Origin: an uncultured Planctomycetia bacterium
GTDB taxonomy: Bacteria > Omnitrophota > Gorgyraeia > Tantalellales > Tantalellaceae
Direction of reading: 5' to 3'
Assembly (NCBI GenBank): GCA_964572255.1
Contig: CAZNEE010000002.1
Span: 121,129 to 185,128 of the forward strand
Length of the DNA stretch: 64,000 nucleotides
Part shown: one piece after another, positions 1-64,000 of the stretch
How positions within the stretch are numbered: position 1 is the stretch's first letter
How the letters are laid out: each line of letters begins with the position of its first letter
Made by a program: the position numbers and the translations under genes
Notes under the pieces: model-generated
Databases searched by the model: none
Told to the model about the DNA's origin: nothing
The model's input: only the letters and a program-made list of their open reading frames with translations

Positions 1-309
1 CACGAAAACGCTTTCTGTCGCTCCAATAATAGATGATTTTATATGCGCGGGCGAATTGCCTTCGGAGTGATCATACCCCAAATTAGAAGGCACTATATGA
101 TTAAGACCTTTTATGATATCCGTCACAACATCAGGATCGGCATTCTCGTTTATGGTAACAGCGGCAGTAGTATGCGGGACATAAACATGACATACCCCTG
201 ATGTGACGCCGCTCTTACTGACAAAATCGGCCACTTCGGAAGTTATGTCGATTAATTGGTTCTGTCCGGATGAGGAAACGCTTATTGTCTTGTGAGATCT
301 ACTTGGCAT
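1..309 (-). CDS. YjbQ/UPF0047 family protein (secondary thiamine-phosphate synthase-like); C-terminus runs off the window edge
   Basis: Minus-strand translation from ATG at 309-307: MPSRSHKTISVSSSGQNQLIDITSEV...HSEGNSPAHIKSSIIGATESVFV. The EGxxNxxAHIKSSxxG motif is the YjbQ hallmark. Overlaps the aroB 3' end in a different frame. Not in the ORF track (partial). Confidence 0.5.
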   Translation of the reverse strand, partial: MPSRSHKTISVSSSGQNQLIDITSEVADFVSKSGVTSGVCHVYVPHTTAAVTINENADPDVVTDIIKGLNHIVPSNLGYDHSEGNSPAHIKSSIIGATESVFV

Positions 310-1429
310 ATTTCTTGAGAACCGTTTTTATGAGAAGCCCCGGTATATCTTCTATGATCTCAACCCGGCCTATGCGCTTGGGAAGAACAAACCGGTTAAT
401 ACCGGTTATGAATTTTTTATCGTATTCGTGCGAACTCAATATTTTATTAAGAGGTATGCCTTTAATATCTGATGGTAAGCCTGCCCTCTTTATGAGATCT
501 TTCATCCTGTCAAAATCAGACCCGCGCAGCATGAGCAGGTTCAACGCTATCTCTCCGGCGAGAAGCATCCCCACCGCTATCGCTTCGCCATGATTAAATC
601 TTTTTGAGTACTCACAAGCAGTTTCAATCGCGTGTCCCAGGGTATGGCCGAAATTAAGAGCTATCCTTATATTTTTATCATCGTATTCATCCTCTTCGAC
701 GATCACCGCTTTAATGGACACGCATTCATGAATGACCTCTTCGAGGACCTTCTTGTTCAGCGCCAAAAGCGCTTTCATGTTGTTTTCAAGATACCTGAAA
801 AATGACGGACTTGAAATTATGGCGTATTTTATCACTTCACCGAGCCCGTTCCTTATTTGCCTTTTGGGAAGATATTTAAGAAAATCCGTATCAATGATAA
901 CCGCGTTCGGCTGATAAAAAGCTCCTATTAAATTTTTTGCCTGAGGAAGATCTATGCCTACTTTCCCCCCTACCGATGAATCTACCTGCGCGAGAAGTGT
1001 AGTGGGCACCTGGATCAGCGGAACCCTTCTTCTGTATGTAGCCGCAACAAACCCCGCCAGGTCCCCTATCACTCCGCCGCCAAGCGCGATGATCAAAGGT
1101 TTGTGTCTCTTTGTATTTTTGCATATCTTGTGTACGGTATCTTCGTATACTTTTATAGATTTAGATCTTTCGGAGGCAGGCACAACGATCTGGTGCACTT
1201 CATTTGAAAGTTTTTTAAAAATCGGATCTACGATAGACTTGGTTTTAGCGGCTACGATCTTATCGGAAACAACAACTACGGGACCGGTGAATTTCATTCC
1301 TTCTATAATCCCAGGCAATTTCTTTATAGCGCCTGATCCGACATAGATGTTATAACTTCTGCCATCCAGCTTGAGTTTCACCTTTTTCATATATGAGCAA
1401 AATATATCATATGTATCTGTAAAAGGCAA
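299..1429 (-). CDS. aroB: 3-dehydroquinate synthase
   Basis: Motifs LIIALGGGVIGDLAGFVAA, VPTTLLAQVDSSVGGKVGI and NFGHTLGHAIE; length 376 aa. Confidence 0.85.
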   Translation of the reverse strand: MPFTDTYDIFCSYMKKVKLKLDGRSYNIYVGSGAIKKLPGIIEGMKFTGPVVVVSDKIVAAKTKSIVDPIFKKLSNEVHQIVVPASERSKSIKVYEDTVHKICKNTKRHKPLIIALGGGVIGDLAGFVAATYRRRVPLIQVPTTLLAQVDSSVGGKVGIDLPQAKNLIGAFYQPNAVIIDTDFLKYLPKRQIRNGLGEVIKYAIISSPSFFRYLENNMKALLALNKKVLEEVIHECVSIKAVIVEEDEYDDKNIRIALNFGHTLGHAIETACEYSKRFNHGEAIAVGMLLAGEIALNLLMLRGSDFDRMKDLIKRAGLPSDIKGIPLNKILSSHEYDKKFITGINRFVLPKRIGRVEIIEDIPGLLIKTVLKKYAK

Positions 1430-1454
1430 ATTTGGGCCTAAAAATGGCTATTCT

Positions 1455-1946
1455 TTAGCTGTAAAACGCAGAAATCAGATCCAGATGGCTTTGGAAAGGG
1501 ATTTCAGGCAGGTTTTCCTTGGAAAAATACGCGACTTCCGCTGCATCGTCCCCGGGGGCGGGATCGTCCTTATCGGTAATAAATTCAACCCCTATCACCA
1601 TGACATACTCATAAGTGCGGCTTTTCTGAAGATAGATGCCTAATAAACGGCCGGGCCGACCTTTAAGATTGGTCTCTTCCAACAATTCACGCTCTCCCGC
1701 CTCCTCGACAGTCTCGTCTATCTCGACAAATCCTCCGGGAAGCGACCAGTGGCCCTTGTATGGCTCGACACCTCTTTTAATGAGCAGAACTTCCCCATTT
1801 TTATTTGAAACAAGACATTGAATAACAGGGATCGGGTTGCGGTAATTTATCCAACCGCATTCGGGGCAGTTTAGGCGTTTTCTACCATCTATTTGATCCC
1901 ATTTAAGTTCGGAAGAACAAATAGGGCAAAATTTAAATTCTTGCAT
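1455..1946 (-). CDS. NUDIX hydrolase with N-terminal zinc ribbon (NudC-like)
   Basis: CPICSSEL...CPECGW zinc ribbon followed by Nudix box GGFVEIDETVEEAGERELLEETNL. Confidence 0.6.
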   Translation of the reverse strand: MQEFKFCPICSSELKWDQIDGRKRLNCPECGWINYRNPIPVIQCLVSNKNGEVLLIKRGVEPYKGHWSLPGGFVEIDETVEEAGERELLEETNLKGRPGRLLGIYLQKSRTYEYVMVIGVEFITDKDDPAPGDDAAEVAYFSKENLPEIPFQSHLDLISAFYS

Positions 1947-3610
1947 TATTGCTTCTTGAATATCGCTCCGGTTGCGGCAGAAGTTACTTGCTGGGCATAT
2001 CTATAAAGATATCCCTCTTTTATCTTGTAGTCAGGATGCTGCCACTTTTCGAGGCGTTTTTTTATTTCATCTTCGTCAACTAAAAGTTCCAGTTTTTTAT
2101 TAGGTATATCTATCCGGATCTTGTCCCCTTCTTTAACGATAGCTATGGGACCGCCTTCCTGAGCTTCAGGAGAGATGTGTCCGATCGCTGCACCGCGTGT
2201 GCCGCCCGAAAATCTCCCGTCAGTGATAAGAGCAACGTCTTTATCCAGACCTTCACCCACAATTGCTGAAGTAGGGCTTAACATCTCACGCATTCCCGGT
2301 CCGCCTTTAGGCCCTTCATAACGAACGACTACAACATCGCCCTTTTTTATCTTTTTCCCCAGAATAGCTTTCATGGCATCTTCTTCCGAATCGAACACCC
2401 TTGCGGGACCTTCATGAACGAGCATGCTTTCATCGACCGCGGCTTTTTTGACCACGGCGCCGTCCGGACAAAGATTACCGAAAAGTATGCTTAACCCTCC
2501 ATCCGGTGAATACGGAGAATCTATCGGATGAATAACTTCCGGATCCAGGTTCTTTACATTCTTTATGTTGTCTTTTACTTTCTCTCCGGTAACGGTCATA
2601 GCATCAGTATTTATCAGATTTTTCTTGCTTAGTTCCAATATCACGGCTGGAATACCGCCAGCTGCATCAAGATCCTCTATATGATAAGTCCCCGCCGGTG
2701 ATATGCGGCACAGGTTCGGCGTACGTTCACTTACCTTGTTAAAAAGCTCAAGATCGAGTTTTATGCCGGCCTCGTTGGCTATCGCGGGGAGATGGAGAAC
2801 AGTATTTGTGGAACTCCCGAGCGCCATTTCAACAGCTACCGCGTTCTCAAAAGCCTTTTCGGTGGCTATATCCCTGGGTTTTATGTCTTTTTTAACAAGT
2901 TCCACTATTCTCTTGCCCGCTTCCACGGCAAGAAACCGTCTTTTTTCGGAAACCGCCGGGTAAGTCCCGTTGCCGGGCAGGCCCAGGCCCAGGGCTTCGC
3001 TTAGGCAGTTCATGGAATTGGCGGTAAACATTCCCGCGCATGAACCGCACCCGGGGCAAGCTGTATTTTCCAGTTCTTTCAGTTCTTCCTCGGTTATTTT
3101 TCCGGATGAATGCGCACCGACGCCTTCAAAAACAGTAATAAGGTCGATCGCCTTGCCGTCTTTTTTACCCGCGAGCATGGGGCCGCCGCTAAAGAAAATA
3201 GCGGGGATATTGAGCCTCAGCATCGCCATCATCATGCCGGGAACGATCTTGTCGCAGCTGGCCATACATAGAAGGCCGTCAAACGCGTAAGCCATACCCA
3301 TGGATTCAACGGAATCGGCGACTATCTCCCTCGAAGGAAGAGAATATTTCATGCCTTTATGCCCCATGGCTATACCGTCGCATATCCCTATCGTATTGAA
3401 TTCCATGGGAGTGCCGCCCGCCTCCCTGATGCCTTCTTTAACGGCTTCAACCAGGCCTCTGAGATGAATATGTCCGGGGATGACTTCATTAAAAGAATTC
3501 GCGATCCCTACTATGGGACGCGACAGATCCTCATCCGTGTAACCCATCGCCTTAAAAAGTGAGCGATGAGGAGCCCTTTCAATGCCTTTTTTCATTTGGT
3601 CTGAACGCAT
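1946..3610 (-). CDS. ilvD: dihydroxy-acid dehydratase
   Basis: 554 aa; [11 protein letters not shown] and [16 protein letters not shown] motifs typical of IlvD/EDD family. Confidence 0.9.
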
Positions 3611-3624
3611 ATCCTTCTCCTTTT

Positions 3625-4593
3625 TTACTTATATGCAATCCCTTTTAATTCTTCCACATATTGCTGAGCTGAATAAGCGGCCGTTGCCCCGTCTCCGCAG
3701 GCCGTTACGACCTGGTGTAAAACTTTTTTCGTGCAGTCTCCGCACGCGAATATACCGTTCTTTGAAGTTTTCATCGCCTCATCGACTATGATATTGCCTT
3801 TTTCCCCAAGCTCGACTACTCCATCAACAAAATCCGTACTCGGATGCCATCCGGTAAAAATAAAAACCCCCTCGCACGTGATCTCTTTCTTTTCGGCTGT
3901 ATCCACATCTCTAATGATAACTCTATTAACTTTCTCGTCGCCCTCAATACTTCCCACAACGGATTTCCATACAAATTCTACTTTTTCATTAGCCGAAATT
4001 TGTTCCTGCAGTATTCTGGCCGCGCGCAGGCGATCTCTTCTATGAATAAGAGTTACCTTGCTCGCAAAACGCGTAAGATAAAGCGCTTCTTCAACTGCGG
4101 TATCTCCGCCCCCCACAACTACAATTTCTTTATCTTTGAAAAATGCAGCGTCACAAATTGCGCAATAGGAAATACCTTTTCCCAAAAATTCTTTCTCGCC
4201 GGGAACATTCAACTTCTTCGGCCTGGCTCCGCTGGCGACTATAACAGAAAGTGCTTTATATGTTTTGTCTTCAGTCTCTGTTTTGCAAAGCAGGCAATCG
4301 TTTTCTTTTTCTTGATCAATGGATCTCACTGTCCCTGTCGTGCATTCAAGACCAAAGTTCTGAGCCTGTTTTTTAAATATATTTACAAGTTCAAATCCCC
4401 CGACACTTTCGATCCCGGGATAATTCTCTATTTTTTCCGTCATTGTCGCCTGGCCTATAACAGAAAAACTCTCAATTAAAAGAGTTTTCATGCGGGCTCT
4501 GGATGCATAAATCCCCGCTGTTAGCCCTGCCGGACCGCCGCCGACAATTATTATGTCATATACTTCTTGAGGAATATTCAACTTCCTATGCAT
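3625..4593 (-). CDS. trxB: thioredoxin-disulfide reductase
   Basis: FAD motif [14 protein letters not shown], redox CAICDA, NADPH motif [14 protein letters not shown]-terminal GDCT. Confidence 0.85.
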
Positions 4594-4595
4594 TA

Positions 4596-5249
4596 TTATT
4601 CTCTTTCGCCAAATATCTTTGTTCCTATTCTAACAATATTCGCGCCTTCTTCAATAGCTATCTTATACGAATTTGTCATGCCCATGGAAAGATACTTCAT
4701 CTCAACATTCGGCATGTTCCCCTTTTTTATTTGATCGAATACTTTTTTTGTTTCGGTAAAGTACGGCCTTGCACCCTCGGGGTCTCCCGAAAATGGCCCC
4801 ATGGTCATGAGTCCGGCAACTTTTATATTCTTAAACGCGGATATTTCTTTCACGAGATCTGTCGCTTTTTCCGGAAAAACACCGAATTTCTGCTCTTCCC
4901 TCCCGCTATTAATTTCAACAAGAACCGGCATAACTTTATTTATCGCTTCGCATCTTTTATTGATCTCGTCCGCCAATTCTATTGAGTCCACCGTCTCTAT
5001 TAGATCGAAGACTTCAACAGCTTTTTTTACCTTCCTTCTCTGAAGATGCCCTATAAAATGCCACTTGACCTTCTTGCCGACCGCATTATATGCTTCAAGG
5101 GCTTCCTGCACATAATTTTCCCCGACAATTTTAATGCCCGCTTCAACGGCTTCTAAAACTTCATAAGGCGTTCTTGCTTTAGCCGCGGCAACAAGCTCTA
5201 CGCCTTGAGGAAGCTCGTCTAATATTCTCTTCACATTCTCTTTGATCAT
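4596..5249 (-). CDS. yggS: YggS family pyridoxal-phosphate homeostasis protein
   Basis: 217 aa; LVAAAKARTP...IVGENYVQE...HFIGHLQRRKVK...GMTNSY pattern of the YggS/PLPHP family. Confidence 0.8.
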   Translation of the reverse strand: MIKENVKRILDELPQGVELVAAAKARTPYEVLEAVEAGIKIVGENYVQEALEAYNAVGKKVKWHFIGHLQRRKVKKAVEVFDLIETVDSIELADEINKRCEAINKVMPVLVEINSGREEQKFGVFPEKATDLVKEISAFKNIKVAGLMTMGPFSGDPEGARPYFTETKKVFDQIKKGNMPNVEMKYLSMGMTNSYKIAIEEGANIVRIGTKIFGERE

Positions 5250-5315
5250 AAGTAAAAGTCATTATAAGGCGTAAGCATCTTTTAGGCAAGGTTCTTATGC
5301 GGAAAACAAGAAATA

Positions 5316-8300
5316 TTAAGCCGCTGCTCTGACTCCTAATTCCCTGTAAAATTCTTTCTTGAGGAGTTCTCTATCAATGGGCTCTGCTTTTGGCATGAAA
5401 GTAAATACCCTCGGGCTATCTTCATCAAACTCCAGCCCTATCTCGGGATAACTCTTCTTCAGTTCACTGATCAAGACTTCGAACGGTAAAACTTTATTAA
5501 AGGCAAGCTCTAAAGCCATGTTAATCATATCAACGATCCTTATGTAATTTTCTTCATTCCCATTCTCCGGCCGCTTATTGATCTGTTCAGGATCGATCCT
5601 CACCAAAAGCGCCCTGTCTCCCGTTTTAGGATCATGTAAAGGCTTGAACGCTTCTTCTTTTACTATATCCTCATGCCCTAAAACGATGATGTTCGAAAAG
5701 TTGACTTTTTTATTATCTGCTTCTTTCAGCAGCTGTCCGGCGAAATCATCCCCCTCTTTCCTGACAATATGGATATTTTTGATCCCGAGGCTTCCGGCGA
5801 TCCTGTATATCTCGCTTAAAAGCGGTTGTATTATATCGGCCTGTTCTTTTGGTATCCAGCTGGTCTCCAGCCCGATCATAATATTTTGTTCGTCATTTTT
5901 GACCCCCCCGCCAAGATCCCCATTTTTAACTTTATCGGCATAAAACCTGAGCATATCCATGAAAAGCATTGCCATCTCCTGAGCCCTGGTAAATTTGCCT
6001 TCTGTCCGCTTCCCTGCGGAAGGTTTATGTCTGATAAAATATAACGCGCTGTTATACACATGCTTGCTGTCCTTATAACTCGTTTCGACATCCATGATAT
6101 CGCCAGTGATCCCGCTCAATATTCTATATTTTCCGGCCGATCTGAGTATCTCGGCCACGGCGTCAATATCGCCCAGCTTTTCATCACGGGTTATGCACGG
6201 ATCATTCCATATCATCGCTATTCCATCATCATGGAGCATGACCGGCAATGCGCGGGCAAAGCGACTTAATGCGTCTCCCCCGATATCGCCGTCCCAATAG
6301 CTTGCAAGTTTTTTGTGCCAGGCGGGCACACTCTCTCCCGGCGAATCGATCAAGTTAGGCATGTTCCAGATGATCCTGTCGAAAACGCCGTCAAAAACAG
6401 GTTCTCCGTTTTCTGAAATTATATTATCATGGGTCACGGTCTCGATATCAAACCCGGCTATCTTAGCGGTCAGGCGAGTGTTTGCCGCTGCAAGCGGATT
6501 TATATCAACGGCATAGATCTTTCTGCCTGTTTTAAGATACGCTATCCAGCTGTCTATGCCCGAACCGGAACCCGCGATCAAGACCCTATGCCCCTTATCC
6601 AATCCTATATCATTCCACATAGCAGGGATTATCTTGGCATCAGAAACCGTCATTTCCGCCGGCGTATATACAGTGGGAAATACCGGGATAATGATCTTCT
6701 TTTTGCCTTCTTCTTCTTTAAAAATTCTTTCAAAATCCTGGTCGGATAATGTTTCCGGGGTAAAGGTCTGTATATCTATTTTTCCTGTCAGGGTATCAAC
6801 CCCGATATAATTATAGATATCTGTTTCCTGGCGGTTGAAATTTGAAATAAGCTGGCCTTGTCTTCTTCTCTCAGCGGCAAAAGAAAGCAGCAGCTTCTTG
6901 TCCGCATTCCTTCTTGTTATGAAATCTTTCCATTTCTGCGCGGCCTCAGGATCGGTCATATCGGGAAAAACAAAATTGTAAGGCGTAAGATCCAGATAAT
7001 AGATTTCATCCTGTGCGGGAGCGCCTTTGACAACAGGAAATATCCCTATTAAAAGACCCTGTTCATTATGTAAAAACTCGAATTCCCTTGTTTTCTCTCC
7101 GGCAAGTTCTCTATAAAGCACATCTAATCCGCGCGGAGTTCCGTACATCATAGATGTTTCGGGGATCCTTATCGTGCGAATGATGGTATTACTCCACCCT
7201 TGTCTTTCGGAAATTATACCGGCCTTATTGATCTCCAATGCCTGCAGGAACTCCCACGAAGCCATGTCTTTATAAAAAGCTGCGTCAGCCTCCTGCGCCT
7301 TGACCAATTTTGTTCCCGTTGCAACTGCTTCTTGTTTCTTGCCTGGAATGAAACGAACTTCAGATCTTATCTTTCCCTCGATATTGTCCAGTTCATCCAA
7401 AACATAATCACCAAAGATTTTTACTGCCTTTCCTTTTATGGGAACATCCGATACAACAAATGTACTGTCATCAAAAACTTTTATGAACTTATGAAAACGT
7501 TCTTTATTGTCAGTATCTTCGATATATACAGGAATTTTTTCCGCAGAATAAGCCTCTCCGACAACGGCTTCGAACGGTTTAAATCCCCTGTTTTTCCTTC
7601 TGAAATCAGGCCCTATATACTCATCTCCTTTCAGTTCAAAACCCAGATCTTCCACAACACTCACCAGGAAAGGATTCTGAACAAAAATGCCAAATTCTAT
7701 GTAGTAAGAACCGTTGTAAATAGCCCCCTGTTTCAGTCCGGACAACAGAACTTCCAGGAATGCCCGGGCGTACCCTCTATTCCTGTAAAGATTATCAACA
7801 AAAATACAATCGATTTCCGTGTCATTAAATCTGATATAACCAACAGGATCCCCATCCCCGCCGTAAAAATCCAGACTGCCATGATTCTCGGAAGACATGG
7901 GGAAATATTCGAAGAACAGTTTTTCATTATTGGGTGTAATAACATGCCCTGAGTAGCCTTCTTCTTCGAAAATGCTATTGCAGACTTCAGTTATTTCAAT
8001 AACCTCAGGATATTCCTCGGCAAAAGTCGCTGCTGTCAACCTTCTCTCTTTTAATGACCTCAAATAAGGCCCGACCATGATAGAACCAGTGTGATCGCCT
8101 TTCATCCAATAAGCGCCATCAATATAAGTAACAGGGGTATTATTCTCTAAAATAGCGACCCAATTATGCGTATAAGGCTTATCAAAGCCCCAATAATATC
8201 CTCCGACAACTTCCACTCGGCTGGGCGAATCCCCTCCCAATGGTAATCCATATTTCCTGGAAATGATCTCCGCCAGAGCTAAGGCGGAAATATAGCATTC

Positions 8301-11300
8301 TTTTACCGGGTATCCTTTTTTCACTTTTTGCCGCATAAGTTCCGTAAAACGATTTTCAATAGCTTTGAGATGCAAATACAAATTATCATCCGATGGCAGC
8401 ACTGAATGCGGATCTTGAACCTTGCCGTCACCGTAACCCGGAGGTCCGGGTTCGGATTTTAATTCGTTCTCTCCATCATACACCCTTATGCCCGAAGCCC
8501 AATCACTCTTATCGTACGGCCAAACTGTTACTTTCTTTCCTCCATGCCTAACTCCGATATAATATGGTTGCCCCATTAACGTTATGCTTCCATCTTTTCC
8601 GATCTTTCTTTCTGCAGGTATTGAGGGTTTTTTACGTACCACCTTTTTTCTCGGCTTTTTGACCATCTCATGCTTTTTACGTTTCTTTGTTCCTTTATTA
8701 TGGGAATTATAGCTCTCGATCAATCTTTCTACGGAATATTCTCCTGCAACTTCTTCCTCACTTTTTTCTTCCCCCTTCATCCTGTACCCAAGATGCGCGA
8801 CTTCATGGTTAAGCCATCTGGCATAAGAAACTAGATCATTTCTTCTGATCATTCCCAGAAATTCAAGAACTTTGCGCGGGATCAGCAGATTGCAGGAACG
8901 CGCAGCGCCATTTTCATCTCTCCAGGACCCGGGGTGAGTGATAAGTCTGAACGAACCTTTTTCCGGAAAAGAGATATTGCTTGTTTCTGCAAATTTATAA
9001 AGAACATCATAGAAATATTTCTCGGGGGGGCTATGTATATGGATCTCTTCTTCTATGCCCCTGCTTCTCATCTCGCTTAAGATATCTTGCCCTAATCCTT
9101 TTTCTGTTGAGATCTTATGATCTCTTTCAAATACATCCCAATAAACCCCCCATGTTTTATTGATAACGGCGTGCTGCTGGGCATTTAACACATACTGAAC
9201 CCATCTGCCGTCTTTTTTTACTAAAGCAATCGCGGGCGGATCATCGGAAGGAATGCCTTTTTTCTTATCCGATAACCTTGGCGATTCAGGCATTTTCCGT
9301 CCCCGGGAATAATTAAAACCTCTTCCATATCTGTCTCCGCTTCTTCTTTCTCCATCAATGTAAAACGTCAATTTCGGGCTGACTTCCTTGACTTTCACTG
9401 AGACAGCTTCACCTTCACTAAATCTTTTGCCTCCGCAAAGACTAAGGGGCATGAAACCTTTAACTTCTCCCTCATAAACAAGTTCATATCCCGCCAATGA
9501 ACCATCGCTCCTGCGGCGAGACTCTCTATTTACGAACACCTTAACTTCCTCTCCCGATCTCTCAGCTGCCTCCAATTCATACAATAGATCTCTTTTTCTT
9601 TCATTCGCCATCATCTGTCTTCGGCGAATAGAGAACCTGGGTTCGGGAATTATCCCCCTCCATTTACAATCGACGAGAACAACGTTCACTTTTCTGCCAA
9701 GCATATCATCAGGATTAGTTCCATAGGGGCATTCTCTCGAGCTAATGCGTCCTTTTATCTCCTTGAATTCAACCACGTAGTAGTCAAATTTGCCTCTATA
9801 ACTGTAATGATCTTCCACGATCTTGACCCTAAAAACTTTTTCAGGATCATCTTCCCCCTGCTTTATCTCTCTGATACCTAAATGATAATTAAAGACGGAT
9901 TTTGCTTTTTCGTCCAACTTGTCCAAAATAGCCTTTGATATTTTTTTATATTCATCTTCTTCTTTGCTGACCAAATAAGAAAACTCTGCGGGTTTTTCTA
10001 TTCTGCGCCTTGCATCAACAAACCTGTTCAAGTCCGCTTCTGCAATACAGTTTTCCGCTTTTCTTTTTGCTTTTGGCAAACCATGTTTTTTTAAATATAA
10101 AAAAGCCTCCAGGCTTGACAGCCTGCCTAAGCCGTCTATTTTCCCTTCAGCAGCCAACTTCATTCTTTCTTCGATCCTTTCATCTAAAAGGACTATTATC
10201 CTAATCTTTTCCCGGAAAAAAGCTTCCCTCTCTCCGAGCTTTAGGGCTTTCCATGCCCTATCGGAAAGTTTGAACTTATCACGTCTCCTGCTGTCGCTTT
10301 TCAGTAATTTACGTTCTTCCAAAAGGTCAATGACGTCTATAAGTTTGATCCGCTCATCATGAATCTTTTTCCTTACATGATCTCTCATTTCCCCTAAGAC
10401 ACGATCGGCTTCTTTCTTTGCATCTATTTCCGGCAATAATTCCGGGCGTTCATCCAAAACTTTATCGAGAAACACCGTAAAATGATCCGCCAGATCATCA
10501 TCACCCATGCTCCTAAGCTCTCCCAGGCGCCTGCGCATTTCATCAACCGCATAAGATGCTCTTTCAGGTTTCTCTTCACGTATAATCTCAAGGATATCAT
10601 TGAGCTCATCTCTCGTTCTTTCTCCCGAAGAATGAGTATCTTCACTTCCTTTATCCTTATCCGCGGGCTGGTCTGTGTGGGGCGTACCCGGGCCGAAACC
10701 GTCGGTCTTATCTTTATTGTACAAAACCTTAATGCTGAAATTTGGACTGCCCCCCTTTAAGGGGCCTGTCCTTCCGCTCAACATTATTTCTTTCACATCG
10801 GCGTTAAACTTTTCAGGAGCATCTCTCGGTATCCGCGGCTTGCCTCTTATTTCTATTAATACGTCTTCAACCGACTGAGCCACAACGCCGATTACCTTAT
10901 TCCCGATCTTAACGACCAGTTTTTCGTCTATTGTAATAACGGTGCCTTCCCTTAACTCTTTGACAAGCTCCAGTTCCTCTGTCCATTCATTACGTTCTAT
11001 CTTATATTTATTCTTTGTTCCTTCAACATGCTTTAAACGGAGATAAGCCAGCGGAAATACTGTTTCTATGTCTCTGATCTCGATCTCGCCCATCACATCA
11101 TAACTCCAGAAGCCTTCACCTGTCTTAGCGTCATTAATATCCTCGAAGCTTTGCCACTCCCGGCTTTTTTCGTAATTAAGAAGATCTCCGGAATAGAAAG
11201 TGACCTTTATTTCGTCAGCGAAATATTTTTTGAACACGTGTAGGTTATATAGCCAGGGTGTATCTATATAAATTTCATTGATCCCGTTTGTGACAGCAAA

Positions 11301-19095: not shown

Positions 19096-20264
19096 CATAT
19101 CCCGGCAATGCTGCCTGAACAAAAACCGCATTTGCCATCTTTAGAAACATGATTTTCCAGGACCTGGTATCCCATTCTTCTTATAACAACTTTTTTACAC
19201 TTCGGACAGATCGTATCTTCATACCCCATCCCGGGAACATTGCCGATATAAACATAATGAAGCCCCTCTTCAAGGGCGATGTCCCTCGCCTTCTTCAGCG
19301 TCTCAACAGGGGTGGGATAAAGAGATCTTAATTTGTATTGCGGCCAGAAGCGCGAAAAATGCAAGGGGACATCAGAGCCGACATTGGATCTTATCCATTT
19401 GACCATCTGCCTGATCTTGCTCATATCATCATTAAGAGTCGGAACTATTAAATTTGTCAGCTCGATCCACATACCGCCTTGTTTCATGGTGAGTATACTG
19501 TCTAAAATATTATTAAGACTCTGGGCGCATACTTCCCGCAAATATTTATCGTCGAAGCCTTTAAAGTCGATATTCGCAGACTCCACATATTTAGCAGCAA
19601 GTTTCGCGGGTTCTTTATTTATTTTTCCGCCTGTTACCATTACATTATATATACCTTTTGTTTTTGCGAGTTTCGCCCCCTCGATCATATACTCATAAAA
19701 GATAACAGGCTCAGTATAAGTATAAGCAATGGACCTGCATCCGTTCATTGCTGCGCTATCGACAAGATTTTTCACGCTTAAACGATTATTGATAGTCTCT
19801 TCAGGCGAGCGCTGCGATATTGTCCAGTTCTGGCAATATTTGCAGCGGGAATTACAGCCGGCAGTAGCTATGGAAAAAGACTTGCTGGCCGGGAGCACAT
19901 GATACATGGGCTTTTTCTCGATAGGATCAATATGCGCTGAGCAAACAAGTTCATATACAAGAGAGTATAACTTTCCGTCGACAGGTTCCCGAACGCGGCA
20001 AAACCCTCTCTGCCCGTTCGAAAGCGTACAATAATTGGGACACAGAACGCATCTTACCGCTTCATCCCCCATCTTTTCATAAAAAAGGGCTTCATGCATT
20101 CCGCGTTTTTCACCGATAGCGGATAAAGCCTGATATTTTGAAAGAGCGCCAAATGCGTAGAGCGATGCCCCTATACATACACCGGCTTTCGCGCATTTAG
20201 CCAAAAACTCGCGTCGGGTAACTTTCTTATGCCAGATGTTCTCAAGATGTTCAAATACTTTCAT
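19056..20264 (-). CDS. amrS: AmmeMemoRadiSam system radical SAM enzyme with twin-arginine (Tat) signal peptide
   Basis: CPNYCTLSNGQRGFCRVR and GCNSRCKYCQNW motifs typical of the AmrS family. N-terminus TRREFLAKCAKAGVCIGASLYAFGALS is a Tat-type signal. Confidence 0.8.
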   Translation of the reverse strand: MKVFEHLENIWHKKVTRREFLAKCAKAGVCIGASLYAFGALSKYQALSAIGEKRGMHEALFYEKMGDEAVRCVLCPNYCTLSNGQRGFCRVREPVDGKLYSLVYELVCSAHIDPIEKKPMYHVLPASKSFSIATAGCNSRCKYCQNWTISQRSPEETINNRLSVKNLVDSAAMNGCRSIAYTYTEPVIFYEYMIEGAKLAKTKGIYNVMVTGGKINKEPAKLAAKYVESANIDFKGFDDKYLREVCAQSLNNILDSILTMKQGGMWIELTNLIVPTLNDDMSKIRQMVKWIRSNVGSDVPLHFSRFWPQYKLRSLYPTPVETLKKARDIALEEGLHYVYIGNVPGMGYEDTICPKCKKVVIRRMGYQVLENHVSKDGKCGFCSGSIAGIWGTPHQGTPRKIE

Positions 20265-20292
20265 TCTGGCGCCTCCTGCACTTGTACTAGTA

Positions 20293-22023
20293 TTATATCC
20301 ACAAAATATAATTTAATAAAGTACCGACGACGATCGCAGTTATGATCATTAAGCACGCCGATTTAAACATATCCTTAGCGCCGAGTTCGCGCACCATCAC
20401 CATAAAAGTCGCCATGCACGGAAAATATATAGCAAGTATCGTACAGGCAATAACAAGCTGCTTTGTGGTAAGCTCAAGCGGCGCGAGCATCCCTACCGCT
20501 ACATCTTTTCTTAAAAAACCTACAAGCAAGGATGATATGGTCTCTTTAGGAAGCCCCCATAAACCGGTTAATATCGGAGAAAATGCCGCTGCTAAAAAAT
20601 CAAACACTTTAATAATATATAAAATATTAACCACAAGAACGCCCAATAGGACCATCGGCAAAGCTTCTTTTATGAACTCCGAGACCCTCATCCATAATTT
20701 TTTCAATACTGCCATAGGCTGAGGCAGTCTATACGGCGGTATCTCCCATAATATTTCAGGGCTTTTACCCTTGATGAAAAAATTCATTAAAAGCCCTTTC
20801 AAGATAAGGATACAAAAAAGGATCCCGAACACAAGCGCGACATACTGGCCTCCCCTCTGGCCGACAAGACCGGTGATCATGGCGATCTGAGCCATACAAG
20901 GAACAGCGATGGCCATTAAGGTAGCGGCGATAAACTTCTCTCTTCTTCCTTCTAATAGTCTCAATGCCATTGCCCCGGGAACATTACATCCGAGGCCGAG
21001 GATCATCGGGATTATCGCATAACCGTGAAGCCCCAAGCGGTGCATAAGATTATCAACTTGAGTCGCAAGCCGCGGAAGGTAGCCAAAATCTTCAAGCAAT
21101 CCCAAGGCAAAATAAAAGCTCAAAATATAAGGGAAAACTGCCGCGATCGGCACGTATAGACCTGTTGTCAATACACCGAACGACTGTCCGAAATCTATCC
21201 CTCCGTTAATAAGTTTTCCTATCAAAATATCATGGATCACGCCTCCGCTTCCCAGCAAGGAACTTAATTTTATCATTAAAGGAGACCATATATTTTCGAA
21301 AAACGGATCAAATATGTATCCTATCAGGCTTTCGCCTATAAACCTTATGACTAAAAAAGAAATAAATATTACTACAATAGCCAGAGGAAGACCGGTCGTG
21401 GGCCTTGTGCTGATATCCTCAAAACGTTCGAGCAGCGTATGATGGTGATGGTGAAGTGTCTGTGATGATTCAACGATCCTTCCCATCTCCTCCCACTTCT
21501 CGTCTTTTGACAGAACCGGAAAGGTCTTCGCCTCAGCAAGCTTTAATCTTTCGACTAACTCTTTGATGCCTTCACCTGTTAACCCGCATGTAGGGACAAC
21601 CGGAACTCCCAATTCCCTCTCCATTTTATTAACATCTATCTCTATGCCTTTATGATGGGTTTCATCCCACATATTCAAAGCAACAATAACCGGAATGTTT
21701 CTTTCTCTCAATTCTAAAGTCAGAAAAAGATTCCTCTCTAAATTGGTCGCGTCAACTATATTTATGACCATATCCCCTTCTTGGAGCATTTCGATAGCGA
21801 CCTGATCGGCCCTTGAAACAGGCTCAAGATTATATACACCCGGTACATCCACCACAAGGGCCATCTCTTTTTCTCTTAGCTTAAGATATCCTTGAGAAAA
21901 ACCGACTGTTGTGCCGGGATAATTTGATACCGTCACTCTCGCGCCGGTAAGCCTTGAGAAAATAGCGCTCTTCCCCACATTAGGGTTGCCCATTAGCAAT
22001 ATTTTTTTTTCATCTCTATTCAT
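20293..22023 (-). CDS. feoB: ferrous iron transport protein B
   Basis: G-domain MGNPNVGKSAIFSRLTG and DVPGVY, followed by a polytopic membrane domain. Contains an HHHHH run. Confidence 0.9.
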   Translation of the reverse strand: MNRDEKKILLMGNPNVGKSAIFSRLTGARVTVSNYPGTTVGFSQGYLKLREKEMALVVDVPGVYNLEPVSRADQVAIEMLQEGDMVINIVDATNLERNLFLTLELRERNIPVIVALNMWDETHHKGIEIDVNKMERELGVPVVPTCGLTGEGIKELVERLKLAEAKTFPVLSKDEKWEEMGRIVESSQTLHHHHHTLLERFEDISTRPTTGLPLAIVVIFISFLVIRFIGESLIGYIFDPFFENIWSPLMIKLSSLLGSGGVIHDILIGKLINGGIDFGQSFGVLTTGLYVPIAAVFPYILSFYFALGLLEDFGYLPRLATQVDNLMHRLGLHGYAIIPMILGLGCNVPGAMALRLLEGRREKFIAATLMAIAVPCMAQIAMITGLVGQRGGQYVALVFGILFCILILKGLLMNFFIKGKSPEILWEIPPYRLPQPMAVLKKLWMRVSEFIKEALPMVLLGVLVVNILYIIKVFDFLAAAFSPILTGLWGLPKETISSLLVGFLRKDVAVGMLAPLELTTKQLVIACTILAIYFPCMATFMVMVRELGAKDMFKSACLMIITAIVVGTLLNYILWI

Positions 22024-22255
22024 TTACAACCTCTACCATTATCTTCTCGGCCATGCCGTGACCAATAGCTACTTTGGCCTTCCCCACCAGCACTGTCACA
22101 GGCCCATGCCAAAAATGCGAGCTTATTTTCGTGATCTCTTTGCCCGGACGTATGCCCAGCGCTTCGAGTCTCCTTGAAACTCCATGCCCTCCAAGGATCT
22201 CCCTAACTATTGCCTTTTGATCTGCTTTTATTTTTGTTAAATGCATCAAGCCCAT
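22016..22255 (-). CDS. feoA: ferrous iron transport protein A
   Basis: 79 aa SH3-like FeoA; gene overlaps the feoB start. Confidence 0.8.
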   Translation of the reverse strand: MGLMHLTKIKADQKAIVREILGGHGVSRRLEALGIRPGKEITKISSHFWHGPVTVLVGKAKVAIGHGMAEKIMVEVVNE

Positions 22256-22281
22256 TATCTTCCCTCATTTCAACATGTAAA

Positions 22282-22611
22282 TCACAACTTTTCCAAAACA
22301 TGTTCGAGCCCCTCTTTAAAGAGTACCTCGATATGTTCATCGTTCAAAGAATAATATGTGCGCCTGCCCGCTTTTCTGTATCTCACAAGATCCAGATCTT
22401 TAAGCGCACGCAGCTGATGTGAAATGGCTGAATGGTTCATCTCCAAAAGCCTGGCCAATTCTACAACACATAGCTCCGCTTTGAACAAGGCAAAAATTAT
22501 CCTCGCCCTTGTAGGATCGCCTAGTACGCTGAACGTACGGGATAATTTATCCATTACTTCTTGAGAATTCATGCTTTTTCGTATATCGTCTATAAGCTTT
22601 TTTCTGGTCAT
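22282..22611 (-). CDS. ArsR/SmtB family metal-responsive transcriptional repressor
   Basis: wHTH ELCVVELARLLEMNHSAISHQLRALKDLDLV. Start moved to the internal Met because GGAGG lies 5 nt upstream of ATG at 22611. Confidence 0.8.
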   Translation of the reverse strand: MTRKKLIDDIRKSMNSQEVMDKLSRTFSVLGDPTRARIIFALFKAELCVVELARLLEMNHSAISHQLRALKDLDLVRYRKAGRRTYYSLNDEHIEVLFKEGLEHVLEKL

Positions 22612-22636
22612 ACTGCCTCCATGTATATATAACAAT

Positions 22637-22656
22637 ATATGAACAACTGTTCATAT
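22637..22656. promoter_or_regulatory. ArsR/SmtB-type 9-2-9 inverted-repeat operator ATATGAACA-AC-TGTTCATAT
   Basis: Perfect palindrome immediately upstream of the arsR-feoA-feoB start. Resembles the TGAACA-N-TGTTCA cores of SmtB/CzrA operators. Confidence 0.5.
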
Positions 22657-22730
22657 ATTAACATATAAAACAGATTTTGTCAATACAATTTTCGGGAAAT
22701 CTACTTCTAATATAGGGTCTTATCGGCTGA

Positions 22731-23576
22731 CTATGCCTTCTGCCGCTTTAGTATTATATCCCCTACCCTGCAGCCCACATGTTCAGCAATAACAGGGCAT
22801 TTGGCTTTAAAAATGAAAAATATCGGTTTCTTCTCATCCGCAAGCGTCTCGAAGTTCCCCTGCCCTTTACTTATCACCAGATCCGCCTTATTGAAGTACT
22901 CTAAGAATTCTTCGGCACACTTCTCAGGTACTGTCCCCGGAATATCTGAGCCGCTTGATATGACCTTGGTGACTTTATCAAGTCCGACCTGCACCGCATC
23001 TTCCATGGTCACATCATTTATTATCGGCTTTTCTCTGACCACACATATCACGTTACTCTTAAGTTCCTCTACTAAAATTTTGTCAAAAACTATTTCGCCA
23101 GCATTGTCCAGGATATATAGGATCTTCTCAGCCTCATTAACTTCATTTTCAAAATCCTGAAAATCAAATACCGCGAAATCCTTTTGAAGACACTCGTCTA
23201 TCTCTTTTTCTATATCAAAAGAATACGGCACACCATAATCGATAACATTCCCGGCGACTGCCAGCCTTACAGCGTTAAGAAGTATATTCTCCGACCCTTC
23301 GATCCTTTTCTTTAGATGCGGGTACAGCTCCATCGCCATAAAGTTGCTTTTCTCCTTTATCTTTCTATAAGCATCCACCCCGCCGGTATATTTGTCGACT
23401 ATTCCATAAACCGTCTTGGCTATTTCAGGAGGAGAAACGTCAAGCTTGAAATCCGGAAGGATCTTTGCAACTTCATCCAGAATTATTTTCTGAGTTTTTT
23501 TATCCGCTCCGGCAAGTTTTGCCGCATCAAGTGATTGGCGGAGGAAACACGGTATGCATTCAAGGTATGTTTTCAT
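22731..23576 (-). CDS. DUF89 / ARMT1-like damage-control phosphatase family protein
   Basis: N-terminal CIPCFLRQ signature of the DUF89 family; length 281 aa. Confidence 0.65.
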   Translation of the reverse strand: MKTYLECIPCFLRQSLDAAKLAGADKKTQKIILDEVAKILPDFKLDVSPPEIAKTVYGIVDKYTGGVDAYRKIKEKSNFMAMELYPHLKKRIEGSENILLNAVRLAVAGNVIDYGVPYSFDIEKEIDECLQKDFAVFDFQDFENEVNEAEKILYILDNAGEIVFDKILVEELKSNVICVVREKPIINDVTMEDAVQVGLDKVTKVISSGSDIPGTVPEKCAEEFLEYFNKADLVISKGQGNFETLADEKKPIFFIFKAKCPVIAEHVGCRVGDIILKRQKA

Positions 23577-24463
23577 TTTTTGAGTTTACTTTTATATAAA
23601 GAAGCGTCAGGAAAAAGCTTATTCAAACGTTTGTAAAACAAAAAGCTCTTTTCTTTTTCCCCGAGCATTTCATGGCTATGAGCAAGATATGAAAGGACAT
23701 ATCTTTCCTGGAACTTGTCATGAGGCCCTTGCTTCATAAGTTCATACGCTCTGGTTAAATAACGGATCGACGCCTGATAATCTTTTTTATACTGAAAATA
23801 AAATCTTCCCAGCTCGGCATTTATCTGCCACGAATCCGGATTTTTGCTGAGTCCTTCCTTGAGGAATGCAACTCCTTCTTCAGTCTTTCCGAACACGTCG
23901 GTAACATAATAAAATGCCAAAGTATAAGCCAGCTCATTGTGCGGGTCCACCTTTGCGGCGTAATACAGCCATGGAATTATCTCCTTGATCTCCTCTCCCT
24001 TAAGGTGCACATGCTCGCTTACCTTCAGCTGTTCGTCCAGTTTTAAAAGTATATTAAATTTGCCTGCCGCCGGCTCTTCTTTCTTTTCATGGAGGTCTTC
24101 TCCCTTATAGACTACCTCTCTGTCGAGAACCGCCATTCCTTCTTTGTGTTCTTCGTCAAAATGCCCAACTCCGCCATGCAGGTACAGATCGGCCTGAAGT
24201 ATGGAAAGATTTGAAAGAATGGATGAACTTTCACCGGCTATGCGCAAGATTAGCGGCATATCGCCGGTTGAATGTTTCATCGAAAACGCGTGGTTATAGG
24301 TATCGATACCGGGAGCGATAAAAAAGGAGGCGACCAGCCACAATATGATAAAAACAACGGCTGTATTTCTCAAAGCTGTTTCCTCTGGAACATCTTTCCG
24401 GAAATATAAAGAAGGAACAAACAATAGCAAACTGTATATGTGACAACAGCCGCTATCACCCAT
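23573..24463 (-). CDS. TPR-repeat membrane protein (start uncertain)
   Basis: N-terminal hydrophobic helix followed by TPR-like AYTLAFYYV...AELGRFYFQYKKDYQASIRYLTRAYEL. Overlaps the upstream gene end by 94 nt if the annotated start is used. Confidence 0.45.
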   Translation of the reverse strand: MGDSGCCHIYSLLLFVPSLYFRKDVPEETALRNTAVVFIILWLVASFFIAPGIDTYNHAFSMKHSTGDMPLILRIAGESSSILSNLSILQADLYLHGGVGHFDEEHKEGMAVLDREVVYKGEDLHEKKEEPAAGKFNILLKLDEQLKVSEHVHLKGEEIKEIIPWLYYAAKVDPHNELAYTLAFYYVTDVFGKTEEGVAFLKEGLSKNPDSWQINAELGRFYFQYKKDYQASIRYLTRAYELMKQGPHDKFQERYVLSYLAHSHEMLGEKEKSFLFYKRLNKLFPDASLYKSKLKK

Positions 24464-25140
24464 ATAGCAAGAGGGTCCCAGGAATGAGCCAAGCGTATCC
24501 TGAGATCATAAAAATCAAGGTGCGGCAATATATAATAAATGAATCCCAATGAAACAGATAAGGGTTTCTCCGAATACAGAATAGCCTGCCTGAATTGATC
24601 GGAGAAACTTATCATCACAAAATACAGAATGATCGATATGCTCACATTTGCCGATACCGTAAGGAAATTGGAGAAAAATACCGCAAGAGCGCAGACCATG
24701 CAGAGAAAGAGAATACCGAAAATAAATCCCTGGATCAAGAGGACCACAGAGATGCTTTCTCCCCCCGAAAGGTAAAAAGCGGCAAAAAGCCCGTAATACA
24801 AGAGGAAGGACGCCGTTGAAACTATAATCCCTCCCAAAAACTTGCCTGCAACCAGGTTAAACCGGCTTACCGGTTTGGCCAAAAGAGGATAAATGGTCTT
24901 TCTTTCTATTTCTTCCGGTATCTGTTTGGCGGAGAACGTTACAGCAATAATAAAAGAAAAAAGCATGACAAGAGTATAGCCAAAGTCCCTTACATACCTC
25001 GTTATACCTTCAATATCAAAAAAGTTCTGGATCGAAAGAAACCCGAGCATGACCAGCATGAAAATAAAAAGAACGTAAAAATCCTTCTTCCTTATGAGTT
25101 CATTTATTGAAACTTTTGCTATCGCCCAAATTGTGCGCAT
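24370..25140 (-). CDS. ABC-2 type transporter permease
   Basis: 256 aa with about six hydrophobic helices; lies immediately downstream of the ABC ATPase gene. Confidence 0.6.
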   Translation of the reverse strand: MRTIWAIAKVSINELIRKKDFYVLFIFMLVMLGFLSIQNFFDIEGITRYVRDFGYTLVMLFSFIIAVTFSAKQIPEEIERKTIYPLLAKPVSRFNLVAGKFLGGIIVSTASFLLYYGLFAAFYLSGGESISVVLLIQGFIFGILFLCMVCALAVFFSNFLTVSANVSISIILYFVMISFSDQFRQAILYSEKPLSVSLGFIYYILPHLDFYDLRIRLAHSWDPLAIWVIAAVVTYTVCYCLFLLYISGKMFQRKQL

Positions 25141-25146
25141 GCCCCT

Positions 25147-25881
25147 CTATTCTCCGATTATCTGTAAGAAATATTTCTCAAGTGTTTGCTTCTCTTCCTT
25201 GCCTTTTAAAAGGTCCTCAACCGGCCCTGAAATAACAAGTTCGCCTTTATTCAAGATGCCCACCCTGTCGCTCACAAGCTCGACTTCCGAAAGCTCATGT
25301 GATGAAAAGAAAACCGTTTTTTCTCTTTCTCTCTGGACATTTATCACTTCTCTCATATTTTTTCTTGCGACCGGATCAAGCCCTCCCGTCGGTTCATCCA
25401 GGATCAATAGGTCCGGATCGTTTATAAGGGCCTGGGCGAAACTCACCTTCTGCATCATTCCTTTCGAAAAAGTCCCCATTGCCCTCCCGGCAGCTTTCTC
25501 GAGATCAACAAGCCTGATAAGTTCATCTATTCTTTTTGTTAATAAACTTTTTTCGATACCAAAGATCGCCCCATACATACGCAAAAGTTCGACGGGAGTG
25601 AGATATTTATAATAATCCGCGGTTTCCGGCATGTATCCAATGGACAACCTCGTCTGGCTTTTGTGCGGATCGCCGCCAAAGACCTTTACTTCGCCTTTCT
25701 TCGGCGTAAGAATCCCGAGTATGAGTTTGATAGTAGTGGTCTTGCCGGCACCGTTCGGGCCTAAAAACCCGAAGATCTCGCCCTTTCTTACGGTGAGATA
25801 TATCCCCTTGAGAGCTTCGATCGAAGCCTTCCCTGAAACATACGAATAATGGAGATTATTGATCGATATGATCTGATCCAT
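25147..25881 (-). CDS. ABC transporter ATP-binding protein
   Basis: Walker A GPNGAGKTT, signature FSKGMMQKVSFAQAL, Walker B LLILDEPTGGLD. Confidence 0.85.
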   Translation of the reverse strand: MDQIISINNLHYSYVSGKASIEALKGIYLTVRKGEIFGFLGPNGAGKTTTIKLILGILTPKKGEVKVFGGDPHKSQTRLSIGYMPETADYYKYLTPVELLRMYGAIFGIEKSLLTKRIDELIRLVDLEKAAGRAMGTFSKGMMQKVSFAQALINDPDLLILDEPTGGLDPVARKNMREVINVQREREKTVFFSSHELSEVELVSDRVGILNKGELVISGPVEDLLKGKEEKQTLEKYFLQIIGE

Positions 25882-25904
25882 AGAAAAAAATATATCATGC
25901 TCAT

Positions 25905-26260
25905 CAAAGCAGATCTATAAGCCGGGTTCTGTAGGCGGAATTCACCGCCCGGCGATCATCCATCTGGGGCTTTCATTACTGAAAACCTCGTGCGGCCTAC
26001 CCGGAAGTTGTGACGAAGCTAGCCGCTTCGTTATCAGTCAATCCGCATGATTTTTCGGATTTTCCTGATTCCTCCCCTATTTGGCCTTGCTCCGCGTAGA
26101 GATTGCCGCGTTTCACTTCCGCATGCAAAAGCACGCTTACTCGTCTCTGTGGCTCTGATCCTCACCTTTTGGTGGACGGGCATTACCCGCTACGCTGCTA
26201 TATGGAGCCCGGACTTTCCTCCCCCTGCAAAAAGCAAAGAGCGATCACCCGATCTGCTTC
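25905..26260 (-). ncRNA. rnpB: RNase P RNA, bacterial type A
   Basis: The minus strand carries GGGGAGGAAAGUCCGGGCUCC (P4 5' strand), CGGAGCAAGGCCAAAUAGGGG and ACAGAACCCGGCUUAU (P4 3' strand). The P1 strands GAAGCAGAUC / GAUCUGCUU pair at the two ends. Confidence 0.85.
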
Positions 26261-26273
26261 AATGAGCGATTAT

Positions 26274-26702
26274 CTATAAAAGCGATCTCAAATTGATCGC
26301 TTTATTAACAAGAGCATCCGCGTCTTTATTCTCTTCACGCGGTATCTGGCATATGTCCACTTTATCAAATCCGCGGAACAGGTTCAAGGCGATATCAAAA
26401 AATTTCCTCATCTTCTCGTCTTTGACCCGATATTCGCCCTTTAACTGCCTCGCGACCAGTTCACTATCAAGGTTAAGCGTAACCTTTTTTGCCCCCTTAT
26501 ACATCGCCTCCTGCAAACCGTAGATAACGGCAAGATACTCGGCTACATTATTAGTGGCATTGCCTATATACTTTGATATCTCCTCTATCTTCTTTCCGTT
26601 CTTATCTAAAAGAACAACCCCGATCCCCGCAGGTCCCGGATTGTTTCTTGCTCCTCCGTCGGCAAAGATCGAAATGGAATCTATTTTTTTACTCTTCGGC
26701 AT
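26274..26702 (-). CDS. rnhA: ribonuclease HI
   Basis: IFADGGARNNPGPAGIGVVL...NNVAEYLAVIYGLQEA...ENKDADALVNKA. Confidence 0.85.
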   Translation of the reverse strand: MPKSKKIDSISIFADGGARNNPGPAGIGVVLLDKNGKKIEEISKYIGNATNNVAEYLAVIYGLQEAMYKGAKKVTLNLDSELVARQLKGEYRVKDEKMRKFFDIALNLFRGFDKVDICQIPREENKDADALVNKAINLRSLL

Positions 26703-27417
26703 ACAGTATCCTTGAACAGGTTTCGCAAAAAGTGATTTTTTTCTTCATTTTAGCTTCATTGATCACCTGCGGACGCAGTGTCATATTACATTCACCGCAC
26801 AAGGATCCATTAATCTTGGCAATAGCGATCTTCCCGCGATTTTCACGTATGCGTTCATATGTCGCCAAAATCTCTTTATCTACTCCCTGCAAGAACCCTT
26901 CCCGTTTGCCCGTGAGTTCACTAAGCCTTGCATCGACTTCTTTTTCTTCAGCTTTTATTATTTCTTTTTCTTTATCGGTTTTTGCCTTTTCTTCATCAAA
27001 GATCTTCTTCTCTTCTTCTATTTTCGCCTGTGCCTCATCGATCCTGTCAAGAATAGCTATCACCCCATCCTCTATCACGGAAATATCCGCTTTGATATTA
27101 TTGATCTCATCAAGAAGCGCCTTGTATTCCTTGTTTGTTTTTATCTGATTAAGATCGGCCTCATGCTTGGCGATCTGCTCTTCTTTTCCCTTTATCTGAT
27201 TCTCTTTATCGTTCTTCTCTACCTGTATTTTCTTAAGTTCTTCTTCGGCAGCCTTGATGCCCGATGTTTTGGTCTCCAAAGAACTGTCGATCTCGCTTAT
27301 TCTCGCAGGAAAATACTCTTTTTTCTCCTCAAGATCATAGATCTCAGCGTCAACTTCCTGAAGCCGTATCAATTTCTCGATCTGTTCTTTTACATTTGCA
27401 TTACTTTCATCCGCCAT
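26689..27417 (-). CDS. zinc-ribbon/coiled-coil protein (COG1579 family)
   Basis: Long coiled-coil N-terminal region and a C-terminal CGECNMTL...CETCSRILY zinc ribbon. Confidence 0.65.
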   Translation of the reverse strand: MADESNANVKEQIEKLIRLQEVDAEIYDLEEKKEYFPARISEIDSSLETKTSGIKAAEEELKKIQVEKNDKENQIKGKEEQIAKHEADLNQIKTNKEYKALLDEINNIKADISVIEDGVIAILDRIDEAQAKIEEEKKIFDEEKAKTDKEKEIIKAEEKEVDARLSELTGKREGFLQGVDKEILATYERIRENRGKIAIAKINGSLCGECNMTLRPQVINEAKMKKKITFCETCSRILYAEE

Positions 27418-27465
27418 GATATTCTCTTTCTATTTTTATCGGCCGAAATTCCTTCTCTTTCCAAA

Positions 27466-27542
27466 TGGTGGGCGCAGGGGGACTCGAACCTCCGACCTCA
27501 TGCATGTGAGGCATGCGCTCTAACCAGCTGAGCTATGCGCCC
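27466..27542 (-). tRNA. tRNA-Val (anticodon CAC)
   Basis: Cloverleaf GGGCGCA-TAGCTCAGCTGGTTAGAGC-G-CATGC-CUCACAU-GCATG-...-TTCGAGT-...-TGCGCCC-A-CCA; 77 nt with CCA encoded. Confidence 0.8.
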
Positions 27543-27584
27543 AGTTCCAACTAAGGGCAGGAAAGTTGTTTACCGCATTTTTCA

Positions 27585-27661
27585 TGGTGGGGGCACATGG
27601 ACTCGAACCATGAACCTACTGATTATGAGTCAGTTGCTCTAACCACTTGAGCTATGCCCCC
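27585..27661 (-). tRNA. tRNA-Met (anticodon CAT; elongator type, tRNA-Ile2 not excluded)
   Basis: GGGGGCA acceptor, anticodon loop CUCAUAA. The anticodon stem ACTGA/TCAGT lacks the three G-C pairs of initiator tRNA. Confidence 0.75.
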
Positions 27662-27667
27662 ACCTGT

Positions 27668-27698
27668 TATTTGAATGCGTATTATAGCACAGCAATTT
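27668..27698 (-). promoter_or_regulatory. sigma-70-like promoter for the tRNA pair (TTGCAA-18-TATAAT on the minus strand)
   Basis: Read on the minus strand just upstream of the tRNA-Met 5' end. Confidence 0.4.
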
Positions 27699-27787
27699 TT
27701 ATATTTGCAAGTAATAAAAAATAAGAAAAAATTTGACTTCTTTAGAAAATATGGTCCATTTTAAGAGAATATAAAGTTGTTCTTTCT

Positions 27788-27946
27788 AGCAGATTTTAAT
27801 CGTAAACTGTTCGCAAGAGCAGGACACAAAGCCAAAGGGGCTAAACAATGCTTTCAGCCAGCCGGCTGCCGATTGACACATCGTTAAAGTGTTGGCATAA
27901 GTATTGATCAGACCCAACCTTTCGATGGTTGGGTTTTTTGTTTTTT
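27788..27946 (+). promoter_or_regulatory. c-di-GMP-I (GEMM) riboswitch-like leader with intrinsic terminator, upstream of the first PEP-CTERM gene
   Basis: AAACUGUUC-GCAA-GAGCAGGACACAAAGCC...GGGGCUAAACAAUGC closely matches the Vibrio Vc2 aptamer (AAACCAUUC-GAAA-GAGUGGGACGCAAAGCC...GGCCUAAACCAUUGC). Followed by hairpin CCCAACC-UUUCGAU-GGUUGGG plus a U-tract. Confidence 0.7.
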
Positions 27947-28056
27947 ATAAGTAAAAAGTTTTTAAAAGGAGGTGATGAAAAATATTTCTTGCAAGTTTTT
28001 TTGCAGTTATATATAGGTAAGTTTTAAAAATCTAAGAAGAAAGTGAGGTGATAACG

Positions 28057-28659
28057 ATGAAGAAAATGTTGATCTTGATCTGTTTTGTATTAGCTATAGC
28101 GTTTATGGTAATACCATCGAAAGTTGAAGCTAGAACCATCGAAGATGATGAAGATATAGGCCCACCTCCTGGAACAGTACTCGAATATTGTGAGTGGTGG
28201 CCAAGTGAAACGGGTGACCCGGATTTTATAGATCTGAATTCTGGTGACAATTATTATGACCCTGAAACTGAAACTATCGTTTCAATGACAATCTCTGTTT
28301 GGGGAAGATCTAGCGATCAGCATGATGGTCAAGACAGCACAATTGAAGTATATATAGGCAGTACTGCTACTCCGGGGAGTCATTTGCAGCACGAGACCAT
28401 AACTCATGGCGATGAACTGGAGACAAAAACTATCACATTAAATGCTGCTGCTCTGGCCGATATCTCTGGAGACGGTAAAATAAACCTTAGATGGCACGGT
28501 CTTTCCGGAGGCGCAGGTGATCCTGACGGAGACACATTTGCTTTGGCTGGCTACCCTTCCTACGAAGCACATACCCCCGAACCGGCAACAATTATATCAC
28601 TACTTCTGGGCGGATTGGGAATGGCAGTAAAGAGGAAAAAGTTGTTCTTTAAGCAATAA
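28057..28659 (+). CDS. secreted PEP-CTERM sorting-signal protein
   Basis: GAGGTG sits 6 nt upstream of ATG at 28057. Signal peptide MKKMLILICFVLAIAFMVIPSKVEA, acidic mature region, and C-terminal TPEPATIISLLLGGLGMAVKRKK (PEP motif, hydrophobic helix, basic tail). Confidence 0.75.
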   Translation: MKKMLILICFVLAIAFMVIPSKVEARTIEDDEDIGPPPGTVLEYCEWWPSETGDPDFIDLNSGDNYYDPETETIVSMTISVWGRSSDQHDGQDSTIEVYIGSTATPGSHLQHETITHGDELETKTITLNAAALADISGDGKINLRWHGLSGGAGDPDGDTFALAGYPSYEAHTPEPATIISLLLGGLGMAVKRKKLFFKQ

Positions 28660-28707
28660 TTATATTTATTAAAAGAAATATTTAAAGGAAGGAGTTGTGA
28701 CAATAAA

Positions 28708-28741
28708 AAAGCGGCTTCCGATGGAAGCCGCTTTTTTATGT
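28708..28741. terminator. bidirectional intrinsic terminator hairpin (AAAAAGCGGCTTCC-GATG-GAAGCCGCTTTTTT)
   Basis: Perfect GC-rich stem flanked by an A-tract and a T-tract. Lies between the convergent PEP-CTERM gene and the small polylysine ORF. Confidence 0.7.
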
Positions 28742-28760
28742 AGAAAAAATTACAAAAGCG

Positions 28761-28874
28761 TTACTTTTTCTTTCTCTTTTTCTTTGCAGCTTTTTTCTTT
28801 TTCTTTACAACTTTTTTCTTTTTCTTTGCTACTTTTTTCTTTGCAGCTTTTTTCTTTTTCTTCTTTACTACCAT
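28761..28874 (-). CDS. 37-aa polylysine micro-protein (MVVKKKKKKAAKKKVAKKKKKVVKKKKKAAKKKRKKK)
   Basis: Minus-strand ORF with strong RBS GAGGAGGGG 5 nt upstream of ATG. Built from a ~21-nt tandem nucleotide repeat and followed by the terminator at 28708-28741. Too short for the ORF track. Confidence 0.45.
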   Translation of the reverse strand: MVVKKKKKKAAKKKVAKKKKKVVKKKKKAAKKKRKKK

Positions 28875-29272
28875 TATCCCCTCCTCTTTTTGTTTAAAAA
28901 CTTTTTTTTATTTTTCTCTTCGAAAATCTTTTCTTGTAAAAAATATACATTATTATTTTTATTTTGCAAGTCTATGAAAAACTTTTTTTGCTCTGTATTA
29001 AAAAAATTTTTCGCTTTGAGAATATTTTTTCGGGAAAATATCATTCACTTTCGGCGTGAAAGATGAAAAATAATACACACGCTATACCTCTTTAAAATAA
29101 GGGGCTGTAGCGCTATGGATTTTTCTTCTTTTTTATTTTACTTTTCAACCTTGGAGATGTTGGGTGAGTTTGATCAAAAATATTTTATAAAAAATTTTCA
29201 AAATGAAAAAAAATTCAATATTTTTGCTTTTTAAAAAAAATAAATAAAAATATTTTTAGGATTTATTTGCGC

Positions 29273-29710
29273 TCAGGTGAAGTGGATCAGGTTGCACTTT
29301 GATGCTTCATCTTTTTTTCTTGAGACATCTATGCCCTTGACCTCGGTGATCAAGACCTCGACCGTGAGAAAAACTTTCCCTCCCTTTCTTAAACATCCGG
29401 TCAGAGAACTGTCTCCCCTGCCATACGAGGAATGAAGGTGAACCGACGGTGAGCCTTCCTGTTTTATGATGGTTCCGAATCCTATTATCTCTCTGCCGTC
29501 ATCGAAAGAAACAAAGTGCGGATCAGGAGGGATTTCTGCTTTCTCGGGGCCGGTAACTATATCGCCTTTTTCAAGCGCGCCTAAAATGAGGATCGTTGCG
29601 GCCGGAAGATCTTCTTTTTCAGCAATTTTTTTGATCTCGCTCAGCAGATCCTCGCCATGATCAAACCTTGCAAAGTAAACCCTGCCTATCGAACCTTTAG
29701 CATATTCCAT
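29273..29710 (-). CDS. PPC-domain (DUF296) DNA-binding protein
   Basis: 145 aa with the DUF296/PCC pattern RVYFARFDHGEDLLSEI...ILGALEKGDIVTGP. Confidence 0.6.
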   Translation of the reverse strand: MEYAKGSIGRVYFARFDHGEDLLSEIKKIAEKEDLPAATILILGALEKGDIVTGPEKAEIPPDPHFVSFDDGREIIGFGTIIKQEGSPSVHLHSSYGRGDSSLTGCLRKGGKVFLTVEVLITEVKGIDVSRKKDEASKCNLIHFT

Positions 29711-29734
29711 GTTTTTTACTCCCGGATCCGCCGG

Positions 29735-30949
29735 TCACATGTATCTTTCCGGAGTTCTTTTCACTTCTTTGAAGACAGGAACGAACGCTTGCGGTTTTCT
29801 CCCGAAACATACCCCCATCTGTTCGTGAAGCGCGACCTGATCCAGGTCCACATGTCTTTGTTCAATAGCTTTTTCCGAAGGCATATATTTTACATCTTTT
29901 CCGGAAACGCCGACTATAGTCACGCCTTTAATGCCGTTCTTAAGCAGTACCACAGCGCCGGCTCCTGCTTCTTTACCGAAATTCACGTCATATGCCGAAC
30001 TTCGGCCGCATCTTACCAGATGGCCGGGAACCACACTGCGCACTTCCGGTATCTCATACATTTCTTTTACATACATGTGTGTCTTATGCATAAATTCATC
30101 GATCACCGGGTCGGCTTTCATTCTCTTCGTTATCTCCTGGCAAACATATTTCCCCGCTCCCGCGAGTTTTTTATGCCCGAACGCATCAACGCCCGCGCTC
30201 TCATCCACTATTTCACTGCCGCTGGCGTCTTTCAACCCTTCAGCGACCATTACCAGATAAGTGCCGGCATGAACATCGCTTGATGTGATCCTGTGCGTCA
30301 GCCTTTCTTTTACATGATCATACAGAATATCAAAATCGACAGGTATCTCCGGGATCAATATCGCATCGACGTCGCCCGCTATGCCGCCGCGCAGCGCGGT
30401 ATGCCCCGCATATCTTCCGAAGACTTCCAGCACGATAACCCTGTTATGCGTTTTTCCGGTAGTCTTGAGTTCGTCCGCAAAAACAGCGATCCTGTTTATG
30501 GTCGAATCTCCGCCGACCGAGTATGTCTGAAGATCGAGATCCATCGTCTTGGGAACATGCACACAGGAAATCCCGTTCTTAAAAAGATCCACCATAACGC
30601 TGCCGGTATCATCCCCCCCGCTGATGACAAGCGCATCTATTTTGAATTTTTCAAGCCCCTTTTTGATACGTTCATATTTTTGCTCATCTTTGATCTTCCT
30701 GATCTTAACGCGGGAGTGACCCGCTTCGGACCCCGCCGGATTCGCATTGATGGCATCCTGCCTGTCAAGCGTCAATTCCGTCAGTTCGTCAAAATCAATA
30801 AGATTATAAAGGCCGGCGTATCCGTTCGGAATGACGAAACATTTTATTCCCATATTGTTCGCCATCTCGGCAGCGCCCTTCACAACCGCGTTAAGGCCGC
30901 CGCAATCACCGCCGCTTGTAATTACCCCGATTTTCTTGATATCTGGCAT
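29735..30949 (-). CDS. pfk: 6-phosphofructokinase (probably pyrophosphate-dependent: GGDD motif)
   Basis: GVITSGGDCGGLNAVV and VISGGDDTGS. Asp in place of the Gly of GGDG is the PPi-PFK hallmark. Confidence 0.75.
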   Translation of the reverse strand: MPDIKKIGVITSGGDCGGLNAVVKGAAEMANNMGIKCFVIPNGYAGLYNLIDFDELTELTLDRQDAINANPAGSEAGHSRVKIRKIKDEQKYERIKKGLEKFKIDALVISGGDDTGSVMVDLFKNGISCVHVPKTMDLDLQTYSVGGDSTINRIAVFADELKTTGKTHNRVIVLEVFGRYAGHTALRGGIAGDVDAILIPEIPVDFDILYDHVKERLTHRITSSDVHAGTYLVMVAEGLKDASGSEIVDESAGVDAFGHKKLAGAGKYVCQEITKRMKADPVIDEFMHKTHMYVKEMYEIPEVRSVVPGHLVRCGRSSAYDVNFGKEAGAGAVVLLKNGIKGVTIVGVSGKDVKYMPSEKAIEQRHVDLDQVALHEQMGVCFGRKPQAFVPVFKEVKRTPERYM

Positions 30950-30970
30950 ACGTCCCTCCTGATTCTTCCC

Positions 30971-32347
30971 CTACTTTTCATCGAAATGCGTTAGATCGCG
31001 TTTTCCGACAGCATAAACATTAAACCCTAGATCATGCAATTTTTTACGATCGAGTATGTTCCTCCCGTCAAATATAAAAGCCGGTTTTTTCATGGAATCA
31101 TAAATGCGCTGATAATCCAGATCCCTGTATTCTTCCCATTCAGTAAGCACGACCACTGCATGAGCTTTCCGGCAAGCTTCATATGGGTCTTCTATGAACC
31201 ATATGGTGTCAGCACCGAACGCTAGATCATTTTTAGCGTTATCTAATGCTTGAGGGTCACTGACAACTATTTTGGCTTTTTCTTCGTACAGCCACTTGCA
31301 TATATCTATCGCGGGGCTTTCGCGGGTATCGCCCGTATCGGCTTTAAAGGCAAAACCCAAAACAGCTATCTTTTTGTCGGCAACATTATTGAACATGCCT
31401 GAGATTATGCGCCTTAAAAAACGTTTTTTCTGGTAATCGTTCATTTGAACGACCTGCTGCCAGTAATTCGCCACCTCGATAAGCCCGAAATGTTCGCAAA
31501 GGTAAACAAGATTTAAAATGTCTTTTTTGAAACATGACCCGCCGAAACCAATGCTTGATTTAAGGAATTTAGACCCTATACGTGAATCCATGCCTATTGC
31601 CCTGGAAACCTCATCGACGTCCGCTTCTGTAGCTTCGCATAAAGCGGAGATACTGTTTATCGAACTTATTTTCTGGGCAAGAAAAGCGTTTGCGGTAAGC
31701 TTGGACAGTTCGCTTGACCACAGATTGGTCGTTATTATGCGTTCTTCAGGGACCCAGTGCTTATAAATTTCCGCAATCTGCTGTACAGCCTTCTTCCCTT
31801 TTTCTGAATCATGGCCGCCTATCAAGACCCTGTCAGGATTCTCCAAGTCGCTGATCGCCGTCCCTTCCGCGAGAAACTCAGGATTGGACACGACTTCAAA
31901 ATGTACGCCTGATTTTCCGGAGTTAAGTATGTGCTCCATAGCTTCGGCTGTTCTTACGGGCAGGGTGCTTTTCTCGACAACTATTTTATCCTTTGTGGAC
32001 CGTTTAAGTATTTCTCTGGCGGTTTTCTCCCAATACTGCAGGTCCGCTGCCATCCCCGCGCCTTCACCGAAAGTCTTTGTGGGCGTATTCACGCTTACGA
32101 AAATGATATCCGCTTTATCGATATTCCCCGGCACATCCGATGAAAAGAAAAGGTTTTTGTTCAACGTCTCCTGCACGGCTTCCTTGAGACCCGGTTCATA
32201 GATCGGGGGGTTGCCGGATTGCCACTGGTTTATACGTTCTTCATTTATATCCACAACTATCACTTTATAATCCGGGCACTTTTTGGCGATAACGGCCATT
32301 GTGGGGCCGCCGACATAACCCGCTCCGATACACACTATAGTTTTCAT
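30971..32347 (-). CDS. ugd: UDP-glucose 6-dehydrogenase
   Basis: NAD motif [11 protein letters not shown], catalytic [10 protein letters not shown]; 458 aa. Confidence 0.85.
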
Positions 32348-32363
32348 ATATCGATCCTTTCTA

Positions 32364-32855
32364 TCAGAAATAATTTTCCGCTGACTTTTTAAAAACGGAA
32401 TTTCTTGCAGGCATGATTATCTTGAATGTCTTTCCGCTTATGAGCATTTTTTGCGTATCTTTATCCCCGTCTTTATAATTTCCGTAACTTAAAATAAACT
32501 CAAAATCATCTCCCTTTTTGGCGACAGAACTTATTTTATACTCCTTGAACTCGAGCATCATGAGGTCAAACCTGGCCTGCTCAAAGGTATAATCCGTTTT
32601 ACTGTCATCATCGATGTAATAGTACATGGTTTCATAATCGCCTCTTTGCCATGCTTCCAAAAAAGCGATGATAACGTTCGCGCCTTGAGGGCAGATCTCA
32701 AGATCCGCTTCTTGCATCCCTCCGCCGAGAGGTATCCCCGGCATGAGGCTTCTTATATCAGATGAAACTTCATCCTGAGAAAAAGATGCGCTCGAGAAAA
32801 ACAAGCTGATCAAAATAACAAATGCCAGTTTATAAATACTTTCTTTTAGATGCAT
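32364..32855 (-). CDS. hypothetical secreted protein
   Basis: Signal peptide [19 protein letters not shown]; no recognisable domain. Confidence 0.45.
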
Positions 32856-32871
32856 AAAAATCCCGATATTT

Positions 32872-33144
32872 TTAACTGAATTTATAGTGTTTCCTTACGG
32901 GCTTCCTGATATCCCAGACACATTTCATGCCTTTAGGAAAAGTTACCAGGTCGCCGGGGCCGAATTCTACAGCTTCGCCGTTTTCGGGCTCCACTCTTAC
33001 TTCCCCCTCGAGAATATAACATATTTCATTGGTGTCATAATACCAATCAAATTTTGATACTTCCTTTTCCCAGATCGGCCATGAATCCACTCTAAGCGAT
33101 TCTAATTTTTTTTCATCCGGTCTTTCTATCAATATTTTATCCAT
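32872..33144 (-). CDS. cupin domain protein
   Basis: 90 aa; GEVRVEPENGEAVEFGPGDLVTFPKG cupin beta-barrel motif. Confidence 0.55.
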   Translation of the reverse strand: MDKILIERPDEKKLESLRVDSWPIWEKEVSKFDWYYDTNEICYILEGEVRVEPENGEAVEFGPGDLVTFPKGMKCVWDIRKPVRKHYKFS

Positions 33145-33168
33145 GGTGCCCCTCCTGAAATTTTCTCT

Positions 33169-33630
33169 TTACCCCTTCACGGCTTTGATCCCCATAAGAA
33201 GAGATACCCTCGCGTTCTCCTTTATATTGAATCCTGACTTTCCCACCTGCAAAAGCATTTTTCTCACCTTCTCACCCGGTGTAAGCACGACAGTCGGATG
33301 TATCACGCCGGCTTTCAGTGTTCGCTGTAAAGTTTGAATGATCGCCATGCATCCTTCCGGTACTTCTATTTTTTCATTATATTCGATCAAGTACTCGCCG
33401 GAAGTAAGCGCCCACCATCCATATTTGTCCCCGGGAGACCTCTTGCCAGGTTCCAATTCCTCTATCAACGCTTCTTTCTCTTCACTTCCTCCAAAATCTA
33501 TATCGCCCTCCTTCTTTACAATGAAAACCTTTGCAACAGTAAGTTCAAGACCGTAAGGCTTAACTTGATGTTCTTCTGACACTAACCCCGTTGCGAACCC
33601 CGCTATTTCTCTACCGGAACAAAAATTCAC
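33169..33630 (-). CDS. hypothetical protein, possibly dUTPase/dCTP-deaminase-like fold
   Basis: Weak resemblance (IIQTLQRTLKAGVI vs the RSxLxxxG motif of dUTPase); not secure. Confidence 0.3.
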   Translation of the reverse strand: MNFCSGREIAGFATGLVSEEHQVKPYGLELTVAKVFIVKKEGDIDFGGSEEKEALIEELEPGKRSPGDKYGWWALTSGEYLIEYNEKIEVPEGCMAIIQTLQRTLKAGVIHPTVVLTPGEKVRKMLLQVGKSGFNIKENARVSLLMGIKAVKG

Positions 33631-33631
33631 T

Positions 33632-34081
33632 TTATCCCTCCTTGCTTTGATCTAAAACAAATGTTACCGGACCATCATTGATGAGCTTTACATCCATATG
33701 AAGGCCAAAAGCACCTTCCTCCACCGCGATATCTTCCTGCCGTAAAAATTCATTGAATTTCTTCCACAAGTTTTCTGCAACTCCCGGTTCTGCCGCATCG
33801 TCGAAGCCGGGTCTATTCCCTTTCTTAGTGTCCGCAAAAAGGGTAAATTGCGGAACACTCAAAACTTTCCCTTTTACTTGTTTTAAATCAAGGTTCATTC
33901 TACCATTTTCGTCTTCAAAAATCCTCATTTTACTTATCTTCAGCGCCATATTCAACACGGATCCGGGATCATCATCTTTACCGATACCGGCAAGAAGAAG
34001 TGCTCCTTTGCCGATTGACGCTATCTCTTTTCCCTCGACCGAAACCGAGGCTCCTTTGACGCGCTGCATTACAATCTTCAT
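33632..34081 (-). CDS. dtd: D-aminoacyl-tRNA deacylase
   Basis: Start at MKIVMQRV (Dtd typically begins MRAVIQRV); PQFTLFAD corresponds to the SQFTL motif; GPVTFVLD C-terminus. Confidence 0.85.
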   Translation of the reverse strand: MKIVMQRVKGASVSVEGKEIASIGKGALLLAGIGKDDDPGSVLNMALKISKMRIFEDENGRMNLDLKQVKGKVLSVPQFTLFADTKKGNRPGFDDAAEPGVAENLWKKFNEFLRQEDIAVEEGAFGLHMDVKLINDGPVTFVLDQSKEG

Positions 34082-34101
34082 AATTATAATAAAATTATAT
34101 A

Positions 34102-34247
34102 ATGCTTGAACTGTTTCTCGCAGGGACGTCAAATTTTCCCAGCGAGAAAATTTGACTCAAAAATCTCCTCGCTCTCGCTGCAACTTAGGCGCCAGCGAAC
34201 CATGCCCGCTCGTCGATTTGATGCCCTGCTCTAAACAGTTCAAGCAT
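34102..34247. repeat. ~146-nt palindromic repeat element with 14-nt perfect terminal inverted repeats (ATGCTTGAACTGTT / AACAGTTCAAGCAT), copy 1
   Basis: Nearly identical (inverted) to 59238-59399. Fills the dtd / FAH intergenic region and overlaps the FAH stop codon. Confidence 0.65.
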
Positions 34248-34983
34248 TACCTGCTTTTACTATATTCCTGAGCTTGCCGATTCCCTCGATCTCAACGACG
34301 ATCTCGTCTCCGGGCTGCATTGGTCCGATCCCGGACGGCGTACCGGTCGCTATTACATCTCCGGGCAGCAATGTCATGATGCCCGATATGAAACTTACTA
34401 GCTTCTCAACACCAAAAATAAAATTCGACGTGCGTGAATCCTGCTTTTTCTCGCCGTTGAGATACGCTCTTATATAAAGATCATCAGGGTCAACATCCGT
34501 TTCCACCCACGGGCCTATCGGCGCGAAAGTGTCAAAAGATTTCGCCCTGGTCCATTGACCGTCCCTTTTCTGCAGGTCTCTTGCAGTGACATCATTAAAA
34601 CATGTATAACCCAGGATGTGAGATCCTGCTTCATCGGGGGTTATTCCCCTGATCCTATCCTTTATAACTATCCCCAATTCCGCCTCGTAATCTACCCTTG
34701 CAGATGAAATGGGGTACATTATCTCTTCATCCGGCCCTATAACCGATGTCGAAGGTTTAATGAAGATGATGGGCTCATCAGGTATATCCATGCCCAATTC
34801 ATCGGCATGATCTCTATAATTCAGACCGACTGACACGACCTTCGAAGGTACGGCGGGCGTTAATAATTTAACTTCTCTAATATCGAAATTTTTTTGATCA
34901 TCCGGTAACCCGGTCCTTATTTCACTCCCCCCTAAAACCCCGTTATAAATATTTTCTTTATGTTCAAACCGTACTAACTTCAT
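34240..34983 (-). CDS. fumarylacetoacetate hydrolase (FAH) family protein
   Basis: LNYRDHADELGMDIPDEPIIFIKP and DYEAELGIVI motifs. Confidence 0.8.
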   Translation of the reverse strand: MKLVRFEHKENIYNGVLGGSEIRTGLPDDQKNFDIREVKLLTPAVPSKVVSVGLNYRDHADELGMDIPDEPIIFIKPSTSVIGPDEEIMYPISSARVDYEAELGIVIKDRIRGITPDEAGSHILGYTCFNDVTARDLQKRDGQWTRAKSFDTFAPIGPWVETDVDPDDLYIRAYLNGEKKQDSRTSNFIFGVEKLVSFISGIMTLLPGDVIATGTPSGIGPMQPGDEIVVEIEGIGKLRNIVKAGNA

Positions 34984-34989
34984 CCCAGC

Positions 34990-35391
34990 TCATTTGTTTT
35001 TGGCATGCGCTATACATGAGATCTCGATATCTGCATCCTTCGGCAACTTTGACGCTTCGATCACCTGTCTTGCCGGCTTAACATCATCAGTAAACATAGT
35101 TTCATATACCTCGTTTACCTGCTTAAAATCATTCATATCTTTTAAGAAAACCTCAACTTTAACGACATTGTCCAGCCCCAGGCCCGATGAAGAGAGAATT
35201 GCTTCCATGTTCCTGATAACAAGCTCTGTCTGGCTTTTTATGCCTTCCTTTAACACTTCTCCCGTGCCCGGATCAATGGGTATCTGGCCGGACACAAAAA
35301 CATAATCACCTGCGGAAACAGCCTGAGAATAAGGACCTGCCGCTTTAGGAGCTTTGTCGGTTTCTATTTTTCGGATGGGTTCTTGAGGCAT
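34990..35391 (-). CDS. ridA: RidA family reactive-intermediate deaminase
   Basis: YjgF/RidA signature AGPYSQAVSAGDYVFVSGQIP... Confidence 0.85.
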   Translation of the reverse strand: MPQEPIRKIETDKAPKAAGPYSQAVSAGDYVFVSGQIPIDPGTGEVLKEGIKSQTELVIRNMEAILSSSGLGLDNVVKVEVFLKDMNDFKQVNEVYETMFTDDVKPARQVIEASKLPKDADIEISCIAHAKNK

Positions 35392-35404
35392 GACCGGGTT
35401 TCTT

Positions 35405-35644
35405 CTAATCCTTCAGTTCTACAGTGATCCCTTTTTCTTTGAGATATTCAAAGACTCTCGCAATTTCGTTCTTCTCCCCGCTGACAATAAGATACGCCCA
35501 TCCGCTTTCGGTGGAAAAAGAAGCTTCTATTATCTTCATATCTATATCAAAATCTTTTATCATATGACAGATTACAGGTTCGTCCTTAAGTTCTCCGGGT
35601 ATGAAAAGCTCGACTTTTAACTCTACCATCACCTCTCCCTTCAA
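35405..35644 (-). CDS. small ACT/NIL-like hypothetical protein
   Basis: 79 aa ORF only; no specific motif. Confidence 0.35.
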   Translation of the reverse strand: MKGEVMVELKVELFIPGELKDEPVICHMIKDFDIDMKIIEASFSTESGWAYLIVSGEKNEIARVFEYLKEKGITVELKD

Positions 35645-35652
35645 ATCAAAAC

Positions 35653-37308
35653 TTATTCAAGAAAATTCATCTCCAAGAAATTCTTGAGCTGCCTTGCCCT
35701 TATAGGATGCCTTAATTTCTTCAGAGCCTTGGCCTCTATCTGGCGCACTCTTTCTCTCGTAACATTAAATATCTTGCCCACCTCTTCGAGGGTCCTGGGG
35801 TAGCCGTCCCCTATACCGAACCTGAGTATGAGAACTCTTCTTTCGCGTTCGGTAAGAGTCGAAAGCACGCCTTCCATCTGTTCTTTAAGCATCGCATACG
35901 CCGTTGCGTTCGCGGGTGAGACAGCTGATTTATCTTCGATGAAATCCCCGAAACTCGTATCGCCTTCATCTCCTATCGGTGTTTCAAGAGAAATAGGATG
36001 CTGGGCTATCTTTATGATCTCTTTTACTTTAACGACAGGGATCTTCATCTCTTTAGCGATCTCTTCCGGGGTGGGTTCTCTCCCCCGTTCCTGTACAAGC
36101 TTGCGTGAACCTCTTACAAGTTTATTGATCGTTTCGGTCATGTGTACCGGGATCCGTATCGTTCTCGACTGGTCAGCTATGGATCGTGTTATGGCCTGTC
36201 TGATCCACCATGTCGCGTATGTACTGAATTTGTATCCTCTTTCATATTCAAACTTGTCCACCGCCTTCATGAGCCCCATGTTCCCTTCCTGAATAAGATC
36301 AAGAAAAGACAACCCCCTGTTTGTATATTTTTTGGCAATACTTACGACAAGCCTGAGATTGGCGGCAACAAGTTCTTTTTTGGCTTTTGTATAATCTCTT
36401 TCAATAAGTTTAACAGCTTCCAGGTCTTCCAATATCCTGCCCGGCGACTGGCCTATTTTTCTCGCGAGTTTGCGCAGAAGATTCTGGTTCTCTTTGAGCT
36501 CTTTCTTAGCCCTTCCCTTCTGAAGCCTTATAATGCGGTTATTTGCCCTTCTTACTTCCTCCATCTCTTCCATTATCTCATCAGCCACTTTCTCAACAAG
36601 GACTATAGCGACTTTTAGTTTGCCCATAAGCGGCTTGACCGTACTTTCTTTTTTTGAAAGTTTGACCCTTTTTATGAGCGCTTCTTTTCGCTCTTTCAAT
36701 CTTTCCACATTCGCGCTCGGATCGACATCAAGAACTTCATCCAGGTTGTAATCATTATCTATTGCATCTTCTATAGCTTCAAGGATTTTCTCGCGGGCAA
36801 GTTTTATGCCGAAAACTATCTCTTTAAAGTCCTTTTCCTTATCCTTGATCCTCTTTGCAAGTTCCAGTTCTTCATTCCTGCTTAAAAGCGGGATCTGCCC
36901 CATCTGTTTTAAGTACATTTTCACGGGGTCATCTATCTGCACGAAACTGCGGGTCTTTACCTTTTTTCCGCCCCTTTTTACCACAAGAGGTATTTTCTCG
37001 AGTTCCTCTTCGGATTCAACGACCTTTATATCCGCGGAATGCAGCATGGTTATGACTTCATCTATTTCATCCGCGGAAGCCACTTCTTCAGGAAGAACAT
37101 CATTAACATCATCATAGCTCAAATAACCTTTGTCCTTGCCGGCTTTTATCAGCTTCCGGACAATGGCCGATCTGCTTTTTTCCCCTTTCCGGATATCTTC
37201 AACAGGAATGATCGCTTCGGGTTCTTTTTTCTTCCTGGGAGCTCTCTTGGCGGTTTTCTTTTTAACTTTCTTTATTTTCTTCGGCTTTTTTGTTTTCTTC
37301 TTCGCCAT
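35653..37308 (-). CDS. rpoD: RNA polymerase sigma factor RpoD (sigma-70)
   Basis: [37 protein letters not shown] and a region 4 HTH. Lysine-rich N-terminus. Confidence 0.9.
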
Positions 37309-37310
37309 AT

Positions 37311-39068
37311 TTACGCCACCCTCTCCTTGTGTATTTTATTTATCTTCGAAAGCAGGTCTTTTATTTTTATACCATTATTGGATCTCTGTGCTTCTTTTAA
37401 CCTGAAAGTAAGATCTTTGAGCTTGGCGTCCCTATTCTCTTTTTTTAAACTCAATATGCAGTCTGCCAGCATTTTTTCTTTATTGCTGTTCTCTATATCG
37501 ACTTTTTCAACGGCAGCTACTACTGTTCGCTTCGCGTTCTCATCATTTTCCAATCTGCTCAACAACTTGCCGGGGCTGATCTCATCCAGCTTTTTGAACA
37601 TCTCTCCTGCCGCCATCATGGCTTTTTTTACATTTTCATCGTGGAACAGGTCAAGCCCCACCTCGCTCTTTATTTTGTTGTACATTTTCTTATCAAGTAT
37701 TGCCAGCCCCAGAAGATACGACTCGCTGGAGTTTAAATTATTATTTTTAGGCATGCCGGCTTTAGATGTATCTTCATGATGATAGGAGTAACCCGGCTTC
37801 ACTTTTTTAACCTCAATACGCAGGGATTGTTCGTGCACTCCCAGACGTTCCGCCATCTTCTTTAGATATGAAGACTGGACCACAAGATTGCTGATGCGGG
37901 ATATTGTGGGAAGCATCTCATCGGCTATACGCCCGATATCTCCCATGCCGTATTTTTCAACTAAAAGATCCAGTTTGTAATCAAAAAGGTCCTTAGCCTG
38001 CTCTAGTGCGCCCTCAAAAGCTTCTTTTCCTTTTTTCCTGACAAAGCTATCGGGGTCATCACCTTTCGGCAGGGCAGCTATCCTTACCCTCATTCCTTTT
38101 TCTATGAGAACGTCCAGCCCTCTCAGACTCGCGGCTTCACCCGCCTGATCAGCATCAAAGACCATTACCGCGGTATCGGTATACTTTTTCAGCATAGCGA
38201 CCTGGGCTGGAGTAAGCGCGGTTCCTGAAGCCGCCACAACGTTCGTGACACCATGCTGGGAAGGGATGATCACATCCAGATATCCTTCCGCGATGATCAC
38301 ATATCCCTTTTCTCTGGCAAACTTCCGGCTAAAATTCAAGCCGTAAAGAATATTGCTTTTGTTATAAATTACGGTTTCGGGAGAATTGATATATTTTGGA
38401 AGAGAGTCATCCATTACCCTCGCGCCGAACCCCACGATATGATCCCTTTCATTGAATATCGGGAACGTTATGCGGTTTCTGAACCTGTCGTAATCTCCCT
38501 TCCCTTTCTCGCTGGGTATCGCCAGCCCCGCTTTCCGCAATAAGTCAGCCGGGATCTTTTTTGAAGTGCAATATTCCCGCAGTGATTCCCACTCATCCAA
38601 AGCATAACCTATCCTGAATTTTGAAATGCTGGATGAATCTAATCCCCGTTTTTTTAAATACTCCAAAGCCCTTCTTCCCTTTTCGCTATGCAGATTGTTC
38701 TGGAAGAAAGAAGCGGCTATTTTGTTCACTTCATAAAGCTGTCCGGCCAATGATACGGTCTCTTTTGACCTTTTTTCATAAACAGGCAGTTCCACCCCCG
38801 CTTTAGCTGCAAGCATTTTCACCGATTCAGGGAAATCCATGTTTTCATATTTCATTACGAACCCGATAGCGTTACCGCCTGCGCCGCATCCGAAACAATG
38901 GAAGATCTGTTTATCGGGACTGACCACGAAAGAAGGGGTTTTCTCGTTATGGAACGGACAGCATGCCTTAAAATTCCTGCCGGTCTTTTTAAGAGGCACA
39001 AAGCCCGAGATAACCTCCACTATATCGACCCTATCAAGTATCCTGTCTATTATTTCCTGCGGTATCAT
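37311..39068 (-). CDS. dnaG: DNA primase
   Basis: Zinc ribbon [11 protein letters not shown]...CFGCGAGGN and a Toprim domain. Confidence 0.9.
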
Positions 39069-39074
39069 TCGTTT

Positions 39075-40028
39075 TTACCTTCTGATGCGTTTAAACCCCG
39101 AACATTCAACAAACTTCAATTTTTCTTTTTTCTCCAGCTCATCAAACACAATATTAAGACCAAGAGTATCACTGGACATGTGCCCCGCTATTACATAATT
39201 TAAAAATTCGCCTTTCGCAAGTTTAAATGCCGATTCCCTGCAGTGCATGCCCACTATCGTCTTAATGCCGGATTGGGATAATCGCGGAAGCACTTTATCC
39301 GGTCCGCTGGTTCCCCCTGTCATGTCAACCAATATCCTGCCGGCATCGCTTTCTTCTTTTCCCGTTAAAATAACAGGACCTGCCCCCATTTTCATTCCGT
39401 ATTTATATTCCGGGATCCTTTTCAGGATGCTTAATATGTTCCGGAGTTTCTTCGGTTTTTCTTTATTGAAAAGCCTCTGCAAATAACTTGTAACGCAATT
39501 GTCGGCCGCTGTGTGTATGCACATCATAGGGATGCCCAAAAGTTTCGCAGCGTCCACGGCTCTTGTGTGATTCCTTGCGGCGACCCCGCGGGCGACTTCA
39601 TCCATGCGGTCCTTCATCAGACTCTCGGCTATTTCTTTTTTCAGACCGTGTTTTTCCCATATGCCGGGCTGAATGTCCATTACCCTGTAAAACTCCGCGT
39701 ACGCTCTTCCGGCGGGATGATGCGATATGACAAGATCTATTTTCTGCCCTTTCTCGCGCAGCTTATCCGCAAGTAATATCTCCTGGACATCAATATCGAT
39801 GCCGACAAGAATATTCTTGATGTTTTCCTTTCCTGTGCCGTTTAAAATGCGGGTATCGGCATACGGATGCTTTAAACGCTCCGTATCAAATGTTCTCTTG
39901 TCAATCCCTTTTGCTTTACGATATTCTTCTTTCGTCTTTTTCATCGCTTCATCAATAGCACGCTTTGCCCTGGGGTCTTCCCGGAGGCCTTTTCCGGTGA
40001 CAATATCATATATTTCTTTCAGTTTCAT
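39075..40028 (-). CDS. Nif3-like dinuclear metal centre protein
   Basis: LVISHHPAG and VIAGHMSSDT resemble the Nif3 HHP and GHxxSE metal motifs. Sits upstream of dnaG-rpoD as in Firmicutes. Confidence 0.5.
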   Translation of the reverse strand: MKLKEIYDIVTGKGLREDPRAKRAIDEAMKKTKEEYRKAKGIDKRTFDTERLKHPYADTRILNGTGKENIKNILVGIDIDVQEILLADKLREKGQKIDLVISHHPAGRAYAEFYRVMDIQPGIWEKHGLKKEIAESLMKDRMDEVARGVAARNHTRAVDAAKLLGIPMMCIHTAADNCVTSYLQRLFNKEKPKKLRNILSILKRIPEYKYGMKMGAGPVILTGKEESDAGRILVDMTGGTSGPDKVLPRLSQSGIKTIVGMHCRESAFKLAKGEFLNYVIAGHMSSDTLGLNIVFDELEKKEKLKFVECSGFKRIRR

Positions 40029-40032
40029 GTTA

Positions 40033-40587
40033 TTACCTTTCCTTGGTTGGTGTCCTCATCATTTCGTTAATGATCTCTTCCTTATCCGCCTTTTTCACAA
40101 ATGCAACATGTTCGCTTATCCAGCTGTAAATACCCGCATCAATATCCACGAAAAATTTCCCGGTTCTGGATCCATCCAGAACACTGTCCCTCGTGTAATC
40201 AAGAGGAACGATCAATAGCTGCATTCCGATAAGCCCGAAAAACAGGCATGCTCTCAAGCATGCCACTAATGCGCCCCCGACTCTTTCAACCGGAGGCAAT
40301 TCCTCACTTGAACCGATAACGTTAAAAACTCTTTCGAGTGTCTTAATTACCGTAAATCCTATAGCTGTTATCCCGAAAAAAGATATGGGCCTGGACCATT
40401 TTTGCAATAAAAACCCGAAGATCGCTCTGGATACAATATCGTAATAAGTTATCGAAAGGAATACCAATATAAGCCAGCCGGTAAGGGATATTAACTGGCC
40501 GCCGACTCCCGTACGGGAACCTTTGTAAATCATTCCAACTAAAAGAATTACGAATAATATGTCCAGCCAGTTTATCCCGAATGCCAT
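40033..40587 (-). CDS. CvpA family membrane protein
   Basis: 184 aa with four hydrophobic helices: MAFGINWLDILFVILLVGMIYKGSRTG. Confidence 0.55.
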   Translation of the reverse strand: MAFGINWLDILFVILLVGMIYKGSRTGVGGQLISLTGWLILVFLSITYYDIVSRAIFGFLLQKWSRPISFFGITAIGFTVIKTLERVFNVIGSSEELPPVERVGGALVACLRACLFFGLIGMQLLIVPLDYTRDSVLDGSRTGKFFVDIDAGIYSWISEHVAFVKKADKEEIINEMMRTPTKER

Positions 40588-40709
40588 AAATTGTAAAAAT
40601 GGTTATATTGAGTCCAAAAGTATATCATATAAATATAGCAAAGTCAATTTAACGCATAAAAAGACTTTAAATTTTTCAAATGAAGTTTTTATTCTTTTAA
40701 CATATTTAC

Positions 40710-42002
40710 CTAAACACTTGTAAGTTCTTTATTTTTAATAACTAATGTTGCTTCTTTATCCGCGCTTTTTGGAGTAAAATAAATTATTTGCCCCTTAGGA
40801 AGCATAAAATCCATCGATCTTACTCTTACATACTCCCTCGTATATCCCTCAATAAAGTCATTCCCTGCTTTATTCTCCAGCAAAACCTCAACCTCTTTGG
40901 ATAAAAATTTACGGCAAAATCGATCTTGAAGTTCCTCCCCCAATTTTATTAATTTTTCCACCCTCTCTGCGGAAATCTTATCAGGAAGTTTATTTTTCAT
41001 CTTTGAAGAAAGGGTCCCCTCCCTGTCGCTATACTTAAAAACATGCAATCTTGAAGGTTCTAATTCTTTGACTAACTTAAAAGTGTCCTCAAAATCTTCT
41101 TCTTCCTCGCCGGGAAATCCCGCAATAACATCCATAGTTATGCCGGCAAAAGGCATTCTCTCTCTGATACGATAAACTAATTTTCTGAACTGATCAGCAT
41201 CATACCTTCTTGCCATGGATCTTAAGATCCTGTCCGATCCGCTCTGAAGAGGTATGTGAAGATGATGACAGATCTTGCCTGAAGCGGCTACGGTCTCTAT
41301 CAGCTCGTCTGTAATATGGTTTGGCTCTATCGAACTTATTCTAAACCTGTAATCGCCTTCAATGGCATTGATCTCTTTTAAAAGATCCGCAAGCGTCTTA
41401 CCTCCTTCGCCTTTCCATGAACCGATACAAATGCCTGTAAGCACGATCTCTTTATACCCATGTTCTATAAGCCTTTTTGCTTCTTTGATTATCTCCTCGG
41501 CCGACCTGCTTTTTGACGGTCCTCTTACGAGCGAAACTTTACAATATGAACAATTTTGGTCACATCCATCCTGTATCTTTATAAAAGCTCTTGTGTGTGA
41601 ACTGAAATTTGTTATCTCTTCTTTTAAATCACTTCTTTTGCACTCTAATCCGTAATGCGCACCGATAAATAGCGGAAGATTCATCTTTTCGCTATTTACG
41701 ACGATCTCGTCAACCTCCGTCATCTCTAAAAGAGACTTGATATCCCCGTCAAATACCGCCTTACAGCCTGTTACAACGACCGTCGCGTTGGGATTTTCCT
41801 TTTTCAACCTCTTTATCAGCCTCCTTGTCTTGGCATCCGCTTTACCGGTAACAGTGCAGGAATTAACAACAACAATGTCCGCCGGAGCTGAAGGGGATTC
41901 CACAAATCCCACTTTCACAAGATTTTCTCTTAAGACCTGAGATTCATATTGGTTGACTTTGCAGCCCAATGTCCTGATCGTAAATTTATATGTTGAATTC
42001 AT
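40710..42002 (-). CDS. radical SAM methylthiotransferase (MtaB-like)
   Basis: N-terminal UPF0004 domain with CKVNQYES, radical SAM GCDQNCSYCKV, and a C-terminal TRAM-like domain. Confidence 0.75.
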   Translation of the reverse strand: MNSTYKFTIRTLGCKVNQYESQVLRENLVKVGFVESPSAPADIVVVNSCTVTGKADAKTRRLIKRLKKENPNATVVVTGCKAVFDGDIKSLLEMTEVDEIVVNSEKMNLPLFIGAHYGLECKRSDLKEEITNFSSHTRAFIKIQDGCDQNCSYCKVSLVRGPSKSRSAEEIIKEAKRLIEHGYKEIVLTGICIGSWKGEGGKTLADLLKEINAIEGDYRFRISSIEPNHITDELIETVAASGKICHHLHIPLQSGSDRILRSMARRYDADQFRKLVYRIRERMPFAGITMDVIAGFPGEEEEDFEDTFKLVKELEPSRLHVFKYSDREGTLSSKMKNKLPDKISAERVEKLIKLGEELQDRFCRKFLSKEVEVLLENKAGNDFIEGYTREYVRVRSMDFMLPKGQIIYFTPKSADKEATLVIKNKELTSV

Positions 42003-42729
42003 AATCCAAAACAGAAATTAAAAACAGGCCTGCTGTATCGCTTTTTAAAACCCTCCATCCAAGCGATACATGCCTGCAATTTTTCCCGGAAGCGAGACTG
42101 ATCTCTTCCGGCGTAAAATCCCCTTCCGGCCCAACAAAAACAATGATCTTGCCGGACTTAAAATCCCCTACTGCTTTTTTCAGGGAAACAGTTTTCCCCG
42201 ATAAACACGCAAAAAGAGCAAGATCGTACCTCTCTATTTCTTCAATCGCTTTCTTGAACGGTGTGACCTCGCTTACCGCCGGTATATCGGCTCTCCCGGA
42301 TTGTTTCGCGCTTTCAATAGCAAGTTTTCTCCATCTTGAAACTTTTTTTTCTCCCCCGCCTTCGTCAGGCCTCACAATGGTTCTACCTGTAACAAGAGGG
42401 ACGATCCTTTTAACTCCCAATTCGGTAGCTTTTTCAACGATATAATCCATCTTGCCTTTTTTAGGAATCGCCTGAGCCAAAACTACTTCCGATGTTTTTC
42501 CTGAAGAAGGAGTTTCGATCTTTACTACTTCAACAGTGGCTTTTTTACTTTTTGGATCTATTTTGTTAATAAAACCGGTATATTCATTCCCGGTGCCGTC
42601 AAAAATAATTACCTTGTCGGAATCTTTCAATCTCATCACATCGATCGCATGATGGAATTCTTCTCCCTCTATAAGGATCTCATTTTTTTTTGTATTGATC
42701 TTCTCTTTTGAAACGTAGAATCTGCTCAT
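41986..42729 (-). CDS. rsmE: 16S rRNA (uracil1498-N3)-methyltransferase
   Basis: RFYVSKE...GEEFHHAIDVMRLK N-terminal PUA-like domain plus SPOUT fold. Confidence 0.8.
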   Translation of the reverse strand: MSRFYVSKEKINTKKNEILIEGEEFHHAIDVMRLKDSDKVIIFDGTGNEYTGFINKIDPKSKKATVEVVKIETPSSGKTSEVVLAQAIPKKGKMDYIVEKATELGVKRIVPLVTGRTIVRPDEGGGEKKVSRWRKLAIESAKQSGRADIPAVSEVTPFKKAIEEIERYDLALFACLSGKTVSLKKAVGDFKSGKIIVFVGPEGDFTPEEISLASGKNCRHVSLGWRVLKSDTAGLFLISVLDYEFNI

Positions 42730-44207
42730 TATTCTTTTTCACCAAAAACTTCAGCCGTAAAAATGTATATTTCACACCCTCCGGTTTTCCAGGCATCCAT
42801 TGGCATCCCGGCTTTATGCGCGCAAAGGCTATTCATGAACTCTTCCCTGGTCCATCCGGTTTCAGTAGCAACCTGTGGAAGATACACGCCGCTCCTCCAT
42901 CCCGTGCGTACCATCACCCCATGTTTACCGACTTCGATCCTTTCATAATCATCGATCCTTTCCATCGGAGAAAGCGCGGAGATCTCGATATCTATATCAT
43001 CCATTTCCTCAAGCCTGACAGGCGAAAATCTGGGATCTTCCACAGCAGCTGCGATCGCCATATCGCGTACAGCCAAGTAAAGAGGTCCTCTGGCAACCAT
43101 GTTGCCGATGCATCCTCTAAGCTGGCCGCCTTTATGCAGCGTAACAAAAGCTCCCATATCCTGCTTGAGGGCCTCATCATCAACTTTCACTGCCAGGGTT
43201 TTGCCTGTTTTGAGATGATGAATAATCGCATCTCTCGCGATCTTTAACAGTTCTTTTCTCTGCTGGTGGTTGAACATGCCGGTCTCCTTTTCCTGTAACT
43301 CGTGACCCGTATCTTGTGGTTTTCGTTTTATGAACGCCGCGCTGAGATATCCTACAACACTTTGCTTCATCCCGGAAGTATCGCCGGAATTTGCGTACTT
43401 AAATATTTGAACTTCATCGGCGCCGAGCTTCTGCGATGCAAGCATGGTCGCATAAACCGCACCAAACCCGCACATGAGTTCGTGACGTTTCCTCTCGCTC
43501 TCATCATACAATAGGTCCGGTTTGAATCTTTTTATATTGCTGATGGTCTCTTTATCCCTTCTATTCGCTTCATCGTAAGGCAAATAATGGCACATGTCCG
43601 TACTTCCGATCATGAGATAATCGTCTCTTCCTTTGACCGCATCATAAACGGCATCGGCAATTATGCGGCTGTTCTCTCTTGTCTGGTTCCCTATCGCAAG
43701 TAAAACCGCTTCAGCATCCTTAAAAGCCACCTGAATGAAAGGTGTTAACATCTCTACGGAATTTTCATCCGAAAAAGCCTCGGGAAGACTGAATATCTTT
43801 TCGCTCGAGGAAATAAGCTTTTTTGATATTTCCTTGTTAATTTTCAAAGAGCCCAACGGAGTCACAAAAGCGTCTTCAGTAAAAACAGATATCCCGTCAT
43901 AATATTTCCTATGCGAAAAACCCACTACGATAACAACTTTGGGCGACTGCGGCATGGCTGCTTTATATCCATAAGCTGCTACATGGCCTGAAAACCTGAG
44001 ACCCGCGTGAGGTGAAATGAAACCGATGATTTTTCCGTCAATCTTGGCGGGTGTTGCCGCTTCAAGATAATAGTTGATCTCCCGCCTCAAAACATCCGGA
44101 TCAGCTGAATACCATGTACCGGCAAGATCCGCTTTTTTCTCACTGGCTTGCGAACAAGAAAAGCTGAAAACAGTAATGAATATCACCAAAACAAAGCGTT
44201 TTAACAT
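42729..44207 (-). CDS. AmmeMemoRadiSam system fusion protein: AmrB (Memo-like) fused to AmrA (AMMECR1), with Sec signal peptide
   Basis: ISPHAGLRFSG and STDMCHY are Memo motifs. LRGCIGN marks the AMMECR1 core. N-terminus MLKRFVLVIFITVFSFSCSQA|SEK is a signal peptide. Confidence 0.8.
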   Translation of the reverse strand: MLKRFVLVIFITVFSFSCSQASEKKADLAGTWYSADPDVLRREINYYLEAATPAKIDGKIIGFISPHAGLRFSGHVAAYGYKAAMPQSPKVVIVVGFSHRKYYDGISVFTEDAFVTPLGSLKINKEISKKLISSSEKIFSLPEAFSDENSVEMLTPFIQVAFKDAEAVLLAIGNQTRENSRIIADAVYDAVKGRDDYLMIGSTDMCHYLPYDEANRRDKETISNIKRFKPDLLYDESERKRHELMCGFGAVYATMLASQKLGADEVQIFKYANSGDTSGMKQSVVGYLSAAFIKRKPQDTGHELQEKETGMFNHQQRKELLKIARDAIIHHLKTGKTLAVKVDDEALKQDMGAFVTLHKGGQLRGCIGNMVARGPLYLAVRDMAIAAAVEDPRFSPVRLEEMDDIDIEISALSPMERIDDYERIEVGKHGVMVRTGWRSGVYLPQVATETGWTREEFMNSLCAHKAGMPMDAWKTGGCEIYIFTAEVFGEKE

Positions 44208-44249
44208 GAACCAATCCCTTCGATTTCGCCACAGCGGCGGAACAGGTTA

Positions 44250-45173
44250 TTAATAGCTATGGGTCTTAACGAAATCTATCACTTCATCTATCTTCGCATC
44301 TGCGATCGATATGCATGTATCAGCACAGCCGTAATAGATCCTGATATTCCCATCTTTCACTATTGCGGAACTCGCAAAAACAACATTCGGCACATCCCCT
44401 ATACGCTCATAAGGCTCTGTCGGAGCTAAGAGATAATCTTTTGTTCTGTAAAGGACCTTCCACGGTTTTTCAATATCAAGAAGCGCGCCTCCGACATAGT
44501 AAAGATATCCGTTACAGCTTGTCCATACGCCGTGATAAATTAATAGCCATCCTTCATCCGTTTCTATCGGTGCCGGGCCCGGGCCTATCTTTGTTGACTG
44601 CCAGCTGCTTCTTGTCGTGCCGAAAACAAACCTATGGCATCCCCAATGCGTGAGATCAGGGCTTGTCGAGTAGAACATATCGCCGAAAGGCGTGTGCCCT
44701 CTGTCGCTGGGCCTGCTTAACATGGCGAATTTACCGTTTATCTTACGCGGGAAGATCACGCAATTACGGTTCGCGGGAAGAGTCAGGTTCTCTTTCTGGC
44801 TGAATGTTTTGAAATCCTTTGTGGTCGCCATGCCGATCATCGGCCCCTGGGGCGAATCCAGACACCAGGTAAAATAATAGGTGTCGTCTATTTTTGTCAA
44901 ACGCGGGTCATACGTCCTCTCTTTCACCTCAAGGTCAGGATCGCTGTTTTCCAGTTTCAGGATATCCGGGTCTATATCCCATTTGATCCCGTCCTTGCTG
45001 AACCCGACATGCATCGTGAAATTGAAATCGATCTCATCCACACGAAAAATACCGGCATATCCGTCTTTAAAGGGAACGACGGCGCTGTTGTGAATACTGT
45101 TCGCTCTTGGCACCGCTTTTGCGGTAATGATAGGATTGCCTTTATAACGTTTAAATACTGTTTCATTTGCCAT
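44250..45173 (-). CDS. glycoside hydrolase family 130-like beta-propeller protein
   Basis: GNPII...YDPRL... pattern shared with GH130 mannoside phosphorylases/hydrolases. Confidence 0.5.
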   Translation of the reverse strand: MANETVFKRYKGNPIITAKAVPRANSIHNSAVVPFKDGYAGIFRVDEIDFNFTMHVGFSKDGIKWDIDPDILKLENSDPDLEVKERTYDPRLTKIDDTYYFTWCLDSPQGPMIGMATTKDFKTFSQKENLTLPANRNCVIFPRKINGKFAMLSRPSDRGHTPFGDMFYSTSPDLTHWGCHRFVFGTTRSSWQSTKIGPGPAPIETDEGWLLIYHGVWTSCNGYLYYVGGALLDIEKPWKVLYRTKDYLLAPTEPYERIGDVPNVVFASSAIVKDGNIRIYYGCADTCISIADAKIDEVIDFVKTHSY

Positions 45174-45208
45174 TTTTCTACCTCACCTTTCTATTTTTGT
45201 TTATGCAT

Positions 45209-45571
45209 CTATTTCGTGAAAATCATATGAATTGATATAGCTAAAAGAACAAACCCGAATATTTTTCTTAATAATTCATTTGAAAGACCCACGGCAAATT
45301 TCGCGCCTATGAGACCGCCCACAAAAAAACCTACACACACGAATGCCGCTATGGGTATATTTACCGCGCCCTGTTTATAATATGTCCATGCCGCTAAGAG
45401 GCCTATCGGCGGCAGCATGAGCGCAAGACTTGTGCCTTGCGCCTCTTTTTGAGTGAGACCGAAGATATATATAAGGGCCGGAATAACGACTGTTCCTCCT
45501 CCCAGCCCGATCAATCCGCTGTAAGCTCCCGCGAATAATCCGATCGAAAGTGATAAAATGATCTTGAGCAT
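45209..45571 (-). CDS. TauE/SafE (DUF81) family membrane protein, half-size
   Basis: GLIGLGGGTVVIPALI motif; four hydrophobic helices. Confidence 0.55.
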   Translation of the reverse strand: MLKIILSLSIGLFAGAYSGLIGLGGGTVVIPALIYIFGLTQKEAQGTSLALMLPPIGLLAAWTYYKQGAVNIPIAAFVCVGFFVGGLIGAKFAVGLSNELLRKIFGFVLLAISIHMIFTK

Positions 45572-45573
45572 AA

Positions 45574-45987
45574 TTAAATCCCCCTTATAAACTTACTAAC
45601 ATTATCCTTTATCTGGTCTCTGATCTTACGAAACACCGCCAGTCTTTCTTCTTCACCGCCCTTAGCTTCAGCGGGATCTTCAAGGTCCCAGTGAATATTT
45701 TTATATTCACCGGGGAATACAGGACAAGTCTGTTTTGCGTTCTCGCAAACAGTGATAACGTAATCAAATTTTTGTCCGATAAATTCATCGGCTGACTTTG
45801 AACTTTGACCTGATATATCTATCCCCTCCTCATTCATGACTTTAATAGATAAGGGGTTTATTTTAGTGGGATCCACCCCTGCGCTTTCAGCTTCATATTT
45901 TTCTCCGGCAAAACGCTTTAAGAAACCTTCCGCCATCTGGCTCCTGCATGAATTTCCCGTACATAAAAACAAAACTCTTTTTTTCAT
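45574..45987 (-). CDS. arsC: arsenate reductase / low-molecular-weight phosphotyrosine phosphatase family
   Basis: P-loop VLFLCTGNSCRSQMAEG (CX5R). Confidence 0.75.
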   Translation of the reverse strand: MKKRVLFLCTGNSCRSQMAEGFLKRFAGEKYEAESAGVDPTKINPLSIKVMNEEGIDISGQSSKSADEFIGQKFDYVITVCENAKQTCPVFPGEYKNIHWDLEDPAEAKGGEEERLAVFRKIRDQIKDNVSKFIRGI

Positions 45988-46027
45988 TTCTTTTCTTACG
46001 GTCGGCCATAGGCCCGAATTTTAATAG

Positions 46028-46103
46028 TGGTGGAGCTGAGGGGGATCGAACCCCTGACCTTCTGATTGCGAACCAGACGCTCTTCCAGCTGAGCTACAGC
46101 CCC
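46028..46103 (-). tRNA. tRNA-Ala (anticodon CGC)
   Basis: GGGGCUG acceptor with the G3:U70 identity pair; anticodon loop UUCGCAA; CCA encoded. Confidence 0.85.
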
Positions 46104-46140
46104 ACACAGAAAAAAGCTTGCGTTTTATATCATGGATCTT

Positions 46141-47067
46141 TCACCTCGCAAATATCTCGATACATTCCTTGATAGTACCGTAATGTATATCTACGGTATC
46201 TCCGCGATTATAGGCATATCCTCCGGCAAGCGTTACAGCAACCGGTATGCCGAAATTATGCGCCTGCGTGAGCACAAAATTATCACGCTTACGCAGACCG
46301 TTTTTTGTAAGCATTAAGTTCCCTAACTGATCATCTTTATACGGATCAGCGCCGGCAACGTATATAATCAAATCGGGCTTATGTGCGGTAATTATATCAG
46401 GCACATTATCATGAAGATGTTTCAGGTAAACATCATCGCCCGTAAAATCTCTTAGTCCAATATCCATATCGCCCTCGGGCTTGTGAAAAGGATAATTATT
46501 CTGCTGATGTATGGAAAACGTATAAACATTCGGATCATTTTTAAAAATAAATGCTGTTCCATTGCCCTGATGCAAATCACAATCCACAACAAGAGCTTTT
46601 TTGATCAACCCTTCAGACTGAAGCACTTTTATGCTAACGGCAACATCATTAAGCACGCAAAAACCTTCACCATGATCCGGAAACGCGTGATGGAAACCTC
46701 CTCCAAGATGGACCGAAGCTTTCACCTCAAGAGCTTTTCGCGCGACGGTAATAGTGCCTCCGCATGTCATGAATGATGCTTCGACCAATGCTTCAGAGTA
46801 AGGCAGCTCTAAGGTGAATATCTCTTCCGTATCAAGCGTCCCGTTTTTTAATTTGTCTATATATTCCGGGGTATGCACGGTCAAAACCTGTTCCTCTGTA
46901 GCGGTAATAGGCGCTACGATCTCGTATTTATTCTTTAAAGATACATCCAGATCCAATCGTTCTTTAATGATCTTATACTTGGAAGTAGGAAATACATGAT
47001 CCCCTATTTCCACATAATAAGAATCGGAATAGACTATGGGCATCTTCTTCGATCCTTTACCAATCAT
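46141..47067 (-). CDS. histone deacetylase family protein (AcuC-like)
   Basis: HLGGGFHHAFPDHGEGFCVLNDVA, DCDLHQGNGT and YVAGADPYKDDQLG motifs. Confidence 0.8.
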   Translation of the reverse strand: MIGKGSKKMPIVYSDSYYVEIGDHVFPTSKYKIIKERLDLDVSLKNKYEIVAPITATEEQVLTVHTPEYIDKLKNGTLDTEEIFTLELPYSEALVEASFMTCGGTITVARKALEVKASVHLGGGFHHAFPDHGEGFCVLNDVAVSIKVLQSEGLIKKALVVDCDLHQGNGTAFIFKNDPNVYTFSIHQQNNYPFHKPEGDMDIGLRDFTGDDVYLKHLHDNVPDIITAHKPDLIIYVAGADPYKDDQLGNLMLTKNGLRKRDNFVLTQAHNFGIPVAVTLAGGYAYNRGDTVDIHYGTIKECIEIFAR

Positions 47068-47087
47068 GTGTTAACCTCAAAATAGAA

Positions 47088-47369
47088 TCAGCTCAACTCA
47101 TTCACGTATGACTCTACGGCTTTTTTCATCACTTGCCAGTCTTCTTTGGAATGTATACCGAATTTCTGTTTGCGCTTCCACCCGTCCTCATTTTTCTGCC
47201 AGAGATAAAAACATATTTGTTTTCTGGCATAGCTTTCCAGGAGCACGACTGCGGCCCACCACCCGAATTTCTTGCTTACAGTTTGCGAGCTGATGACCTT
47301 TAAAGGCGGTTTGATCGGCATACGTTCTTCTTCGTCATGAGTTTTAACATTTTTTTCCGTTTCCATCAT
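47088..47369 (-). CDS. hypothetical protein
   Basis: ORF only. Confidence 0.3.
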   Translation of the reverse strand: MMETEKNVKTHDEEERMPIKPPLKVISSQTVSKKFGWWAAVVLLESYARKQICFYLWQKNEDGWKRKQKFGIHSKEDWQVMKKAVESYVNELS

Positions 47370-47584
47370 TCTTCCTTTTTTTTGCCCGTTAACTTAACAT
47401 CATAATTAGGAGCATCTCCTTCCAGAACAATATGCCCCTCCCTTGCCAGCCAACCAATGCTCATTAAAATGAGAGTTTGCTCTCTCTTCAGATCATTGAT
47501 CATGTCTTCCAGCCGGCTTTGTTTTCCATGGTCGTCCAGATATTCCCATATCTCTCCAGCGACAAGTCCTATCTGAGTGATCAT
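47366..47584 (-). CDS. hypothetical small protein
   Basis: ORF only; overlaps its neighbours by 4 nt. Confidence 0.3.
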   Translation of the reverse strand: MITQIGLVAGEIWEYLDDHGKQSRLEDMINDLKREQTLILMSIGWLAREGHIVLEGDAPNYDVKLTGKKKEE

Positions 47585-47871
47585 TTGTTTCCACCCCCTT
47601 CTTTCTTGCTGTCAGTATATGTCCTTTGCTTATCTATCCTTTCACTGTAACTTCCGCATCTGGGACACTGCGAAATATCATCATGCCTTGAATCAATATA
47701 CGTATTCCCGCATATATTGCAGTGCCATATATACTTTTCTTCAGAACTGTAATTTTTCAGCTTGGTACCGAAATCAAAAAATGACCACGCTATTAATATC
47801 GCCACAGCTGAAAATAAAAGATATAAAAAAAGTGCCGTTGAAATATCTATTTTGATCATTTTAAATAGCAC
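47581..47871 (-). CDS. membrane protein with C-terminal zinc ribbon
   Basis: TM helix followed by HCNICGN...CPRCGS. Confidence 0.4.
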   Translation of the reverse strand: MLFKMIKIDISTALFLYLLFSAVAILIAWSFFDFGTKLKNYSSEEKYIWHCNICGNTYIDSRHDDISQCPRCGSYSERIDKQRTYTDSKKEGGGNK

Positions 47872-48595
47872 CGGTTAATATTACCTCGACCACAACCGGC
47901 TCATTATCAGAAGCATCCGGGCCGGGTTCGAATATCCAGCTTTCAACAAACTTCGCCGCTATGATATCCAGCTGCGGATAACCGGTCGTAGTAACAGGTT
48001 CTGTTTTTAGCACATTGCCGTCACTGGCGACAAAAGCTCTCACCTTTACCGGATAAGACTCCTTATTCCCGTAAAGTTCGCTCATTATAACGGGAGCGTC
48101 CGGCTTATAGACTACTCCCCTTTTGTTATTACTTTTAAGCATTCTATCTATAAAATTTTCCCGAAAATCGTATGAAAACCCCGGTATGGCTTTAGTCCCC
48201 GAGAGAAAGTCCAGCATGTCCATGCTCACTAAATTGCCTTTAAATGAAAAACTGTACTCAGGGCTTTTTCTCGCAGGCGGTTCCACCTTTAAATGCATGC
48301 TTCCGGCATCAAACCCAAGCCGGTTGTATGTGGTCACCATTATCGGATTCGCGCTTTCGAGCATGATATCAAAAGCTGTTTTCTTTAAGATCGGCCCCAG
48401 GAAATTCACGCGGGTATATGGTTTTTTCCTTTCCGGACCGCCCGGGGTCACTATAACCACCGCCGACATCAAAAAAACATGCAAACTTAATGACGCGATC
48501 AATGCTATCCTAAGATTTCTGCTTATCATCTCTTTTATTCCTGTGTCGTTGCGATATTGAGCTGTCTGACATCCTTCTCGCGGCATATATCCCAT
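47861..48595 (-). CDS. tonB: TonB family energy transducer
   Basis: N-terminal TM helix. C-terminal YPQLDIIAAKFVESWIFEP matches the TonB C-terminal domain motif. Sits downstream of exbB/exbD. Confidence 0.55.
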   Translation of the reverse strand: MGYMPREGCQTAQYRNDTGIKEMISRNLRIALIASLSLHVFLMSAVVIVTPGGPERKKPYTRVNFLGPILKKTAFDIMLESANPIMVTTYNRLGFDAGSMHLKVEPPARKSPEYSFSFKGNLVSMDMLDFLSGTKAIPGFSYDFRENFIDRMLKSNNKRGVVYKPDAPVIMSELYGNKESYPVKVRAFVASDGNVLKTEPVTTTGYPQLDIIAAKFVESWIFEPGPDASDNEPVVVEVILTGAI

Positions 48596-48930
48596 ACATC
48601 GATGACCTTTCCTAAATTCGCTCCCTTATCAGCCTTTATAAGAAGCGATTGACCCCCTCGTGCCGCCAGCGTTATTCTTGAAACAAGCTCATCTCTTTCT
48701 ACAGGTCTTTCGTTTATGAAAACATCGTTGGTTTCCGCGATCACTACCACAAGCACTTCTTTATGCAACGCTTCGCTGGTAACCGCTTTCGGCAGATTAA
48801 CCCTTATCCCCGGCTGAAATATAAAGCTGGAGGTGAGCATGAAAAAGATAAGGAGTAGAAATACCACGTCTATAAGCGGCGCGATATCCAGGCGTCCTTT
48901 TTCGAGAAATATTTTTCTTTTAAACCTCAT
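48535..48930 (-). CDS. exbD: biopolymer transport protein ExbD/TolR
   Basis: APLIDVVFLLLIFFM signature. Confidence 0.8.
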   Translation of the reverse strand: MRFKRKIFLEKGRLDIAPLIDVVFLLLIFFMLTSSFIFQPGIRVNLPKAVTSEALHKEVLVVVIAETNDVFINERPVERDELVSRITLAARGGQSLLIKADKGANLGKVIDVWDICREKDVRQLNIATTQE

Positions 48931-49552
48931 CTTCTTCCCTCTTTGATCCGAGAATGTTCACGATATCCGTTGCGCTTTTTTCCATCTCCAAAACAAATCC
49001 GTCAACTTTACTCACAAGAAAGTTATAAGCTACATAAGTAGGAATAGCGACCGCGAGACCCGCCACAGTAGTTACAAGCGCTTCCCATATCCCTCCCGCC
49101 AGATCTCCGGGATTAACCGGCATCAGAACAACAGCTTTCTGTTCAATAACCTGAAAAGAACGGACCATTCCGGTAACCGTACCCAGAAGTCCCAAAAGCG
49201 GTGAAATGTGAGCGATCGTCGCTAACGCGCCGAGATTCTTCTCAAGCCTCGGAACTTCATGTATGCCGGCGTCCTCTATAGCCTCTTTTATCTCTCCCCT
49301 GGGGCGATCATGCTTCAATATTCCGGCTTTCAGGATATGCGCGATCGGTCCAGGCGTGGCATTACATTTATCCATCGCCTCCACGATCTTGTTCCTCCTT
49401 AACGTCTCGGCTATGTCTTCCATGAATCCCTCGGTATTGATCTCCGCGCGGCGCAGATGCCATAATCTCTCGATGACTATCGCCAAAGCTATGATCGAAC
49501 ACAAGATTATAAGAAACATCAACGGTCCGCCTTTTACAACAAGTTCCCACAT
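48920..49552 (-). CDS. exbB: MotA/TolQ/ExbB proton channel
   Basis: LGLLGTVTGMVRSF motif; three TM helices. Confidence 0.8.
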   Translation of the reverse strand: MWELVVKGGPLMFLIILCSIIALAIVIERLWHLRRAEINTEGFMEDIAETLRRNKIVEAMDKCNATPGPIAHILKAGILKHDRPRGEIKEAIEDAGIHEVPRLEKNLGALATIAHISPLLGLLGTVTGMVRSFQVIEQKAVVLMPVNPGDLAGGIWEALVTTVAGLAVAIPTYVAYNFLVSKVDGFVLEMEKSATDIVNILGSKREEDEV

Positions 49553-49606
49553 AATCAGTTACCTCCGTTTTATGTGAACCGGGATACTTCGCGAGTTAAT
49601 AGCCGC

Positions 49607-52057
49607 TCAGTGGCCCCGGTTCAATGCTTTCAATAATTTGACTTTTTCTTTCGCGATTTCCGCTTCCTCGCCTTCGCCTTCGGCAAGCTTGCGGTATATC
49701 TTGAAGGCTCTTTCACTTTGCCCCATTCTCTCCAATAATTCCGCACATTTAAGTCTTGCTCTTATAACCCAGAACTTTCCTTGCGGATATTGATACTCAA
49801 CCCTCAGATATTCTTCCACGGCTTTTTCTTCTTCGCCGCTTTTTTCCAGACACTCAGCGATATCAAACTGTATCTGCGCGTTGAGCTCCGAATTCTCGGA
49901 TGTAAGAGCGACCCTGAAATATTCCCTCGCCAGTTCATATTTGTCTTGTGCTTTCAGTATGGTCCCGATCCTATTGTTCGCTATATTTGTCGCGTCACTT
50001 TCCGGGTACTTGCGTATCAGAAGTTCGTACTGACCGATAGCTTTCTTAGTGTCTCCCCGTTTTCTTAAAATATCACCTGTCGTTAATACGGCCTTTGGAG
50101 CCCACTCGCTGTCGGGATAATCTCCGGCCACAGTTTCAAACTCTTTTATGCTTTCATCCGTCATGCCTCTGTCGTAAAGAACCAAGCCCATCCAATACCG
50201 CGCTTCTATAGACAATGAACTGTGAGGATAATCTTTCAGAAGTTCGGAAAAATATTTCTGTGATTCAGCCAGGTTGCCTTTAGTGTAATAGTATTCTCCG
50301 AACCATATTTTTATCCCCGGGATGACCTTGCTGTCAGTATTTTCCTTAAGGATGCTTTTGAACACCTCAAGCGCTTTTTTTTCATTTCCCGTCTTGTAAT
50401 AGGCCCATCCCATTTGATAACGGGATTTTAAAAGAAGTTCTTTATCCTTTGAAGATGAGACCAATGTGTTGTATATCTTCAGAGACTGTTCATAATCTCC
50501 GCTGTTATATAACGAATTGGCTTTATGCAAATAAGATTCATTAACGAGATCGCTTTGGGGAAATCCCTTAATGATGCGGTCGAACTGTTCGACCGAAGTA
50601 CGGTAATCGCCTTTTTTTGAATAAAGAAGCCCGAGCTGATAATAAGCTTTATCCAACATGCGGGAATTCGGAAAGTTTACGATCAGGGATTGAAATGCCA
50701 GTATTGCGGCATCATCCAATTCCTTCTTCTCCAGGATGGACCCTACCTGATACTGGGCATAATCAGCCCATAAACTATTCGGATAATCTTTAAGAACTAT
50801 ATCAAAAGCGTCGATCGCCCTATCATCTTCTCCGCGCATTTCAAAAATATTACCCATATTGCAGAGCGCGTTGACGATTATATCCTCGTTCCCGGAAGAC
50901 TGAGCGGTTAGCTTGAATTCCTTAAGAGCATTTTCTCCATCTCCTAAAGTGTTATATGCCCAGCCGAGAGTGTAATGTATGCTCCCCAGAAATTCGCTTT
51001 GAGGAAAATTCTCTAAAGCCTTGTTGTACAGTTTCACCACATCCTGTGTTTTTCCGTTTTTATACAATAATTCTCCAAGCAGATAATACGCATCATCCGT
51101 CCACTCGTTCAGGGGATAATCGTTTATGATCTGTTCGTATATTTCAACCGCTTTTTCGGTTTGGCCGCTTTCGGCGCGTATTTTCGCTATCCCGATCATT
51201 GCAAGACTTTTCACTTCAGGATCATTAGCTTCTTGCTCAACTTTTCCGAACCATTCCTCGCTTGAGGTGTAGTTCTTGACCTCCTGGTAAGCGTGTGCCA
51301 ATTTAAGCATGGCTGATATTTTCCAGGGCTGAGCGGTAGGAGCTTGAAGGGATTTTTTTAGATTATCCGCGGCATCCTTAAAATCTCCTTCATTGTAAAG
51401 GCTGTCCCCTAACATAAAGTAGGCATCAAATATCCTTTCATTAACCGGATAATCCTTGATAAACTCCTCAAGTTCACCCGCCGCATAATGAAACCTGCCG
51501 AGTTTATACAGAATCTCTGCTGACTTATATTTGGCTTTAACGGCAAGTTCACTATCGGGATACTTAACGGTAACTTCCTTGAATGATTCCATGGCCGCGC
51601 CATATTCACCCAATTTTTCATAACACCATGCCTGTGAATAAAGAGAATACGGCACGAATTCGCTCATCGGATACTTCTCTATTACGTCCTGATACATCGC
51701 GAGGGCCTGCTCGAAATTATTTTCCCTGAAATACACTTCAGCGATCCAGTATGCCGCCTGGGCGACAACACCGCTTTCATCAAACCCTTGAAGGATGAAT
51801 TCGAATTCCATAAGAGCTTTGCGGTAAAGACCTTTTTCAAAATACACCCTGCCCAATAATAGATGCGCTTCTATCTGGATCTCTTCGGGGGCATCCATGC
51901 CAAGCAGCATGTTGAGCTTGCTCTCAGCCATGTCATAAAAACCGTCCTTTACGGCTTTTTGAGCGACATCGATCTCTGAGCGGAACTCTTCCTGCGCAAA
52001 ACTTCCGGATATACAAATTGCGATGAAAAGAGTTGTGAATAGTATAATTTTTTTCAT
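49607..52057 (-). CDS. large secreted TPR-repeat protein
   Basis: Signal peptide followed by TPR-like repeats across 816 aa. Confidence 0.75.
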   Translation of the reverse strand: MKKIILFTTLFIAICISGSFAQEEFRSEIDVAQKAVKDGFYDMAESKLNMLLGMDAPEEIQIEAHLLLGRVYFEKGLYRKALMEFEFILQGFDESGVVAQAAYWIAEVYFRENNFEQALAMYQDVIEKYPMSEFVPYSLYSQAWCYEKLGEYGAAMESFKEVTVKYPDSELAVKAKYKSAEILYKLGRFHYAAGELEEFIKDYPVNERIFDAYFMLGDSLYNEGDFKDAADNLKKSLQAPTAQPWKISAMLKLAHAYQEVKNYTSSEEWFGKVEQEANDPEVKSLAMIGIAKIRAESGQTEKAVEIYEQIINDYPLNEWTDDAYYLLGELLYKNGKTQDVVKLYNKALENFPQSEFLGSIHYTLGWAYNTLGDGENALKEFKLTAQSSGNEDIIVNALCNMGNIFEMRGEDDRAIDAFDIVLKDYPNSLWADYAQYQVGSILEKKELDDAAILAFQSLIVNFPNSRMLDKAYYQLGLLYSKKGDYRTSVEQFDRIIKGFPQSDLVNESYLHKANSLYNSGDYEQSLKIYNTLVSSSKDKELLLKSRYQMGWAYYKTGNEKKALEVFKSILKENTDSKVIPGIKIWFGEYYYTKGNLAESQKYFSELLKDYPHSSLSIEARYWMGLVLYDRGMTDESIKEFETVAGDYPDSEWAPKAVLTTGDILRKRGDTKKAIGQYELLIRKYPESDATNIANNRIGTILKAQDKYELAREYFRVALTSENSELNAQIQFDIAECLEKSGEEEKAVEEYLRVEYQYPQGKFWVIRARLKCAELLERMGQSERAFKIYRKLAEGEGEEAEIAKEKVKLLKALNRGH

Positions 52058-52185
52058 GTTTTATGGGCTAGATAGCTTATGGGCTAAATATAGTATTATA
52101 TATAGGCTAATAATAACCTATATAACGACTATTTATAGTAGCAAATTACGGATTTTCGTTCAAGATAATTTTAATTTAGGTAGGC

Positions 52186-52229
52186 TAAAAGAAGAGAAAG
52201 GCCCATCATCCCATTGCCTGATGGGCCCT
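52186..52229 (-). terminator. intrinsic terminator downstream of the second PEP-CTERM gene
   Basis: On the minus strand: GGCCCAUCA-ggcaauggga-UGAUGGGCC followed by UUUCUCUUCUUUU. Confidence 0.55.
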
Positions 52230-52268
52230 TCTCATATTAAATCAGCATCTATAATATTGCCTTCTTCG

Positions 52269-52862
52269 TTAACTTGTAAACTTTTTTACTGCCGTTCCTA
52301 ATAAAGCAAGGCCTAACATCACCATGCTTGCGGGTTCCGGAGATCCATAAATACCTCGTGCGGCACCTCCCTCGTCACTAATTGCTGCCGCTCCGACCCC
52401 GAAATAATAGGGCGAACTGCCCGCTTCCGGTACGACAAATGTATCGAACCCTTCTTGTTTTCCGACCAAGCTCACAACATCAGAATCAACCAATGTTAAT
52501 GTGCTATCCATCAATACAAAAACAACTGCATCGCCGAACTGTTCGTTATTCGAGTACCATTTGTAATTGATTACATCCCCTACTGAAAAAGAGGTAGGTG
52601 CAACATTGAACACCCCTTCATTAACAGTGGTAATTTTAAATATCGCCATATGTTCCGTATGATCAGCTTCATCTGAATCTTCAGGTGACTTTTCAACAGA
52701 TACACTTGGTCCGTTAGGTGCCCAATTTGTCATGTCGCGCATTTCTAAAAGAATATTACTCAATCCGAGCTCCCACATATTATATGTCGCAGCTTCAGCA
52801 CAAATTGTTAACGCAAATAATAGTGCAATAAACAATATAAAAGCTAAACAACATTTCTTCAT
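52269..52862 (-). CDS. secreted PEP-CTERM sorting-signal protein, paralog 2
   Basis: Same RBS/start context as the 28057 gene (GAGGTG 6 nt upstream of ATG). Signal peptide MKKCCLAFILFIALLFALTICAEA. C-terminal SPEPASMVMLGLALLGTAVKK. Confidence 0.75.
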   Translation of the reverse strand: MKKCCLAFILFIALLFALTICAEAATYNMWELGLSNILLEMRDMTNWAPNGPSVSVEKSPEDSDEADHTEHMAIFKITTVNEGVFNVAPTSFSVGDVINYKWYSNNEQFGDAVVFVLMDSTLTLVDSDVVSLVGKQEGFDTFVVPEAGSSPYYFGVGAAAISDEGGAARGIYGSPEPASMVMLGLALLGTAVKKFTS

Positions 52863-52892
52863 CATTCTCACCTCACTTTCTTTTTAGATTTT

Positions 52893-53046
52893 AAAAAACA
52901 AAAACCCAACCATCGAAAGGTTGGGTTACTGATTTTCTCCAACACTTTAACGATGTGTTAATCGGCAGCCGGCTGGCTAATTTCTTTCCTAGCCCCTTTG
53001 GCTTTGTTGCCCCGTTCTTCCGAACGGTTTACGATTAAAATCTGTC
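52893..53046 (-). promoter_or_regulatory. c-di-GMP-I (GEMM) riboswitch-like leader with intrinsic terminator, copy 2
   Basis: Minus strand: AAACCGUUC-GGAA-GAACGGGGCAACAAAGCC...GGGGCUA..., then ACCCAACCUUUCGAUGGUUGGGUUUUUGUUUUUU. The P2 stem shows compensatory changes relative to copy 1. Confidence 0.7.
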
Positions 53047-53136
53047 AAAAAAAACACTAACTTTATAATCGTTTAAAGTATAGCATATCCTTCTAAGAAT
53101 GCAAGTTCTTATAAAAAAATAAGTTAACAGAATTTG

Positions 53137-55935
53137 TTAAGATTTATGCAGTACTTTTTTTAAGTAAGATCCGGTGAAAGAACTTTGACAGGAAGCGACT
53201 TCCTCAGGTGTCCCGCTGGCAATTATTTCGCCGCCTTTGTCCCCTCCTTCAGGTCCGAGGTCTATGATATGATCCGCGCTCTTTATGACATCAAGGTTAT
53301 GTTCTATGACCAGCACTGTATTTCCTGAAGAAACAAGTGTGTGCAGAACATCCAGCAGCTTATGAATATCGGCAAAATGCAATCCGGTTGTCGGTTCGTC
53401 AAGAATATACAGTGTCTTGCCCGTAGCAGTTCTTGAAAGCTCTTTCGATAATTTCACTCTTTGAGCTTCGCCGCCGGACAATGTTGTCGCCTGTTGACCT
53501 AATCTGATATAACCCAAGCCAACTTCATGAAGTCTTTGTAATTTACTTCTTATCGGGGGGATATTTTCAAACACTTTGAGAGCGTCTTCAACACTAAGTT
53601 CGAGAACTTCAGAAATATTATACCCTTTGTACCTTATCTCAAGAGTCTGATCATTAAACCGCTTGCCGTTACATACCTGACACTGCACGTATACATCCGG
53701 CAGGAAATGCATCTCTATTTTTTTTACCCCGTCACCCTGGCATGCTTCGCACCTTCCGCCTTTTACATTAAAACTGAACCTTCCCGGTTTATATCCTCGC
53801 ATGCGTGATTCGGGAAGTTCGCTGAACAGTTTCCTTATGTGGTCGAACGCGCCTGTATATGTCGCGGGATTGGACCTGGGCGTTCTTCCTATCGGGGACT
53901 GGTCTATTACTATAACTTTATCAATATGTTGGATCCCCTTGATGCGTTTATGTTTGCCCGGCGCGGTTTTCGCTTTATACATCTTTCTTGCCAGCGCTCT
54001 ATAAAGTATTTCATCTACAAGCGTGCTCTTACCTGAACCTGAAACTCCGGTTACGCAAATAAATAGTCCCAGAGGTATTTTTACATCAATACTTTTTAGA
54101 TTGTGTTCAGCCGCCTCGATTATTTCCAAACATTTACCAGATGCACATTTTCGTCTTTCGGACGGAAACTCTATTTTCAAATCACCTCTAAGATATTTAC
54201 CTGTGAGCGAATCTTTGGATCTGAGTATTTTTTCCAAGTCGCCTTCCGCTACTATTTTACCGCCGTGTTCGCCGGCGCCGGGCCCAAGATCTATCACATG
54301 ATCCGCGCGGCGTATCGTGGACTCATCGTGTTCAACAACAATAAGTGTATTACCCAGATCTCTTAGAGCTATCAATGTATCGAGAAGTTTGCCGTTATCT
54401 TTCTGATGAAGGCCTATACTCGGCTCATCCAGAACATAAAGCACCCCGACAAGACCCGCGCCTATCTGGGTAGCTAATCTGATACGCTGGTCCTCTCCCC
54501 CTGAAAGTGTGTTGCTTTTTCTGTCCAGGGTTAAATAATCAAGGCCGACATTCGACATGAAATCCAATCTTGCCTTTACTTCTTTCGTGACCTCTTTTGC
54601 GATGCGTTTCTCTGTCTCATTTAATTCGATCTCAGAGAAATATTTTTTCGCCGCTGAAATCGACATCTCGCACATGTCAGAAATATTCTTATCTCCTATA
54701 AGAACGGAAAGTGACTCGGCCCTCAAACGCTGCCCTTTACATTCCGGACATGGCTGGACCGACATAAATAAGCCTATCATCTCTTTCATGAAATCGCTTT
54801 CCGTCTGGTGAAATCTTCTTTCTAAATTGGGTATTACACCTTCGAATCCGGATTCATCATCACCATAAAGCACTATTCTTTTTTGTTTCGCACTTAAATC
54901 TTTGAAAGGCATGTTAAAATCAAACCCATAATATCTCGCTAAACGTCTGATCTGGCGCCTGAAATGAAGTACTATTCCCTTCCCGCCGCGTTTCCATGGG
55001 ACTACCGCCCTGAGCAAAGATTCGGATTCATCCGGCACGATCAGTTCAGGATCTATCTCCATCTTATTTCCGAGACCATTGCACGTGGGACATGCGCCGT
55101 AGGGGCTATTAAACGAAAAATTCCGCGGCGCAAGTTTTTCGAAACTTATACCGCATTCAATGCAGGAATTCTGTTCGCTGAAAAGTATGTCATTTTCAAT
55201 GCGCTTCTCATCTTCCGCCGGTGAAACGATCATGGTTCCTTCGCCTAATTTGAGCGCCATTTCAACCGAATCGGATACTCTTGTGCGTATTCCCTCCTTG
55301 ATCGTCAATCTGTCCACGACTGCTTCAATAGTATGCTTAACCTTCTTATTCAGATCCGGTATCCTGTCCCCGATATCGACTATTTTTCCGTCGAGGCGGA
55401 TCCTTATCAGGCCCTGTTTCCTTATATCCTTCATGACCTCTACATGCTCGCCTTTTCTCCCTCTTATGATCGGAGAAAGGATCAATATCTTCGTCCCTTT
55501 GGGCAGTTCTAAAACCCTGTCAACGATCTGTTGCGAAGTCTGACCGGATATCGGTTTCCCGCATTTCGGGCAATGCTGCACGCCTATCCTTGCAAAAAGA
55601 AGCCTTAGGTAATCGTAAATTTCTGTCTGCGTTCCGACCGTAGAGCGGGGATTTCTGCCTCCGGACCTTTGTTCTATACTTATCGTGGGGGAAAGTCCTT
55701 CGATATAATCGACATGAGGTTTTTGAAGCTGCTCGAGGAACTGGCGCGCGTAACTTGAAAGGGATTCTATGTACCGCCTTTGCCCTTCGGCATATACAGT
55801 ATCAAACGCAAGAGAAGATTTTCCCGAACCTGAAAGTCCCGTAACAACGCTCAGCTTGTCCCGGGGGATCATTACATCTATATCTTTAAGATTATGTTCT
55901 TTCGCGCCTTTTACAAATATATGGTCTTTTCTCAT
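53137..55935 (-). CDS. uvrA: excinuclease ABC subunit A
   Basis: 932 aa; two ABC ATPase modules ([10 protein letters not shown] and [10 protein letters not shown]) and zinc-finger cysteines. Confidence 0.95.
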
Positions 55936-56025
55936 AAGCTATGATTTTAGCACAATTGTATATACTCCACAAGCGCGTAAAAATACACGCAATTTTATAG
56001 AGAATTACAATATTTTTGCTGTTAA

Positions 56026-56103
56026 GTGTGCGGCATGTTTCCGTACAGGGAGGATCCACACTGGGCGGAGGGGCCCTGGTAGGAAATATGCCGCACACTT
56101 TAA
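56026..56103. repeat. 19-bp inverted repeat (AAGTGTGCGGCATGTTTCC ... GGAAATATGCCGCACACTT) with a 40-nt GC-rich loop
   Basis: Read from the sequence; lies in the divergent uvrA / XRE-cupin promoter region. Confidence 0.5.
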
Positions 56104-56206
56104 AATACGTATTACTATAGTAACTGTATATATAAATTTGATTATTTATCAAATTTGGTGTATATTGATGACTAAGGGATTCAAGCCGCATGCAAAGGGA
56201 GGAACG

Positions 56207-56758
56207 ATGAAAATAGGAAAAAGCATACGAAGATTGCGGAAAGAAAAGAATATCACGCTTGAAGAGCTGTCCAGTAAAAGCGGCGTTGCGTTGGCCACAT
56301 TAAGCCGCATGGAAAATGATAAAATGACCGGCACACTTGATTCTCACGAAAGAATATGCAAGGCCCTGGGAGCATCCCTTGCCGATCTGTACCGTGAAGT
56401 CGAAGATGAATCAAAAACCGTGGAAACCGTCCCGAAACATAAAAGAACGGAGCACTTTGTCCACGCGAATAAAGCGGTGTATGAACTTCTTGTAAGCAAG
56501 ACGTTCGGTAAGAAGATCATGCCTCTTATGATAAAGATCGAACCCGACGGGCACACTCAAAAAGAGAAGAATAAACCCGGTGTTGAAAAATTTGTATATA
56601 TGCTGAAAGGGGCGATTGACGTGCATGTGGGAGATGAGACCTACACTCTTAAACAAGGGGACAGCCTGTATTTTGACGCGTCGCTTGATCATTTTCTGAA
56701 AAACAGATCAAAGCAAGAGGCTGAGGCTATATGCATAGTCTCCCCTCCCGCGCTTTAA
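56207..56758 (+). CDS. XRE-family HTH transcriptional regulator with C-terminal cupin domain
   Basis: AAGGGAGG RBS then ATG at 56207. [34 protein letters not shown] and a cupin C-terminus. Confidence 0.75.
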
Positions 56759-56773
56759 ATCAAGAGGTGTAAT

Positions 56774-57127
56774 ATGGAAAAGAAAAGGCTTTTGATCTGT
56801 GACGATGAGATCGGGATAAGAGAATCCCTTAAACTTATACTCGAAAGTGATTACGATCTGGACTTCGCGTCAAACGGGGATGAAGTTATGGAAAAAATAA
56901 AGAACAGCCGGTTCGACGGCATTCTTCTTGACGTAAAAATGCCGGAAAAAGACGGGCTGGAAACACTTCAGGAAATAAAACAGTTTTCACCGGAGATGAA
57001 GATCATTGTTGTCACCGGATACAAAACGGTTGAAGCGGCCTCGAAAGCGATAAAACTCGGCGCGATGGATTATATTACTAAACCATTTGCCGAAAAAGAG
57101 GTAAGAGAAAAAGTCTCAAAGATATAG
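56774..57127 (+). CDS. stand-alone response regulator receiver (CheY-like)
   Basis: LLICDDE...ILLDVKMPEKDGLE...IIVVTGY...K REC motifs. Confidence 0.8.
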   Translation: MEKKRLLICDDEIGIRESLKLILESDYDLDFASNGDEVMEKIKNSRFDGILLDVKMPEKDGLETLQEIKQFSPEMKIIVVTGYKTVEAASKAIKLGAMDYITKPFAEKEVREKVSKI

Positions 57128-57174
57128 ATATCCACCCTCCGGCATATTTCATGTTCCGATACCGGTAAGCTGAA

Positions 57175-58533
57175 TTATTCCTCTATTTTGCTGTTCAGAT
57201 TGAATCTTCCTTTACGGTAGGCCAGAAGAAAAGCGCTCACGACTATGGGGTCAAATTGCGTGCCCGCGGCATCCTTTATTATCTGGACAGCGACCTCGGA
57301 CATGCTCCTCTGCCTGTACGGCCTGTCGCTGGTTATCGCGTCAAACGTATCCGCCACGGCTATTATCCGGGCTATGAACGGTATATCTTCACTCTTCAGC
57401 CCGTCCGGATATCCGGTCCCGTCATACCTTTCATGATGCGCGCGTATCTCATCAGCTATGTTCCCGAGCTCCCTTATGGAATAAAGGATAGAAGAGCCCG
57501 TTGAAGGATGCTCCTTGACCCTCTCGTATTCTTCTTTTGTCAGCTGACCGTTCTTGTTCAGGATGCTGTCGGGAACGCCGACCTTGCCTACATCATGAAG
57601 AAGAGCCGATAAATGCAGTGTTTCTATGAAATTCTTATATTCGTTAGCCTCAGGGAGGTCTTTCAGTTCATTTGCCAGTACCAGCGAGTACTGGGTAACC
57701 CTCTCAGTATGTCCGTGCGTGTAAGGATCCCTTGAATCTATCGCGGCGGCAAGAGAGATCGAGGTCCTGATGAACACGTCATGTTCCTTCTCATAAAGGT
57801 TGTGTATCTCGTATATCTTGTCCTCGAGGTCCTGAATGAGCTGGGTGTTGGCAAGCGCCATGGCGGCGTCATTGGCCAGGGTCGTGAAAAAGCCTATCTC
57901 CTGCCTCGAATAAGTTTCTCCCGAAAGTTTTCTGCCGAGAAGGAATATTCCGCTCAGATCTTTCCCGCAATATACAGGCACGCATATATTCGCCTTCAAC
58001 AGCTCCATCTGCCTGAGCGCCCTTTTTACAAGCTCGGCGAGCGCGGGGCTCTTTACGATATGCTCGTTCTTGTCAAAAGAATCGATAAGTTTATCATAAT
58101 CAACAGCCTGGGTAAAAGATACCTTATAGTTAATGCTTTCGTTAAAAAAACGTATCAAGGGGTCCTTCAACGTAAGTTTTATAAAACCGACGGGTATCTT
58201 GATGCCTTCCGCGCCGACACTGTCAATAAGGGTAAAAGTATCTCCCGATTTGTTCCTTAAAAGCATTGCCGTATGAGTTACCTGGACCTGCTCGTCAATG
58301 CTCTTAGTGATCATCCTGATGAGCTTTTCGGGTTTTTTAATGCGCAGCATCCCGCGCGAAACGTTCTCGAGCACGACCTGGTAGTCACGTTCGGGCTTCG
58401 GCCTCTGGAGGACCTCATGGCTTTCTATAGCCGGGGGGACATCCTCCGAATGCCTGATCTTCTCTGCTATCCAGTCCTGCAATTTAAGCCAGTTAGTATT
58501 CTCTTCGGGCATTTTCTCTTCCGATCGCTTCAA
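57175..58533 (-). CDS. HD-GYP domain c-di-GMP phosphodiesterase with N-terminal GAF-like domain
   Basis: HGHTERV...LHDVGK...HHERYDGTGYP (HD and GYP signatures). Confidence 0.85.
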   Translation of the reverse strand: MKRSEEKMPEENTNWLKLQDWIAEKIRHSEDVPPAIESHEVLQRPKPERDYQVVLENVSRGMLRIKKPEKLIRMITKSIDEQVQVTHTAMLLRNKSGDTFTLIDSVGAEGIKIPVGFIKLTLKDPLIRFFNESINYKVSFTQAVDYDKLIDSFDKNEHIVKSPALAELVKRALRQMELLKANICVPVYCGKDLSGIFLLGRKLSGETYSRQEIGFFTTLANDAAMALANTQLIQDLEDKIYEIHNLYEKEHDVFIRTSISLAAAIDSRDPYTHGHTERVTQYSLVLANELKDLPEANEYKNFIETLHLSALLHDVGKVGVPDSILNKNGQLTKEEYERVKEHPSTGSSILYSIRELGNIADEIRAHHERYDGTGYPDGLKSEDIPFIARIIAVADTFDAITSDRPYRQRSMSEVAVQIIKDAAGTQFDPIVVSAFLLAYRKGRFNLNSKIEE

Positions 58534-58910
58534 GTGTTACTATTGATCCTGATATTATCCGCCGCGCTCAGAACTGTTCTTTCAAGATGGTCGAGTAAAA
58601 GCGGTTTTGTAATGTATTCTATAGCGCCTAATTTTTTGGTTTCTTCTATCTTGCCGGCATCTCTAACGCCGCTTACAATTATGACACTGCAATTATTCCC
58701 AGTTTTCCTTATCTCTTTCAATGTCTCGATGCCGTTCATGATCGGCATATTTATATCCAAAATAACTATTTCGGGATTCTCGGCCTCGACCAGCCGTATC
58801 GCCTCTTTCCCGTTATGGGCCATGAAGGTCTGAAAATCCCTTTCCCTGAAGAAAGTTTTCAGGAAATCACATATATCAACTTCGTCATCGACGATCAATA
58901 TCTTTATCAT
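58530..58910 (-). CDS. response regulator receiver domain protein
   Basis: MIKILIVDDEV...ILDINMPIMNG...VSGVRD. Start set at the ATG that overlaps the upstream stop (ATGA). Confidence 0.75.
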   Translation of the reverse strand: MIKILIVDDEVDICDFLKTFFRERDFQTFMAHNGKEAIRLVEAENPEIVILDINMPIMNGIETLKEIRKTGNNCSVIIVSGVRDAGKIEETKKLGAIEYITKPLLLDHLERTVLSAADNIRINSNT

Positions 58911-59068
58911 CTGTTCTCCTGATCCTCGATCCATTTGTCAATCGTTTCTCTCTTGAAACGCCATTTTGACCCTACTTTGAAGGCGGGAATTTTCCCCTCT
59001 TGAGCGTGCTTATAGATCGTAGCGTTTTTCATCTTAAGATATTCAGCTACTTCTTCTACCGTCATCAT
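58907..59068 (-). CDS. excisionase-family (AlpA/Xis-like, MerR superfamily) HTH DNA-binding protein, 53 aa
   Basis: MMTVEEVAEYLKMKNATIYKHAQEGKIPAFKVGSKWRFKRETIDKWIEDQENR fits the 'helix-turn-helix, excisionase family' pattern. Its stop overlaps the receiver gene start. Too short for the ORF track. Confidence 0.5.
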   Translation of the reverse strand: MMTVEEVAEYLKMKNATIYKHAQEGKIPAFKVGSKWRFKRETIDKWIEDQENR

Positions 59069-59237
59069 TGTGCTAACAACCATAACTCCCCCTGAACTTA
59101 GTAAATATTACTATGCTTTAATACAAATTGGATTTTATTGCGCCAAATTGCGCTCTTTTGGCGTTATTTGTTACTTATTAGATAGTATAATGAGAGAAAT
59201 AGTCCAAGTCAAGTTTTGGCATTATTTATCAGATCTC

Positions 59238-59399
59238 TATATATGCGGTTTGAACTGTTTGGAGCAGGGCATCAAATCTGCGAGCGGGCAAGGTTCGCCA
59301 GCTGTTAAATCGCAGCGAGAGCGAGAAGATTTCTGAGTCAAAATTTCTCGCTGGGAAATTTTGACGTCCCTGCGAAAGACAGTTTAAACCGCATATATA
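59238..59399. repeat. ~160-nt palindromic repeat element, copy 2 (inverted relative to copy 1)
   Basis: Terminal repeats TATATATGCGGTTTGAACTGTT / AACAGTTTAAACCGCATATATA. The interior is ~85-90% identical to the reverse complement of 34102-34247. Ends 2 nt from the pgpA stop codon. Confidence 0.65.
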
Positions 59400-59400
59400 A

Positions 59401-59853
59401 TTAGTGAAAAAGGAATGCTAAGACTTGAAGGATGATATTTGTGTAAATGGCGCCTACGAGGTCATCCAGCATTATGCCCCATCCGCCCCGGACACCCTCA
59501 AGTTTAGCCATCGGAGGGATCTTTATGATATCTATGATCCTGTAAATTATAAAACCCGCAACGATATATAAAAGTTTATAAGGCACGAATAAAAAAGCGA
59601 TCAATATGCAGGCAAATTCGTCAATGACGACTTTTGACGGATCTTTCTCCCCTGTCTCGTCTTCAATAACTCCGCTCGATATAACGCCAAGGATGAAAAG
59701 AATAACAAAAGAGACGAACTGTACCAGCGGATTATTGTGAAGAATCAAATACAGCCCCAGCCCCGCTAAACTGCCTACAGTCCCCGATGCTATCGGCGAA
59801 TAACCAAGTCCGCATACTGTCGCTATAACTTCGTGCACTTTGTTTGACCTCAT
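59401..59853 (-). CDS. pgpA: phosphatidylglycerophosphatase A
   Basis: VIATVCGLGYSPIASGTVGSLAG signature; 150 aa membrane protein. Confidence 0.75.
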   Translation of the reverse strand: MRSNKVHEVIATVCGLGYSPIASGTVGSLAGLGLYLILHNNPLVQFVSFVILFILGVISSGVIEDETGEKDPSKVVIDEFACILIAFLFVPYKLLYIVAGFIIYRIIDIIKIPPMAKLEGVRGGWGIMLDDLVGAIYTNIILQVLAFLFH

Positions 59854-59868
59854 ATTTGAGCCCCTTCC

Positions 59869-60453
59869 TTATCCTTTCTTGATCTGGTAATTCCTGTTCC
59901 CTATTAGATATGAAGCTCCGCTTATTACTGTTAAAGTCACTGTTGCAAGCATCAAGATAAATATTAATTGCCTATACCAATACTCGAACTCGGCGTTCCA
60001 AAAACCGAACTGTCTTACACCCATCTCCTTGAATATTATAAAAAGCAATATAACAAAGATCGAGAACATCTGGAAAACGGTTTTATGTTTCCCTCCCTTA
60101 CCGGCATAAAGTACATCATTGTTTTTCATGGCTTTCAATCTTATGCTCGTGATCAAAAGTTCTCTCATTATTATGATGAATACCATCCAGGCGGGCACAA
60201 GTTTCATCTCAACGAACGCAAGAAATGCCGCTATCGTCAGGACTTTATCCGCTATGGGATCCATTATCTTCCCGAAATCCGAAGTAATATTGTATTTTTT
60301 CGCTATAAAACCGTCGAGATAATCGCTGAACGCGGCCACCAAAAAAGTAGCCAACGCCAGAATTTTAAAAGTCACTCCCCGCGAAAACAGGAATACCATA
60401 AATAAAAATGCAAGTGCGATACGCGCCAGAGTTATTTTATTCGGCAGGTTCAT
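59869..60453 (-). CDS. pgsA: CDP-diacylglycerol--glycerol-3-phosphate 3-phosphatidyltransferase
   Basis: CDP-alcohol phosphatidyltransferase motif DYLDGFIAKK...GKIMDPIADK. Confidence 0.8.
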   Translation of the reverse strand: MNLPNKITLARIALAFLFMVFLFSRGVTFKILALATFLVAAFSDYLDGFIAKKYNITSDFGKIMDPIADKVLTIAAFLAFVEMKLVPAWMVFIIIMRELLITSIRLKAMKNNDVLYAGKGGKHKTVFQMFSIFVILLFIIFKEMGVRQFGFWNAEFEYWYRQLIFILMLATVTLTVISGASYLIGNRNYQIKKG

Positions 60454-61793
60454 GCAACTTCCCCCATAAGGTCATACTCTAAAGTGCCCGTTATTCTTAC
60501 GTTACAAAAATTATACAGCTCTGCGTTGCCTTTAACATAAATAACACCGTCCACCTCGGGGGCTTCCATCTGGCTTCGTCCTATAAAATGTTCTCTGCCG
60601 GAAGGGTCTTTTTCATCAATAAGAACTTTCACCTCTTTATTTAACCATTTAAGGTTATTCTCATGTGAAATTTTCTGTTGAAGACTCATCACTTTATCGA
60701 ATCTCTCTTTTTTTAATTTTTCCGGAACTTGACCGTCAAAATTCGCGGCCGGAGAACCTTCTTCGCGGGAATATACAAAAGCCCCTAACCTCTCGAACCT
60801 GGTATCTTTTAAAAACTTGAGCAGTTCATCGAACTCTTCTTCGGTTTCGCCGGGGAAGCCTACAATAACCGAAGTTCTGATCGTAACATCTTTTATTTTT
60901 TTTCTCGCTTTTTCTATCAATTTCTCTATTTCGGATCTCGTGACACGCCTGTTCATCGCCTCTAAGATATTATCATTTATATGCTGTATGGGCAAATCAA
61001 TATATTTGCATATATTGCCTCTATCAGCGATCATATCTATCAGTTCATCTGTAAAGTGCGCGGGGTGCGCATAAAGGAGCCTTACCCAGCCGTCCTTCAT
61101 CGTCTGGCTAGCCTTCTTAATAAGCTCGATGAGTTCTCCTTTTCCCGTTCTTTCAATGCCAAATGATGTAATATCTTGTCCTATAAGAACGATCTCCTTC
61201 ACGTCACATTCATTTTTTAATTTTTCGACTTCCTTCACGACAGAATCTATCGTCCTGCTCCTATGTGGGCCTTTAATTTGAGGGATCACGCAATACGAAC
61301 ATCTGTTTGAACATCCTTCCTGGATTTTTACATACACGTAATGCGGCGGCGTAAGAAATTTTCTCTCGTGAAAGCTTGAACTGAACGAACTGGGAGGATC
61401 TGCCACCTTCTGAACCTTTTTCCCCGCAAGTATCTCTTCGATCATATCGGGCATAGAGCCGAATTCTGCGGTTCCGAATATGCCGTCTATTTCTTTTATC
61501 TCGCTCGCAAGTTCGGCGGGATACCTCTGGGAAAGACAACCACAGACGACCAGTTTCTTCAGCTTGCCTTCTTTCTTCAGCTCTGCAAGATGCAGTATCA
61601 TTTCGATCGATTCCTGCTTGGCATCCTGTATAAACCCGCAGGTATTGATTATGCCTACATCTGCTTCTTCAGCTTTTTCAGTGATCTGGAATCCTTTTTT
61701 TTCGAGGGAAGCGAGTAAAACTTCACTATCGGTAAGATTGCGGGGACAGCCCAGACTGAGAAGATAAATTTTTTTCAAAGACGAGATACCCAT
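60450..61793 (-). CDS. rimO: ribosomal protein S12 methylthiotransferase
   Basis: UPF0004 N-domain LGCPRNLTDSE, radical SAM GCSNRCSYCVIP, and a C-terminal TRAM domain. Confidence 0.8.
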   Translation of the reverse strand: MGISSLKKIYLLSLGCPRNLTDSEVLLASLEKKGFQITEKAEEADVGIINTCGFIQDAKQESIEMILHLAELKKEGKLKKLVVCGCLSQRYPAELASEIKEIDGIFGTAEFGSMPDMIEEILAGKKVQKVADPPSSFSSSFHERKFLTPPHYVYVKIQEGCSNRCSYCVIPQIKGPHRSRTIDSVVKEVEKLKNECDVKEIVLIGQDITSFGIERTGKGELIELIKKASQTMKDGWVRLLYAHPAHFTDELIDMIADRGNICKYIDLPIQHINDNILEAMNRRVTRSEIEKLIEKARKKIKDVTIRTSVIVGFPGETEEEFDELLKFLKDTRFERLGAFVYSREEGSPAANFDGQVPEKLKKERFDKVMSLQQKISHENNLKWLNKEVKVLIDEKDPSGREHFIGRSQMEAPEVDGVIYVKGNAELYNFCNVRITGTLEYDLMGEVA

Positions 61794-62614
61794 CTGTCGC
61801 CGATTCGGACGCCTTCTGAGGAAACTATTATATTCTTAACTACCCCAAAAGCCACAACACCTAATCTTCTGGTATTGACCACGAAAACCAGATTTTCCGC
61901 TTTCCCGGTCCAAACGGTAAGCTCGCCGCTGGATTTCCATGTTTTACTTTCGCCGTCATGCAAAGTTCCGATATACAGCGCCTCTTCGCCTTCGGCCACT
62001 TTTACCCAAACATCGCCTTCGGCTCTCAAGGTAAGAACAACAGGCGCAAATTTAGAAACTTCCCTTCTTGCGGGTGCTGTATATGTTTTCGTGTCAGGCT
62101 TTTTTGCGGCAGCAGTTGATGCTGTTTTACCGGAAGACCTTGCAGGTTTTCGTTCGGCTTGGGCGGTTTTTCTCGAAACTGCCGTGACTTTCTTAGGCTC
62201 TCCGGCCGTAAACTTTGTTTTGATCTTTCCCACAAGCACAAAGATGAGGATAACAAGCACAAACGATAAGACCCCTACAAGGATCGCCTGAAAACGCTTA
62301 TCATCGATCGCAAGAGATGCTGTCTTTTTTCTTTCCTCCTCTTCGATAACATATTTCTGTTCCTGCTCGGGAATTCCCGAAGAGATCTTTTCGTATCTTT
62401 TTAAAATATCGTCTGTATCAAGCTTTAAAAATGCAGCGTACTTTTTCAGGAAACTCTTGGTATAAACCTTATTCAGCCTGTCAAATACACCGCTCTCAAT
62501 ATCTTTTATAACATTTGAATGAATGCGGGATTTTCTGGAGGTCTCTTCTACGCTTAACCCTTTTTTCTCCCGCACATCTCGAAATATTTTTCCAAGTTCT
62601 TTAGCCGCTGACAT
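61775..62614 (-). CDS. rodZ: RodZ-like cytoskeleton protein (XRE HTH, TM helix, C-terminal domain)
   Basis: HTH LGKIFRDVREKKGLSVEETSRKSRI, single TM helix ILVGVLSFVLVILIFVLV, Pro/Thr/Ala/Lys-rich linker. Confidence 0.6.
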   Translation of the reverse strand: MSAAKELGKIFRDVREKKGLSVEETSRKSRIHSNVIKDIESGVFDRLNKVYTKSFLKKYAAFLKLDTDDILKRYEKISSGIPEQEQKYVIEEEERKKTASLAIDDKRFQAILVGVLSFVLVILIFVLVGKIKTKFTAGEPKKVTAVSRKTAQAERKPARSSGKTASTAAAKKPDTKTYTAPARREVSKFAPVVLTLRAEGDVWVKVAEGEEALYIGTLHDGESKTWKSSGELTVWTGKAENLVFVVNTRRLGVVAFGVVKNIIVSSEGVRIGDRWVSRL

Positions 62615-62616
62615 TT

Positions 62617-64000
62617 TTATTCCACACTTTCAAAATCCTCTACCAATATGTCCCTGGGTTTTGATCCGTTATACGGGCCCACTATACCTTCTGCTTCCAT
62701 TATGTCTATCATTCTCGCAGCCCGGGTATACCCGACCCTGAGTCTTCTCTGCAGCATGGAAACAGATGCCTGTTTTGTCTGTATCACTATCTTTACCGCT
62801 TCATTAAAAAGTTCATCTTTTTCCTGTTCGACCCCGGCTGCTTTTGTTTCCTGTTTTTCAATCGCATCCTGCAGATATCTAGGGCCCGACTGGTCCTTTA
62901 TGAATTTTACTATTTGCCTTATCTCGCTATCCTCTACAAGACTGCACTGTCCCCTTATAATACTGGATTCCCCCGGCTCCATGATCAGCATGTCCCCTCT
63001 TCCAAGCAATTTTTCCGCGCCGTTTGTATCTAAAACCGTCCTGGAATCTACCTTCGAAGCGACTTTAAACGATATCCTTGCCGGAAAATTCGCTTTGATA
63101 ACACCGGTAATTACATTAACTGAGGGGCGCTGTGTAGCAAGGATCATATGTATGCCCGCAGCGCGCGAAAGCTGGGCAAGACGCATTATCGCGCCTTCGA
63201 TGTCCTGCTGTGAAACAGCCATAAGATCCGCCAGCTCGTCAACTATCACAACAATATAAGGTATACTTTCCCAATCATCTTTTGCTTTTTGTTTGTATGC
63301 GGTTATGTTCCTTACGCCTTTTTCGGCAAAAATATCATAACGTCTTTCCATCTCGCTTACCACCCATCCGAGAGCCGCAGCTACTTTTTTAGGATTGGTA
63401 ACGATCGGCGATACAAGGTGCGGTATCCCTTCGAAAATCATAAGTTCCACTCTTTTGGGGTCCACCATAACAAACCTGACTTCGTCAGGCGAGGAATTGA
63501 TTAAAAATGCGCTGATCACGGAGTTCAAACAAACTGTTTTACCGGAACCCGTCGCCCCCGCTATCAAAAGGTGAGGCATCTTTTCAAGATCAAGCACTAT
63601 CGGCGTTCCTGAGATGTCTTTCCCTAAAGCTATTTTCAGAGGAGAGTCCTCTTCCGCATATTCACTAGTCTGGAGTATTTCTTTTAAAAGAACCAGTTCA
63701 CTTTTCTCGTTAGGAACTTCTATCCCTATAGTTCCTTTGCCCGGAAGCGGAGCGACGATCCTTATATTAGCTGAACGCATGGCAAGTGAGATATTGTCTC
63801 CAAGCGAGGTGATCCTGTTCACTTTTGTGCCCACGGCAGGCTCAAGCTCGTACATTGTTATGACGGGGCCCCTGTTTATTTTAGTGACTTTGGCTTCAAC
63901 CCCAAATTCAAGCAAAGTCCTTTCCAAAAGCGCCGCTTTTGATTTAAGCGTTTCTGCTCTTTCTTTTTCTATCCCTTTGGGCGGGCTTTTTAATAGATCC
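62617..64000 (-). CDS. ftsK: DNA translocase FtsK (C-terminal motor and gamma domains; N-terminus beyond the window)
   Basis: Walker A GATGSGKT and the gamma domain. The reading frame stays open to the window edge. Confidence 0.85.
   Translation of the reverse strand, partial: DLLKSPPKGIEKERAETLKSKAALLERTLLEFGVEAKVTKINRGPVITMYELEPAVGTKVNRITSLGDNISLAMRSANIRIVAPLPGKGTIGIEVPNEKSELVLLKEILQTSEYAEEDSPLKIALGKDISGTPIVLDLEKMPHLLIAGATGSGKTVCLNSVISAFLINSSPDEVRFVMVDPKRVELMIFEGIPHLVSPIVTNPKKVAAALGWVVSEMERRYDIFAEKGVRNITAYKQKAKDDWESIPYIVVIVDELADLMAVSQQDIEGAIMRLAQLSRAAGIHMILATQRPSVNVITGVIKANFPARISFKVASKVDSRTVLDTNGAEKLLGRGDMLIMEPGESSIIRGQCSLVEDSEIRQIVKFIKDQSGPRYLQDAIEKQETKAAGVEQEKDELFNEAVKIVIQTKQASVSMLQRRLRVGYTRAARMIDIMEAEGIVGPYNGSKPRDILVEDFESVE

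Follow-up and report, generated by a model that had tools for sequence, protein, structure and literature searches.

An 11.3-kb Omnitrophota gene for a probable cassette-mosaic protein with a recurrent peptide at module borders

A single long gene in a housekeeping region

Across the window, by which we mean the whole 64-kb stretch of DNA analyzed here, one open reading frame spans 11.3 kb of the minus strand. It runs without interruption from a TTG at 16619 to a stop codon at 5316-5318 (5316..16619, 3,767 codons), exactly as the preliminary description had it. All coordinates below, including those of the promoter candidate, are window positions on this strand. An ATG at 16586, which the gene callers of the public assemblies chose, is the more likely start; it yields a coding sequence (5316..16586) for a protein of 3,756 amino acids (aa), hereafter the mosaic protein. 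A candidate sigma-70-like promoter proposed from its consensus match, TTGACT-17-TATAGT (16633..16661), lies in the 93 nt that separate the open frame from the upstream gene, and the TTG would fall ~14 nt downstream of the candidate −10 hexamer. We place the genome in the Omnitrophota because every named close homologue of its UvrA (72 to 81% identity) comes from Candidatus Omnitrophota/Omnitrophica.

Assemblers working on short metagenome reads can join repeats, and the mosaic protein has no full-length homologue; both would suit an artefact, either a chimera of the assembly or the decayed remains of several fused genes, with no single protein translated from them. The assemblies themselves speak against it. 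The 11,271-nt gene is identical in ENA ERZ27256770, Logan SRR6963311, and Logan SRR6963479, which stem from different runs and assemblers, and the copy in ERZ27256783 differs by 4 nucleotides with its frame intact, so contiguity holds at the assembly level. Internal repeats able to mislead an assembler are absent, 11.3 kb free of stops is unexpected by chance at 42% GC, and the coding strand shows no significant excess of internal promoters or terminators. An artefact is exceedingly improbable, and the frame is almost certainly a real gene.

The N-terminal third

The hydrophobic anchor described earlier is present as residues 1 to 28 (16503..16586). This start is Sec-signal-like, with a lysine-rich n-region and a hydrophobic core followed by SFA/RG, and 17 of the 27 relatives that begin with Met carry a comparable segment, often with an AxA end. 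Residues 29 to 370 (15477..16502), weakly similar to the N terminus of the relative P0033, gave no match in Pfam, NCBIfam, or PDB sequence searches and include a kinase-like motif at residues 319 to 346 (15549-15632). Next come 25 tandem pentapeptide repeats of the A(D/N)LXX type in one register (residues 376 to 500, 15087..15461), as many as had been estimated, predicted to form a right-handed beta-helix. Their membership in PF00805 is robust: E is 8e-22 for the whole protein and 8e-29 for the tile, scores of 76.9 to 99.2 bits stand against a cut-off of 20.2, and pentapeptide proteins in the PDB match the region at 1e-14. Residues 501 to 1035 (13482..15086) hold a sigma-like stretch (residues 811 to 1000, 13587-14156) and finish in a strongly basic segment. 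What had been described as a two-helix membrane hairpin is a hydrophobic hairpin or triple segment of two or three membrane-spanning stretches (residues 1036 to 1100, 13287..13481; Kyte-Doolittle 2.0-2.55).

The preliminary description saw a protein kinase-like segment and ECF sigma regions 2 and 4 here, and proposed a self-contained signalling or processing machine, or a polyprotein. In a signalling machine, a membrane-tethered (pseudo-)kinase and an ECF-sigma-like domain, joined to an anti-sigma-like hairpin and proteolytic release, would lead from sensing to transcription. The motif at residues 319 to 346 does resemble the HGDLxxxNIL...IIDF loop of RIO/APH-type kinases, residues 811 to 1000 show a motif-level likeness to sigma regions 2 and 4 with membrane segments directly after, and HATPase_c, PAS, and HTH domains occur in some relatives. 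Yet no kinase or sigma-70 region 2 or 4 model in Pfam or NCBIfam matches the whole protein or its tiles at E up to 10, and the PDB searches came back equally empty, whereas the genuine RpoD of the same window is detected at E values of 1e-23 to 1e-29 and, as our positive control, at 2e-25 and 6e-23. Read by eye, the kinase-like loop is QGHLNDDN, with His where HGD-type kinases have the catalytic Asp. Apart from the weak P0033 match, the N-terminal regions are not common to the family members found, and the hydrolase, GNAT, and methyltransferase cassettes described below have no signalling logic. The searches, in short, match pentapeptide, GNAT, and methyltransferase models and no kinase or ECF sigma model. 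They support neither assignment, and we consider a signalling machine very unlikely; the polyprotein half of the proposal is still live.

Four central modules

M1 (residues 1114 to 1352, 12531..13247) carries the motifs P.ilpV.LG.KpAY, EG..L, GF..GYPleDI, and W...l..gY, matches no known fold, and stands without structural neighbours in the PDB. Its stand-alone relatives, unlike those of M2 and M3, have hydrophobic, signal- or lipoprotein-like N termini.

M2 (residues 1399 to 1612, 11751..12392; motifs DHD, NFDxHxD, CYDYF, and ARS; seven homologues) is a putative, divergent UPF0489-like metal-dependent hydrolase. The assignment to UPF0489 (PF12640) is transitive: M2 itself has no direct Pfam score, and its profile aligns collinearly, across three motifs, with the UPF0489 domain that Pfam verifies in P0023 (E 1.5e-7, tested against this one target). 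Aligned in this way, M2 and UPF0489 are alike in the hFDxHxD, DxDFF-type, and aLSPe-type motifs, but M2 has CYDYF in place of the DIDFDF-type motif.

M3 (residues 1665 to 1945, 10752..11594) bears the motifs CxVPNvKxGP, NKGISQTFLfWLS, HvFrKYFAd, and GxPxiP. Pfam and PDB searches with M3 found no match; its 15 homologues include stand-alone proteins of 244 to 297 aa that are free of signal peptides. M4 (residues 1981 to 2415, 9342..10646; eight homologues) appears to combine a long helical part with two beta-rich, S1/OB-like units behind it. The S1-like segment described earlier is weakly supported: Pfam S1 (PF00575) matches one unspecified protein in a mixed collection of short homologues at 8.7e-5, and the M4 family profile reaches ribosomal protein S1 in the PDB at E 0.47.

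C-terminal enzyme-like modules

The sole HExxH of the protein (residue 2594, expected count 0.075; HEVAH at 8793-8807) falls in a module that is a candidate small zincin (residues 2447 to 2627, 8706..9248), and the motif is kept in three homologous modules. A polybasic stretch (residues 2631 to 2660, 8607..8696) is visible by eye in the sequence, as had been noted. Beyond it, Cys2764, His2807, and Asp2823 mark a segment (residues 2720 to 2890, 7917..8429) with a possible transglutaminase- or papain-like fold. Structure models of the HExxH and Cys/His regions have low confidence (mean pLDDT 50), and Foldseek found nothing with them; no Pfam or NCBIfam HMM places a protease family anywhere in the mosaic protein. 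The HExxH motif claimed earlier stands; the module around it and the papain-like arrangement, the latter read from a low-confidence model, are weakly supported.

Two enzymatic domains do find support in models. A borderline GNAT acetyltransferase domain (residues 2893 to 2985, 7632..7910) agrees with the motif reported before: in a 301-aa tile PF00583 scores 22.3 bits, above its cut-off of 20.7, though the whole protein gives 17.6 bits, below it, and the acetyl-CoA motif A (R/Q-x-x-G-x-G/A) reads RNRGYA. Residues 2990 to 3290 (6717..7619) are a region with no matches in the searches. The Rossmann methyltransferase motif of the preliminary description lies in a domain (residues 3297 to 3462, 6201..6698) that likely has a class I SAM-dependent fold resembling HemK2/MTQ2/PRK14968. 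NCBIfam models match it at E values of 2e-11 to 3e-9, all under their cut-offs (PRK14968, 43.5 bits against 162; TIGR00537, 36.9 against 87), Pfam PrmA, PCMT, and MTS match weakly, and P0036 holds a homologous module. Catalytic motif IV of HemK/MTQ2-type methyltransferases is (N/D)PPY. The mosaic protein has motif I (GSGSG) and, at motif IV, NMPN rather than NPPY. Its conserved C-terminal domain (residues 3488 to 3756, 5319..6125), with the motifs IIIGLDTSWIP and SNIVVLG, is common to the C termini of P0013, P0033, and P0052.

A family of shuffled cassettes

A complete HMMER search against 1.84 billion protein representatives returned 46 nonquery matches, none of them a full-length homologue. 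Each of M1 to M4 was instead matched separately, in proteins of 1.7 to 6.4 kaa (thousand amino acids), where the cassettes occupy differing positions, and in stand-alone proteins of 170 to 320 aa. Two of the three relatives with source names are Omnitrophota and one is Endomicrobiales. HATPase_c is present in 5 of 14 relatives, and class I methyltransferases, HD, HTH, PAS, and UPF0489 domains also occur among them, a set that agrees with the published repertoire of Omnitrophota long proteins (10.64898/2026.06.07.730766). We are confident that M1 to M4 are shuffled evolutionary cassettes and that a family of such proteins exists. The mosaic character claimed at the outset is borne out by pentapeptide, UPF0489-like, GNAT, and methyltransferase parts together with at least five unrelated unannotated modules.

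Long, sequence-unique ORFs encoding several enzymes (methyltransferase, GNAT, HATPase) have already been published from Omnitrophota, under names such as "Archaeovorins" and the "multi-enzyme" class, and post-translational cleavage has been proposed for them (10.1101/2023.11.21.568195; 10.64898/2026.06.07.730766; PMC10066038). The exact combination found here is unique among the proteins searched, but the earlier statement that no described family has it went too far. The mosaic protein belongs to this long multi-enzyme class, at the small end of its size range. Both share the phylum, an N-terminal signal-like segment, and membrane segments; both tile unrelated enzyme domains between unannotated sequence and are sequence-unique as wholes; and PilZ genes lie near the published ORFs as they do on the contig of the mosaic gene. 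The published thresholds are 7, 10, or 30 kaa, against 3.8 kaa here. West-Roberts et al. 2023 call proteins "large" from 10,000 aa and "giant" from 30,000 aa upward (10.1101/2023.11.21.568195), lengths that 3,756 aa does not reach; an origin in an Omnitrophota genome, also part of their definition, agrees with the UvrA homologues. In place of numerous transmembrane regions, a divergent SecA DEAD-like domain, and a C39 or S8 peptidase near the N terminus, the mosaic protein has two hydrophobic blocks, one at the N terminus and one internal, and Pfam and NCBIfam detect no SecA DEAD-like, C39, S8, dockerin, glycoside hydrolase, or NUDIX domain (SecA, C39, and S8 at E up to 1). Its distinct domains tile with none dominant, as in the "multi-enzyme" class of Nielsen & Lui 2026, which is defined at 10 kaa or more. 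None of the three publications (10.1101/2023.11.21.568195; 10.64898/2026.06.07.730766; PMC10066038) describes M1 to M4, the conserved domain at the C terminus, or the junction peptides, specific to each genome, to which we turn next, and the words "linker" and "polyprotein" are absent from the two preprints (10.1101/2023.11.21.568195; 10.64898/2026.06.07.730766).

Genome-specific peptides at cassette borders

The GPGTP linker said to separate the four modules exists in three copies, at residues 1353, 1651, and 1965, each in the context DG(F)GPGTPx(I/T)(N/D)QxA, against an expected count of 0.001. The peptides are YDGPGTPPINQSA (J1, 12489..12536), ADGFGPGTPRIDQMA (J2, 11595..11648), and TDGFGPGTPHTDQPA (J3, 10653..10706). 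They are located exactly at cassette borders, their positions coincide with the ends of stand-alone homologues, and GPGTP occurs nowhere else in the six frames of the window. Only 3 of ~10 module borders carry it; the M4/HExxH and GNAT/methyltransferase borders, for example, do not. A metagenome scan for DGFGPGTPxxDQ turned up one chance match and no second gene of the GPGTP type.

Other genomes have motifs of their own. Of the 29 family members that reach 1,100 aa, the mosaic protein counted, 12 repeat a private four- or five-residue motif 3 to 10 times, and 17 show no recurrent motif in a simple k-mer test. Border motifs elsewhere include (A/G)KSLG, RSE(V/L)R, RRSP(S/A)G, RTSTAD, and DNGG. 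Homology blocks end within 30 aa of a motif site in 50% of cases, compared with 11% +/- 4 at random sites, and cross a motif site in 4-5%, compared with 28-30% +/- 9; these percentages derive from nonindependent HSPs in a set selected by homology to the mosaic protein. P0015 and P0017, encoded side by side on one contig, consist of different modules and share the (A/G)KSLG motif, with 10 strict sites in the former and 7, plus 2 SLGEE variants, in the latter. The GPGTP linker is one case of a wider, lineage-specific pattern of junction peptides. Synonymous codons vary among the GPGTP sites and among the (A/G)KSLG sites, including AGY versus TCG for Ser, which means that selection acts on the peptide; we hold selection at the peptide level to be quite probable.

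That the junctions are cleavage sites is suggested indirectly by their place at cassette borders, by the peptide-level selection, and by the genome specificity of the motifs; we would rate it somewhat short of an even chance. A broader proposal, which we put forward more tentatively still, is that the border peptides are genome-specific sites for a processing endopeptidase and that these long proteins of Omnitrophota and Elusimicrobiota are true bacterial polyproteins whose cleavage sites, like those of RNA viruses, coevolve with the protease. Viral polyproteins offer an analogy, since in the mosaic family, too, a short genome-specific peptide recurs at the borders of what would be functionally independent units; they have conserved protease recognition sites, whereas the mosaic protein belongs to a cellular host and its cleavage is a reading of the sequence. 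HExxH is missing from all 11 other giants that bear a motif, and the HExxH module of the mosaic protein is therefore not a general junction protease.

The alternative is that the protein remains a membrane-anchored multi-enzyme scaffold, never processed, in which the junctions either link the modules structurally or dock a partner, for instance a chaperone, export factor, or assembly protein. We consider this a serious possibility, if clearly less than an even one. GPGTP is rich in Gly and Pro, like plain flexible linkers; the scarcity of GPGTP among the borders, the many relatives with no recurrent motif, and the lack of an HMM-recognized protease in the mosaic protein all suit a scaffold; and conservation at the peptide level would serve a binding site equally as a cleavage site. 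The border motifs of other lineages, such as RSE[VL]R, [AG]KSLG, and RRSP[SA]G, are not linker-like, however, and the modules also exist free-standing. Moreover, the motif follows the genome and not the module, which calls for a specific recognition factor beyond mere flexibility.

An exported precursor that may be cut at its junctions

MARTX toxins (multifunctional autoprocessing RTX toxins) are secreted mosaics of 3.5 to 5 kaa; their effector modules differ by shuffling from strain to strain and are freed by cleavage of the linkers between them. As an analogy for how the mosaic protein may work they serve well. The polyvalent proteins of phages and conjugative elements, reportedly described by Iyer and colleagues in 2017, are likewise said to be very long, to combine methyltransferase, peptidase, and other modules, and to be thought processed; they resemble the mosaic protein in length and in pairing a methyltransferase with other enzymatic modules. 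The gene could accordingly be cargo of a mobile element, encoding such a polyvalent protein, or a horizontally acquired, MARTX-like autoprocessing toxin. An enzymatic mosaic with methyltransferase, acetyltransferase, and putative peptidases would fit, and secreted effectors such as PipB2 also have pentapeptide domains. The surroundings tell against it: the gene lies in a chromosomal housekeeping region of a nonpathogen, the flanking housekeeping genes keep their order across all assemblies, and its GC content resembles that of the rest of the window. PADLOC reported nothing, PHROG matches at E <0.01 are confined to the pentapeptide region, and no relatives of M3 were found in IMG/VR. Pfam and NCBIfam detect neither RTX-type or glycine-rich repeats nor the inositol-phosphate-activated cysteine protease domain (CPD); we rejected membership in the MARTX toxins on the missing repeats and CPD. 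A mobile or toxin origin is, in our judgment, highly improbable.

The account that we put first, at a level of confidence approaching an even chance, is a chromosomal Omnitrophota gene for an exported cassette-mosaic precursor, perhaps cut at its junction peptides. The gene, its modules, their shuffling, the junction pattern, and the peptide-level conservation are shown by the analysis; we infer the cleavage, the protease, the topology, and the target. The protein begins with the Sec-type signal-like segment and has a membrane-spanning segment about one third along the chain; the remainder consists of autonomous modules, namely, the pentapeptide region, M1 to M4, the HExxH, Cys/His/Asp, GNAT, and methyltransferase modules, and the C-terminal domain. 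The DG(F)GPGTP peptides would act as recognition sites, most likely for endoproteolytic processing, and cuts at all three would release M2 and M3 individually, along with the N-terminal part, bound to the membrane, and the multi-enzyme C-terminal part, four pieces in all. The processing enzyme would be lineage specific. The protein's own HExxH or Cys/His module could supply it here; across the family, the junction protease is more probably encoded outside the mosaic gene. The export signal, the acetyl-CoA- and SAM-dependent enzymes, and the N termini of the stand-alone M1 proteins together fit enzymes acting on the cell surface or inside another cell, which would agree with the predatory or parasitic lifestyle proposed for Omnitrophota. 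The basic flank before the membrane segment argues for a cytoplasmic N-terminal part, at odds with the cleavage of a signal peptide.

The Omnitrophota stand out for long multi-domain ORFs with little conservation; West-Roberts et al. 2023 state that the cleavage points of giant proteins are unknown (10.1101/2023.11.21.568195). This mid-sized mosaic protein is small enough to dissect. It shows that long proteins are built from cassettes also found on their own as ordinary genes, at least one of which, M1, is widespread and lacks structural neighbours in the PDB, and that cassette borders can bear a genome-specific peptide kept by selection. If the junctions are cleavage sites, available proteomes could be searched for peptides that end at the motif of the genome in question, and giant proteins could be divided in silico into the products that really exist. 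If the polyprotein reading is true, the missing cleavage points of the long-protein class would be supplied, an undescribed family of cognate proteases would be implied, and whole enzyme sets would be built and exported as one shuffled precursor. If the junctions serve simply as linkers, the gene adds one more case, unannotated but otherwise ordinary, to a phenomenon already known.

Two smaller observations concern the chain as such. The mosaic protein has no internal repeats. It ends in GVRAAA, and a terminal alanine is found in 16 of 35 family proteins (P 4e-9).

An intact open reading frame

The long open reading frame is real, because it is confirmed, intact across independent assemblies, and free of repeats. 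Open reading frame listing and translation bear out the single continuous minus-strand frame (5316..16619) claimed in the preliminary description, with 3,767 codons counted from a TTG; the first ATG, at 16586, is the start used by the gene callers of the public assemblies and yields a protein of 3,756 aa. A promoter-like site, TTGACT-17-TATAGT (16661-16633, minus strand), falls within the 93 nt that separate the open frame from the next gene upstream, and the GC content and skew of the gene are those of the remaining window. At least 8 contigs encode the exact protein. ENA assembly ERZ27256770 (on a 498,635-bp contig) and Logan assemblies SRR6963311 and SRR6963479 contain an identical 11,271-nt gene with its neighbours unchanged, and the copy in ERZ27256783 differs by 4 nt in 3 codons (two amino acid changes, one synonymous) with the frame still open. 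Self-BLAST of the protein found no internal repeats able to mislead an assembler. These comparisons speak against the chimeric assembly that the preliminary description had raised as a possible refutation. Between window positions 5100 and 17000 we counted 17 terminator-like hairpins, versus 10.6 ± 3.2 in shuffles, mostly on the plus strand and antisense to the long gene.

A mosaic of shuffled modules

When residues 1100 to 2299 were searched with HMMER against 1.84 billion representative proteins, 46 matches besides the query were returned, and none of them was a full-length homologue. The four segments delimited by the GPGTP peptides were instead matched one by one, at 24 to 47% identity: M1 (residues 1114-1352) has 17 relatives, M2 (1399-1612) has 7, M3 (1665-1945) has 15, and M4 (1981-2415) has 8. 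The relatives are long proteins of 1.7 to 6.4 kaa, in which the position of the module differs widely, and stand-alone proteins of 170 to 320 aa; the module alignments contain clear family motifs. Self-BLAST revealed no internal repeats, and the four modules are therefore not paralogues of one another. Sharing extends beyond the central region, with the HExxH module (residues 2447-2627) recurring in family proteins P0052 and P0042, the methyltransferase module in P0036, and the C-terminal domain (residues 3488-3704) at the C-termini of P0013, P0033, and P0052. Three relatives carry source names, two of them Omnitrophota and one Endomicrobiales.

The domains found in 14 long relatives are HATPase_c (in 5), class I methyltransferases, HD, HTH_3, MutS_V, PAS, TPR, and UPF0489. 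This is the repertoire reported for long Omnitrophota proteins of the "multi-enzyme" class, with PF08241 methyltransferase, PF02518 HATPase, PF00583 GNAT, HAD, and HD domains, in a preprint in which singletons make up 80% of sequence clusters (10.64898/2026.06.07.730766). The long protein is a small member of this known class of long multi-enzyme open reading frames, although it lies outside the published size definitions of Omnitrophota giant proteins and lacks their SecA-like, C39, S8, and dockerin domains. The preliminary description held that no described family has this combination of domains, and indeed no full-length homologue was recovered; given the shared repertoire and the share of singletons, however, such uniqueness is typical of the class rather than exceptional. 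A word-index homologue search, which is insensitive for this family because the index saturates at 8,000 candidates, returned no match for the C-terminal 1,057 aa and a single protein for the M1 alignment. The sole match in a scan of genome contigs was a cyanobacterial pentapeptide protein.

Recurrent private peptides at module borders

The pattern of peptides at the module borders is the part of this locus worth following up. All three sites of the long protein, with GPGTP at residues 1353, 1651, and 1965, share the extended peptide DG(F)GPGTPx(I/T)(N/D)QxA; the expected count of GPGTP in the protein is 0.001, and no further copy occurs in any of the six frames of the 64-kb window. The codons are GGC CCA GGC ACG CCT, GGT CCG GGT ACG CCG, and GGC CCG GGT ACG CCC. 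Since synonymous positions differ among the sites, conservation acts on the peptide, and a DNA recombination scar or a recent duplication is ruled out by the same differences.

Of the 29 family proteins with 1,100 aa or more (the long protein included), 12 carry private recurrent motifs, spaced 230 to 800 residues apart. Besides DG(F)GPGTP at 3 sites in the long protein, they comprise (A/G)KSLG in P0015 (10 sites) and P0017 (7 strict sites and 2 SLGEE variants), a GASLG-type motif in P0030 (5 sites), RSE(V/L)R in P0032, P0036, P0050, and P0051 (4 to 10 sites per protein), R-RSP(S/A)G in P0043 (10 sites), A-RTSTAD in P0040 (4 sites), and (L/F)DNGG in P0022 and P0048 (6 sites per protein). In these proteins, the ends of BLAST homology blocks fall no more than 30 aa from a site in 50% of cases, whereas randomly placed sites give 11% ± 4 (at most 25% across 500 trials), and only 4 to 5% of blocks cross a site versus 28 to 30% ± 9 at random sites, in a protein set picked by homology to the long protein and with HSPs that are non-independent. 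The ends of the stand-alone M1, M2, and M3 proteins likewise coincide with junction positions.

P0015 (2,740 aa) and P0017 (3,076 aa) are encoded head to tail with an overlapping TAATG (L011 8001-24223; JGI 3300009008, Ga0115649_1001107), and both proteins combine a signal-like N-terminus with an ...AA C-terminus. Their module content is different, their (A/G)KSLG motif is common, and its codons vary, including Ser as AGY versus TCG. As these adjacent genes with unlike modules share one motif in varied codons, the junction motif follows the genome rather than the module.

Proposed processing at the junctions and comparison with known systems

The polyprotein interpretation, one of those offered in the preliminary description, is plausible. 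The findings agree with a precursor assembled from cassettes that a lineage-specific factor would recognise at the junctions, and endoproteolysis there is the most economical reading. An earlier proposal that Omnitrophota giants undergo post-translational cleavage drew on their C39 and S8 domains and stated the cleavage points to be unknown (10.1101/2023.11.21.568195). The junction-peptide pattern is absent from both preprints on Omnitrophota giant proteins, and literature searches combining Omnitrophota with polyprotein, as well as for the sequencing run accessions, returned nothing relevant.

GPGTP, however, looks like a flexible linker. Only three borders in the long protein bear the motif; of the 29 relatives with 1,100 aa or more, 17 had no recurrent motif by a crude test; no protease family was detected in the long protein; and no second gene of this type emerged when JGI metagenomes were scanned for DGFGPGTPxxDQ, the one match being a chance occurrence on an unrelated high-GC contig. 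If the junctions are indeed cleaved, the HExxH module of the long protein is not the general protease, as it is missing from all 11 of the other motif-bearing giants, so such a protease would be encoded elsewhere.

We rejected identity with a MARTX toxin after Pfam and NCBIfam searches. A phage or plasmid polyvalent protein was also rejected: PADLOC gave no match, all PHROG matches at E < 0.01 fall within the pentapeptide region, and M3 has no viral relatives in IMG/VR.

Domain and module identities

The observations of the preliminary description were largely right, and its interpretation of the protein as a signalling machine is unsupported. The hydrophobic N-terminal segment, the hydrophobic block at residues 1036-1100 that had been called a membrane hairpin, the three GPGTP copies, the single HExxH motif, and the polybasic stretch are all visible in the sequence. 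The pentapeptide repeats (25 in a single register, residues 376-500) were recovered by Pfam at 8e-22 with the whole protein and 8e-29 with a tile, and matched pentapeptide proteins in the PDB at 1e-14. The proposed GNAT domain (residues 2893-2985; motif A, RNRGYA) is supported by a tile scoring 22.3 bits versus the Pfam cut-off of 20.7. The methyltransferase (residues 3297-3462) is probably class I, with GSGSG as motif I and NMPN, not NPPY, as motif IV; its matches to NCBIfam PRK14968 (2e-11) and HemK2/MTQ2 (3e-9) both lie far below the cut-offs. The two signalling elements fared otherwise: neither the kinase-like loop (residues 319-346), which has His at the catalytic-Asp position, nor the ECF-sigma-like stretch (residues 811-1000) is supported by any model, with no relevant match in Pfam or NCBIfam for the whole protein or its tiles at E up to 10, or among PDB sequences for both tiles. 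The RpoD of the window, used as a positive control, was detected at 2e-25 for region 2 and 6e-23 for region 4.

A small beta-rich piece, GSITLMGQPYYIGVRHGGKKVTVWPYDKSDWASGIRVYDGENEL (window 8451-8594; residues 2665-2712), separates the polybasic stretch from the Cys/His segment and resembles the SH3-type barrels in which some transposases and integrases end. Just after it, EPGPPGYGDG recalls the junction peptide in degenerate form.

M1, M2, and M3 profiles found no match among PDB sequences, and Pfam searches of 19 short homologues gave none for these modules. M2 carries the motifs DHD, NFDxHxD, CYDYF, and ARS. NCBI gives its relative P0023 the name "UPF0489 family protein"; P0023 matches PF12640 at residues 740-836 (E 4.5e-7), and the M2 profile aligns collinearly with that segment (E 1.5e-7 in a one-target test), pairing NFDrHeD with HFDWHED, ViSiCYDYF with IICDIDFDF, and flArS with MALSPE. 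M2 is a divergent UPF0489-like domain. Pfam places UPF0489 with arginase-type metal hydrolases. M4 is helical and then beta-rich; in a mixed pool of short homologues, three of them M4 relatives, one unspecified protein matched Pfam S1 at 8.7e-5, and the M4 family profile matched ribosomal protein S1 weakly (E 0.47). In the HExxH module, all three homologues keep THxGxWR and HE(V/I/L)(A/G)H. Housekeeping genes surround P0038 (L007 5048-6750), a stand-alone homologue of M1; a 248-aa signal-bearing protein starts 3 nt after it and has no relation to any part of the long protein.

Termini and topology

Of the 27 family proteins of 600 aa or more that start with Met, 17 begin with a hydrophobic segment, which often has an AxA-like end. 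Of 35 family proteins in this size range, 16 end in Ala (P 4e-9, far above Ala frequency) and 9 in Ala-Ala; the endings include RAAA (the long protein, window 5319-5330), ARAA, RKAA, SQAA, and RCAA. Speculatively, these Ala-rich C-termini recall ssrA-like LAA recognition tags or substrates of tail-specific proteases. The signal-like N-terminus of the long protein points to export, whereas the basic flank RRRRDYVHIRAKKKR, just ahead of the membrane block, points to a cytoplasmic location of the N-terminal part. Hydrophobic N-termini of signal- or lipoprotein-like character occur in three stand-alone M1 proteins but not in the stand-alone M2 and M3 proteins. Exported-type modules together with cytoplasmic-type, cofactor-dependent ones would be compatible with action in another cell, given the proposed lifestyle of the phylum (PMC10066038).

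Genomic setting

Those close homologues of the window UvrA that have names (72 to 81% identity) all come from Candidatus Omnitrophota/Omnitrophica metagenome-assembled genomes, including Ca. Omnitrophus magneticus, Ca. Tantalella remota, and Ca. Makaraimicrobium thalassicum, which places the host genome in Omnitrophota. The flanks of the long gene are bacterial housekeeping genes. Downstream lie AroB, a NUDIX protein, IlvD, a thioredoxin-reductase-like protein, and YggS; upstream lie a spermidine-synthase-like membrane protein, a radical-SAM protein, and FeoAB; RpoD, DnaG, UvrA, and FtsK are found farther along the window. The directly upstream gene (16713-18932, minus strand) encodes 739 aa with a spermidine-synthase domain (758 codons from a TTG at 18989) and holds the same position beside the long gene in all assemblies.

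The RNAs of the window are a class A RNase P RNA, three tRNAs, and two c-di-GMP-I riboswitches, one (27791-27873, plus strand) upstream of a small unannotated open reading frame at 28048-28659 (plus strand) and the other (52961-53043, minus strand) upstream of another such frame at 52269-52871 (minus strand), which precedes an 816-aa TPR protein. Several PilZ genes lie 7 to 10 kb downstream of the long gene on the source contig (L002 28743-31271). A Memo-AMMECR1 fusion of 492 aa (42729-44207, minus strand) is encoded near a radical-SAM/UPF0004 (MiaB-like) gene (40710-42002, minus strand).

Follow-up and report, generated by a model that had tools for sequence, protein, structure and literature searches.

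One c-di-GMP-type riboswitch leader occurs in two copies, upstream of two unrelated small PEP-CTERM ORFs, in the window (the whole 64-kb stretch of DNA analysed here). The copies—hereafter A, on the forward strand, and B, on the reverse strand—lie about 25 kb apart amid housekeeping genes, and within the window the leader is present in these two copies only. We propose that each cassette would consist of a weak promoter-like region, an aptamer, an anti-terminator/terminator platform, a Shine-Dalgarno (SD) sequence with ATG-AAG-AAA, an orphan PEP-CTERM gene and a closing terminator (Table 1), with the coding sequence as exchangeable cargo behind a conserved leader module. Overall, we consider it probable that A and B are paralogous, self-contained cassettes, in which the leader has been kept and the cargo swapped, that B was inserted and is recombining, and that the riboswitch is an ON switch.

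How far does the similarity between the two copies reach? The first-pass annotation had placed the cassettes at 27727-28110 and 52800-53128, but the alignment sets the shared DNA at 27721-28071 (+) and 53112-52849 (-), with approximately 80% similarity that begins at the putative -35 box and continues to about codon 5. The likeness extends over the unstructured spacer 5′ of the aptamer and the spacer preceding the RBS, and the most conserved blocks among A, B and a strain variant of the leader, C, are the functional elements. The leader of A is 78-80% identical to that of B and likewise to that of C, and B and C are 88.8% identical. The duplication of the leader is real, as seen from the two aptamers that pass the RF01051 model, the identical 27-nt terminator and the common RBS/start block. 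The likeness does not stem from a segmental duplication including the coding region: the mature regions differ, as had been claimed, with only a 21-aa PEP-CTERM tail in common between proteins A and B in BLASTP, and the DNA likeness ends at about codon 5. Because the similarity ends there, the signal peptides lie outside the repeat. Of the portable module of leader plus signal peptide that had been suggested, only the leader is supported, comprising the putative promoter, the aptamer, the platform, the RBS and the first codons; the Cys-containing hydrophobic N-termini are present in both ORFs, but are not part of the duplicated module.

At the 5′ end of the leader, the TTGACT and TTGCAT boxes are in register, as first described, but neither is called as a -35 box by a simple sigma-70 scan. 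As -10 candidates, B has a plausible TGn-TATACT extended element and A has TCCATT only. Around the start codon, the pattern AAGAAAGTGAGGTGA-N5-ATGAAGAAA matches exactly twice (28037-28065 + and 52882-52854 -), where none is expected. Within the insert of copy A are a mini-ORF of 13 codons, a further SD-like element (AAGGAGGTGA) and a stretch resembling a promoter (TTGCAA...TATATA), and variant C carries an analogous 108-nt insert that is only 53% identical to it.

Table 1. Features of the two cassettes, in window coordinates
Feature	Position	Strand	Description
Leader A, upstream part	27721..27790	+	Putative -35 TTGACT (27733-27738), shared AT-rich stretch; ~69% identity to 53112-53044; putative promoter
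Aptamer A, c-di-GMP-I type	27791..27873	+	RF01051, 58.7 bits; GCAA tetraloop; 17/17 modelled pairs canonical
Conserved 28-nt segment A	27868..27895	+	GCCGATTGACACATCGTTAAAGTGTTGG; P1 3′ strand GATTGA, then predicted anti-terminator ATCGTTAAAGTGTTGG (27880-27895)
Intrinsic terminator, leader A	27910..27946	+	Terminator scan; 10-bp stem, 7-nt loop, U-tract; -15.4 kcal/mol
88-nt insert, copy A only within the window	27939..28026	+	Between terminator and RBS; gap in A/B alignment
RBS/start block A	28027..28071	+	AAAATCTAAGAAGAAAGTGAGGTGATAACG-ATG-AAG-AAA; 33/36 identical to B; end of A/B similarity
ORF A, 200 aa	28057..28659	+	Signal peptide, acidic beta-rich domain, PEP-CTERM tail PEP-x15-KRKK
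Strong terminator hairpin at the end of cassette A	28700..28741	+	-25.9 kcal/mol, z = -6.5, then U6
Whole cassette B	52058..53136	-	~1.08 kb, between uvrA (53137-55935) and TPR gene (49607-52057); apparent lineage-specific insertion
Leader B, upstream part	53044..53112	-	Putative -35 TTGCAT (53104-53099), TGC-TATACT extended -10-like; aligned with A and C; putative promoter
Aptamer B, c-di-GMP-I type	52961..53043	-	RF01051, 48.3 bits; GGAA tetraloop; 17/17 modelled pairs canonical; compensatory P2 pair versus A
Conserved 28-nt segment B	52939..52966	-	27/28 identical to A; predicted anti-terminator 52954-52939
Intrinsic terminator, leader B	52893..52927	-	Terminator scan; -14.3 kcal/mol
RBS/start block B	52849..52892	-	Directly adjoins terminator U-tract, no insert
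ORF B, 197 aa (198 from upstream ATG at 52865)	52269..52862	-	Signal peptide, Asn/aromatic-rich domain, tail PEP-x15-KK
Strong terminator hairpin at the end of cassette B	52186..52233	-	15-bp stem, then U-rich tract

Both aptamers, described as GEMM-like in the first-pass annotation, match RF01051 over its full length (model positions 1-87 of 87) above the gathering threshold of 35 bits, and RF01051 is the best-scoring family of clan CL00126 for each. The aptamers of the strains score similarly (47.9 bits in L014, 48.3 bits in L015 and L019). As MAFFT failed to place two 1-nt indels that compensate each other in aptamer A, the base pairs were counted by script. In variant C, 16 of the 17 modelled pairs are canonical, and the tetraloops across the three leaders are GCAA, GGAA and GAAA. 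Moreover, two compensatory double changes occur across these leaders, at P2-2 (U-A/C-G) and P3a-3 (C-G/U-A). Among the ligand contacts, A47 is the intercalating contact and C92 forms the Watson-Crick pair with the second guanine. Their equivalents in aptamer A, located by the 27-nt G20-A47 spacing of Vc2 and Vc1 (PMC4744006), are 27828 and 27869, respectively, and both are kept in B and C. The compensatory changes, the GNRA loops and these kept contacts together indicate that the aptamer is under selection across the three leader variants.

The third contact is the exception. The G20 equivalent, model position 11, is C in every variant (27801 in A, 53033 in B, and L014/L015). G20 recognizes the first guanine of the ligand at its Hoogsteen edge, and A at this position, as in GEMM-Ib, confers cGAMP or dual specificity (PMC6140456). 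With C at this contact, c-di-GMP is not assured as the ligand, and family membership suggests that both cassettes may be regulated by c-di-GMP. Since C replaces G20 throughout, another cyclic dinucleotide, such as 3′3′-cGAMP, or promiscuous binding has to be considered, particularly as the context AAUC|GU resembles AAUA|C of the Geobacter cGAMP riboswitch Gs1761 (PMC7288161) and binding-site variant families of the same clan are already in Rfam. We nevertheless regard a different or promiscuous ligand as quite unlikely: the canonical RF01051 model fits best within the clan, the A47 and C92 equivalents are conserved, and G20, like C92, is less conserved than A47 anyway (PMC9049102). In addition, c-di-GMP turnover is plausible, as there is an HD-GYP-type (HD_5) gene at a distance of about 4 kb.

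Next, we consider the expression platform. The 28-nt segment that follows the aptamer is the same in all three leaders (A, B and C) apart from a single G/A position. Its predicted anti-terminator pairs with CCAACCTTTCGAT of the terminator, with computed energies of -7.9 to -9.0 kcal/mol, as compared to -6.5 to -8.8 kcal/mol for the aptamer-breaking duplex and about -4 kcal/mol for hairpin H1. The terminator had been called identical in the two copies, and its 27-nt core ACCCAACCTTTCGATGGTTGGGTTTTT indeed occurs exactly twice (27912-27938 + and 52926-52900 -), with none expected in shuffles. The minimum free energy fold of the nascent transcripts contains the anti-terminator, in copy A only when the aptamer is locked: the free state of copy A sequesters GUGUUGG, and the locked aptamer frees it. 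In copies B and C, the thermodynamic folds give the anti-terminator with or without a locked aptamer. Because the platform is 100% conserved among the variants, it offers no covariation support for the anti-terminator or P1.

In which direction does the switch operate? OFF switches usually have an anti-terminator that overlaps the 3′ strand of P1. Here, the anti-terminator does not overlap P1, so an ON switch is predicted; as the folds of B and C give the anti-terminator regardless of the aptamer lock, this assignment rests on a kinetic argument. When no ligand is bound, GUGUUGG would be captured by the 3′ strand of aptamer P3 (AGCCAGCC) or in the hairpin UURACAC/GUGUUGG, the terminator would form, and transcription would end. 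When a cyclic dinucleotide is bound, the aptamer and P1 (UUAAUC/GAUURA) would be locked, leaving AUCGUUAAAGUGUUGG free to pair with the 5′ arm and loop of the terminator (CCAACCUUUCGAU), and RNA polymerase would read through. The surface/matrix proteins would then be made at high c-di-GMP, and their processing would presumably fall to an exosortase with its gene elsewhere in the genome. In the opposite scheme, an OFF switch, the ligand would stabilize P1 and the adjoining ACAC/GUGU hairpin by coaxial stacking, the anti-terminator would be sequestered, and termination would follow. This small hairpin directly abuts the 3′ strand of P1 and is compatible with the folded aptamer, and the default nascent fold of B and C is the anti-terminator without any aptamer constraint, as if the ligand-free state reads through. 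Published class I examples also act in both directions; one preprint describes Vc2 upstream of tfoY as an off-switch (bioRxiv 10.1101/617340). However, the anti-terminator, at -8 to -9 kcal/mol, is more stable than the locked-aptamer hairpin, which reaches only -1.8 to -3.1 kcal/mol; copy A behaves in the reverse sense; and it would be unusual in biological terms for surface/matrix proteins to be shut off when c-di-GMP is high. An OFF switch is therefore somewhat improbable, and we retain the ON switch as the working model.

Searches for further leader copies covered genome, metagenome and viral contigs. The platform 20-mer ACACATCGTTAAAGTGTTGG has one match in the genome contigs, in a Muribaculaceae, which has no aptamer and was set aside as a chance match. 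The gapped anti-terminator/terminator pattern found two unrelated loci (L009 and L010) in the metagenome contigs, and two scans of the viral contigs gave no matches. The lineage seems to be absent from the contig collections scanned.

The proteins encoded downstream share little beyond their architecture. Their signal peptides, as read from the sequence with no predictor, are MKKMLILICFVLAIAFMVIPSKVEA (next residue R) in A and MMKKCCLAFILFIALLFALTICAEA (next residue A) in B. The PEP-x(15-20)-KK sorting signals reported in the first-pass annotation are present in both, as a PEP motif, a hydrophobic helix and a basic cluster at the very C-terminus (TPEP-ATIISLLLGGLGMAV-KRKK in A and SPEP-ASMVMLGLALLGTAV-KK in B), and align to each other. 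The PEP-CTERM assignments are marginal by model score: protein A lies above the cut-off of TIGR02595 (24.3 versus 16) and below that of PF07589 (17.3 versus 20.7), and protein B lies barely above that of PF07589 (20.8 versus 20.7) and below that of TIGR02595 (14.3 versus 16). A word-indexed search of 5.8e9 proteins for homologues of A or B returned each protein itself only, and an exhaustive HMMER search with protein A found three weak relatives. The relatives have VPEP...RRK tails and pass TIGR02595; two of them, P0124 and P0125, are small PEP-CTERM proteins that share LNAAALADLxADGxL with protein A and match PepA below its cut-off. The AlphaFold2 model of protein A, computed with no alignment, was too poor for a fold search (pLDDT 53).

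Could the C-terminal tails be plain membrane anchors, in a lineage without the PEP-CTERM/exosortase system? Each protein narrowly clears the cut-off of one PEP-CTERM model and misses that of the other, the 64-kb window contains no exosortase-like ORF, as had been stated at the outset, and we found no substantive literature report of exosortase/PEP-CTERM systems in Omnitrophota. Against this, both tails have the full architecture of PEP, a 15-residue hydrophobic helix and a basic cluster, and the only relatives of protein A are clear PEP-CTERM proteins passing TIGR02595. We consider plain anchors distinctly improbable, and continue to treat both products as putative PEP-CTERM proteins.

The comparison with related genomes bears on the history of cassette B. 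It is absent from five Omnitrophota relatives with 79-81% UvrA identity (loci L011, L012, L013, L022, L023 and L024), in which uvrA is followed, after a spacer of 60-334 nt that holds neither aptamer nor ORF, by the TPR gene; the longer, 334-nt spacer of L022 was searched and has no aptamer. P0006, tried as the closest non-conspecific UvrA, was rejected as an unrelated, double-length UvrA paralogue. Cassette B thus appears, from these gene orders, to be an insertion gained in this lineage only. Near-identical strains carry mosaic versions of cassette B, whose sharp breakpoints fall 70 nt ahead of the uvrA stop and precisely where the leader meets the ORF. Over about 6.4 kb, strain L014 matches the window at 100% identity, up to a break at 53206, and the breaks in both L014 and L015 lie in the uvrA tail. 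Strain L019 is identical through codon 6 and diverges from 52844, directly after the RBS/start block; its ORF B allele is diverged, with 65% amino acid identity over 37 residues. Locus A shows no variation, and ORF A is invariant in six assemblies. We propose that homologous recombination would replace or diversify cassette B in the natural population, the crossovers falling in the 3′ end of uvrA and at the boundary between leader and ORF. A DGR-type mechanism for the ORF B variation was rejected, as L019 shows substitutions of every type and the window has no reverse transcriptase.

With the insertion of B and the kept leader beside a diverged ORF in L019, modularity is more strongly supported than it would be from the window alone. 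A simpler account holds that nothing here is modular: A and B would be old paralogues, whose leaders were kept by purifying selection, with generic recombination at a variable surface-protein locus. The coincidence of the most conserved blocks with functional elements agrees with this account, as do the position of one breakpoint in uvrA, outside the leader, and the invariance of locus A. B and C are also closer to each other (89%) than either is to A (78-80%), as for diverged alleles of one locus; these values led us to reject the idea that the divergence among the variants at uvrA equals their divergence from paralogue A. However, the similarity also covers the unstructured spacers before the aptamer and before the RBS, both A versus B and B versus L019 lose similarity at about codons 5-6, the ORFs are unrelated beyond mere divergence, and cassette B is apparently a gained insertion. 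We judge the purely paralogous account unlikely, and prefer that of a kept leader with exchanged cargo.

The leaders resemble the RF01051 c-di-GMP-I riboswitches of Vibrio cholerae (Vc2 and Vc1) in the GNRA tetraloop of P2, the receptor in P3 and the A47/C92 equivalents, and RF01051 riboswitches likewise occupy the 5′ leaders of surface- or environment-related genes, with an intrinsic terminator after them. They differ from the type in the C for G20, in a P1 that is apparently UUAAUC/GAUURA abutting P1b with no obvious 5-nt linker, and in the host phylum, Omnitrophota. The Geobacter GEMM-Ib cGAMP riboswitches (Gs1761) share the fold and a comparable AAU-N context, and they too lack G at position 20, where they have A instead of C. 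Geobacter genomes reportedly contain many paralogous GEMM-Ib leaders before diverse extracellular-protein genes, as is said to have been found in 2015. On the protein side, PepA (flocculation-associated, NCBIfam NF033554) and the PEP-CTERM/exosortase system, reportedly described in 2006, have the same signal peptide, small beta-rich domain and PEP/helix/basic tail, but ORFs A and B reach no subfamily cut-off and their basic cluster is Lys-rich rather than Arg-rich. The closest parallel in layout is Methylophaga nitratireducenticrescens GP59, with four class I c-di-GMP riboswitches, each immediately 5′ of a PEP-CTERM/VPLPA-CTERM gene and all clustered within 18 kb amid exopolysaccharide genes (PMC12530212). 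Here, in contrast, there are two units, no exopolysaccharide or exosortase genes are nearby, and one unit is a strain-variable insertion.

Current concepts are unchanged: c-di-GMP riboswitches, the association of such riboswitches with PEP-CTERM genes, and variable loci for surface proteins had all been described before. The two cassettes are a tidy modular example of known regulation, not a new mechanism, because one unit is a species-specific insertion, and strains that are otherwise identical differ in its coding part. They offer a natural case of a riboswitch leader as a reusable module, with the regulation kept and the cargo replaced, in a phylum for which metagenomes are the only source, with species-specific orphans as the cargo. 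The consistent C at the G20 contact is a defined natural variant for the biochemistry of ligand selectivity. It is doubtful, and we think improbable, that the leader doubles as a recombination anchor for surface-protein swapping and that the C20 aptamer is, at the same time, a GEMM-I variant with altered selectivity; if the leader has such a role, this Omnitrophota bacterium, which may depend on a host, would be able to swap or diversify its c-di-GMP-controlled surface PEP-CTERM proteins, so that antigens or adhesins vary at the level of the population. The strain mosaics themselves point to selection or recombination on the surface-protein part with the sensor preserved, and thereby suggest that the small PEP-CTERM proteins have an important ecological role, such as in attachment, in forming a matrix or in interacting with a host.

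The pair of riboswitch-led PEP-CTERM cassettes, A on the + strand and B on the - strand, is real and well-defined. The whole window, scanned with Rfam, contains two c-di-GMP-I (RF01051) aptamers and no third, and both of the GEMM-like elements named in the first-pass annotation score above the gathering score of 35 bits. The terminator described as identical and the common start block hold equally well: the 27-nt string ACCCAACCTTTCGATGGTTGGGTTTTT and the block AAGAAAGTGAGGTGA-N5-ATGAAGAAA each match the window exactly twice and are never matched in 100 shuffles. In addition, a terminator scan calls both hairpins intrinsic terminators. Local alignment (27721-28071 vs 53112-52849) delimits the shared DNA as running from the putative -35 hexamers to about five codons into the ORFs. 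The signal-peptide DNA thus lies outside the repeat, and the signal peptide is not a duplicated part, as had been proposed. The -35 boxes do lie within the shared DNA, but neither passes a simple sigma-70 scan; the common layout extends to the aptamer, terminator and RBS block, but not to the terminator-RBS interval, where copy A has an 88-nt insert and copy B has none. Local nhmmer and blastn searches found no further or partial leader copies in the window or the retrieved loci. The leader patterns gave only chance matches in large genome- and metagenome-contig collections, where the lineage is seemingly absent, and 0 matches in a viral contig collection.

Features of the two cassettes and their surroundings
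Feature	Position	Strand	Remarks
Putative -35 hexamer, leader A	27733-27738	+	TTGACT
Aptamer A	27791-27873	+	RF01051, 58.7 bits
27-nt string, copy A	27912-27938	+	
Insert, copy A	27939-28026	+	
RBS/start block, copy A	28037-28065	+	
ORF A	28057-28659	+	200 aa
Putative -35 hexamer, leader B	53104-53099	-	TTGCAT
Aptamer B	53043-52961	-	RF01051, 48.3 bits
27-nt string, copy B	52926-52900	-	
RBS/start block, copy B	52882-52854	-	
ORF B	52862-52269	-	197 aa; 198 aa from ATG one codon upstream (gene callers' choice)
Pentapeptide-repeat giant ORF	5316-16619	-	3767 aa
Spermidine/spermine synthase-domain protein	16713-18989	-	758 aa; ~13 predicted transmembrane segments
RNase P RNA, bacterial class A	25902-26260	-	216.6 bits
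tRNA genes	27469-27542, 27588-27661, 46031-46103	-	
Lys/Ala/Val ORF	28761-28874	-	37 aa
UDP-glucose 6-dehydrogenase gene	30971-32347	-	
HD_5 (HD-GYP-type) protein	57175-58533	-	~4 kb from cassette B, near uvrA

Each ORF begins with a hydrophobic signal sequence and ends, as the first-pass annotation had it, in a putative PEP-type sorting tail (a PEP motif followed by 15 hydrophobic residues and a cluster rich in Lys). ORF A passes TIGR02595 and not Pfam PF07589; ORF B barely passes PF07589 and does not pass TIGR02595. The mature regions indeed differ, BLASTP similarity being confined to the 21-residue tail. A duplication that also covers the coding region was not seen, since the DNA alignment ends near codon 5 and the proteins share the tail only. 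A search of 5.8 billion proteins finds no homologue of either, and both are orphans at that level. An exhaustive HMMER search gave three weak relatives of protein A, two of which, at 188 and 194 aa, clearly belong to the PEP-CTERM proteins and have the motif LNAAALADLxADGxL in common; their closest match is the flocculation protein PepA, with a score below the cut-off. The single-sequence AlphaFold model of protein A is beta-rich and unreliable (pLDDT 53). Each ORF has a strong hairpin terminator after it, which makes each cassette a self-contained monocistronic unit. ORF A is the sole sizeable + strand gene inside the minus-strand gene run 299-55935.

Around cassette A, two tRNA genes lie immediately upstream of the leader in divergent orientation, beside a promoter-like TTGCAA-N18-TATAAT (27710-27681, -). 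Just 3′ of the cassette, a tandem-repeat tract contains an ORF of almost pure Lys/Ala/Val (MVVKKKKKKAAKKKVAKKKKK...); the tract is 54 nt shorter in the matching contig L001, so the repeat number differs between samples.

How did cassette B come to its site? In five relatives (L011, L012, L013, L022 and L023/L024; UvrA 79-81% identical), the gene order is uvrA, a 60-334-nt spacer, an 808-825-aa TPR gene, exbB and exbD, with neither aptamer nor small ORF between uvrA and the TPR gene. The corresponding interval of the window (53136-52058, 1.08 kb) is therefore specific to this lineage. Moreover, the site is mosaic within the population. The strain contig L014 is 100% identical to the window over ~6.4 kb and diverges abruptly from 53206, 70 nt short of the uvrA stop, beyond which it carries a third leader variant, C, whose aptamer passes Rfam (47.9 bits). 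Variant C shares the terminator and RBS block of leader B and has a different ORF start (MNKLFI...); its leader is 88.8% identical to B, while A is 78-80% identical to B or C. Among the UvrA alleles P0003, P0004 and P0005, all differences fall within the C-terminal 21 residues (window 53137-53206, the final 70 nt of uvrA), which marks the uvrA 3′ end as a boundary used repeatedly by recombination of the neighbouring variable cassette. The contig of P0005 runs only as far as the uvrA stop codon. Within cassette B, four independent assemblies break off; locus A is invariant across six. Another strain contig, L019, is identical to the window across uvrA, the entire leader, the RBS and six codons; from 52844 onward it carries a divergent allele, 65% identical at the amino-acid level. 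In both comparisons, of paralogues (A vs B) and of alleles (B vs L019), similarity thus ends near codon 5-6, which supports a modular unit of conserved leader and exchangeable cargo.

Variant C also has an insert before the RBS (108 nt, L014 ~7055-7162), which is only 53% identical to that of copy A and shares with it an extra SD-like GGAGGTGA. The copy A insert contains a 13-codon mini-ORF (MKNISCKFFCSYI, then stop) and a promoter-like stretch, TTGCAA...TATATA.

Elsewhere in the window, ~35 SNPs cluster at 31500-32500 in L002, L004, L005 and L006 against a ~99.9% identical background, which looks like a recombined patch in a sugar-nucleotide gene, that for UDP-glucose 6-dehydrogenase. The giant ORF has pentapeptide repeats at residues ~380-505 and a HemK/MTQ2-like methyltransferase region at C-terminal ~3308-3473, all its matches being below family cut-offs. 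L023, from the same sample series, carries near uvrA (4875-5237) a bAvd/23S_rRNA_IVP-type gene, a diversity-generating retroelement accessory gene with no counterpart in the window.

The aptamer is under selection. Under the Rfam pairing model, A and B have canonical pairs at 17/17 positions of P1b, P2 and P3, and C at 16/17; compensation by double substitution is seen twice (U-A/C-G in P2, C-G/U-A in P3) and a wobble change once, and each variant has its own GNRA tetraloop. The equivalents of the ligand contacts A47 and C92 of the Vibrio cholerae Vc2 riboswitch are kept in all variants. At the G20 equivalent (model position 11), every variant has C (27801, 53033, L014, L015), a mapping checked against the 27-nt G20-A47 spacing of Vc2 and Vc1 (PMC4744006). 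The canonical G20 recognises one ligand guanine by its Hoogsteen edge, while A, the mark of cGAMP sensors, confers cGAMP or dual specificity (PMC6140456); conservation is stronger at A47 than at G20 or C92 (PMC9049102). The C can pair with the G of GCCGAUU, giving a short P1 helix (UUAAUC/GAUURA) with no gap to P1b. Score and structure place the aptamers in RF01051, and G20 is the one defining contact they lack. Since the canonical model outscores the rest of its clan and there is an HD-GYP gene close by, the ligand is most probably c-di-GMP.

How would the switch work? The 28 nt past the aptamer are invariant among A, B and C except for one G/A position. In nascent-transcript folding, AUCGUUAAAGUGUUGG pairs with the terminator 5′ arm and loop CCAACCUUUCGAU, and this anti-terminator (-8 to -9 kcal/mol) competes with the terminator (-14 to -15 kcal/mol). 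Its GUGUUGG core has two alternative partners, the aptamer P3 3′ strand AGCCAGCC (-6.5 to -8.8 kcal/mol) and UURACAC (about -4 kcal/mol). In the folds of copy A, the anti-terminator appears only with the aptamer locked; in those of copies B and C, it appears in both states. Because the P1 3′ strand lies outside the anti-terminator, which the unfolded aptamer could sequester, the folding model leans toward an ON switch: ligand binding would lead to read-through past the terminator.

The best named UvrA homologues all belong to Candidatus Omnitrophota/Omnitrophica MAGs. The window forms part of an ENA metagenome contig of 498 kb and is met again in JGI samples Ga0180433, Ga0180437 and Ga0180438. 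In agreement with the first-pass annotation, none of the ORFs in the 64 kb looks like an exosortase; every multi-TM protein is of another type (spermidine-synthase-like protein, FeoB, TauE, PgpA and CDP-alcohol phosphatidyltransferase). The HD_5 protein is flanked on either side by a stand-alone receiver-domain protein (56774-58934), and the three form a candidate c-di-GMP phosphodiesterase module, whose arrangement is kept in relatives without the riboswitch cassette.

The idea of a PEP-CTERM/exosortase system goes back to Haft 2006 (summarised in PMC7726332); we found no substantive literature report of it in Omnitrophota. The association of c-di-GMP riboswitches with PEP-CTERM genes has already been reported: Methylophaga nitratireducenticrescens GP59 carries four of them, and in every case a PEP-CTERM or VPLPA-CTERM gene lies downstream (PMC12530212). 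What is new is the phylum, the orphan cargo proteins, the dispersal of the units on opposite strands, the C at position 20 of the aptamer, and the evidence for one unit as a gained, recombining insertion.

Follow-up and report, generated by a model that had tools for sequence, protein, structure and literature searches.

The leaders of two PEP-CTERM protein genes in the window, that is, the whole 64,000-nucleotide stretch of DNA analysed here, each carry a GEMM-I aptamer followed by an intrinsic terminator, together with an anti-terminator complementarity that links the terminator to a strand of P1. We read both leaders as transcription-attenuating riboswitches of the GEMM-I fold, each placed over a single-gene PEP-CTERM unit and working as an OFF switch of the Cd1 type with c-di-GMP as its ligand, and we put the probability of this complete reading at about one half. 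Control of the PEP-CTERM gene by aptamer and terminator is very probable, c-di-GMP is probably the physiological ligand, and an OFF direction is, as judged from modelled folding, slightly favoured over an ON direction. A GEMM-I element with a terminator ahead of a PEP-CTERM gene is of an ordinary kind, which the Rfam model finds automatically, and c-di-GMP riboswitches before PEP-CTERM genes have already been published (PMC12530212). The notable feature of this otherwise ordinary element is a rare cytosine in the specificity position of the pocket.

Paralogous aptamers and the genes behind them

The c-di-GMP-I model RF01051 covers positions 27791-27873 of the plus strand (copy A) over its full length (model positions 1-87 of 87) with 58.7 bits in Infernal, against a gathering score of 35; the E-value is 6.6e-9 for the 64-kb window (both strands, 4227 families) and 4.7e-11 for the local region. 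A paralogous leader on the minus strand (copy B) holds its aptamer at 52961-53043, again matched at model positions 1-87 of 87, with 48.3 bits, so that both copies are full-length members of the family above its gathering score. The preliminary description, which had placed a GEMM-I aptamer and terminator at 27788-27946, was accurate in its coordinates and in the family that it named, and the sequence it quoted, GUAAACUGUUC-GCAA-GAGCAGGACACAAAGCCAAAGGGGCUAAACAAUGC, is present as given at 27802-27851. Several sub-threshold Rfam matches (rnk_pseudo, RsaF, L10_leader and others) were set aside, as the terminator hairpin alone accounts for them.

In the RF01051 alignment, P2 of copy A (plus strand) consists of the pairing of 27802-27803 with 27826-27827 and of a hairpin (27807-27812 with 27817-27822) capped by the GNRA loop GCAA, and P3 pairs 27830-27841 with 27857-27867. 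The segments GAC-AC-AAA-GCC (27823-27833), CC-AG-CC (27858-27863) and GCCGA (27868-27872) fit the family consensus. When the list of conserved junction positions is taken from PMC3764141, alignment to the consensus finds the equivalents of A47, A48, A49, C44, the bulged G83 and C92 all present, and those of A18, A47-A49, C44, G83 and C92 are kept in copies A and B alike. The J2/3 segment AAA (27828-27830, plus strand) supplies A47, A48 and A49, and in Vc2 A47 intercalates between both ligand bases (PMC3764141). The J3/1 segment CC (27869-27870, plus strand; GCCGAU against the consensus gCCgaa) supplies C27869 and C27870. The former is equivalent to C92, which in Vc2 is Watson-Crick paired to one ligand guanine; the latter is equivalent to C93 and stays free in the P1 register predicted here. 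Between the copies, pair 2-11 of P2 changes on both sides from U-A to C-G and pair 4-9 from U.G to U-A, the loop remains of the GNRA type (GCAA in copy A, GGAA in copy B), and the distal part of P3 is replaced in sequence with its pairing kept; pairing is thus preserved despite change, in a small test of two sequences only.

Gene A (28057-28659, plus strand) encodes a secreted protein of 200 aa that carries a signal-like segment at the N-terminus and, at the C-terminus, a PEP-CTERM signal ending in TPEPATIISLLLGGLGMAVKRKK, which the TIGR02595 PEP_CTERM model recognises with 24.3 bits (cut-off 16), as had been proposed for the downstream gene. Gene B (52269-52865, minus strand) encodes a 198-aa secreted PEP-CTERM protein that is recognised by PF07589 (20.8 bits, cut-off 20.7) and scores 14.3 bits on TIGR02595, under the cut-off of 16. 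The two proteins are unrelated outside the sorting tail, the only part that BLASTP aligns. Protein A, an orphan, found no homologue but itself among 5.8 billion protein clusters, and protein B found itself plus one tail-only match. The leader precedes both PEP-CTERM ORFs of the window and no other ORF, and its sequence shows no difference among six independent samples for locus A or between two for locus B. The two loci lie 25 kb apart amid housekeeping genes, and a search of the window and of about 20 kb of its flanks turned up no exosortase.

The cytosine at position 20 and the ligand

The position equivalent to G20 of Vc2, the ligand-specificity nucleotide in J1/2 directly 5' of the G21-C46 pair, is a cytosine in both copies. 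C27801 (plus strand) and C53033 (minus strand) line up with the G that the consensus has at model position 11, C27801 with a posterior probability of '*'; the Vc2 numbering was anchored on PMC3764141 and on the RF03167 consensus. The pocket at positions 20, 47 and 92 reads C/A/C, which is neither the G/A/C of the c-di-GMP-selective class nor the A/A/C of the GEMM-Ib cGAMP class, and which differs from every pocket named in Rfam, the GGC and UAU variants included, as the window has A47 and C92. Cyclic-dinucleotide control, as the preliminary description put it, is a fair wording, but inspection of the G20 equivalent gave C in both copies, so the sequence alone names no ligand.

G20's Watson-Crick edge contacts one ligand guanine on its Hoogsteen edge (PMC6140456, PMC5888326). 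Position 20 acts as a specificity switch, G giving recognition of c-di-GMP and A that of cGAMP or of both ligands, and the G20A mutant still binds c-di-GMP via a protonated A20 (PMC6140456). By analogy with this mutant, a protonated C20 could recognise the guanine Hoogsteen edge. Exchange of G for A at this position made the cGAMP riboswitch class, whereas for the recurrent natural C we found no characterisation: a full-text literature search, with some of the core papers outside its reach, returned nothing relevant on a pyrimidine at position 20, be it a G20C mutant or a natural C20. That position 20 is not a c-di-GMP-type nucleotide counts against c-di-GMP as the ligand. This notwithstanding, we regard c-di-GMP as the most likely one, because A47 and C92 are intact and HD-GYP and PilZ proteins are encoded: an HD-GYP-type phosphodiesterase with the motif HHERYDGTGYP lies at 57178-58512 on the minus strand (PF13487 HD_5, 138.9 bits), it is adjoined by a receiver-domain gene (58533-58910) with a second such gene nearby, and three stand-alone PilZ genes are located just outside the window.

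Since position 20 is a known specificity switch (PMC6140456), we also considered that the same anatomy carries a pocket of altered specificity, which would sense 3',3'-cGAMP, be bispecific, or respond to another cyclic or linear dinucleotide; a neutral C may offer N3 and N4-H to the adenine Hoogsteen edge, like A20 in GEMM-Ib. We give this a minority chance. It would suit a C/A/C pocket that fits no Rfam-named one and that has C in both window copies, and it would suit the rarity of this nucleotide, which occurs in one of 29 aptamers of a sample unbiased at position 20 (G in 24, A in 4). Moreover, C20 is found again in at least 13 distinct clusters of environmental aptamers, where it is preceded by U19, C19 or A19; this set was gathered by a pattern demanding C20, and its abundance is therefore uninformative as a frequency. 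C20 aptamers are often arrayed tandemly with G20 or A20 ones in one common leader, in the order G-C-G in L030, as G with C in L052 and L036, and as A with C in L032, L008 and L055. Such an arrangement is sensible if the units read different inputs, but same-ligand tandems are frequent too, and affinity tuning may be all that mixed arrays do. Some HD-GYP enzymes degrade cGAMP, which would fit a cGAMP-sensing pocket; against this, inspection of roughly 84 kb revealed no cGAMP synthase (Hypr-GGDEF, DncV or other CD-NTase), and the nearby PilZ receptors indicate c-di-GMP. Finally, Smith et al. are said to have found in 2010 that all G20 point mutants of Vc2 keep sub-micromolar c-di-GMP binding, so that C20 need not alter the ligand.

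Two further ideas were rejected. The dinucleotide U19-C20 does not, as a general rule, exist solely for pairing with G94-A95, as the latter is the family consensus irrespective of nucleotide 20, three C20 aptamers have A94, several show a canonical P1 with C20 unpaired, and C20 is also preceded by C19 or A19. Nor are L038 and L052 true GGC variants; RF03167 is their best match, yet A47 is present. A wider proposition holds that C20 (C/A/C) GEMM-I aptamers form a natural class of their own in specificity or affinity that has so far gone unrecognised, comparable to the G20/A20 split, with the window leaders among its members. We regard this as doubtful. If such a class were real, the ligand of its members would be cGAMP or some other dinucleotide, or else c-di-GMP, read via a protonated cytosine at a set point of its own that may depend on pH; the mixed arrays with G20 or A20 aptamers would be two-input gates, and the shifted P1 of the window leaders would pair J1/2 as long as no ligand is bound. 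C20 aptamers next to G20 or A20 aptamers in one leader constitute, in any case, a natural experiment on whether different signals are read.

Expression platform and direction of the switch

The predicted terminator of copy A (27910-27946, plus strand) has the stem AGACCCAACC / GGUUGGGUUU (27910-27919 with 27927-27936; 10 pairs, 5 of them G-C; -13.6 kcal/mol for the 8-bp core), the loop UUUCGAU and the tail U6GU6, and so has the G+C-rich hairpin and adjoining U tract of an intrinsic terminator in its sequence. The terminator named in the preliminary description is thus present, but its tail reads U6-G-U6, ending at 27946, where a plain U7 had been given. A terminator scan of this AT-rich region found three candidates where 3.1 are expected, which is by itself not above chance; stem and loop are, however, identical in copy B and lie at an equal offset from the aptamer. 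The copy B platform occupies 52893-52955 on the minus strand, with anti-terminator strands at 52955-52939 and 52924-52911, the terminator at 52926-52904 and the U tract reaching to about 52893.

The 5' strand of the anti-terminator in copy A (27879-27895, plus strand; CAUCG-UU-AAAG-U-GUUGG) pairs with 27914-27927, which comprises the 5' arm, the whole loop and the first 3'-arm G of the terminator. The helix has 14 canonical pairs and -11.8 (A) or -12.8 (B) kcal/mol. Its duplex energy of -13.7 / -14.5 kcal/mol, compared with -6.7 +/- 2.4 / -6.1 +/- 2.2 for shuffled sequences, was attained by 15 of 2000 shuffles for copy A and 6 of 2000 for copy B, and it appears in the unconstrained minimum-free-energy fold of both copies once its 3' strand is out and the 3' arm of the terminator is not yet. 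The loop between the strands (27896-27913, plus strand, from the copy alignment and predicted structures) is the sole platform segment that differs between the copies, with 18 nt in copy A against 14 nt of unrelated sequence in copy B, and the paired strands are all invariant. This confinement of divergence to the loop argues for the OFF model, in a comparison of two near-identical copies that is no real covariation test; a search for orthologous leaders that would inform on C20 conservation or platform covariation found none. Pairings confined to copy A (P3 loop with spacer 27900-27907; GCCAGC with GUUGGC) or to copy B (GAUUUU with GAAAAUC) were discounted, as each is absent from the other copy.

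P1 is the element through which the aptamer would reach this platform. Its 5' strand in copy A (27787-27801, plus strand) contains UAGC (27787-27790), GAU (27792-27794) and UUAAUC (27796-27801) in constrained and unconstrained folds, and its 3' strand (27871-27886, plus strand) contains GAUUGA (27871-27876), AUC (27880-27882) and GUUA (27883-27886), so that positions 27879-27886 are common to P1 and the anti-terminator. Copy B has UGAC in place of UAGC, each able to pair with GUUA, and the 3' strand is identical in both copies save G27875, an A in copy B, either of which pairs with U27797. The P1 duplex (-5.9 kcal/mol) is modestly better than chance, with shuffles at -3.0 +/- 1.9 (A) and -2.4 +/- 1.6 (B) and its energy matched by 167 and 71 of 2000, respectively; P1 alone amounts to about -2.9 kcal/mol. 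The canonical top of P1 (G14-C93 / C13-G94), followed by some six unpaired J1/2 nucleotides, is absent, as U/U or A/U stand 6-7 nt upstream of G21, with no complementarity to C27870 and G27871. The sole good P1, UUAAUC/GAUUGA, lies one register off the canonical one and takes in the whole of J1/2 including C20. As the RF01051 model excludes P1, which varies across the family, this lowers confidence in a canonical pocket and leaves family membership unaffected.

A sigma-70-like promoter is tentatively placed at 27733-27761 on the plus strand (TTGACT, 16 nt, TCCATT) from the sequence and the copy alignment; a promoter scan did not list this candidate. Copy B has the promoter-like TTGCAT, 16 nt and TATACT with an upstream TG, and a conserved TATAAA (27770-27775) could serve as the -10 instead. 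Downstream of the terminator, a spacer found in copy A only (27947-28025, plus strand, from the copy alignment) holds a mini-ORF of 13 codons (27977-28018), with an AGGAGG just about 2 nt from its ATG. It is followed by a conserved pre-SD box and SD (AAAAAUCUAAGAAGAAAGUGAGGUGAUAACG; 28026-28056, plus strand) that is common to copy B and to the alternative allele P0007 of locus B, whose contig ends 73 nt upstream of the gene, short of any riboswitch. Translational control was rejected, as the SD is located 20 nt (B) to about 100 nt (A) past the U tract and takes part in no conserved pairing. With the SD separate and the anti-terminator tying the terminator to the P1 strand, transcription attenuation, as first suggested, is the reading that the anatomy supports best.

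From nearest-neighbour energies we infer the following course for the OFF switch. Transcription would start about 5-25 nt upstream of P1, and once the aptamer has folded, about 55 nt of further transcription would be available for ligand binding. Without ligand, the AU-rich P1 would be too weak to hold; the emerging segment 27914-27927 would pair first with the free AAG-U-GUUGG, the mid and distal segments of P1 would then be displaced, and the completed 14-bp anti-terminator would take up the 5' arm and loop of the terminator, letting RNA polymerase read through into the gene. With ligand, a locked P1 would make 27879-27886 unavailable, and only an 8-bp anti-terminator of about -5 kcal/mol could form, which the terminator (about -14 kcal/mol) would oust, ending transcription at the U tract. 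In the folding calculations, enforcing full P1 does shrink the anti-terminator to 8 pairs, for which 2.7-3.9 kcal/mol must be paid. Since the full anti-terminator leaves room for the proximal 6 bp of P1, an OFF switch would work only if ligand binding stabilised the mid and distal segments, located 8-15 nt away from the junction. As the terminator always wins thermodynamically at full length, the decision would be kinetic. Two further points count against the OFF model with c-di-GMP: the shifted P1 pairs J1/2 and C20, which are unpaired in the canonical pocket, and repression of a matrix-type protein by c-di-GMP runs contrary to the usual expectation, although the cargo may differ.

The opposite direction was our initial reading, demoted upon finding the 14-bp anti-terminator, and we now hold it improbable. 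As an ON switch, the ligand-free leader would fold CCGAUUGAC, the J3/1-P1 strand, onto GUUA...GUUGG (hairpin H') and the terminator would form; with ligand, P1 would keep CCGAUUGAC, the freed AAG-U-GUUGG would pair with CCAAC-CUU and block the terminator, and c-di-GMP would induce the PEP-CTERM protein. The elements of such a switch are available, as H' is possible in both copies and survives the G27875 to A change, and as enforcing the aptamer yields the 8-bp AAG-U-GUUGG / CCAAC-CUU helix during the decision window in both. Induction would also agree with the common role of c-di-GMP for matrix or exopolysaccharide-associated proteins, and in Methylophaga most c-di-GMP riboswitch transcripts are higher in biofilm (PMC12530212). 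The energies, however, are unfavourable: H' has -4.2 / -4.3 kcal/mol compared with -11.8 / -12.8 for the full anti-terminator, by which it would be displaced when no ligand is bound, and the 8-bp helix, with -4.8 (A) and -5.8 (B) kcal/mol, is a poor match for the terminator. An ON switch would also leave the invariance of the terminator loop and of CAUCG unexplained. Moreover, aptamer and terminator do not overlap and are able to coexist, which is the published hallmark of the OFF switch Cd1 and argues for the OFF model, whereas in the ON switch pilM they are mutually exclusive (PMC9262584).

A decayed, ligand-independent aptamer in a duplicated cassette, whose terminator would act as a constitutive or protein-controlled attenuator, is very unlikely: C20 and the shifted P1 would then mark lost ligand binding, in line with scores below the 64-84 bits of the other aptamers collected, the missing canonical top of P1, a J1/2 fully complementary to the 3' strand and the lack of orthologous leaders that would show long-term conservation, but both scores are well over the gathering score, the copies have diverged in P2, the GNRA loop and distal P3 with every conserved junction nucleotide kept, and leaders about 84% identical ahead of proteins diverged past recognition point to purifying selection on the leader.

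Comparison with known systems

With Vc2 of Vibrio cholerae, the structural type member of RF01051, the window aptamers share the three-helix junction, the GNRA-capped P2, the GAC-RC-AAA-GCC junction strand, the P3 CUAA segment and the equivalents of A47 and C92. They differ in having C for G20, in the pair at the base of P2 (G-U/A-C instead of G-C/G-C), in a P1 that lacks the G14-C93 / C13-G94 top, sits one register off and takes up J1/2, and in carrying an intrinsic terminator. Like the window aptamers, RF03167 (GGC) and RF03168 (UAU) are GEMM-I aptamers set apart by a 20/47/92 triplet departing from G/A/C. The RF03167 consensus GACGC-G-AA, with G47, confirms that the naming follows this triplet, and 'UAU' we take to mean U20 and U92, by analogy with GGC and in keeping with the usage attributed to Weinberg et al. 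(2017). In contrast to both, the window has C/A/C and scores best with RF01051, the variant models scoring lower and being dropped by the clan filter. The 3',3'-cGAMP riboswitches of GEMM-Ib in Geobacter (Gs1761, pilM) have the same fold, belong to the same Rfam family and owe their altered specificity to a single change at the G20 position (PMC6140456), which is A there and C in the window.

The closest parallel in cargo is Methylophaga nitratireducenticrescens GP59, in which several c-di-GMP riboswitches, with pocket nucleotides not reported, each precede a gene of the PEP-CTERM / VPLPA-CTERM type (PMC12530212). Here as there, separate riboswitches stand ahead of their own sorting-signal protein genes in one genome, but the GP59 genes are located within 18 kb beside exopolysaccharide genes, whereas the window copies lie 25 kb apart with no exosortase in view. 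The window leaders add two members to a well-known riboswitch family and a further case of PEP-CTERM cargo genes wired singly to cyclic-dinucleotide signalling, in an uncultured bacterium known from metagenomes only.

In layout, the nearest system is Cd1 of Clostridioides difficile, a c-di-GMP-I transcriptional OFF switch of flagellar genes with a separate, coexisting aptamer and terminator. Its antiterminator shares strands with P1 and with the terminator, so that ligand favours termination (PMC9262584), and the window layout is alike. The differences lie in the cargo, a PEP-CTERM protein instead of a flagellar operon, in the C20 pocket, and in the direction, which is predicted for the window. 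At about 160 nt, the window leaders offer a compact Cd1-type platform for studying how a weak, segmented P1 relays ligand binding to an anti-terminator.

Two GEMM-I leaders with conserved architecture and probably exchanged cargo

A c-di-GMP-I aptamer and a terminator had been proposed in the leader of a PEP-CTERM gene from a sequence that is indeed found at 27802-27851. The Rfam scan bears this out: RF01051 (c-di-GMP-I) matches 27791-27873 (+) over model positions 1-87 of 87 with 58.7 bits, where the gathering score is 35 (E = 6.6e-9 when the entire window is searched on both strands with 4227 families; 4.7e-11 for the local region). This aptamer, copy A, is followed by a terminator-like hairpin (stem 27910-27919/27927-27936, +) with 10 pairs, a UUUCGAU loop and a U6GU6 tail to 27946. 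The next ORF, gene A (28057-28659, +), has the C-terminal sequence TPEPATIISLLLGGLGMAVKRKK and matches the PEP-CTERM model TIGR02595 with 24.3 bits (cut-off 16).

The same scan returned a second RF01051 match, copy B, at 52961-53043 (-) with 48.3 bits. The ORF behind it, gene B (52269-52865, -), ends in SPEPASMVMLGLALLGTAVKKFTS and reaches 20.8 bits for PF07589 against a cut-off of 20.7. A six-frame motif scan of the 64 kb found PEP-CTERM-like tails in genes A and B only, so that the association between leader and PEP-CTERM gene is 2/2. Gene A is flanked by divergent genes for tRNA-Val(CAC) (27466-27542, -) and tRNA-Met(CAT) (27585-27661, -) on one side and a convergent gene on the other, and downstream of gene B come a TPR-rich gene of 816 aa and ExbB/ExbD; both regulated genes look monocistronic. 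The window also carries class A RNase P RNA (25902-26260, -; 216.6 bits), a further tRNA (46031-46103, -) and a giant ORF of ~3760 aa annotated with pentapeptide repeats (5316-16619, -). Directly downstream of gene A lies a T-rich tandem repeat (28771-28857; 21-nt unit, 3.4 copies, with an overlapping 15-nt unit), and in the genes that follow gene A, two samples (L061 versus L062) show a 57-nt difference in spacing. The window lies within a contig of 499 kb (ENA ERZ27256770 k141_130128), and several metagenome samples from ENA and JGI (JGI 3300018080, 3300017971 and 3300017963) contain the same locus.

Copies A and B align over ~160 nt with ~84% identity. Common to both are the 5' flank AGAUUUUAAUCGUAAAC and the block GCCGAUURACACAUCGUUAAAGUGUUGG; the terminators are identical in stem and loop, and a conserved box stands directly ahead of each SD. 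Their sequence differences respect the GEMM-I fold: in P2 one pair is changed on both sides (U-A to C-G) and another from U.G to U-A, the tetraloop remains GNRA (GCAA in A, GGAA in B), and the distal P3 is replaced with its pairing kept. Proteins A and B, on the other hand, are alike in the sorting tail only, and a search of 5.8 billion protein clusters returned no homologue of protein A other than itself. The conserved unit is the leader and not the cargo.

At locus B, a co-occurring strain (L071/L072 1-720) carries a different gene, P0007, whose 213-aa product is unrelated in its main body. The 24-aa PEP-CTERM tail is identical to that of gene B, and from the tail onward the two DNAs agree at 98.9% of positions. 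Cargo thus seems to have been replaced in the manner of a cassette, between a conserved leader or SD box and a conserved tail. The P0007 contig ends 73 nt upstream of the gene, perhaps owing to genomic repetition of the leader. An A-rich box including the SD, AAAAAUCUAA(R)AA(G)AAAGUGAGGUGA, lies at 28026-28056, 52886-52866 (-) and L072 45-72; it precedes all three PEP-CTERM genes, and in A and P0007 a variable insert stands between it and the terminator. The copy-A-only spacer contains a 13-codon mini-ORF, MKNISCKFFCSYI (27977-28018, +), which is probably untranslated, as its AGGAGG stands only ~2 nt before the ATG.

A cytosine at the specificity position

In the Vc2 aptamer, P1 is topped by G14-C93, the base of P2 consists of G21-C46 and C22-G45, and the junction strands hold G20 (J1/2), A47-A49 (J2/3) and C92 (J3/1) (PMC3764141). 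One guanine of the ligand is read by G20 at its Hoogsteen edge, the second is Watson-Crick paired with C92, and A at position 20 leads to cGAMP or bispecific binding (PMC6140456, PMC5888326). The preliminary description had singled out the G20 equivalent for inspection, and in both copies it is a cytosine (C27801 and C53033), which aligns to the consensus G at model position 11 and directly precedes the G-U/A-C pair that corresponds to G21-C46/C22-G45. A47 (A27828) and C92 (C27869) are retained. The RF03167 consensus (...AAAG-GC-AAAC...GACGC-G-AA...) confirms that Rfam names pocket variants by positions 20/47/92; the pocket of the window RNAs is therefore C/A/C, and not G/A/C, A/A/C, GGC or UAU.

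We scanned GTDB, one genome per species, with a pattern taken from the aptamer 3' half only, which leaves position 20 unconstrained, and read this position after locating the aptamers with Rfam. Among 29 aptamers from 20 genomes, G was found in 24, A in four and C in one, namely AAUC-GC-AAAC of a Papillibacter MAG (L008). A metagenome scan whose pattern required AUC-GY-AAAC yielded ~20 genuine aptamers, all above the RF01051 or RF03167 threshold (64-78 bits). With tandem partners counted, clustering of the C20 aptamers at 80% identity gives at least 13 groups. C20 is accompanied by U19, C19 or A19, position 94 is mostly the family consensus G (A in three), and several members have a canonical CG...CG-AA-G P1 with C20 unpaired in J1/2. 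C20 is thus a real variant of the pocket, and a recurrent one.

In environmental contigs, C20 aptamers often share one leader with other types, in the order G-C-G (L030 714-1146), as G+C (L052 221-482; L036 213-473) or as A+C (L032 1625-1882; L008 3466-3723; L055 1099-1277), and such arrays could act as two-input gates or graded-affinity sensors. Genes downstream of C20 aptamers are typical GEMM cargo: they encode secreted sortase-like-TLQTC proteins and other exported proteins, a response regulator and a protein with an SLH domain. In the sediment C20 tandems (L028, L031, L034, L040, L042 and L059), an ORF begins ~140-150 nt after the second aptamer and encodes a secreted protein of ~230 aa whose C-terminal region carries the sortase-like TLQTC motif. 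A Clostridiaceae MAG contig bearing a GEMM-I aptamer also carries a c-di-AMP (ydaO) riboswitch (L006 3435-3568). No characterization of a natural C20 aptamer was found in the literature searched, a set that did not include key mutational and bioinformatic papers. A cytosine at the specificity position that recurs in nature, often beside G20 and A20 aptamers, is the feature that deserves experiment.

The identity of the ligand is approached indirectly. Four observations point to c-di-GMP. A47 and C92 are intact. At ~4 kb from copy B, an HD-GYP enzyme (HHERYDGTGYP signature) is encoded between receiver-domain genes. Just beyond the left end of the window, on the source contig, three small PilZ-domain genes, each stand-alone, lie within 3 kb (L073 15767-18486). 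Finally, G20A retains c-di-GMP binding via protonated A20 (PMC6140456). Neither a GGDEF gene nor an exosortase was found in the ~84 kb of window and flanks. By analogy, a protonated C could offer the same two donors to the Hoogsteen edge of a guanine, as could a neutral C to that of an adenine; sequence alone does not decide among c-di-GMP, cGAMP and another ligand.

Competing pairings and the direction of the switch

P1 lies outside the Rfam model, and folding gave only one good P1 in both copies, a segmented helix with distal (UAGC/GUUA, 27787-27790/27883-27886, +; UGAC/GUUA in copy B), mid (GAU/AUC, 27792-27794/27880-27882, +) and proximal (UUAAUC/GAUUGA, 27796-27801/27871-27876, +) segments. 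It is AU-rich, worth only about -2.9 kcal/mol by itself, and modestly better than shuffles (reached by 167/2000 for A and 71/2000 for B). The proximal segment is one register off the canonical top and pairs all of J1/2, C20 included.

Complementarity further predicts an anti-terminator between CAUCG-UU-AAAG-U-GUUGG (27879-27895, +) and CCAAC-CUUU-CGAUG (27914-27927, +), with 14 canonical pairs, two small bulges and -11.8 (A) or -12.8 (B) kcal/mol, close to the -13.6 kcal/mol of the terminator core; this duplex energy was reached by 15/2000 (A) and 6/2000 (B) shuffles of the upstream segment. Its 27879-27886 are shared with mid and distal P1, and 27914-27927 with the terminator 5' arm, the entire loop and the first G of the 3' arm. 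The predicted pairing would explain why the terminator loop is identical in both copies and why the platform diverges only at 27896-27913 (18 versus 14 nt, unrelated sequence), which is exactly the anti-terminator hairpin loop. The terminator and the predicted competitor support the transcription attenuation put forward in the preliminary description.

In growing-transcript folding, the unconstrained MFE of both copies contains all 14 anti-terminator pairs at precisely those lengths at which the 3' strand is out and the terminator 3' arm is not. With full P1 enforced, 8 of the pairs are left and 2.7-3.9 kcal/mol are lost, far below what a nanomolar ligand provides. As soon as the 3' arm of the terminator has emerged, the terminator is the most stable structure in every case, so the decision must be kinetic.

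Aptamer and terminator occupy separate stretches and can form side by side, and the anti-terminator competes with both, as in the c-di-GMP OFF switch Cd1; in the cGAMP ON switch pilM, aptamer and terminator exclude each other (PMC9262584). This layout favours an OFF switch, which by analogy is the most likely mode: ligand binding would lock P1, whereupon the anti-terminator would be truncated and the terminator would form. What speaks most against the OFF model is the finding that folding allows proximal P1 to coexist with the full anti-terminator, so that the ligand must act via the mid and distal segments. One possibility from modelling is that the UUAAUC/GAUUGA pairing represents the ligand-free state, and that J1/2 would be open in the bound state with P1 made of mid and distal segments. 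A rival ON switch would hide GUUGG in a free-state hairpin H' (CCGAUUGAC with GUUA...GUUGG) and block the terminator by an 8-bp helix in the bound state; at only about -4 kcal/mol for H' and about -5 kcal/mol for the helix, it is the less likely reading.

Relation to known riboswitches

The copy A element is real, mechanistically a Cd1-like attenuator, and ordinary in kind. Fold and family are already known, as are a transcription-terminating c-di-GMP-I riboswitch (Cd1) and, in Methylophaga nitratireducenticrescens GP59, c-di-GMP riboswitches likewise placed before individual PEP-CTERM genes (PMC12530212). The C/A/C pocket falls outside the named classes, and so does the shifted P1 of the window RNAs; these RNAs are thus structural members of GEMM-I and variants with respect to its ligand-defined classes.

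Follow-up and report, generated by a model that had tools for sequence, protein, structure and literature searches.

The window, i.e. the whole 64,000-nucleotide stretch analyzed here, carries on its minus strand a polylysine micro-gene that we call polyK. The coding sequence spans positions 28761-28874(-) and encodes the 37-residue peptide MVVKKKKKKAAKKKVAKKKKKVVKKKKKAAKKKRKKK, exactly as claimed in the initial annotation for both the ORF and its translation. Its assignment is based on the translation, the repeat, the orthologues and the codon and A-run statistics described below. Of its 37 residues, 25 are Lys, 1 is Arg and none is acidic. The Lys content is therefore 68% (K+R 70%) and not the 73% first given. 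Tandem Repeats Finder identified a repeat with a period of 21 nt within the CDS (3.4 copies, 90% matches, positions 28771-28842, score 116), in agreement with the ~21-nt periodicity noticed earlier. One repeat unit corresponds to 7 amino acids, KKKKKAA/VV. The lysine repeat is the sole domain of polyK and the net charge is about +26 over 37 residues. Neither proline, nor a signal peptide, nor a hydrophobic face is present in the window peptide. AlphaFold2, run on the single sequence, predicts one helix from residue 2 to residue 36 with a pLDDT of 96. We did not retain this helix as proof of a fold, because Lys/Ala low-complexity sequences are routinely modelled as helices. At most, the prediction is compatible with helix formation on binding a polyanion.

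Upstream of the CDS, the promoter CTTGCAAAA-N12-ATGTATATT is located at positions 28942-28970(-). The -35 hexamer TTGCAA (28969-28964) and the -10 hexamer TATATT (28947-28942) are separated by a spacer of 16 nt, and the predicted promoter is near consensus. A consensus scan and the alignment of orthologous upstream regions choose one and the same site. An A-tract (CAAAAAAAG, 28982-28990(-)) precedes the -35 hexamer by ~12-20 nt. Nearly all of the 23 orthologous upstream regions have an A-rich block, (g/a)aaaaaaa, aligned with it, and this block may correspond to an UP-like element. From the position of the -10 hexamer, transcription would start near 28935, giving an A-rich 5'UTR of ~60 nt (28875-28935(-)). 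Within this region, a semi-conserved TTTTAAAC(A/G)AA stretch precedes the Shine-Dalgarno (SD) sequence GAGGAGGGG (28878-28886(-)). The duplex of the SD sequence with the anti-SD is calculated at -12.4 kcal/mol. It ranks first among the 49 genes of the window, for which the median is -4.1, and the strong ribosome binding site claimed earlier is thus confirmed. The 5-nt distance to the ATG given with it is correct for the GGAGG core but not for the whole purine run GAGGAGGGG, which ends 3 nt before the ATG.

Downstream of the CDS, an intrinsic terminator of sequence A6-GCGGCTTCC-ATC-GGAAGCCGC-T6 is predicted at positions 28705-28737. Its GC stem (28731-28723/28719-28711) has A6 and T6 on either side. 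The fold has an energy of -25.3 kcal/mol (z = -6.9 as compared to shuffled sequences), in line with the GC-rich terminator hairpin initially attributed to the gene. A simple consensus terminator scan missed this hairpin, which was revealed by folding. A convergent PEP-CTERM gene, 28048-28659(+), ends 46 nt from the terminator. Because of this proximity and of the symmetric A and T tracts, the terminator, which the two genes share, is considered as bidirectional.

Two other ORFs at the locus were rejected. Metagenome gene callers propose a 56-aa ORF at 28874-29044(-). This ORF is spurious, as it covers the conserved promoter and the 5'UTR and is not conserved. The plus-strand poly-F/S ORF over the repeat had been described as having no ribosome binding site. 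This is not strictly right, since a GTG at 28697 has AAGGAAGGAG 2 nt upstream. It was discarded as a gene because its phase and its start differ between orthologues. The gene callers also annotate a 39-aa ORF at 29115-29234(+), in the 400-nt spacer upstream of polyK.

The minus-strand neighbours of polyK are a PCC/DUF296 protein (PCC, 29273-29710), a phosphofructokinase (PFK, 29735-30949) and a UDP-glucose dehydrogenase. Downstream of polyK are found tRNA-Met(CAT), tRNA-Val(CAC), a CT398-like zinc-ribbon protein, RNase HI and RNase P RNA. In orthologous loci, the order is PFK-(PCC)-polyK-tRNA-Met-tRNA-Val-CT398-RNase H, which is the ancestral arrangement. In the window, the PEP-CTERM gene with its c-di-GMP-I riboswitch sits between polyK and the tRNAs. 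This gene is a lineage-specific insertion between polyK and tRNA-Met. The riboswitch (27791-27873(+)) is located upstream of 28048-28659(+), and a second c-di-GMP-I riboswitch (52961-53043(-)) is located upstream of 52269-52871(-). They score 58.7 and 48.3 bits, respectively. Both riboswitch-linked proteins are ~200 aa long and have a PEP-CTERM-type C-terminus. This C-terminal anchor is all that they share. The RNase P RNA is of class A (25902-26260(-), 216.6 bits). Its gene immediately follows that of RNase HI and is part of the conserved block tRNA-Met-tRNA-Val-CT398-RNase H. A local inversion is indicated in two orthologous loci, where the tRNA-Met that follows polyK lies on the other strand (L020, 13327-13404(-); L026, 13091-13168(-)).

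The exact window peptide is encoded on 9 metagenome contigs. Five fetched contigs (L001-L005) are identical to the window over 624 nt, and we therefore assign them to the same population. Orthologues were searched for by scanning Lys-rich small ORFs in the 80 closest PFK loci of species-representative genomes. These loci belong nearly all to Candidatus Omnitrophota, with 68-82% identity. Complete polyK orthologues were found in 22 genomes, all on the PFK strand and downstream of PFK/PCC. Four further loci (L016, L017, L025 and L027) have the same promoter, the same SD and a MVVKKK or MAVKKK start, and their contigs end inside the repeat. Hence, short-read assemblies break there, and true polyK lengths may exceed the 115 aa of the complete genes. 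The window itself is assigned to Candidatus Omnitrophota. With the window and these 26 species-level genomes, polyK is conserved at the syntenic position in at least 27 Omnitrophota genomes.

All orthologues follow the same plan, with an M-V/A-V start, a body made of (KKKVA)n or (KKKKKVA)n and a KKKK(K) end. The repeat period is 15 nt in most orthologues, versus 21 nt in the window. Complete orthologues are 21 to 115 aa long. The idea that the number of repeats could vary and change the length of the protein is thus verified, also by a 27-nt in-frame indel that distinguishes the polyK genes of L008 and L013, two contigs that are ~93% identical. These contigs carry the same locus, with polyK genes of 23 and 32 aa, and are both part of MAG JBDRBI01. 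This bin probably mixes two related populations.

The expression signals are conserved as well. The 140 nt upstream of all 23 complete genes contain a strongly conserved promoter block, CTTGCAAAT-N12/13-(T)AATGTATATTT, and a preceding A-tract. The motif TTGCAA-N13-[AG][TG]GTAT[AT][CGT]T is present upstream of 23/23 complete polyK genes, including that of the window. In 1.29 Mb of fetched Omnitrophota DNA, the only other matches are in L001-L005 and in front of the four truncated polyK genes. In the window, the motif has a single match at up to 3 mismatches. A GGAGG, GGGGG or GGGAGG sequence precedes the ATG by 5-9 nt in all orthologues. A hairpin followed by a U-tract is found 3-35 nt after the stop in 22/22 orthologues with enough 3' sequence (-15.6 to -25.7 kcal/mol). 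The stem sequences differ between orthologues, showing that the structure and not the sequence of the terminator is conserved. In compact loci, a TTGAAA/TATAAT-type promoter lies between the polyK terminator and tRNA-Met. Since each orthologue with enough 3' sequence ends in a terminator and tRNA-Met has a separate promoter, polyK is monocistronic by its architecture and forms a self-contained, independently transcribed unit. As judged from signals typical of strong expression, polyK is probably highly expressed.

Two loci, L009 and L048, have the PCC-tRNA-tRNA-CT398 arrangement without polyK at the site. In these genomes, the gene is therefore either dispensable or located elsewhere. In L024, L029 and L030, an ORF of ~110-120 aa is found after PCC in place of polyK. 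These three ORFs share motifs such as 'RRAFKRV...GG(V/I)YF' and look PilZ-like by eye.

In DNA made of A and G only, composition by itself leaves all three sense frames open, and an open frame alone proves nothing. Codon differences were counted in close orthologue pairs of equal length. Synonymous changes outnumber non-synonymous ones in L032/L041 (5 vs 0), L012/L013 (8 vs 2) and L026/L084 (13 vs 4). The longest A-run is only 5-8 nt in 23/23 genes. When the Lys codons of each gene are permuted within that gene, the mean becomes 7-11.5 nt (Fisher combined P = 6e-12). AAG accounts for 52% of the Lys codons in polyK genes, whereas long ORFs of the same loci use it for 38% of theirs. Ribosomes slide on iterated AAA codons and less protein is produced (PMC4363877). 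Broken A-runs are therefore expected if a polylysine gene is translated and under selection, although they would equally be favoured by avoidance of homopolymer mutation. polyK thus shows the general features of protein-coding genes, i.e. a conserved start context and frame and more synonymous than non-synonymous change. Together with the in-frame indel between L008 and L013 and with the lack of conserved antisense ORFs, these data indicate that polyK is translated and that its coding frame is under selection. It is established as a genuine small gene above all by its promoter, SD, ATG, stop and terminator, which are conserved in the 26 other genomes, up to the contig end in the four truncated cases.

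A search for similar repeat micro-proteins, suggested in the initial annotation, was successful. DNA encoding (KKKVA)3KKK is present on at least 120 metagenome contigs, as mini-proteins or as tails. Among the matches listed, 41 are complete stand-alone Lys-rich ORFs of 29-157 aa, beginning with MAKKK or MAVKKK. The matches listed also include KKKVA C-terminal tails on two proteins acting on nucleic acids, ribosomal protein S2 (RpsB; L134, L137, L145) and topoisomerase I (L202), and on adenylate kinase (L157, L183), all of other organisms, as well as KKKVA repeats within ~300-aa proteins beginning with MPAKKAASKKRKK. Both the Omnitrophota promoter and the PFK synteny are found in 2/120 contigs among the matches listed (L105, L186). 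In contrast to polyK, the other KKKVA contigs of this set correspond to unrelated contexts, to tails on RpsB, Adk or TopA, or to the ~300-aa proteins. In L200, a 30-aa polylysine ORF immediately adjoins a 113-aa basic protein. The metagenomic KKKVA repeats may be related by descent or may have converged. As a 'histone H1-like' module, KKKVA is thus widespread in bacteria, and the kind is already known.

The polyK peptides are absent from the protein databases searched. In a family-alignment protein search, none of 8000 word-sharing candidates had E <= 1, because composition correction strips the scores of low-complexity sequences. An exact look-up of 10 orthologous peptides in a collection of 15 billion proteins found none of them. 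With the Pfam HC2 profile (PF07382, gathering threshold 40 bits), the best score is 20.1 bits (E = 7e-4) for the 115-aa orthologue, followed by 15.4 bits for a 72-aa orthologue. The window peptide has no HC2 match in the Pfam search. With NCBIfam NF038053 (hist_H1_lk_Burk, cut-off 80 bits), the best score is 10.1 bits (E = 0.71). The matches to both profiles are sub-threshold and appear driven by composition, and homology to Hc2 cannot be claimed from them. On the other hand, the features by which Hc2 is described, consecutive Lys-rich pentamers with A/V/T/P and length polymorphism via the number of repeats, are found in polyK. In the Omnitrophota literature searched, nothing specific on lysine-rich, histone or nucleoid proteins was found.

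Several known polycations resemble polyK. Chlamydial Hc2 (HctB) and Bordetella BpH1 are composed of Lys-rich pentamers with A/V/T/P and their length varies by repeat number (PMC2848022). Hc2 binds DNA and RNA, condenses the nucleoid and represses translation (PMC2848022). Like polyK, Hc2 and BpH1 have tandem Lys-rich pentamers, gain or lose repeats without loss of frame and have no recognisable globular DNA-binding fold. Moreover, Hc2 is found in Chlamydiae, which belong to the PVC group according to NCBI taxonomy, as do Omnitrophota. However, Hc2 is 165-237 aa long, has 2 basic residues per pentamer, and contains 36-aa super-repeats and a non-repetitive C-terminal part. In contrast, polyK is 21-115 aa long, has Lys at 3/5 or 5/7 residues and consists of the repeat only. 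DNA is also bound by the KPAA-repeat peptides of Pseudomonas AlgP, a protein associated with polyphosphate granules (PMC9239181). The C-terminal KPAA-repeat domain of AlgP/PhaF binds DNA and has been likened to the H1 tail (PMC9239181). Like polyK, it is a polycationic module made of a Lys/Ala repeat. Its repeats are a mutational hot spot and it is under-detected by trypsin-based proteomics (PMC9239181). AlgP differs from polyK by its N-terminal helical domain, its KPAA repeat (25% Lys, Pro-rich) and its defined role in the spacing of polyphosphate granules, whereas the polyK of the window has no Pro and no second domain. The C-terminal tail of the eukaryotic linker histone H1 and protamine-like proteins are charge-neutralising and condensing and, like polyK, they are extremely basic low-complexity polypeptides. 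They differ from polyK in that H1 also carries a winged-helix globular domain and protamines are rich in Arg. By analogy, polyK is best read as a minimal, repeat-only, fast-evolving and more densely charged variant of the Hc2/BpH1/AlgP/H1-tail type, outside the definitions of these families.

We consider it fairly probable, from its composition and from these analogies, that polyK is an independently transcribed, repeat-only polycation that binds polyanions, chiefly DNA, by electrostatic and sequence-independent contacts. With no other domain, no acidic residue, no signal peptide and a charge of ~+26, electrostatic binding of polyanions is the only plausible activity. A peptide of formula M-V/A-V-(K3-5 V/A A/V)n-K4-5, translated from its own transcript, would bind DNA chiefly, but also RNA or polyphosphate, without sequence preference. 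It would neutralise charge and condense or bridge polyanions, in the same way as Hc2, BpH1, AlgP and the H1 tail do through their Lys-rich sequences. Between lineages, its length would change quickly when the 15-nt or 21-nt repeat undergoes replication slippage or recombination, with selection retaining frame, charge density and expression signals. Nucleic-acid binding and condensation are the most likely outcome suggested by composition and analogy. Among the three roles proposed in the initial annotation, an H1-like tail or a nucleic-acid- or polyanion-binding peptide fits best, on the same grounds, and the ribosome-stalling leader is not retained (see below). That its length varies so freely, between 21 and more than 115 aa, fits a generic polyanion binder for which no precise structure is needed. 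This range gives no handle on the true cellular target, whether DNA, RNA/ribosome or polyphosphate. Omnitrophota cells are mostly ~0.2 um in size and their genomes measure 0.9-3.2 Mb (PMC10066038). DNA has to be tightly packed in such cells, which would benefit from a condensing polycation. More tentatively, polyK could be a principal and very abundant counter-ion of chromatin or polyanions in nano-sized Omnitrophota, i.e. a protamine-like condenser produced on ribosomes, with a length rapidly tuned by repeat slippage; we view this broader proposal as doubtful. If true, the synthesis of polyK would show high-rate translation of ~70%-lysine peptides by means of spaced AAG codons that avoid poly(A) sliding.

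Very small polybasic ribosomal proteins are known, such as eL41, bS22 and Thx. polyK might likewise be a ribosome- or RNA-associated micro-protein, having rRNA, tRNA or RNase P RNA and not the chromosome as its main partner. We consider this unlikely, while giving it some weight. Its promoter and SD are as strong as expected of genes of the translation apparatus, metagenomic ribosomal protein S2 carries KKKVA tails, and Hc2 itself binds RNA and represses translation (PMC2848022). tRNA-Met, tRNA-Val, RNase HI and RNase P RNA also form a conserved block with the gene, but this synteny is adjacency only, as the terminator and a separate promoter intervene. Furthermore, a stoichiometric ribosomal component is unlikely to differ so much in length among related species (21 to more than 115 aa) or to be missing from its site, as observed in L009 and L048.

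A regulatory leader peptide, i.e. a lysine-sensing, ribosome-stalling ORF attenuating a downstream gene, is very improbable. The many consecutive Lys codons and the hairpin a few tens of nt past the stop would suit such a role, and an alternative helix could form in the window between CGCTTTT (28760-28754) and AAAAGCG (28735-28729). However, no such alternative helix or anti-terminator is conserved among the orthologues, in which the terminators are strong, with symmetric A and T tracts. The idea fails because nothing downstream of polyK is co-transcribed: the next gene in the window is convergent and, in compact loci, a tRNA with its own promoter lies beyond the terminator. Moreover, a leader peptide would not be expected to reach 115 aa or to be under selection over its whole length.

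We find it highly unlikely, too, that the ORF is incidental and that the functional element is an A-rich (ARN)n transcript, for instance an Hfq-type sponge, or A-tract DNA, for instance curved DNA. AAA and AAG are indeed ARN motifs, and the openness of all sense frames by composition would agree with a non-coding element. On the contrary, every orthologue has a spaced SD, an ATG, an M-V/A-V start and a stop directly after the last Lys run, and the Val and Ala codons change synonymously. Since the repeat period is 15 nt in most orthologues and 21 nt in the window, neither DNA phasing nor RNA structure is conserved; DNA curvature was rejected for this reason.

Lys-rich peptides of 25-35 residues are membrane-active or antimicrobial. 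As Omnitrophota have been proposed to be predators or parasites (PMC10066038), polyK could be a cationic antimicrobial or predatory peptide that these putatively predatory or parasitic nanobacteria export against their hosts, but this has very little likelihood, because polyK has no signal peptide or hydrophobic face, no transporter, immunity or processing gene adjoins it in the window, and such a charge would bind the nucleic acids of the producer itself.

With polyK, Omnitrophota, a phylum known from metagenomes alone, gain a conserved micro-gene whose expression is probably high and whose peptides are absent from the large protein collection searched. With 21-37 residues and ~60-70% Lys, its short forms would be near the minimal conceivable nucleoid or polyanion binder. 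They could provide a simple synthetic model for condensation of the H1-tail or Hc2 type, and may bear on how genomes of 1-3 Mb fit into cells of ~0.2 um. The gene also illustrates, in a natural setting, how selection acts against poly(A) tracks when a coding sequence is rich in lysine codons. On the practical side, the repeat breaks short-read assemblies, trypsin-based proteomics will miss the peptide and gene callers put a spurious ORF over the promoter.

Lys-rich stretches are also encoded elsewhere in the window. One, at 8628-8687, belongs to a giant ORF of 3767 aa, 5316-16619(-); Omnitrophota are reported to encode very long proteins. Another, at 37261-37320(-), corresponds to the Lys-rich N-terminus of an RpoD-type sigma factor (gene at 35653-37308).

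Follow-up and report, generated by a model that had tools for sequence, protein, structure and literature searches.

The palindromic segment that lies between the FAH and dtd genes of this uncultured Omnitrophota genome, together with a diverged second copy found 25 kb away at an unrelated locus, is probably a non-autonomous insertion element of the MITE/ERIC/Correia kind. It would belong to a family not seen elsewhere in sequence and would be co-transcribed with its host genes as one long hairpin. The element measures 146-162 nt. Judging from alignments with relatives, it has evidently inserted at least twice: once between FAH and dtd, and once directly behind pgpA, ahead of the HTH_17/response-regulator operon and its promoter. 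The former insertion evidently replaced the last FAH codons and provided the gene with a new stop codon (…KAG-NA*).

Structure of the two copies

Copy 1 occupies positions 34100-34249 of the window, i.e. of the 64,000-nucleotide stretch of DNA analyzed here (the element and its parts are given without a strand). It is bounded by a perfect 17-nt inverted repeat, TAATGCTTGAACTGTTT on the left (34100-34116) and AAACAGTTCAAGCATTA on the right (34233-34249). An earlier note, made from the sequence alone, had described perfect terminal repeats of 14 nt. These are indeed present, as ATGCTTGAACTGTT at 34102-34115 on the plus strand and its reverse complement at 34234-34247, and a k-mer check brings the full perfect length to 17 nt. 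The ATGC...GCAT core defined by the shorter repeats (34102-34247) has TA on either flank. Perfect inverted repeats of at least 14 nt within 200 nt are rare by chance: 29 of 30 block shuffles of the window contain none and the remaining one a single seed, compared to 21 seeds in the real window.

Inward of the terminal repeat, copy 1 continues with a 3x3 internal loop and then a GCAGGG/CCCTGC stem (34120-34125 / 34224-34229). This stem belongs to the imperfect inverted halves that the note had also recognized, which are found as the inner arms GCAGGGACGTCAAAT (34120-34134) and ATTTGATGCCCTGC (34216-34229), paired with each other. It can be prolonged by TCAAAT/ATTTGA, but the prolongation competes with a local nested hairpin of 11 bp, GTCAAATTTTC-ccagcga-GAAAATTTGAC, located at 34128-34156 and closed by the 7-nt ccagcga loop, again as previously described.

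The second copy, which the note had mentioned, is at 59238-59399. It is inverted with respect to the first, the plus strand of copy 1 corresponding to the minus strand of copy 2, and the two are 85% identical (complementary, as read on the same strand) over 148 nt, or 88% identical when the outer stem is left out. No k-mer of 20 nt or more is common to both copies or repeated elsewhere in the window. The terminal arms of copy 2, TATATATGCGGTTTGAACTGTTT (59238-59260) and AGACAGTTTAAACCGCATATATA (59377-59399), form an inverted repeat of about 22 nt in which the right arm shows two G.T positions relative to the left. The terminal stem is thus longer than that of copy 1, the difference being a symmetric 3-4 bp indel that matches in both arms. 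The nested hairpin is found in copy 2 as GTCAAAATTTC / GAAATTTTGAC (59337-59365) and differs from that of copy 1 by one compensated T:A to A:T swap.

RNA folding, which the note had proposed as a check, showed that both copies fold far beyond dinucleotide shuffles. The z-scores are -6.5 and -8.0 for the two strands of copy 1 and -10.0 for copy 2, and in each case none of 200 shuffles folded equally well. Minimum free energies of the element transcripts range from -62 to -70 kcal/mol, with z-scores between -6.5 and -10 taking both strands together. The G+C content is 49% for copy 1 and 46% for copy 2, compared to 43% for the window, so that the A+T richness ascribed to MITEs is not a property of the element, although its immediate flanks are AT-rich.

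Other repeats and structured RNAs were noticed in the window. A different, G+C-rich palindrome at 18999-19095 has 29-nt arms that are 97% complementary and a 39-nt AT-rich loop (GGGGACGCCCCATCAGGGGACACCC...). It bridges two co-directional minus-strand genes, one arm lying in the 3' end of a radical-SAM ORF (19056-20264) and the other ending 10 nt before the next ORF, and may represent either another type of inserted palindrome or a terminator. The inverted repeat at 56024-56100, with 27-nt arms that are 85% complementary and a 23-nt loop, is located in the 270-nt divergent spacer between uvrA and an HTH_3/cupin regulator gene and could be an operator or a structured leader. Two c-di-GMP-I riboswitch aptamers, at 27791-27873 (plus strand, 58.7 bits) and 52961-53043 (minus strand, 48.3 bits), each precede an ORF of about 200 codons with no Pfam match (28048-28659, plus; 52269-52871, minus). 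The leaders, the ribosome-binding regions and the following hairpin are also similar between these two loci, where they form inverted-repeat pairs; the loci look like paralogous c-di-GMP-controlled genes to which no function is assigned. T/C-rich direct repeats (TTTTTCTTTGCAGCTTTTTTC...) occur at 28770-28922 and 37253-37299. Their minus strand would encode lysine-rich low-complexity stretches, and the second sits in the K-rich N-terminus of RpoD. The window also carries a bacterial class A RNase P RNA (25902-26260, minus strand, 216.6 bits), tRNA-Val and tRNA-Met (27466-27661), tRNA-Ala (46028-46103) and a giant ORF of about 3760 codons with pentapeptide-repeat Pfam matches (5316-16619, minus strand).

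Host genes and empty sites

The FAH ORF (34240-34983, minus strand) ends ...KAGNA*. Its 3' end, AAT GCT TGA, falls inside the right arm of copy 1, which therefore holds the last two sense codons and supplies the TGA stop codon (34240-34242, minus strand), as had been proposed. The suggestion that the element fills the whole dtd/FAH spacer proved inexact: 18-20 AT-rich bases (34082-34099, or up to 34101) remain between copy 1 and the dtd start codon, an ATG at 34081 on the minus strand. Public assemblies are inconsistent about this start (34069-34081), some giving a Dtd protein of 149 residues from the ATG at 34081 (MKIVMQRV) and others one of 145 residues from the next ATG (MQRV).

Copy 2 begins one base past the pgpA stop codon (TAA, 59401-59403, minus strand). 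Beyond it, a spacer of about 155 nt carries a promoter-like TTGACT-17-TATACT sequence on the minus strand for the HTH_17, response-regulator and HD-GYP genes. The two copies thus have opposed orientations, even though the genes that flank them run co-directionally. The gene content of the window is of the housekeeping type (dnaG, rpoD, RidA, FAH, dtd, UDP-glucose dehydrogenase, PFK, FtsK, RodZ, RimO, PgsA, PgpA, UvrA, FeoB and others), and neither transposase, integrase nor reverse transcriptase genes were found in the window and 10 kb on each side of it (84 kb).

For FAH and PgpA alike, the nearest named homologues come from MAGs of Candidatus Omnitrophota. Identities drop from 100% to about 72% for FAH and from 99% to 67% for PgpA, with nothing in between, which indicates that close relatives are missing from the databases. 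The same loci recovered from other metagenomes are 99.2-100% identical to the window, and the element is unchanged in all of them.

More distant relatives nevertheless make it possible to compare filled and empty sites. The gene order dnaG-rpoD-NIL-FAH-dtd-cupin is kept in the relative L132, whose FAH is 72% identical, and in L133, L134 and L135 (69%). In L132 and L133, the two genes are not separated by a spacer but share an ATGA overlap, the junctions reading ...AAAGGGATGAAGGTC and ...GGGGACATGAGAGTA. Between the homologous GCAGG and ATGAAG sequences, the window is 167 bases longer than these relatives, a surplus that includes the AT-rich bases left beside copy 1. The Shine-Dalgarno-like AAGGG/AGGGG that precedes the dtd start in the relatives has been removed by the insertion. 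At the second site, the order pgsA-pgpA-HTH_17-RR is kept in L369 (PgpA 67% identical), in which 175 nt separate pgpA from HTH_17, compared to 317 nt in the window. The two spacers align well over the HTH_17 promoter and 5' leader, and the element, of about 160 nt, appears as one large gap; L369 has GGTATATACTC at the spot where the window reads TTATATA-[element]-TATAGAG. The spacer of L370, 277 nt long, also lacks the element. Thus, both copies are insertions relative to the nearest available Omnitrophota relatives, as judged from these alignments. At 65-72% amino-acid identity, these relatives are too distant for the exact ancestral junction to be recovered.

Two further observations were made at the pgpA locus. 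The pgpA-HTH_17 spacer of L368 extends over 700 nt and contains, at 3090-3290, a tandem array in which a unit of about 40 nt, ATGTCATCCCGGAATTTGACAAAGGACCCAAGCC, unrelated to the element, is repeated four to five times. In addition, the promoter-like site and the 5' leader of about 110 nt of the HTH_17 operon are well conserved between the window (59084-59215, minus strand) and L369 (1150-1283), with CAAATAAC.CCA...TCCAAT..GTATTAAAG in common, at a distance where PgpA is only 67% identical. This conservation is beyond what is expected of a spacer, and the segment may be a cis-regulatory leader.

The ends of the element are suggestive of a TA target. Copy 1 reads TA-ATGC...GCAT-TA, a possible duplication that, at only 2 nt in AT-rich DNA, carries little weight. 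Copy 2 lies within TATATA and is compatible with any duplication of 2-6 nt; because TATATA is its own reverse complement, the longer-looking inverted repeat of copy 2 and a target duplication are inseparable. When copy 1 and one TA are removed from the sequence, the FAH frame reads GCA GGT ATA TAA (KAGI*) and stops 13 nt before the dtd ATG. This is a plausible older end of FAH, which is consistent with insertion at TA and is not a proof of it. A clean insertion at TA into overlapping genes would not account for the 18-20 AT-rich bases beside copy 1.

Nature of the element and of its predicted transcript

Prokaryotic MITEs are non-coding elements of less than 500 bp, usually less than 200 bp, with terminal inverted repeats of about 4-30 bp (PMC10969869, PMC2229807). 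TA at the termini, duplication of the target and transcripts that fold as one long 5'-3' stem-loop are also characteristic (PMC2229807, PMC10969869). The element described here has the corresponding size (146-162 nt), no ORF conserved as protein, and terminal repeats of 17 perfect nucleotides in copy 1 and about 22 nt in copy 2. Its sites are empty in relatives (FAH/dtd in L132 and L133, pgpA-HTH in L369 and L370), and a stable long stem-loop transcript is predicted from both strands. The resemblance to MITE or Correia-type elements that the note had pointed out is therefore the best-supported reading, resting on diverged copies at unrelated loci, terminal repeats, TA flanks, the non-coding nature of the element and the empty sites. 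The evidence stops short of more than two copies, of a clear target-site duplication and of a partner transposase. Several points speak against it: the finding of two copies only in 84 kb, no IS with matching ends in the same 84 kb, a TA duplication that is short and, for copy 2, ambiguous, a G+C content above that of the window, the AT-rich bases left beside copy 1, and the pairing-preserving stem changes described below.

Further copies were looked for at several levels. Neither blastn (word size 7) nor a covariance model found a third copy in the 84 kb of this genome or in about 25 kb of the relatives' loci. A scan of genome contigs with GGGACGTCAAANTTTCCCAG, an overly strict pattern, gave one match, in Lacrimispora, which is attributed to chance because its surroundings show no similarity. 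The 17-mer GATTTGATGCCCTGCTC, too short for a collection the size of the metagenome contigs, matched at least 116 stretches there, and blastn revealed no real copy among the matches listed. Four pattern scans of viral contigs returned chance matches only, blastn with the element found no match in plasmid and phage collections, and a protein search with the concatenated six-frame translation of both copies gave nothing at E<=0.1. Several assemblies end inside the element: three Logan assemblies at window base 34137 and others at 59346 and 59273. A further copy or variant of the element is a possible cause, and hairpin-related read errors are an equally good one. Since the Logan break points at 34137 and 59346 just precede the second arm of the nested hairpin, these breaks were not counted as evidence of more copies.

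The MITE-type element could be mobilized and expressed as follows. Insertion would take place at a TA within an AT-rich stretch, through a DDE transposase acting in trans; IS630/Tc1-type enzymes are the usual TA-duplicating ones. Because nearly all genes of the window are on the minus strand, and neither a terminator nor a conserved promoter accompanies the element, its transcript probably forms part of the host mRNAs. The terminal helix of 17-21 bp, continued by a helix of 6-7 bp, would then be a plausible RNase III substrate or stability determinant, and ribosomes that terminate at the stop codon of FAH or pgpA would need to unwind it. By analogy with Correia and ERIC elements, the helix could be cut by RNase III or alter mRNA stability. 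Any such effect on the mRNA is a by-product and not a demonstrated function.

The main alternative is that the element is a structured cis-acting RNA module, possibly a domesticated MITE, that selection maintains as a processing or stability signal or as an insulator in the FAH-dtd and pgpA mRNAs. For instance, it could serve as an RNase III site by which FAH and dtd, once coupled in translation, are now separated, or it could stabilize the upstream message at its 3' side. We consider this unlikely, although less so than the other alternatives. Several data point in its direction. RNAalifold, applied in the copy1-minus/copy2-plus orientation, gave -62.5 kcal/mol and 47 consensus pairs, all of which are kept in both copies, with the reservation that broken pairs go uncounted because the structure was predicted from the same two sequences. 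Three of these pairs are changed on both sides and five on one side, each to G-U. The opposite orientation gave -45 kcal/mol and 39 pairs. Differences between the copies are rarer in predicted paired columns (10/94) than in unpaired ones (14/52; Fisher p = 0.018). The T:A to A:T swap in the nested hairpin, the symmetric indel in the outer stem and the fold z-scores of both copies go in the same direction, as do the location of each copy, which starts 0-8 nt from a stop codon, and the fact that strain variants up to 0.8% diverged all keep copy 1 unchanged. The changes in the stems, compensated or preserving a wobble, fit selection on pairing at least as well as the neutral decay of a dead transposon.

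On the other hand, only two sequences were compared, and the strand that folds better (copy1-minus/copy2-plus) is the sense strand at one locus but the antisense strand at the second. Quasi-palindromes can gain matched changes through hairpin-templated repair, a process from which the compensated changes could also have arisen. Given the two sequences, the self-derived structure, the sense/antisense split and possible hairpin-templated repair, the signal of structure conservation is suggestive but weak. Furthermore, the element is absent from both sites in relatives and belongs to no Rfam family, so that the conserved 3'-UTR RNA structure envisaged in the note finds no support as an ancient conserved RNA. 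The structure-preserving substitutions between the copies leave some room for a structural role of the transcript. A stronger form of the same idea is that the element, more than a dead transposon, is an RNA hairpin module under structural constraint that works in either orientation. It would have inserted at the 3' ends of genes and been retained by selection in Omnitrophota; at FAH-dtd it would have replaced ATGA coupling by a processed or insulated junction, and its stems would be held by compensatory and wobble-only substitutions. This version is somewhat less likely still.

It is very doubtful that the copies are paralogous genes for independent small RNAs, with a separate promoter and terminator for each. 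The element has the size and stability typically seen in sRNAs, and the plus strand carries a sigma-70-like TTGACG-17-CATAAT sequence (10/12 matches) at 34056-34084, some 10 nt ahead of copy 1. However, copy 2 has no corresponding promoter in front of it in the same relative orientation, what lies upstream of the copies is unrelated coding sequence, and promoter-like sites occur in numbers compatible with shuffled DNA (4 found vs 2.6 +/- 1.6). Relatives lack the element, no Rfam family matches it, and a scan reported no terminator-like site at either copy. That the element is itself an intrinsic (Rho-independent) terminator, in which a T-run directly follows a G+C-rich stem, was rejected as well: the base of the stem is A/U-rich, the tract that follows copy 1 on the sense strand is A/U-mixed, and no U-tract follows copy 2.

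Membership of a known RNA family, including 6S RNA and IS605-orfB/omega-type RNAs, could be dismissed, since a search of the entire window at the Rfam gathering threshold gave no match on the element. A search of both copies at E<=10 returned nothing credible, the best sub-threshold scores being noise (IS605-orfB-II, 16.3 bits vs 88 required; Vg1_ribozyme, 19.4 vs 90). A protein-coding reading was rejected too: the only frame open through both copies differs at 11 of 42 amino acids, and the gene callers called no gene inside the full copies.

The idea that the palindromes are recombination sites marking the ends of gene cassettes, such as integron attC sites or other site-specific recombination hairpins, has next to no chance of being correct: imperfect palindromes of 146-162 nt directly after stop codons would suit it, but the flanking genes are housekeeping genes with synteny conserved across the phylum, recombinase genes, integrases included, are missing from the 84 kb, the two copies occur singly, with opposite orientations and 25 kb between them, and the terminal heptamers CTTGAAC/GTTCAAG do not fit the attC core consensus RYYYAAC/GTTRRRY.

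Relation to known palindromic repeats

The MITE-type element brings a MITE/ERIC-like repeat family to Omnitrophota, whose members are known almost exclusively from metagenomes and do not figure among the MITE hosts listed in one review (PMC10969869). It is of an ordinary kind and its biological weight is modest. It provides a clean example of an insertion that splits an overlapping, translationally coupled gene pair and donates the stop codon of the upstream gene. For annotation purposes, it is worth masking or recognizing, as public assemblies disagree on both the FAH C-terminus and the dtd start, and it may contribute to contig breaks in this population.

Several families described in other bacteria share part of these properties. 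RUP of S. pneumoniae (107 bp) is a non-coding element with terminal inverted repeats that is found at TA and mobilized by IS630-Spn1, and it serves as a model for mobilization in trans by a TA-duplicating transposase of the IS630 type (PMC2229807). The partner of the present element is hypothetical by comparison, no IS with matching ends having been found in the 84 kb. QMITE2 of Coxiella burnetii (about 190 bp) prefers the 3' untranslated regions of ORFs and gives a stable stem-loop transcript (PMC10969869). It is unrelated in sequence and host, and 78 copies of it are known versus two here.

The Correia/NEMIS elements of Neisseria (about 107 and 155 bp) are of similar size, with terminal inverted repeats of 24-26 bp compared to 17-22 bp here (PMC2229807, PMC10969869). 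They have TA termini with a TA duplication, filled and empty sites between relatives, and co-transcription with neighboring genes (PMC2229807, PMC10969869); in the present case, the TA duplication is ambiguous and co-transcription probable. The hairpin formed by the Correia terminal repeats is a substrate of RNase III in Neisseria (PMC2229807, PMC10969869), and cleavage of the present element would be its counterpart. The sequences are unrelated, and the IHF site and outward promoter of Correia elements have not been demonstrated here.

ERIC differs from the present element in sequence and in its hosts, which belong to other phyla than Omnitrophota. It also differs in copy number (tens to hundreds of copies vs two known here) and in the length of the perfect terminal repeat, listed as 7 bp vs 17-22 bp here. 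In Yersinia, ERIC sequences exert orientation-dependent effects on the stability of the upstream mRNA (PMC2229807, PMC10969869). They occur in either orientation in transcribed intergenic regions near the 3' ends of genes, have TA termini and are without a known transposase of their own (PMC2229807); the element described here is similar in these respects, its transcription being probable and its TA termini tentative. The likeness extends to overall architecture: ERIC, also called IRU (127 bp), and YPAL/RU-2 are likewise imperfect palindromes of about 130-170 bp, whose transcripts form one long stem-loop joining the 5' end to the 3' end (PMC2229807).
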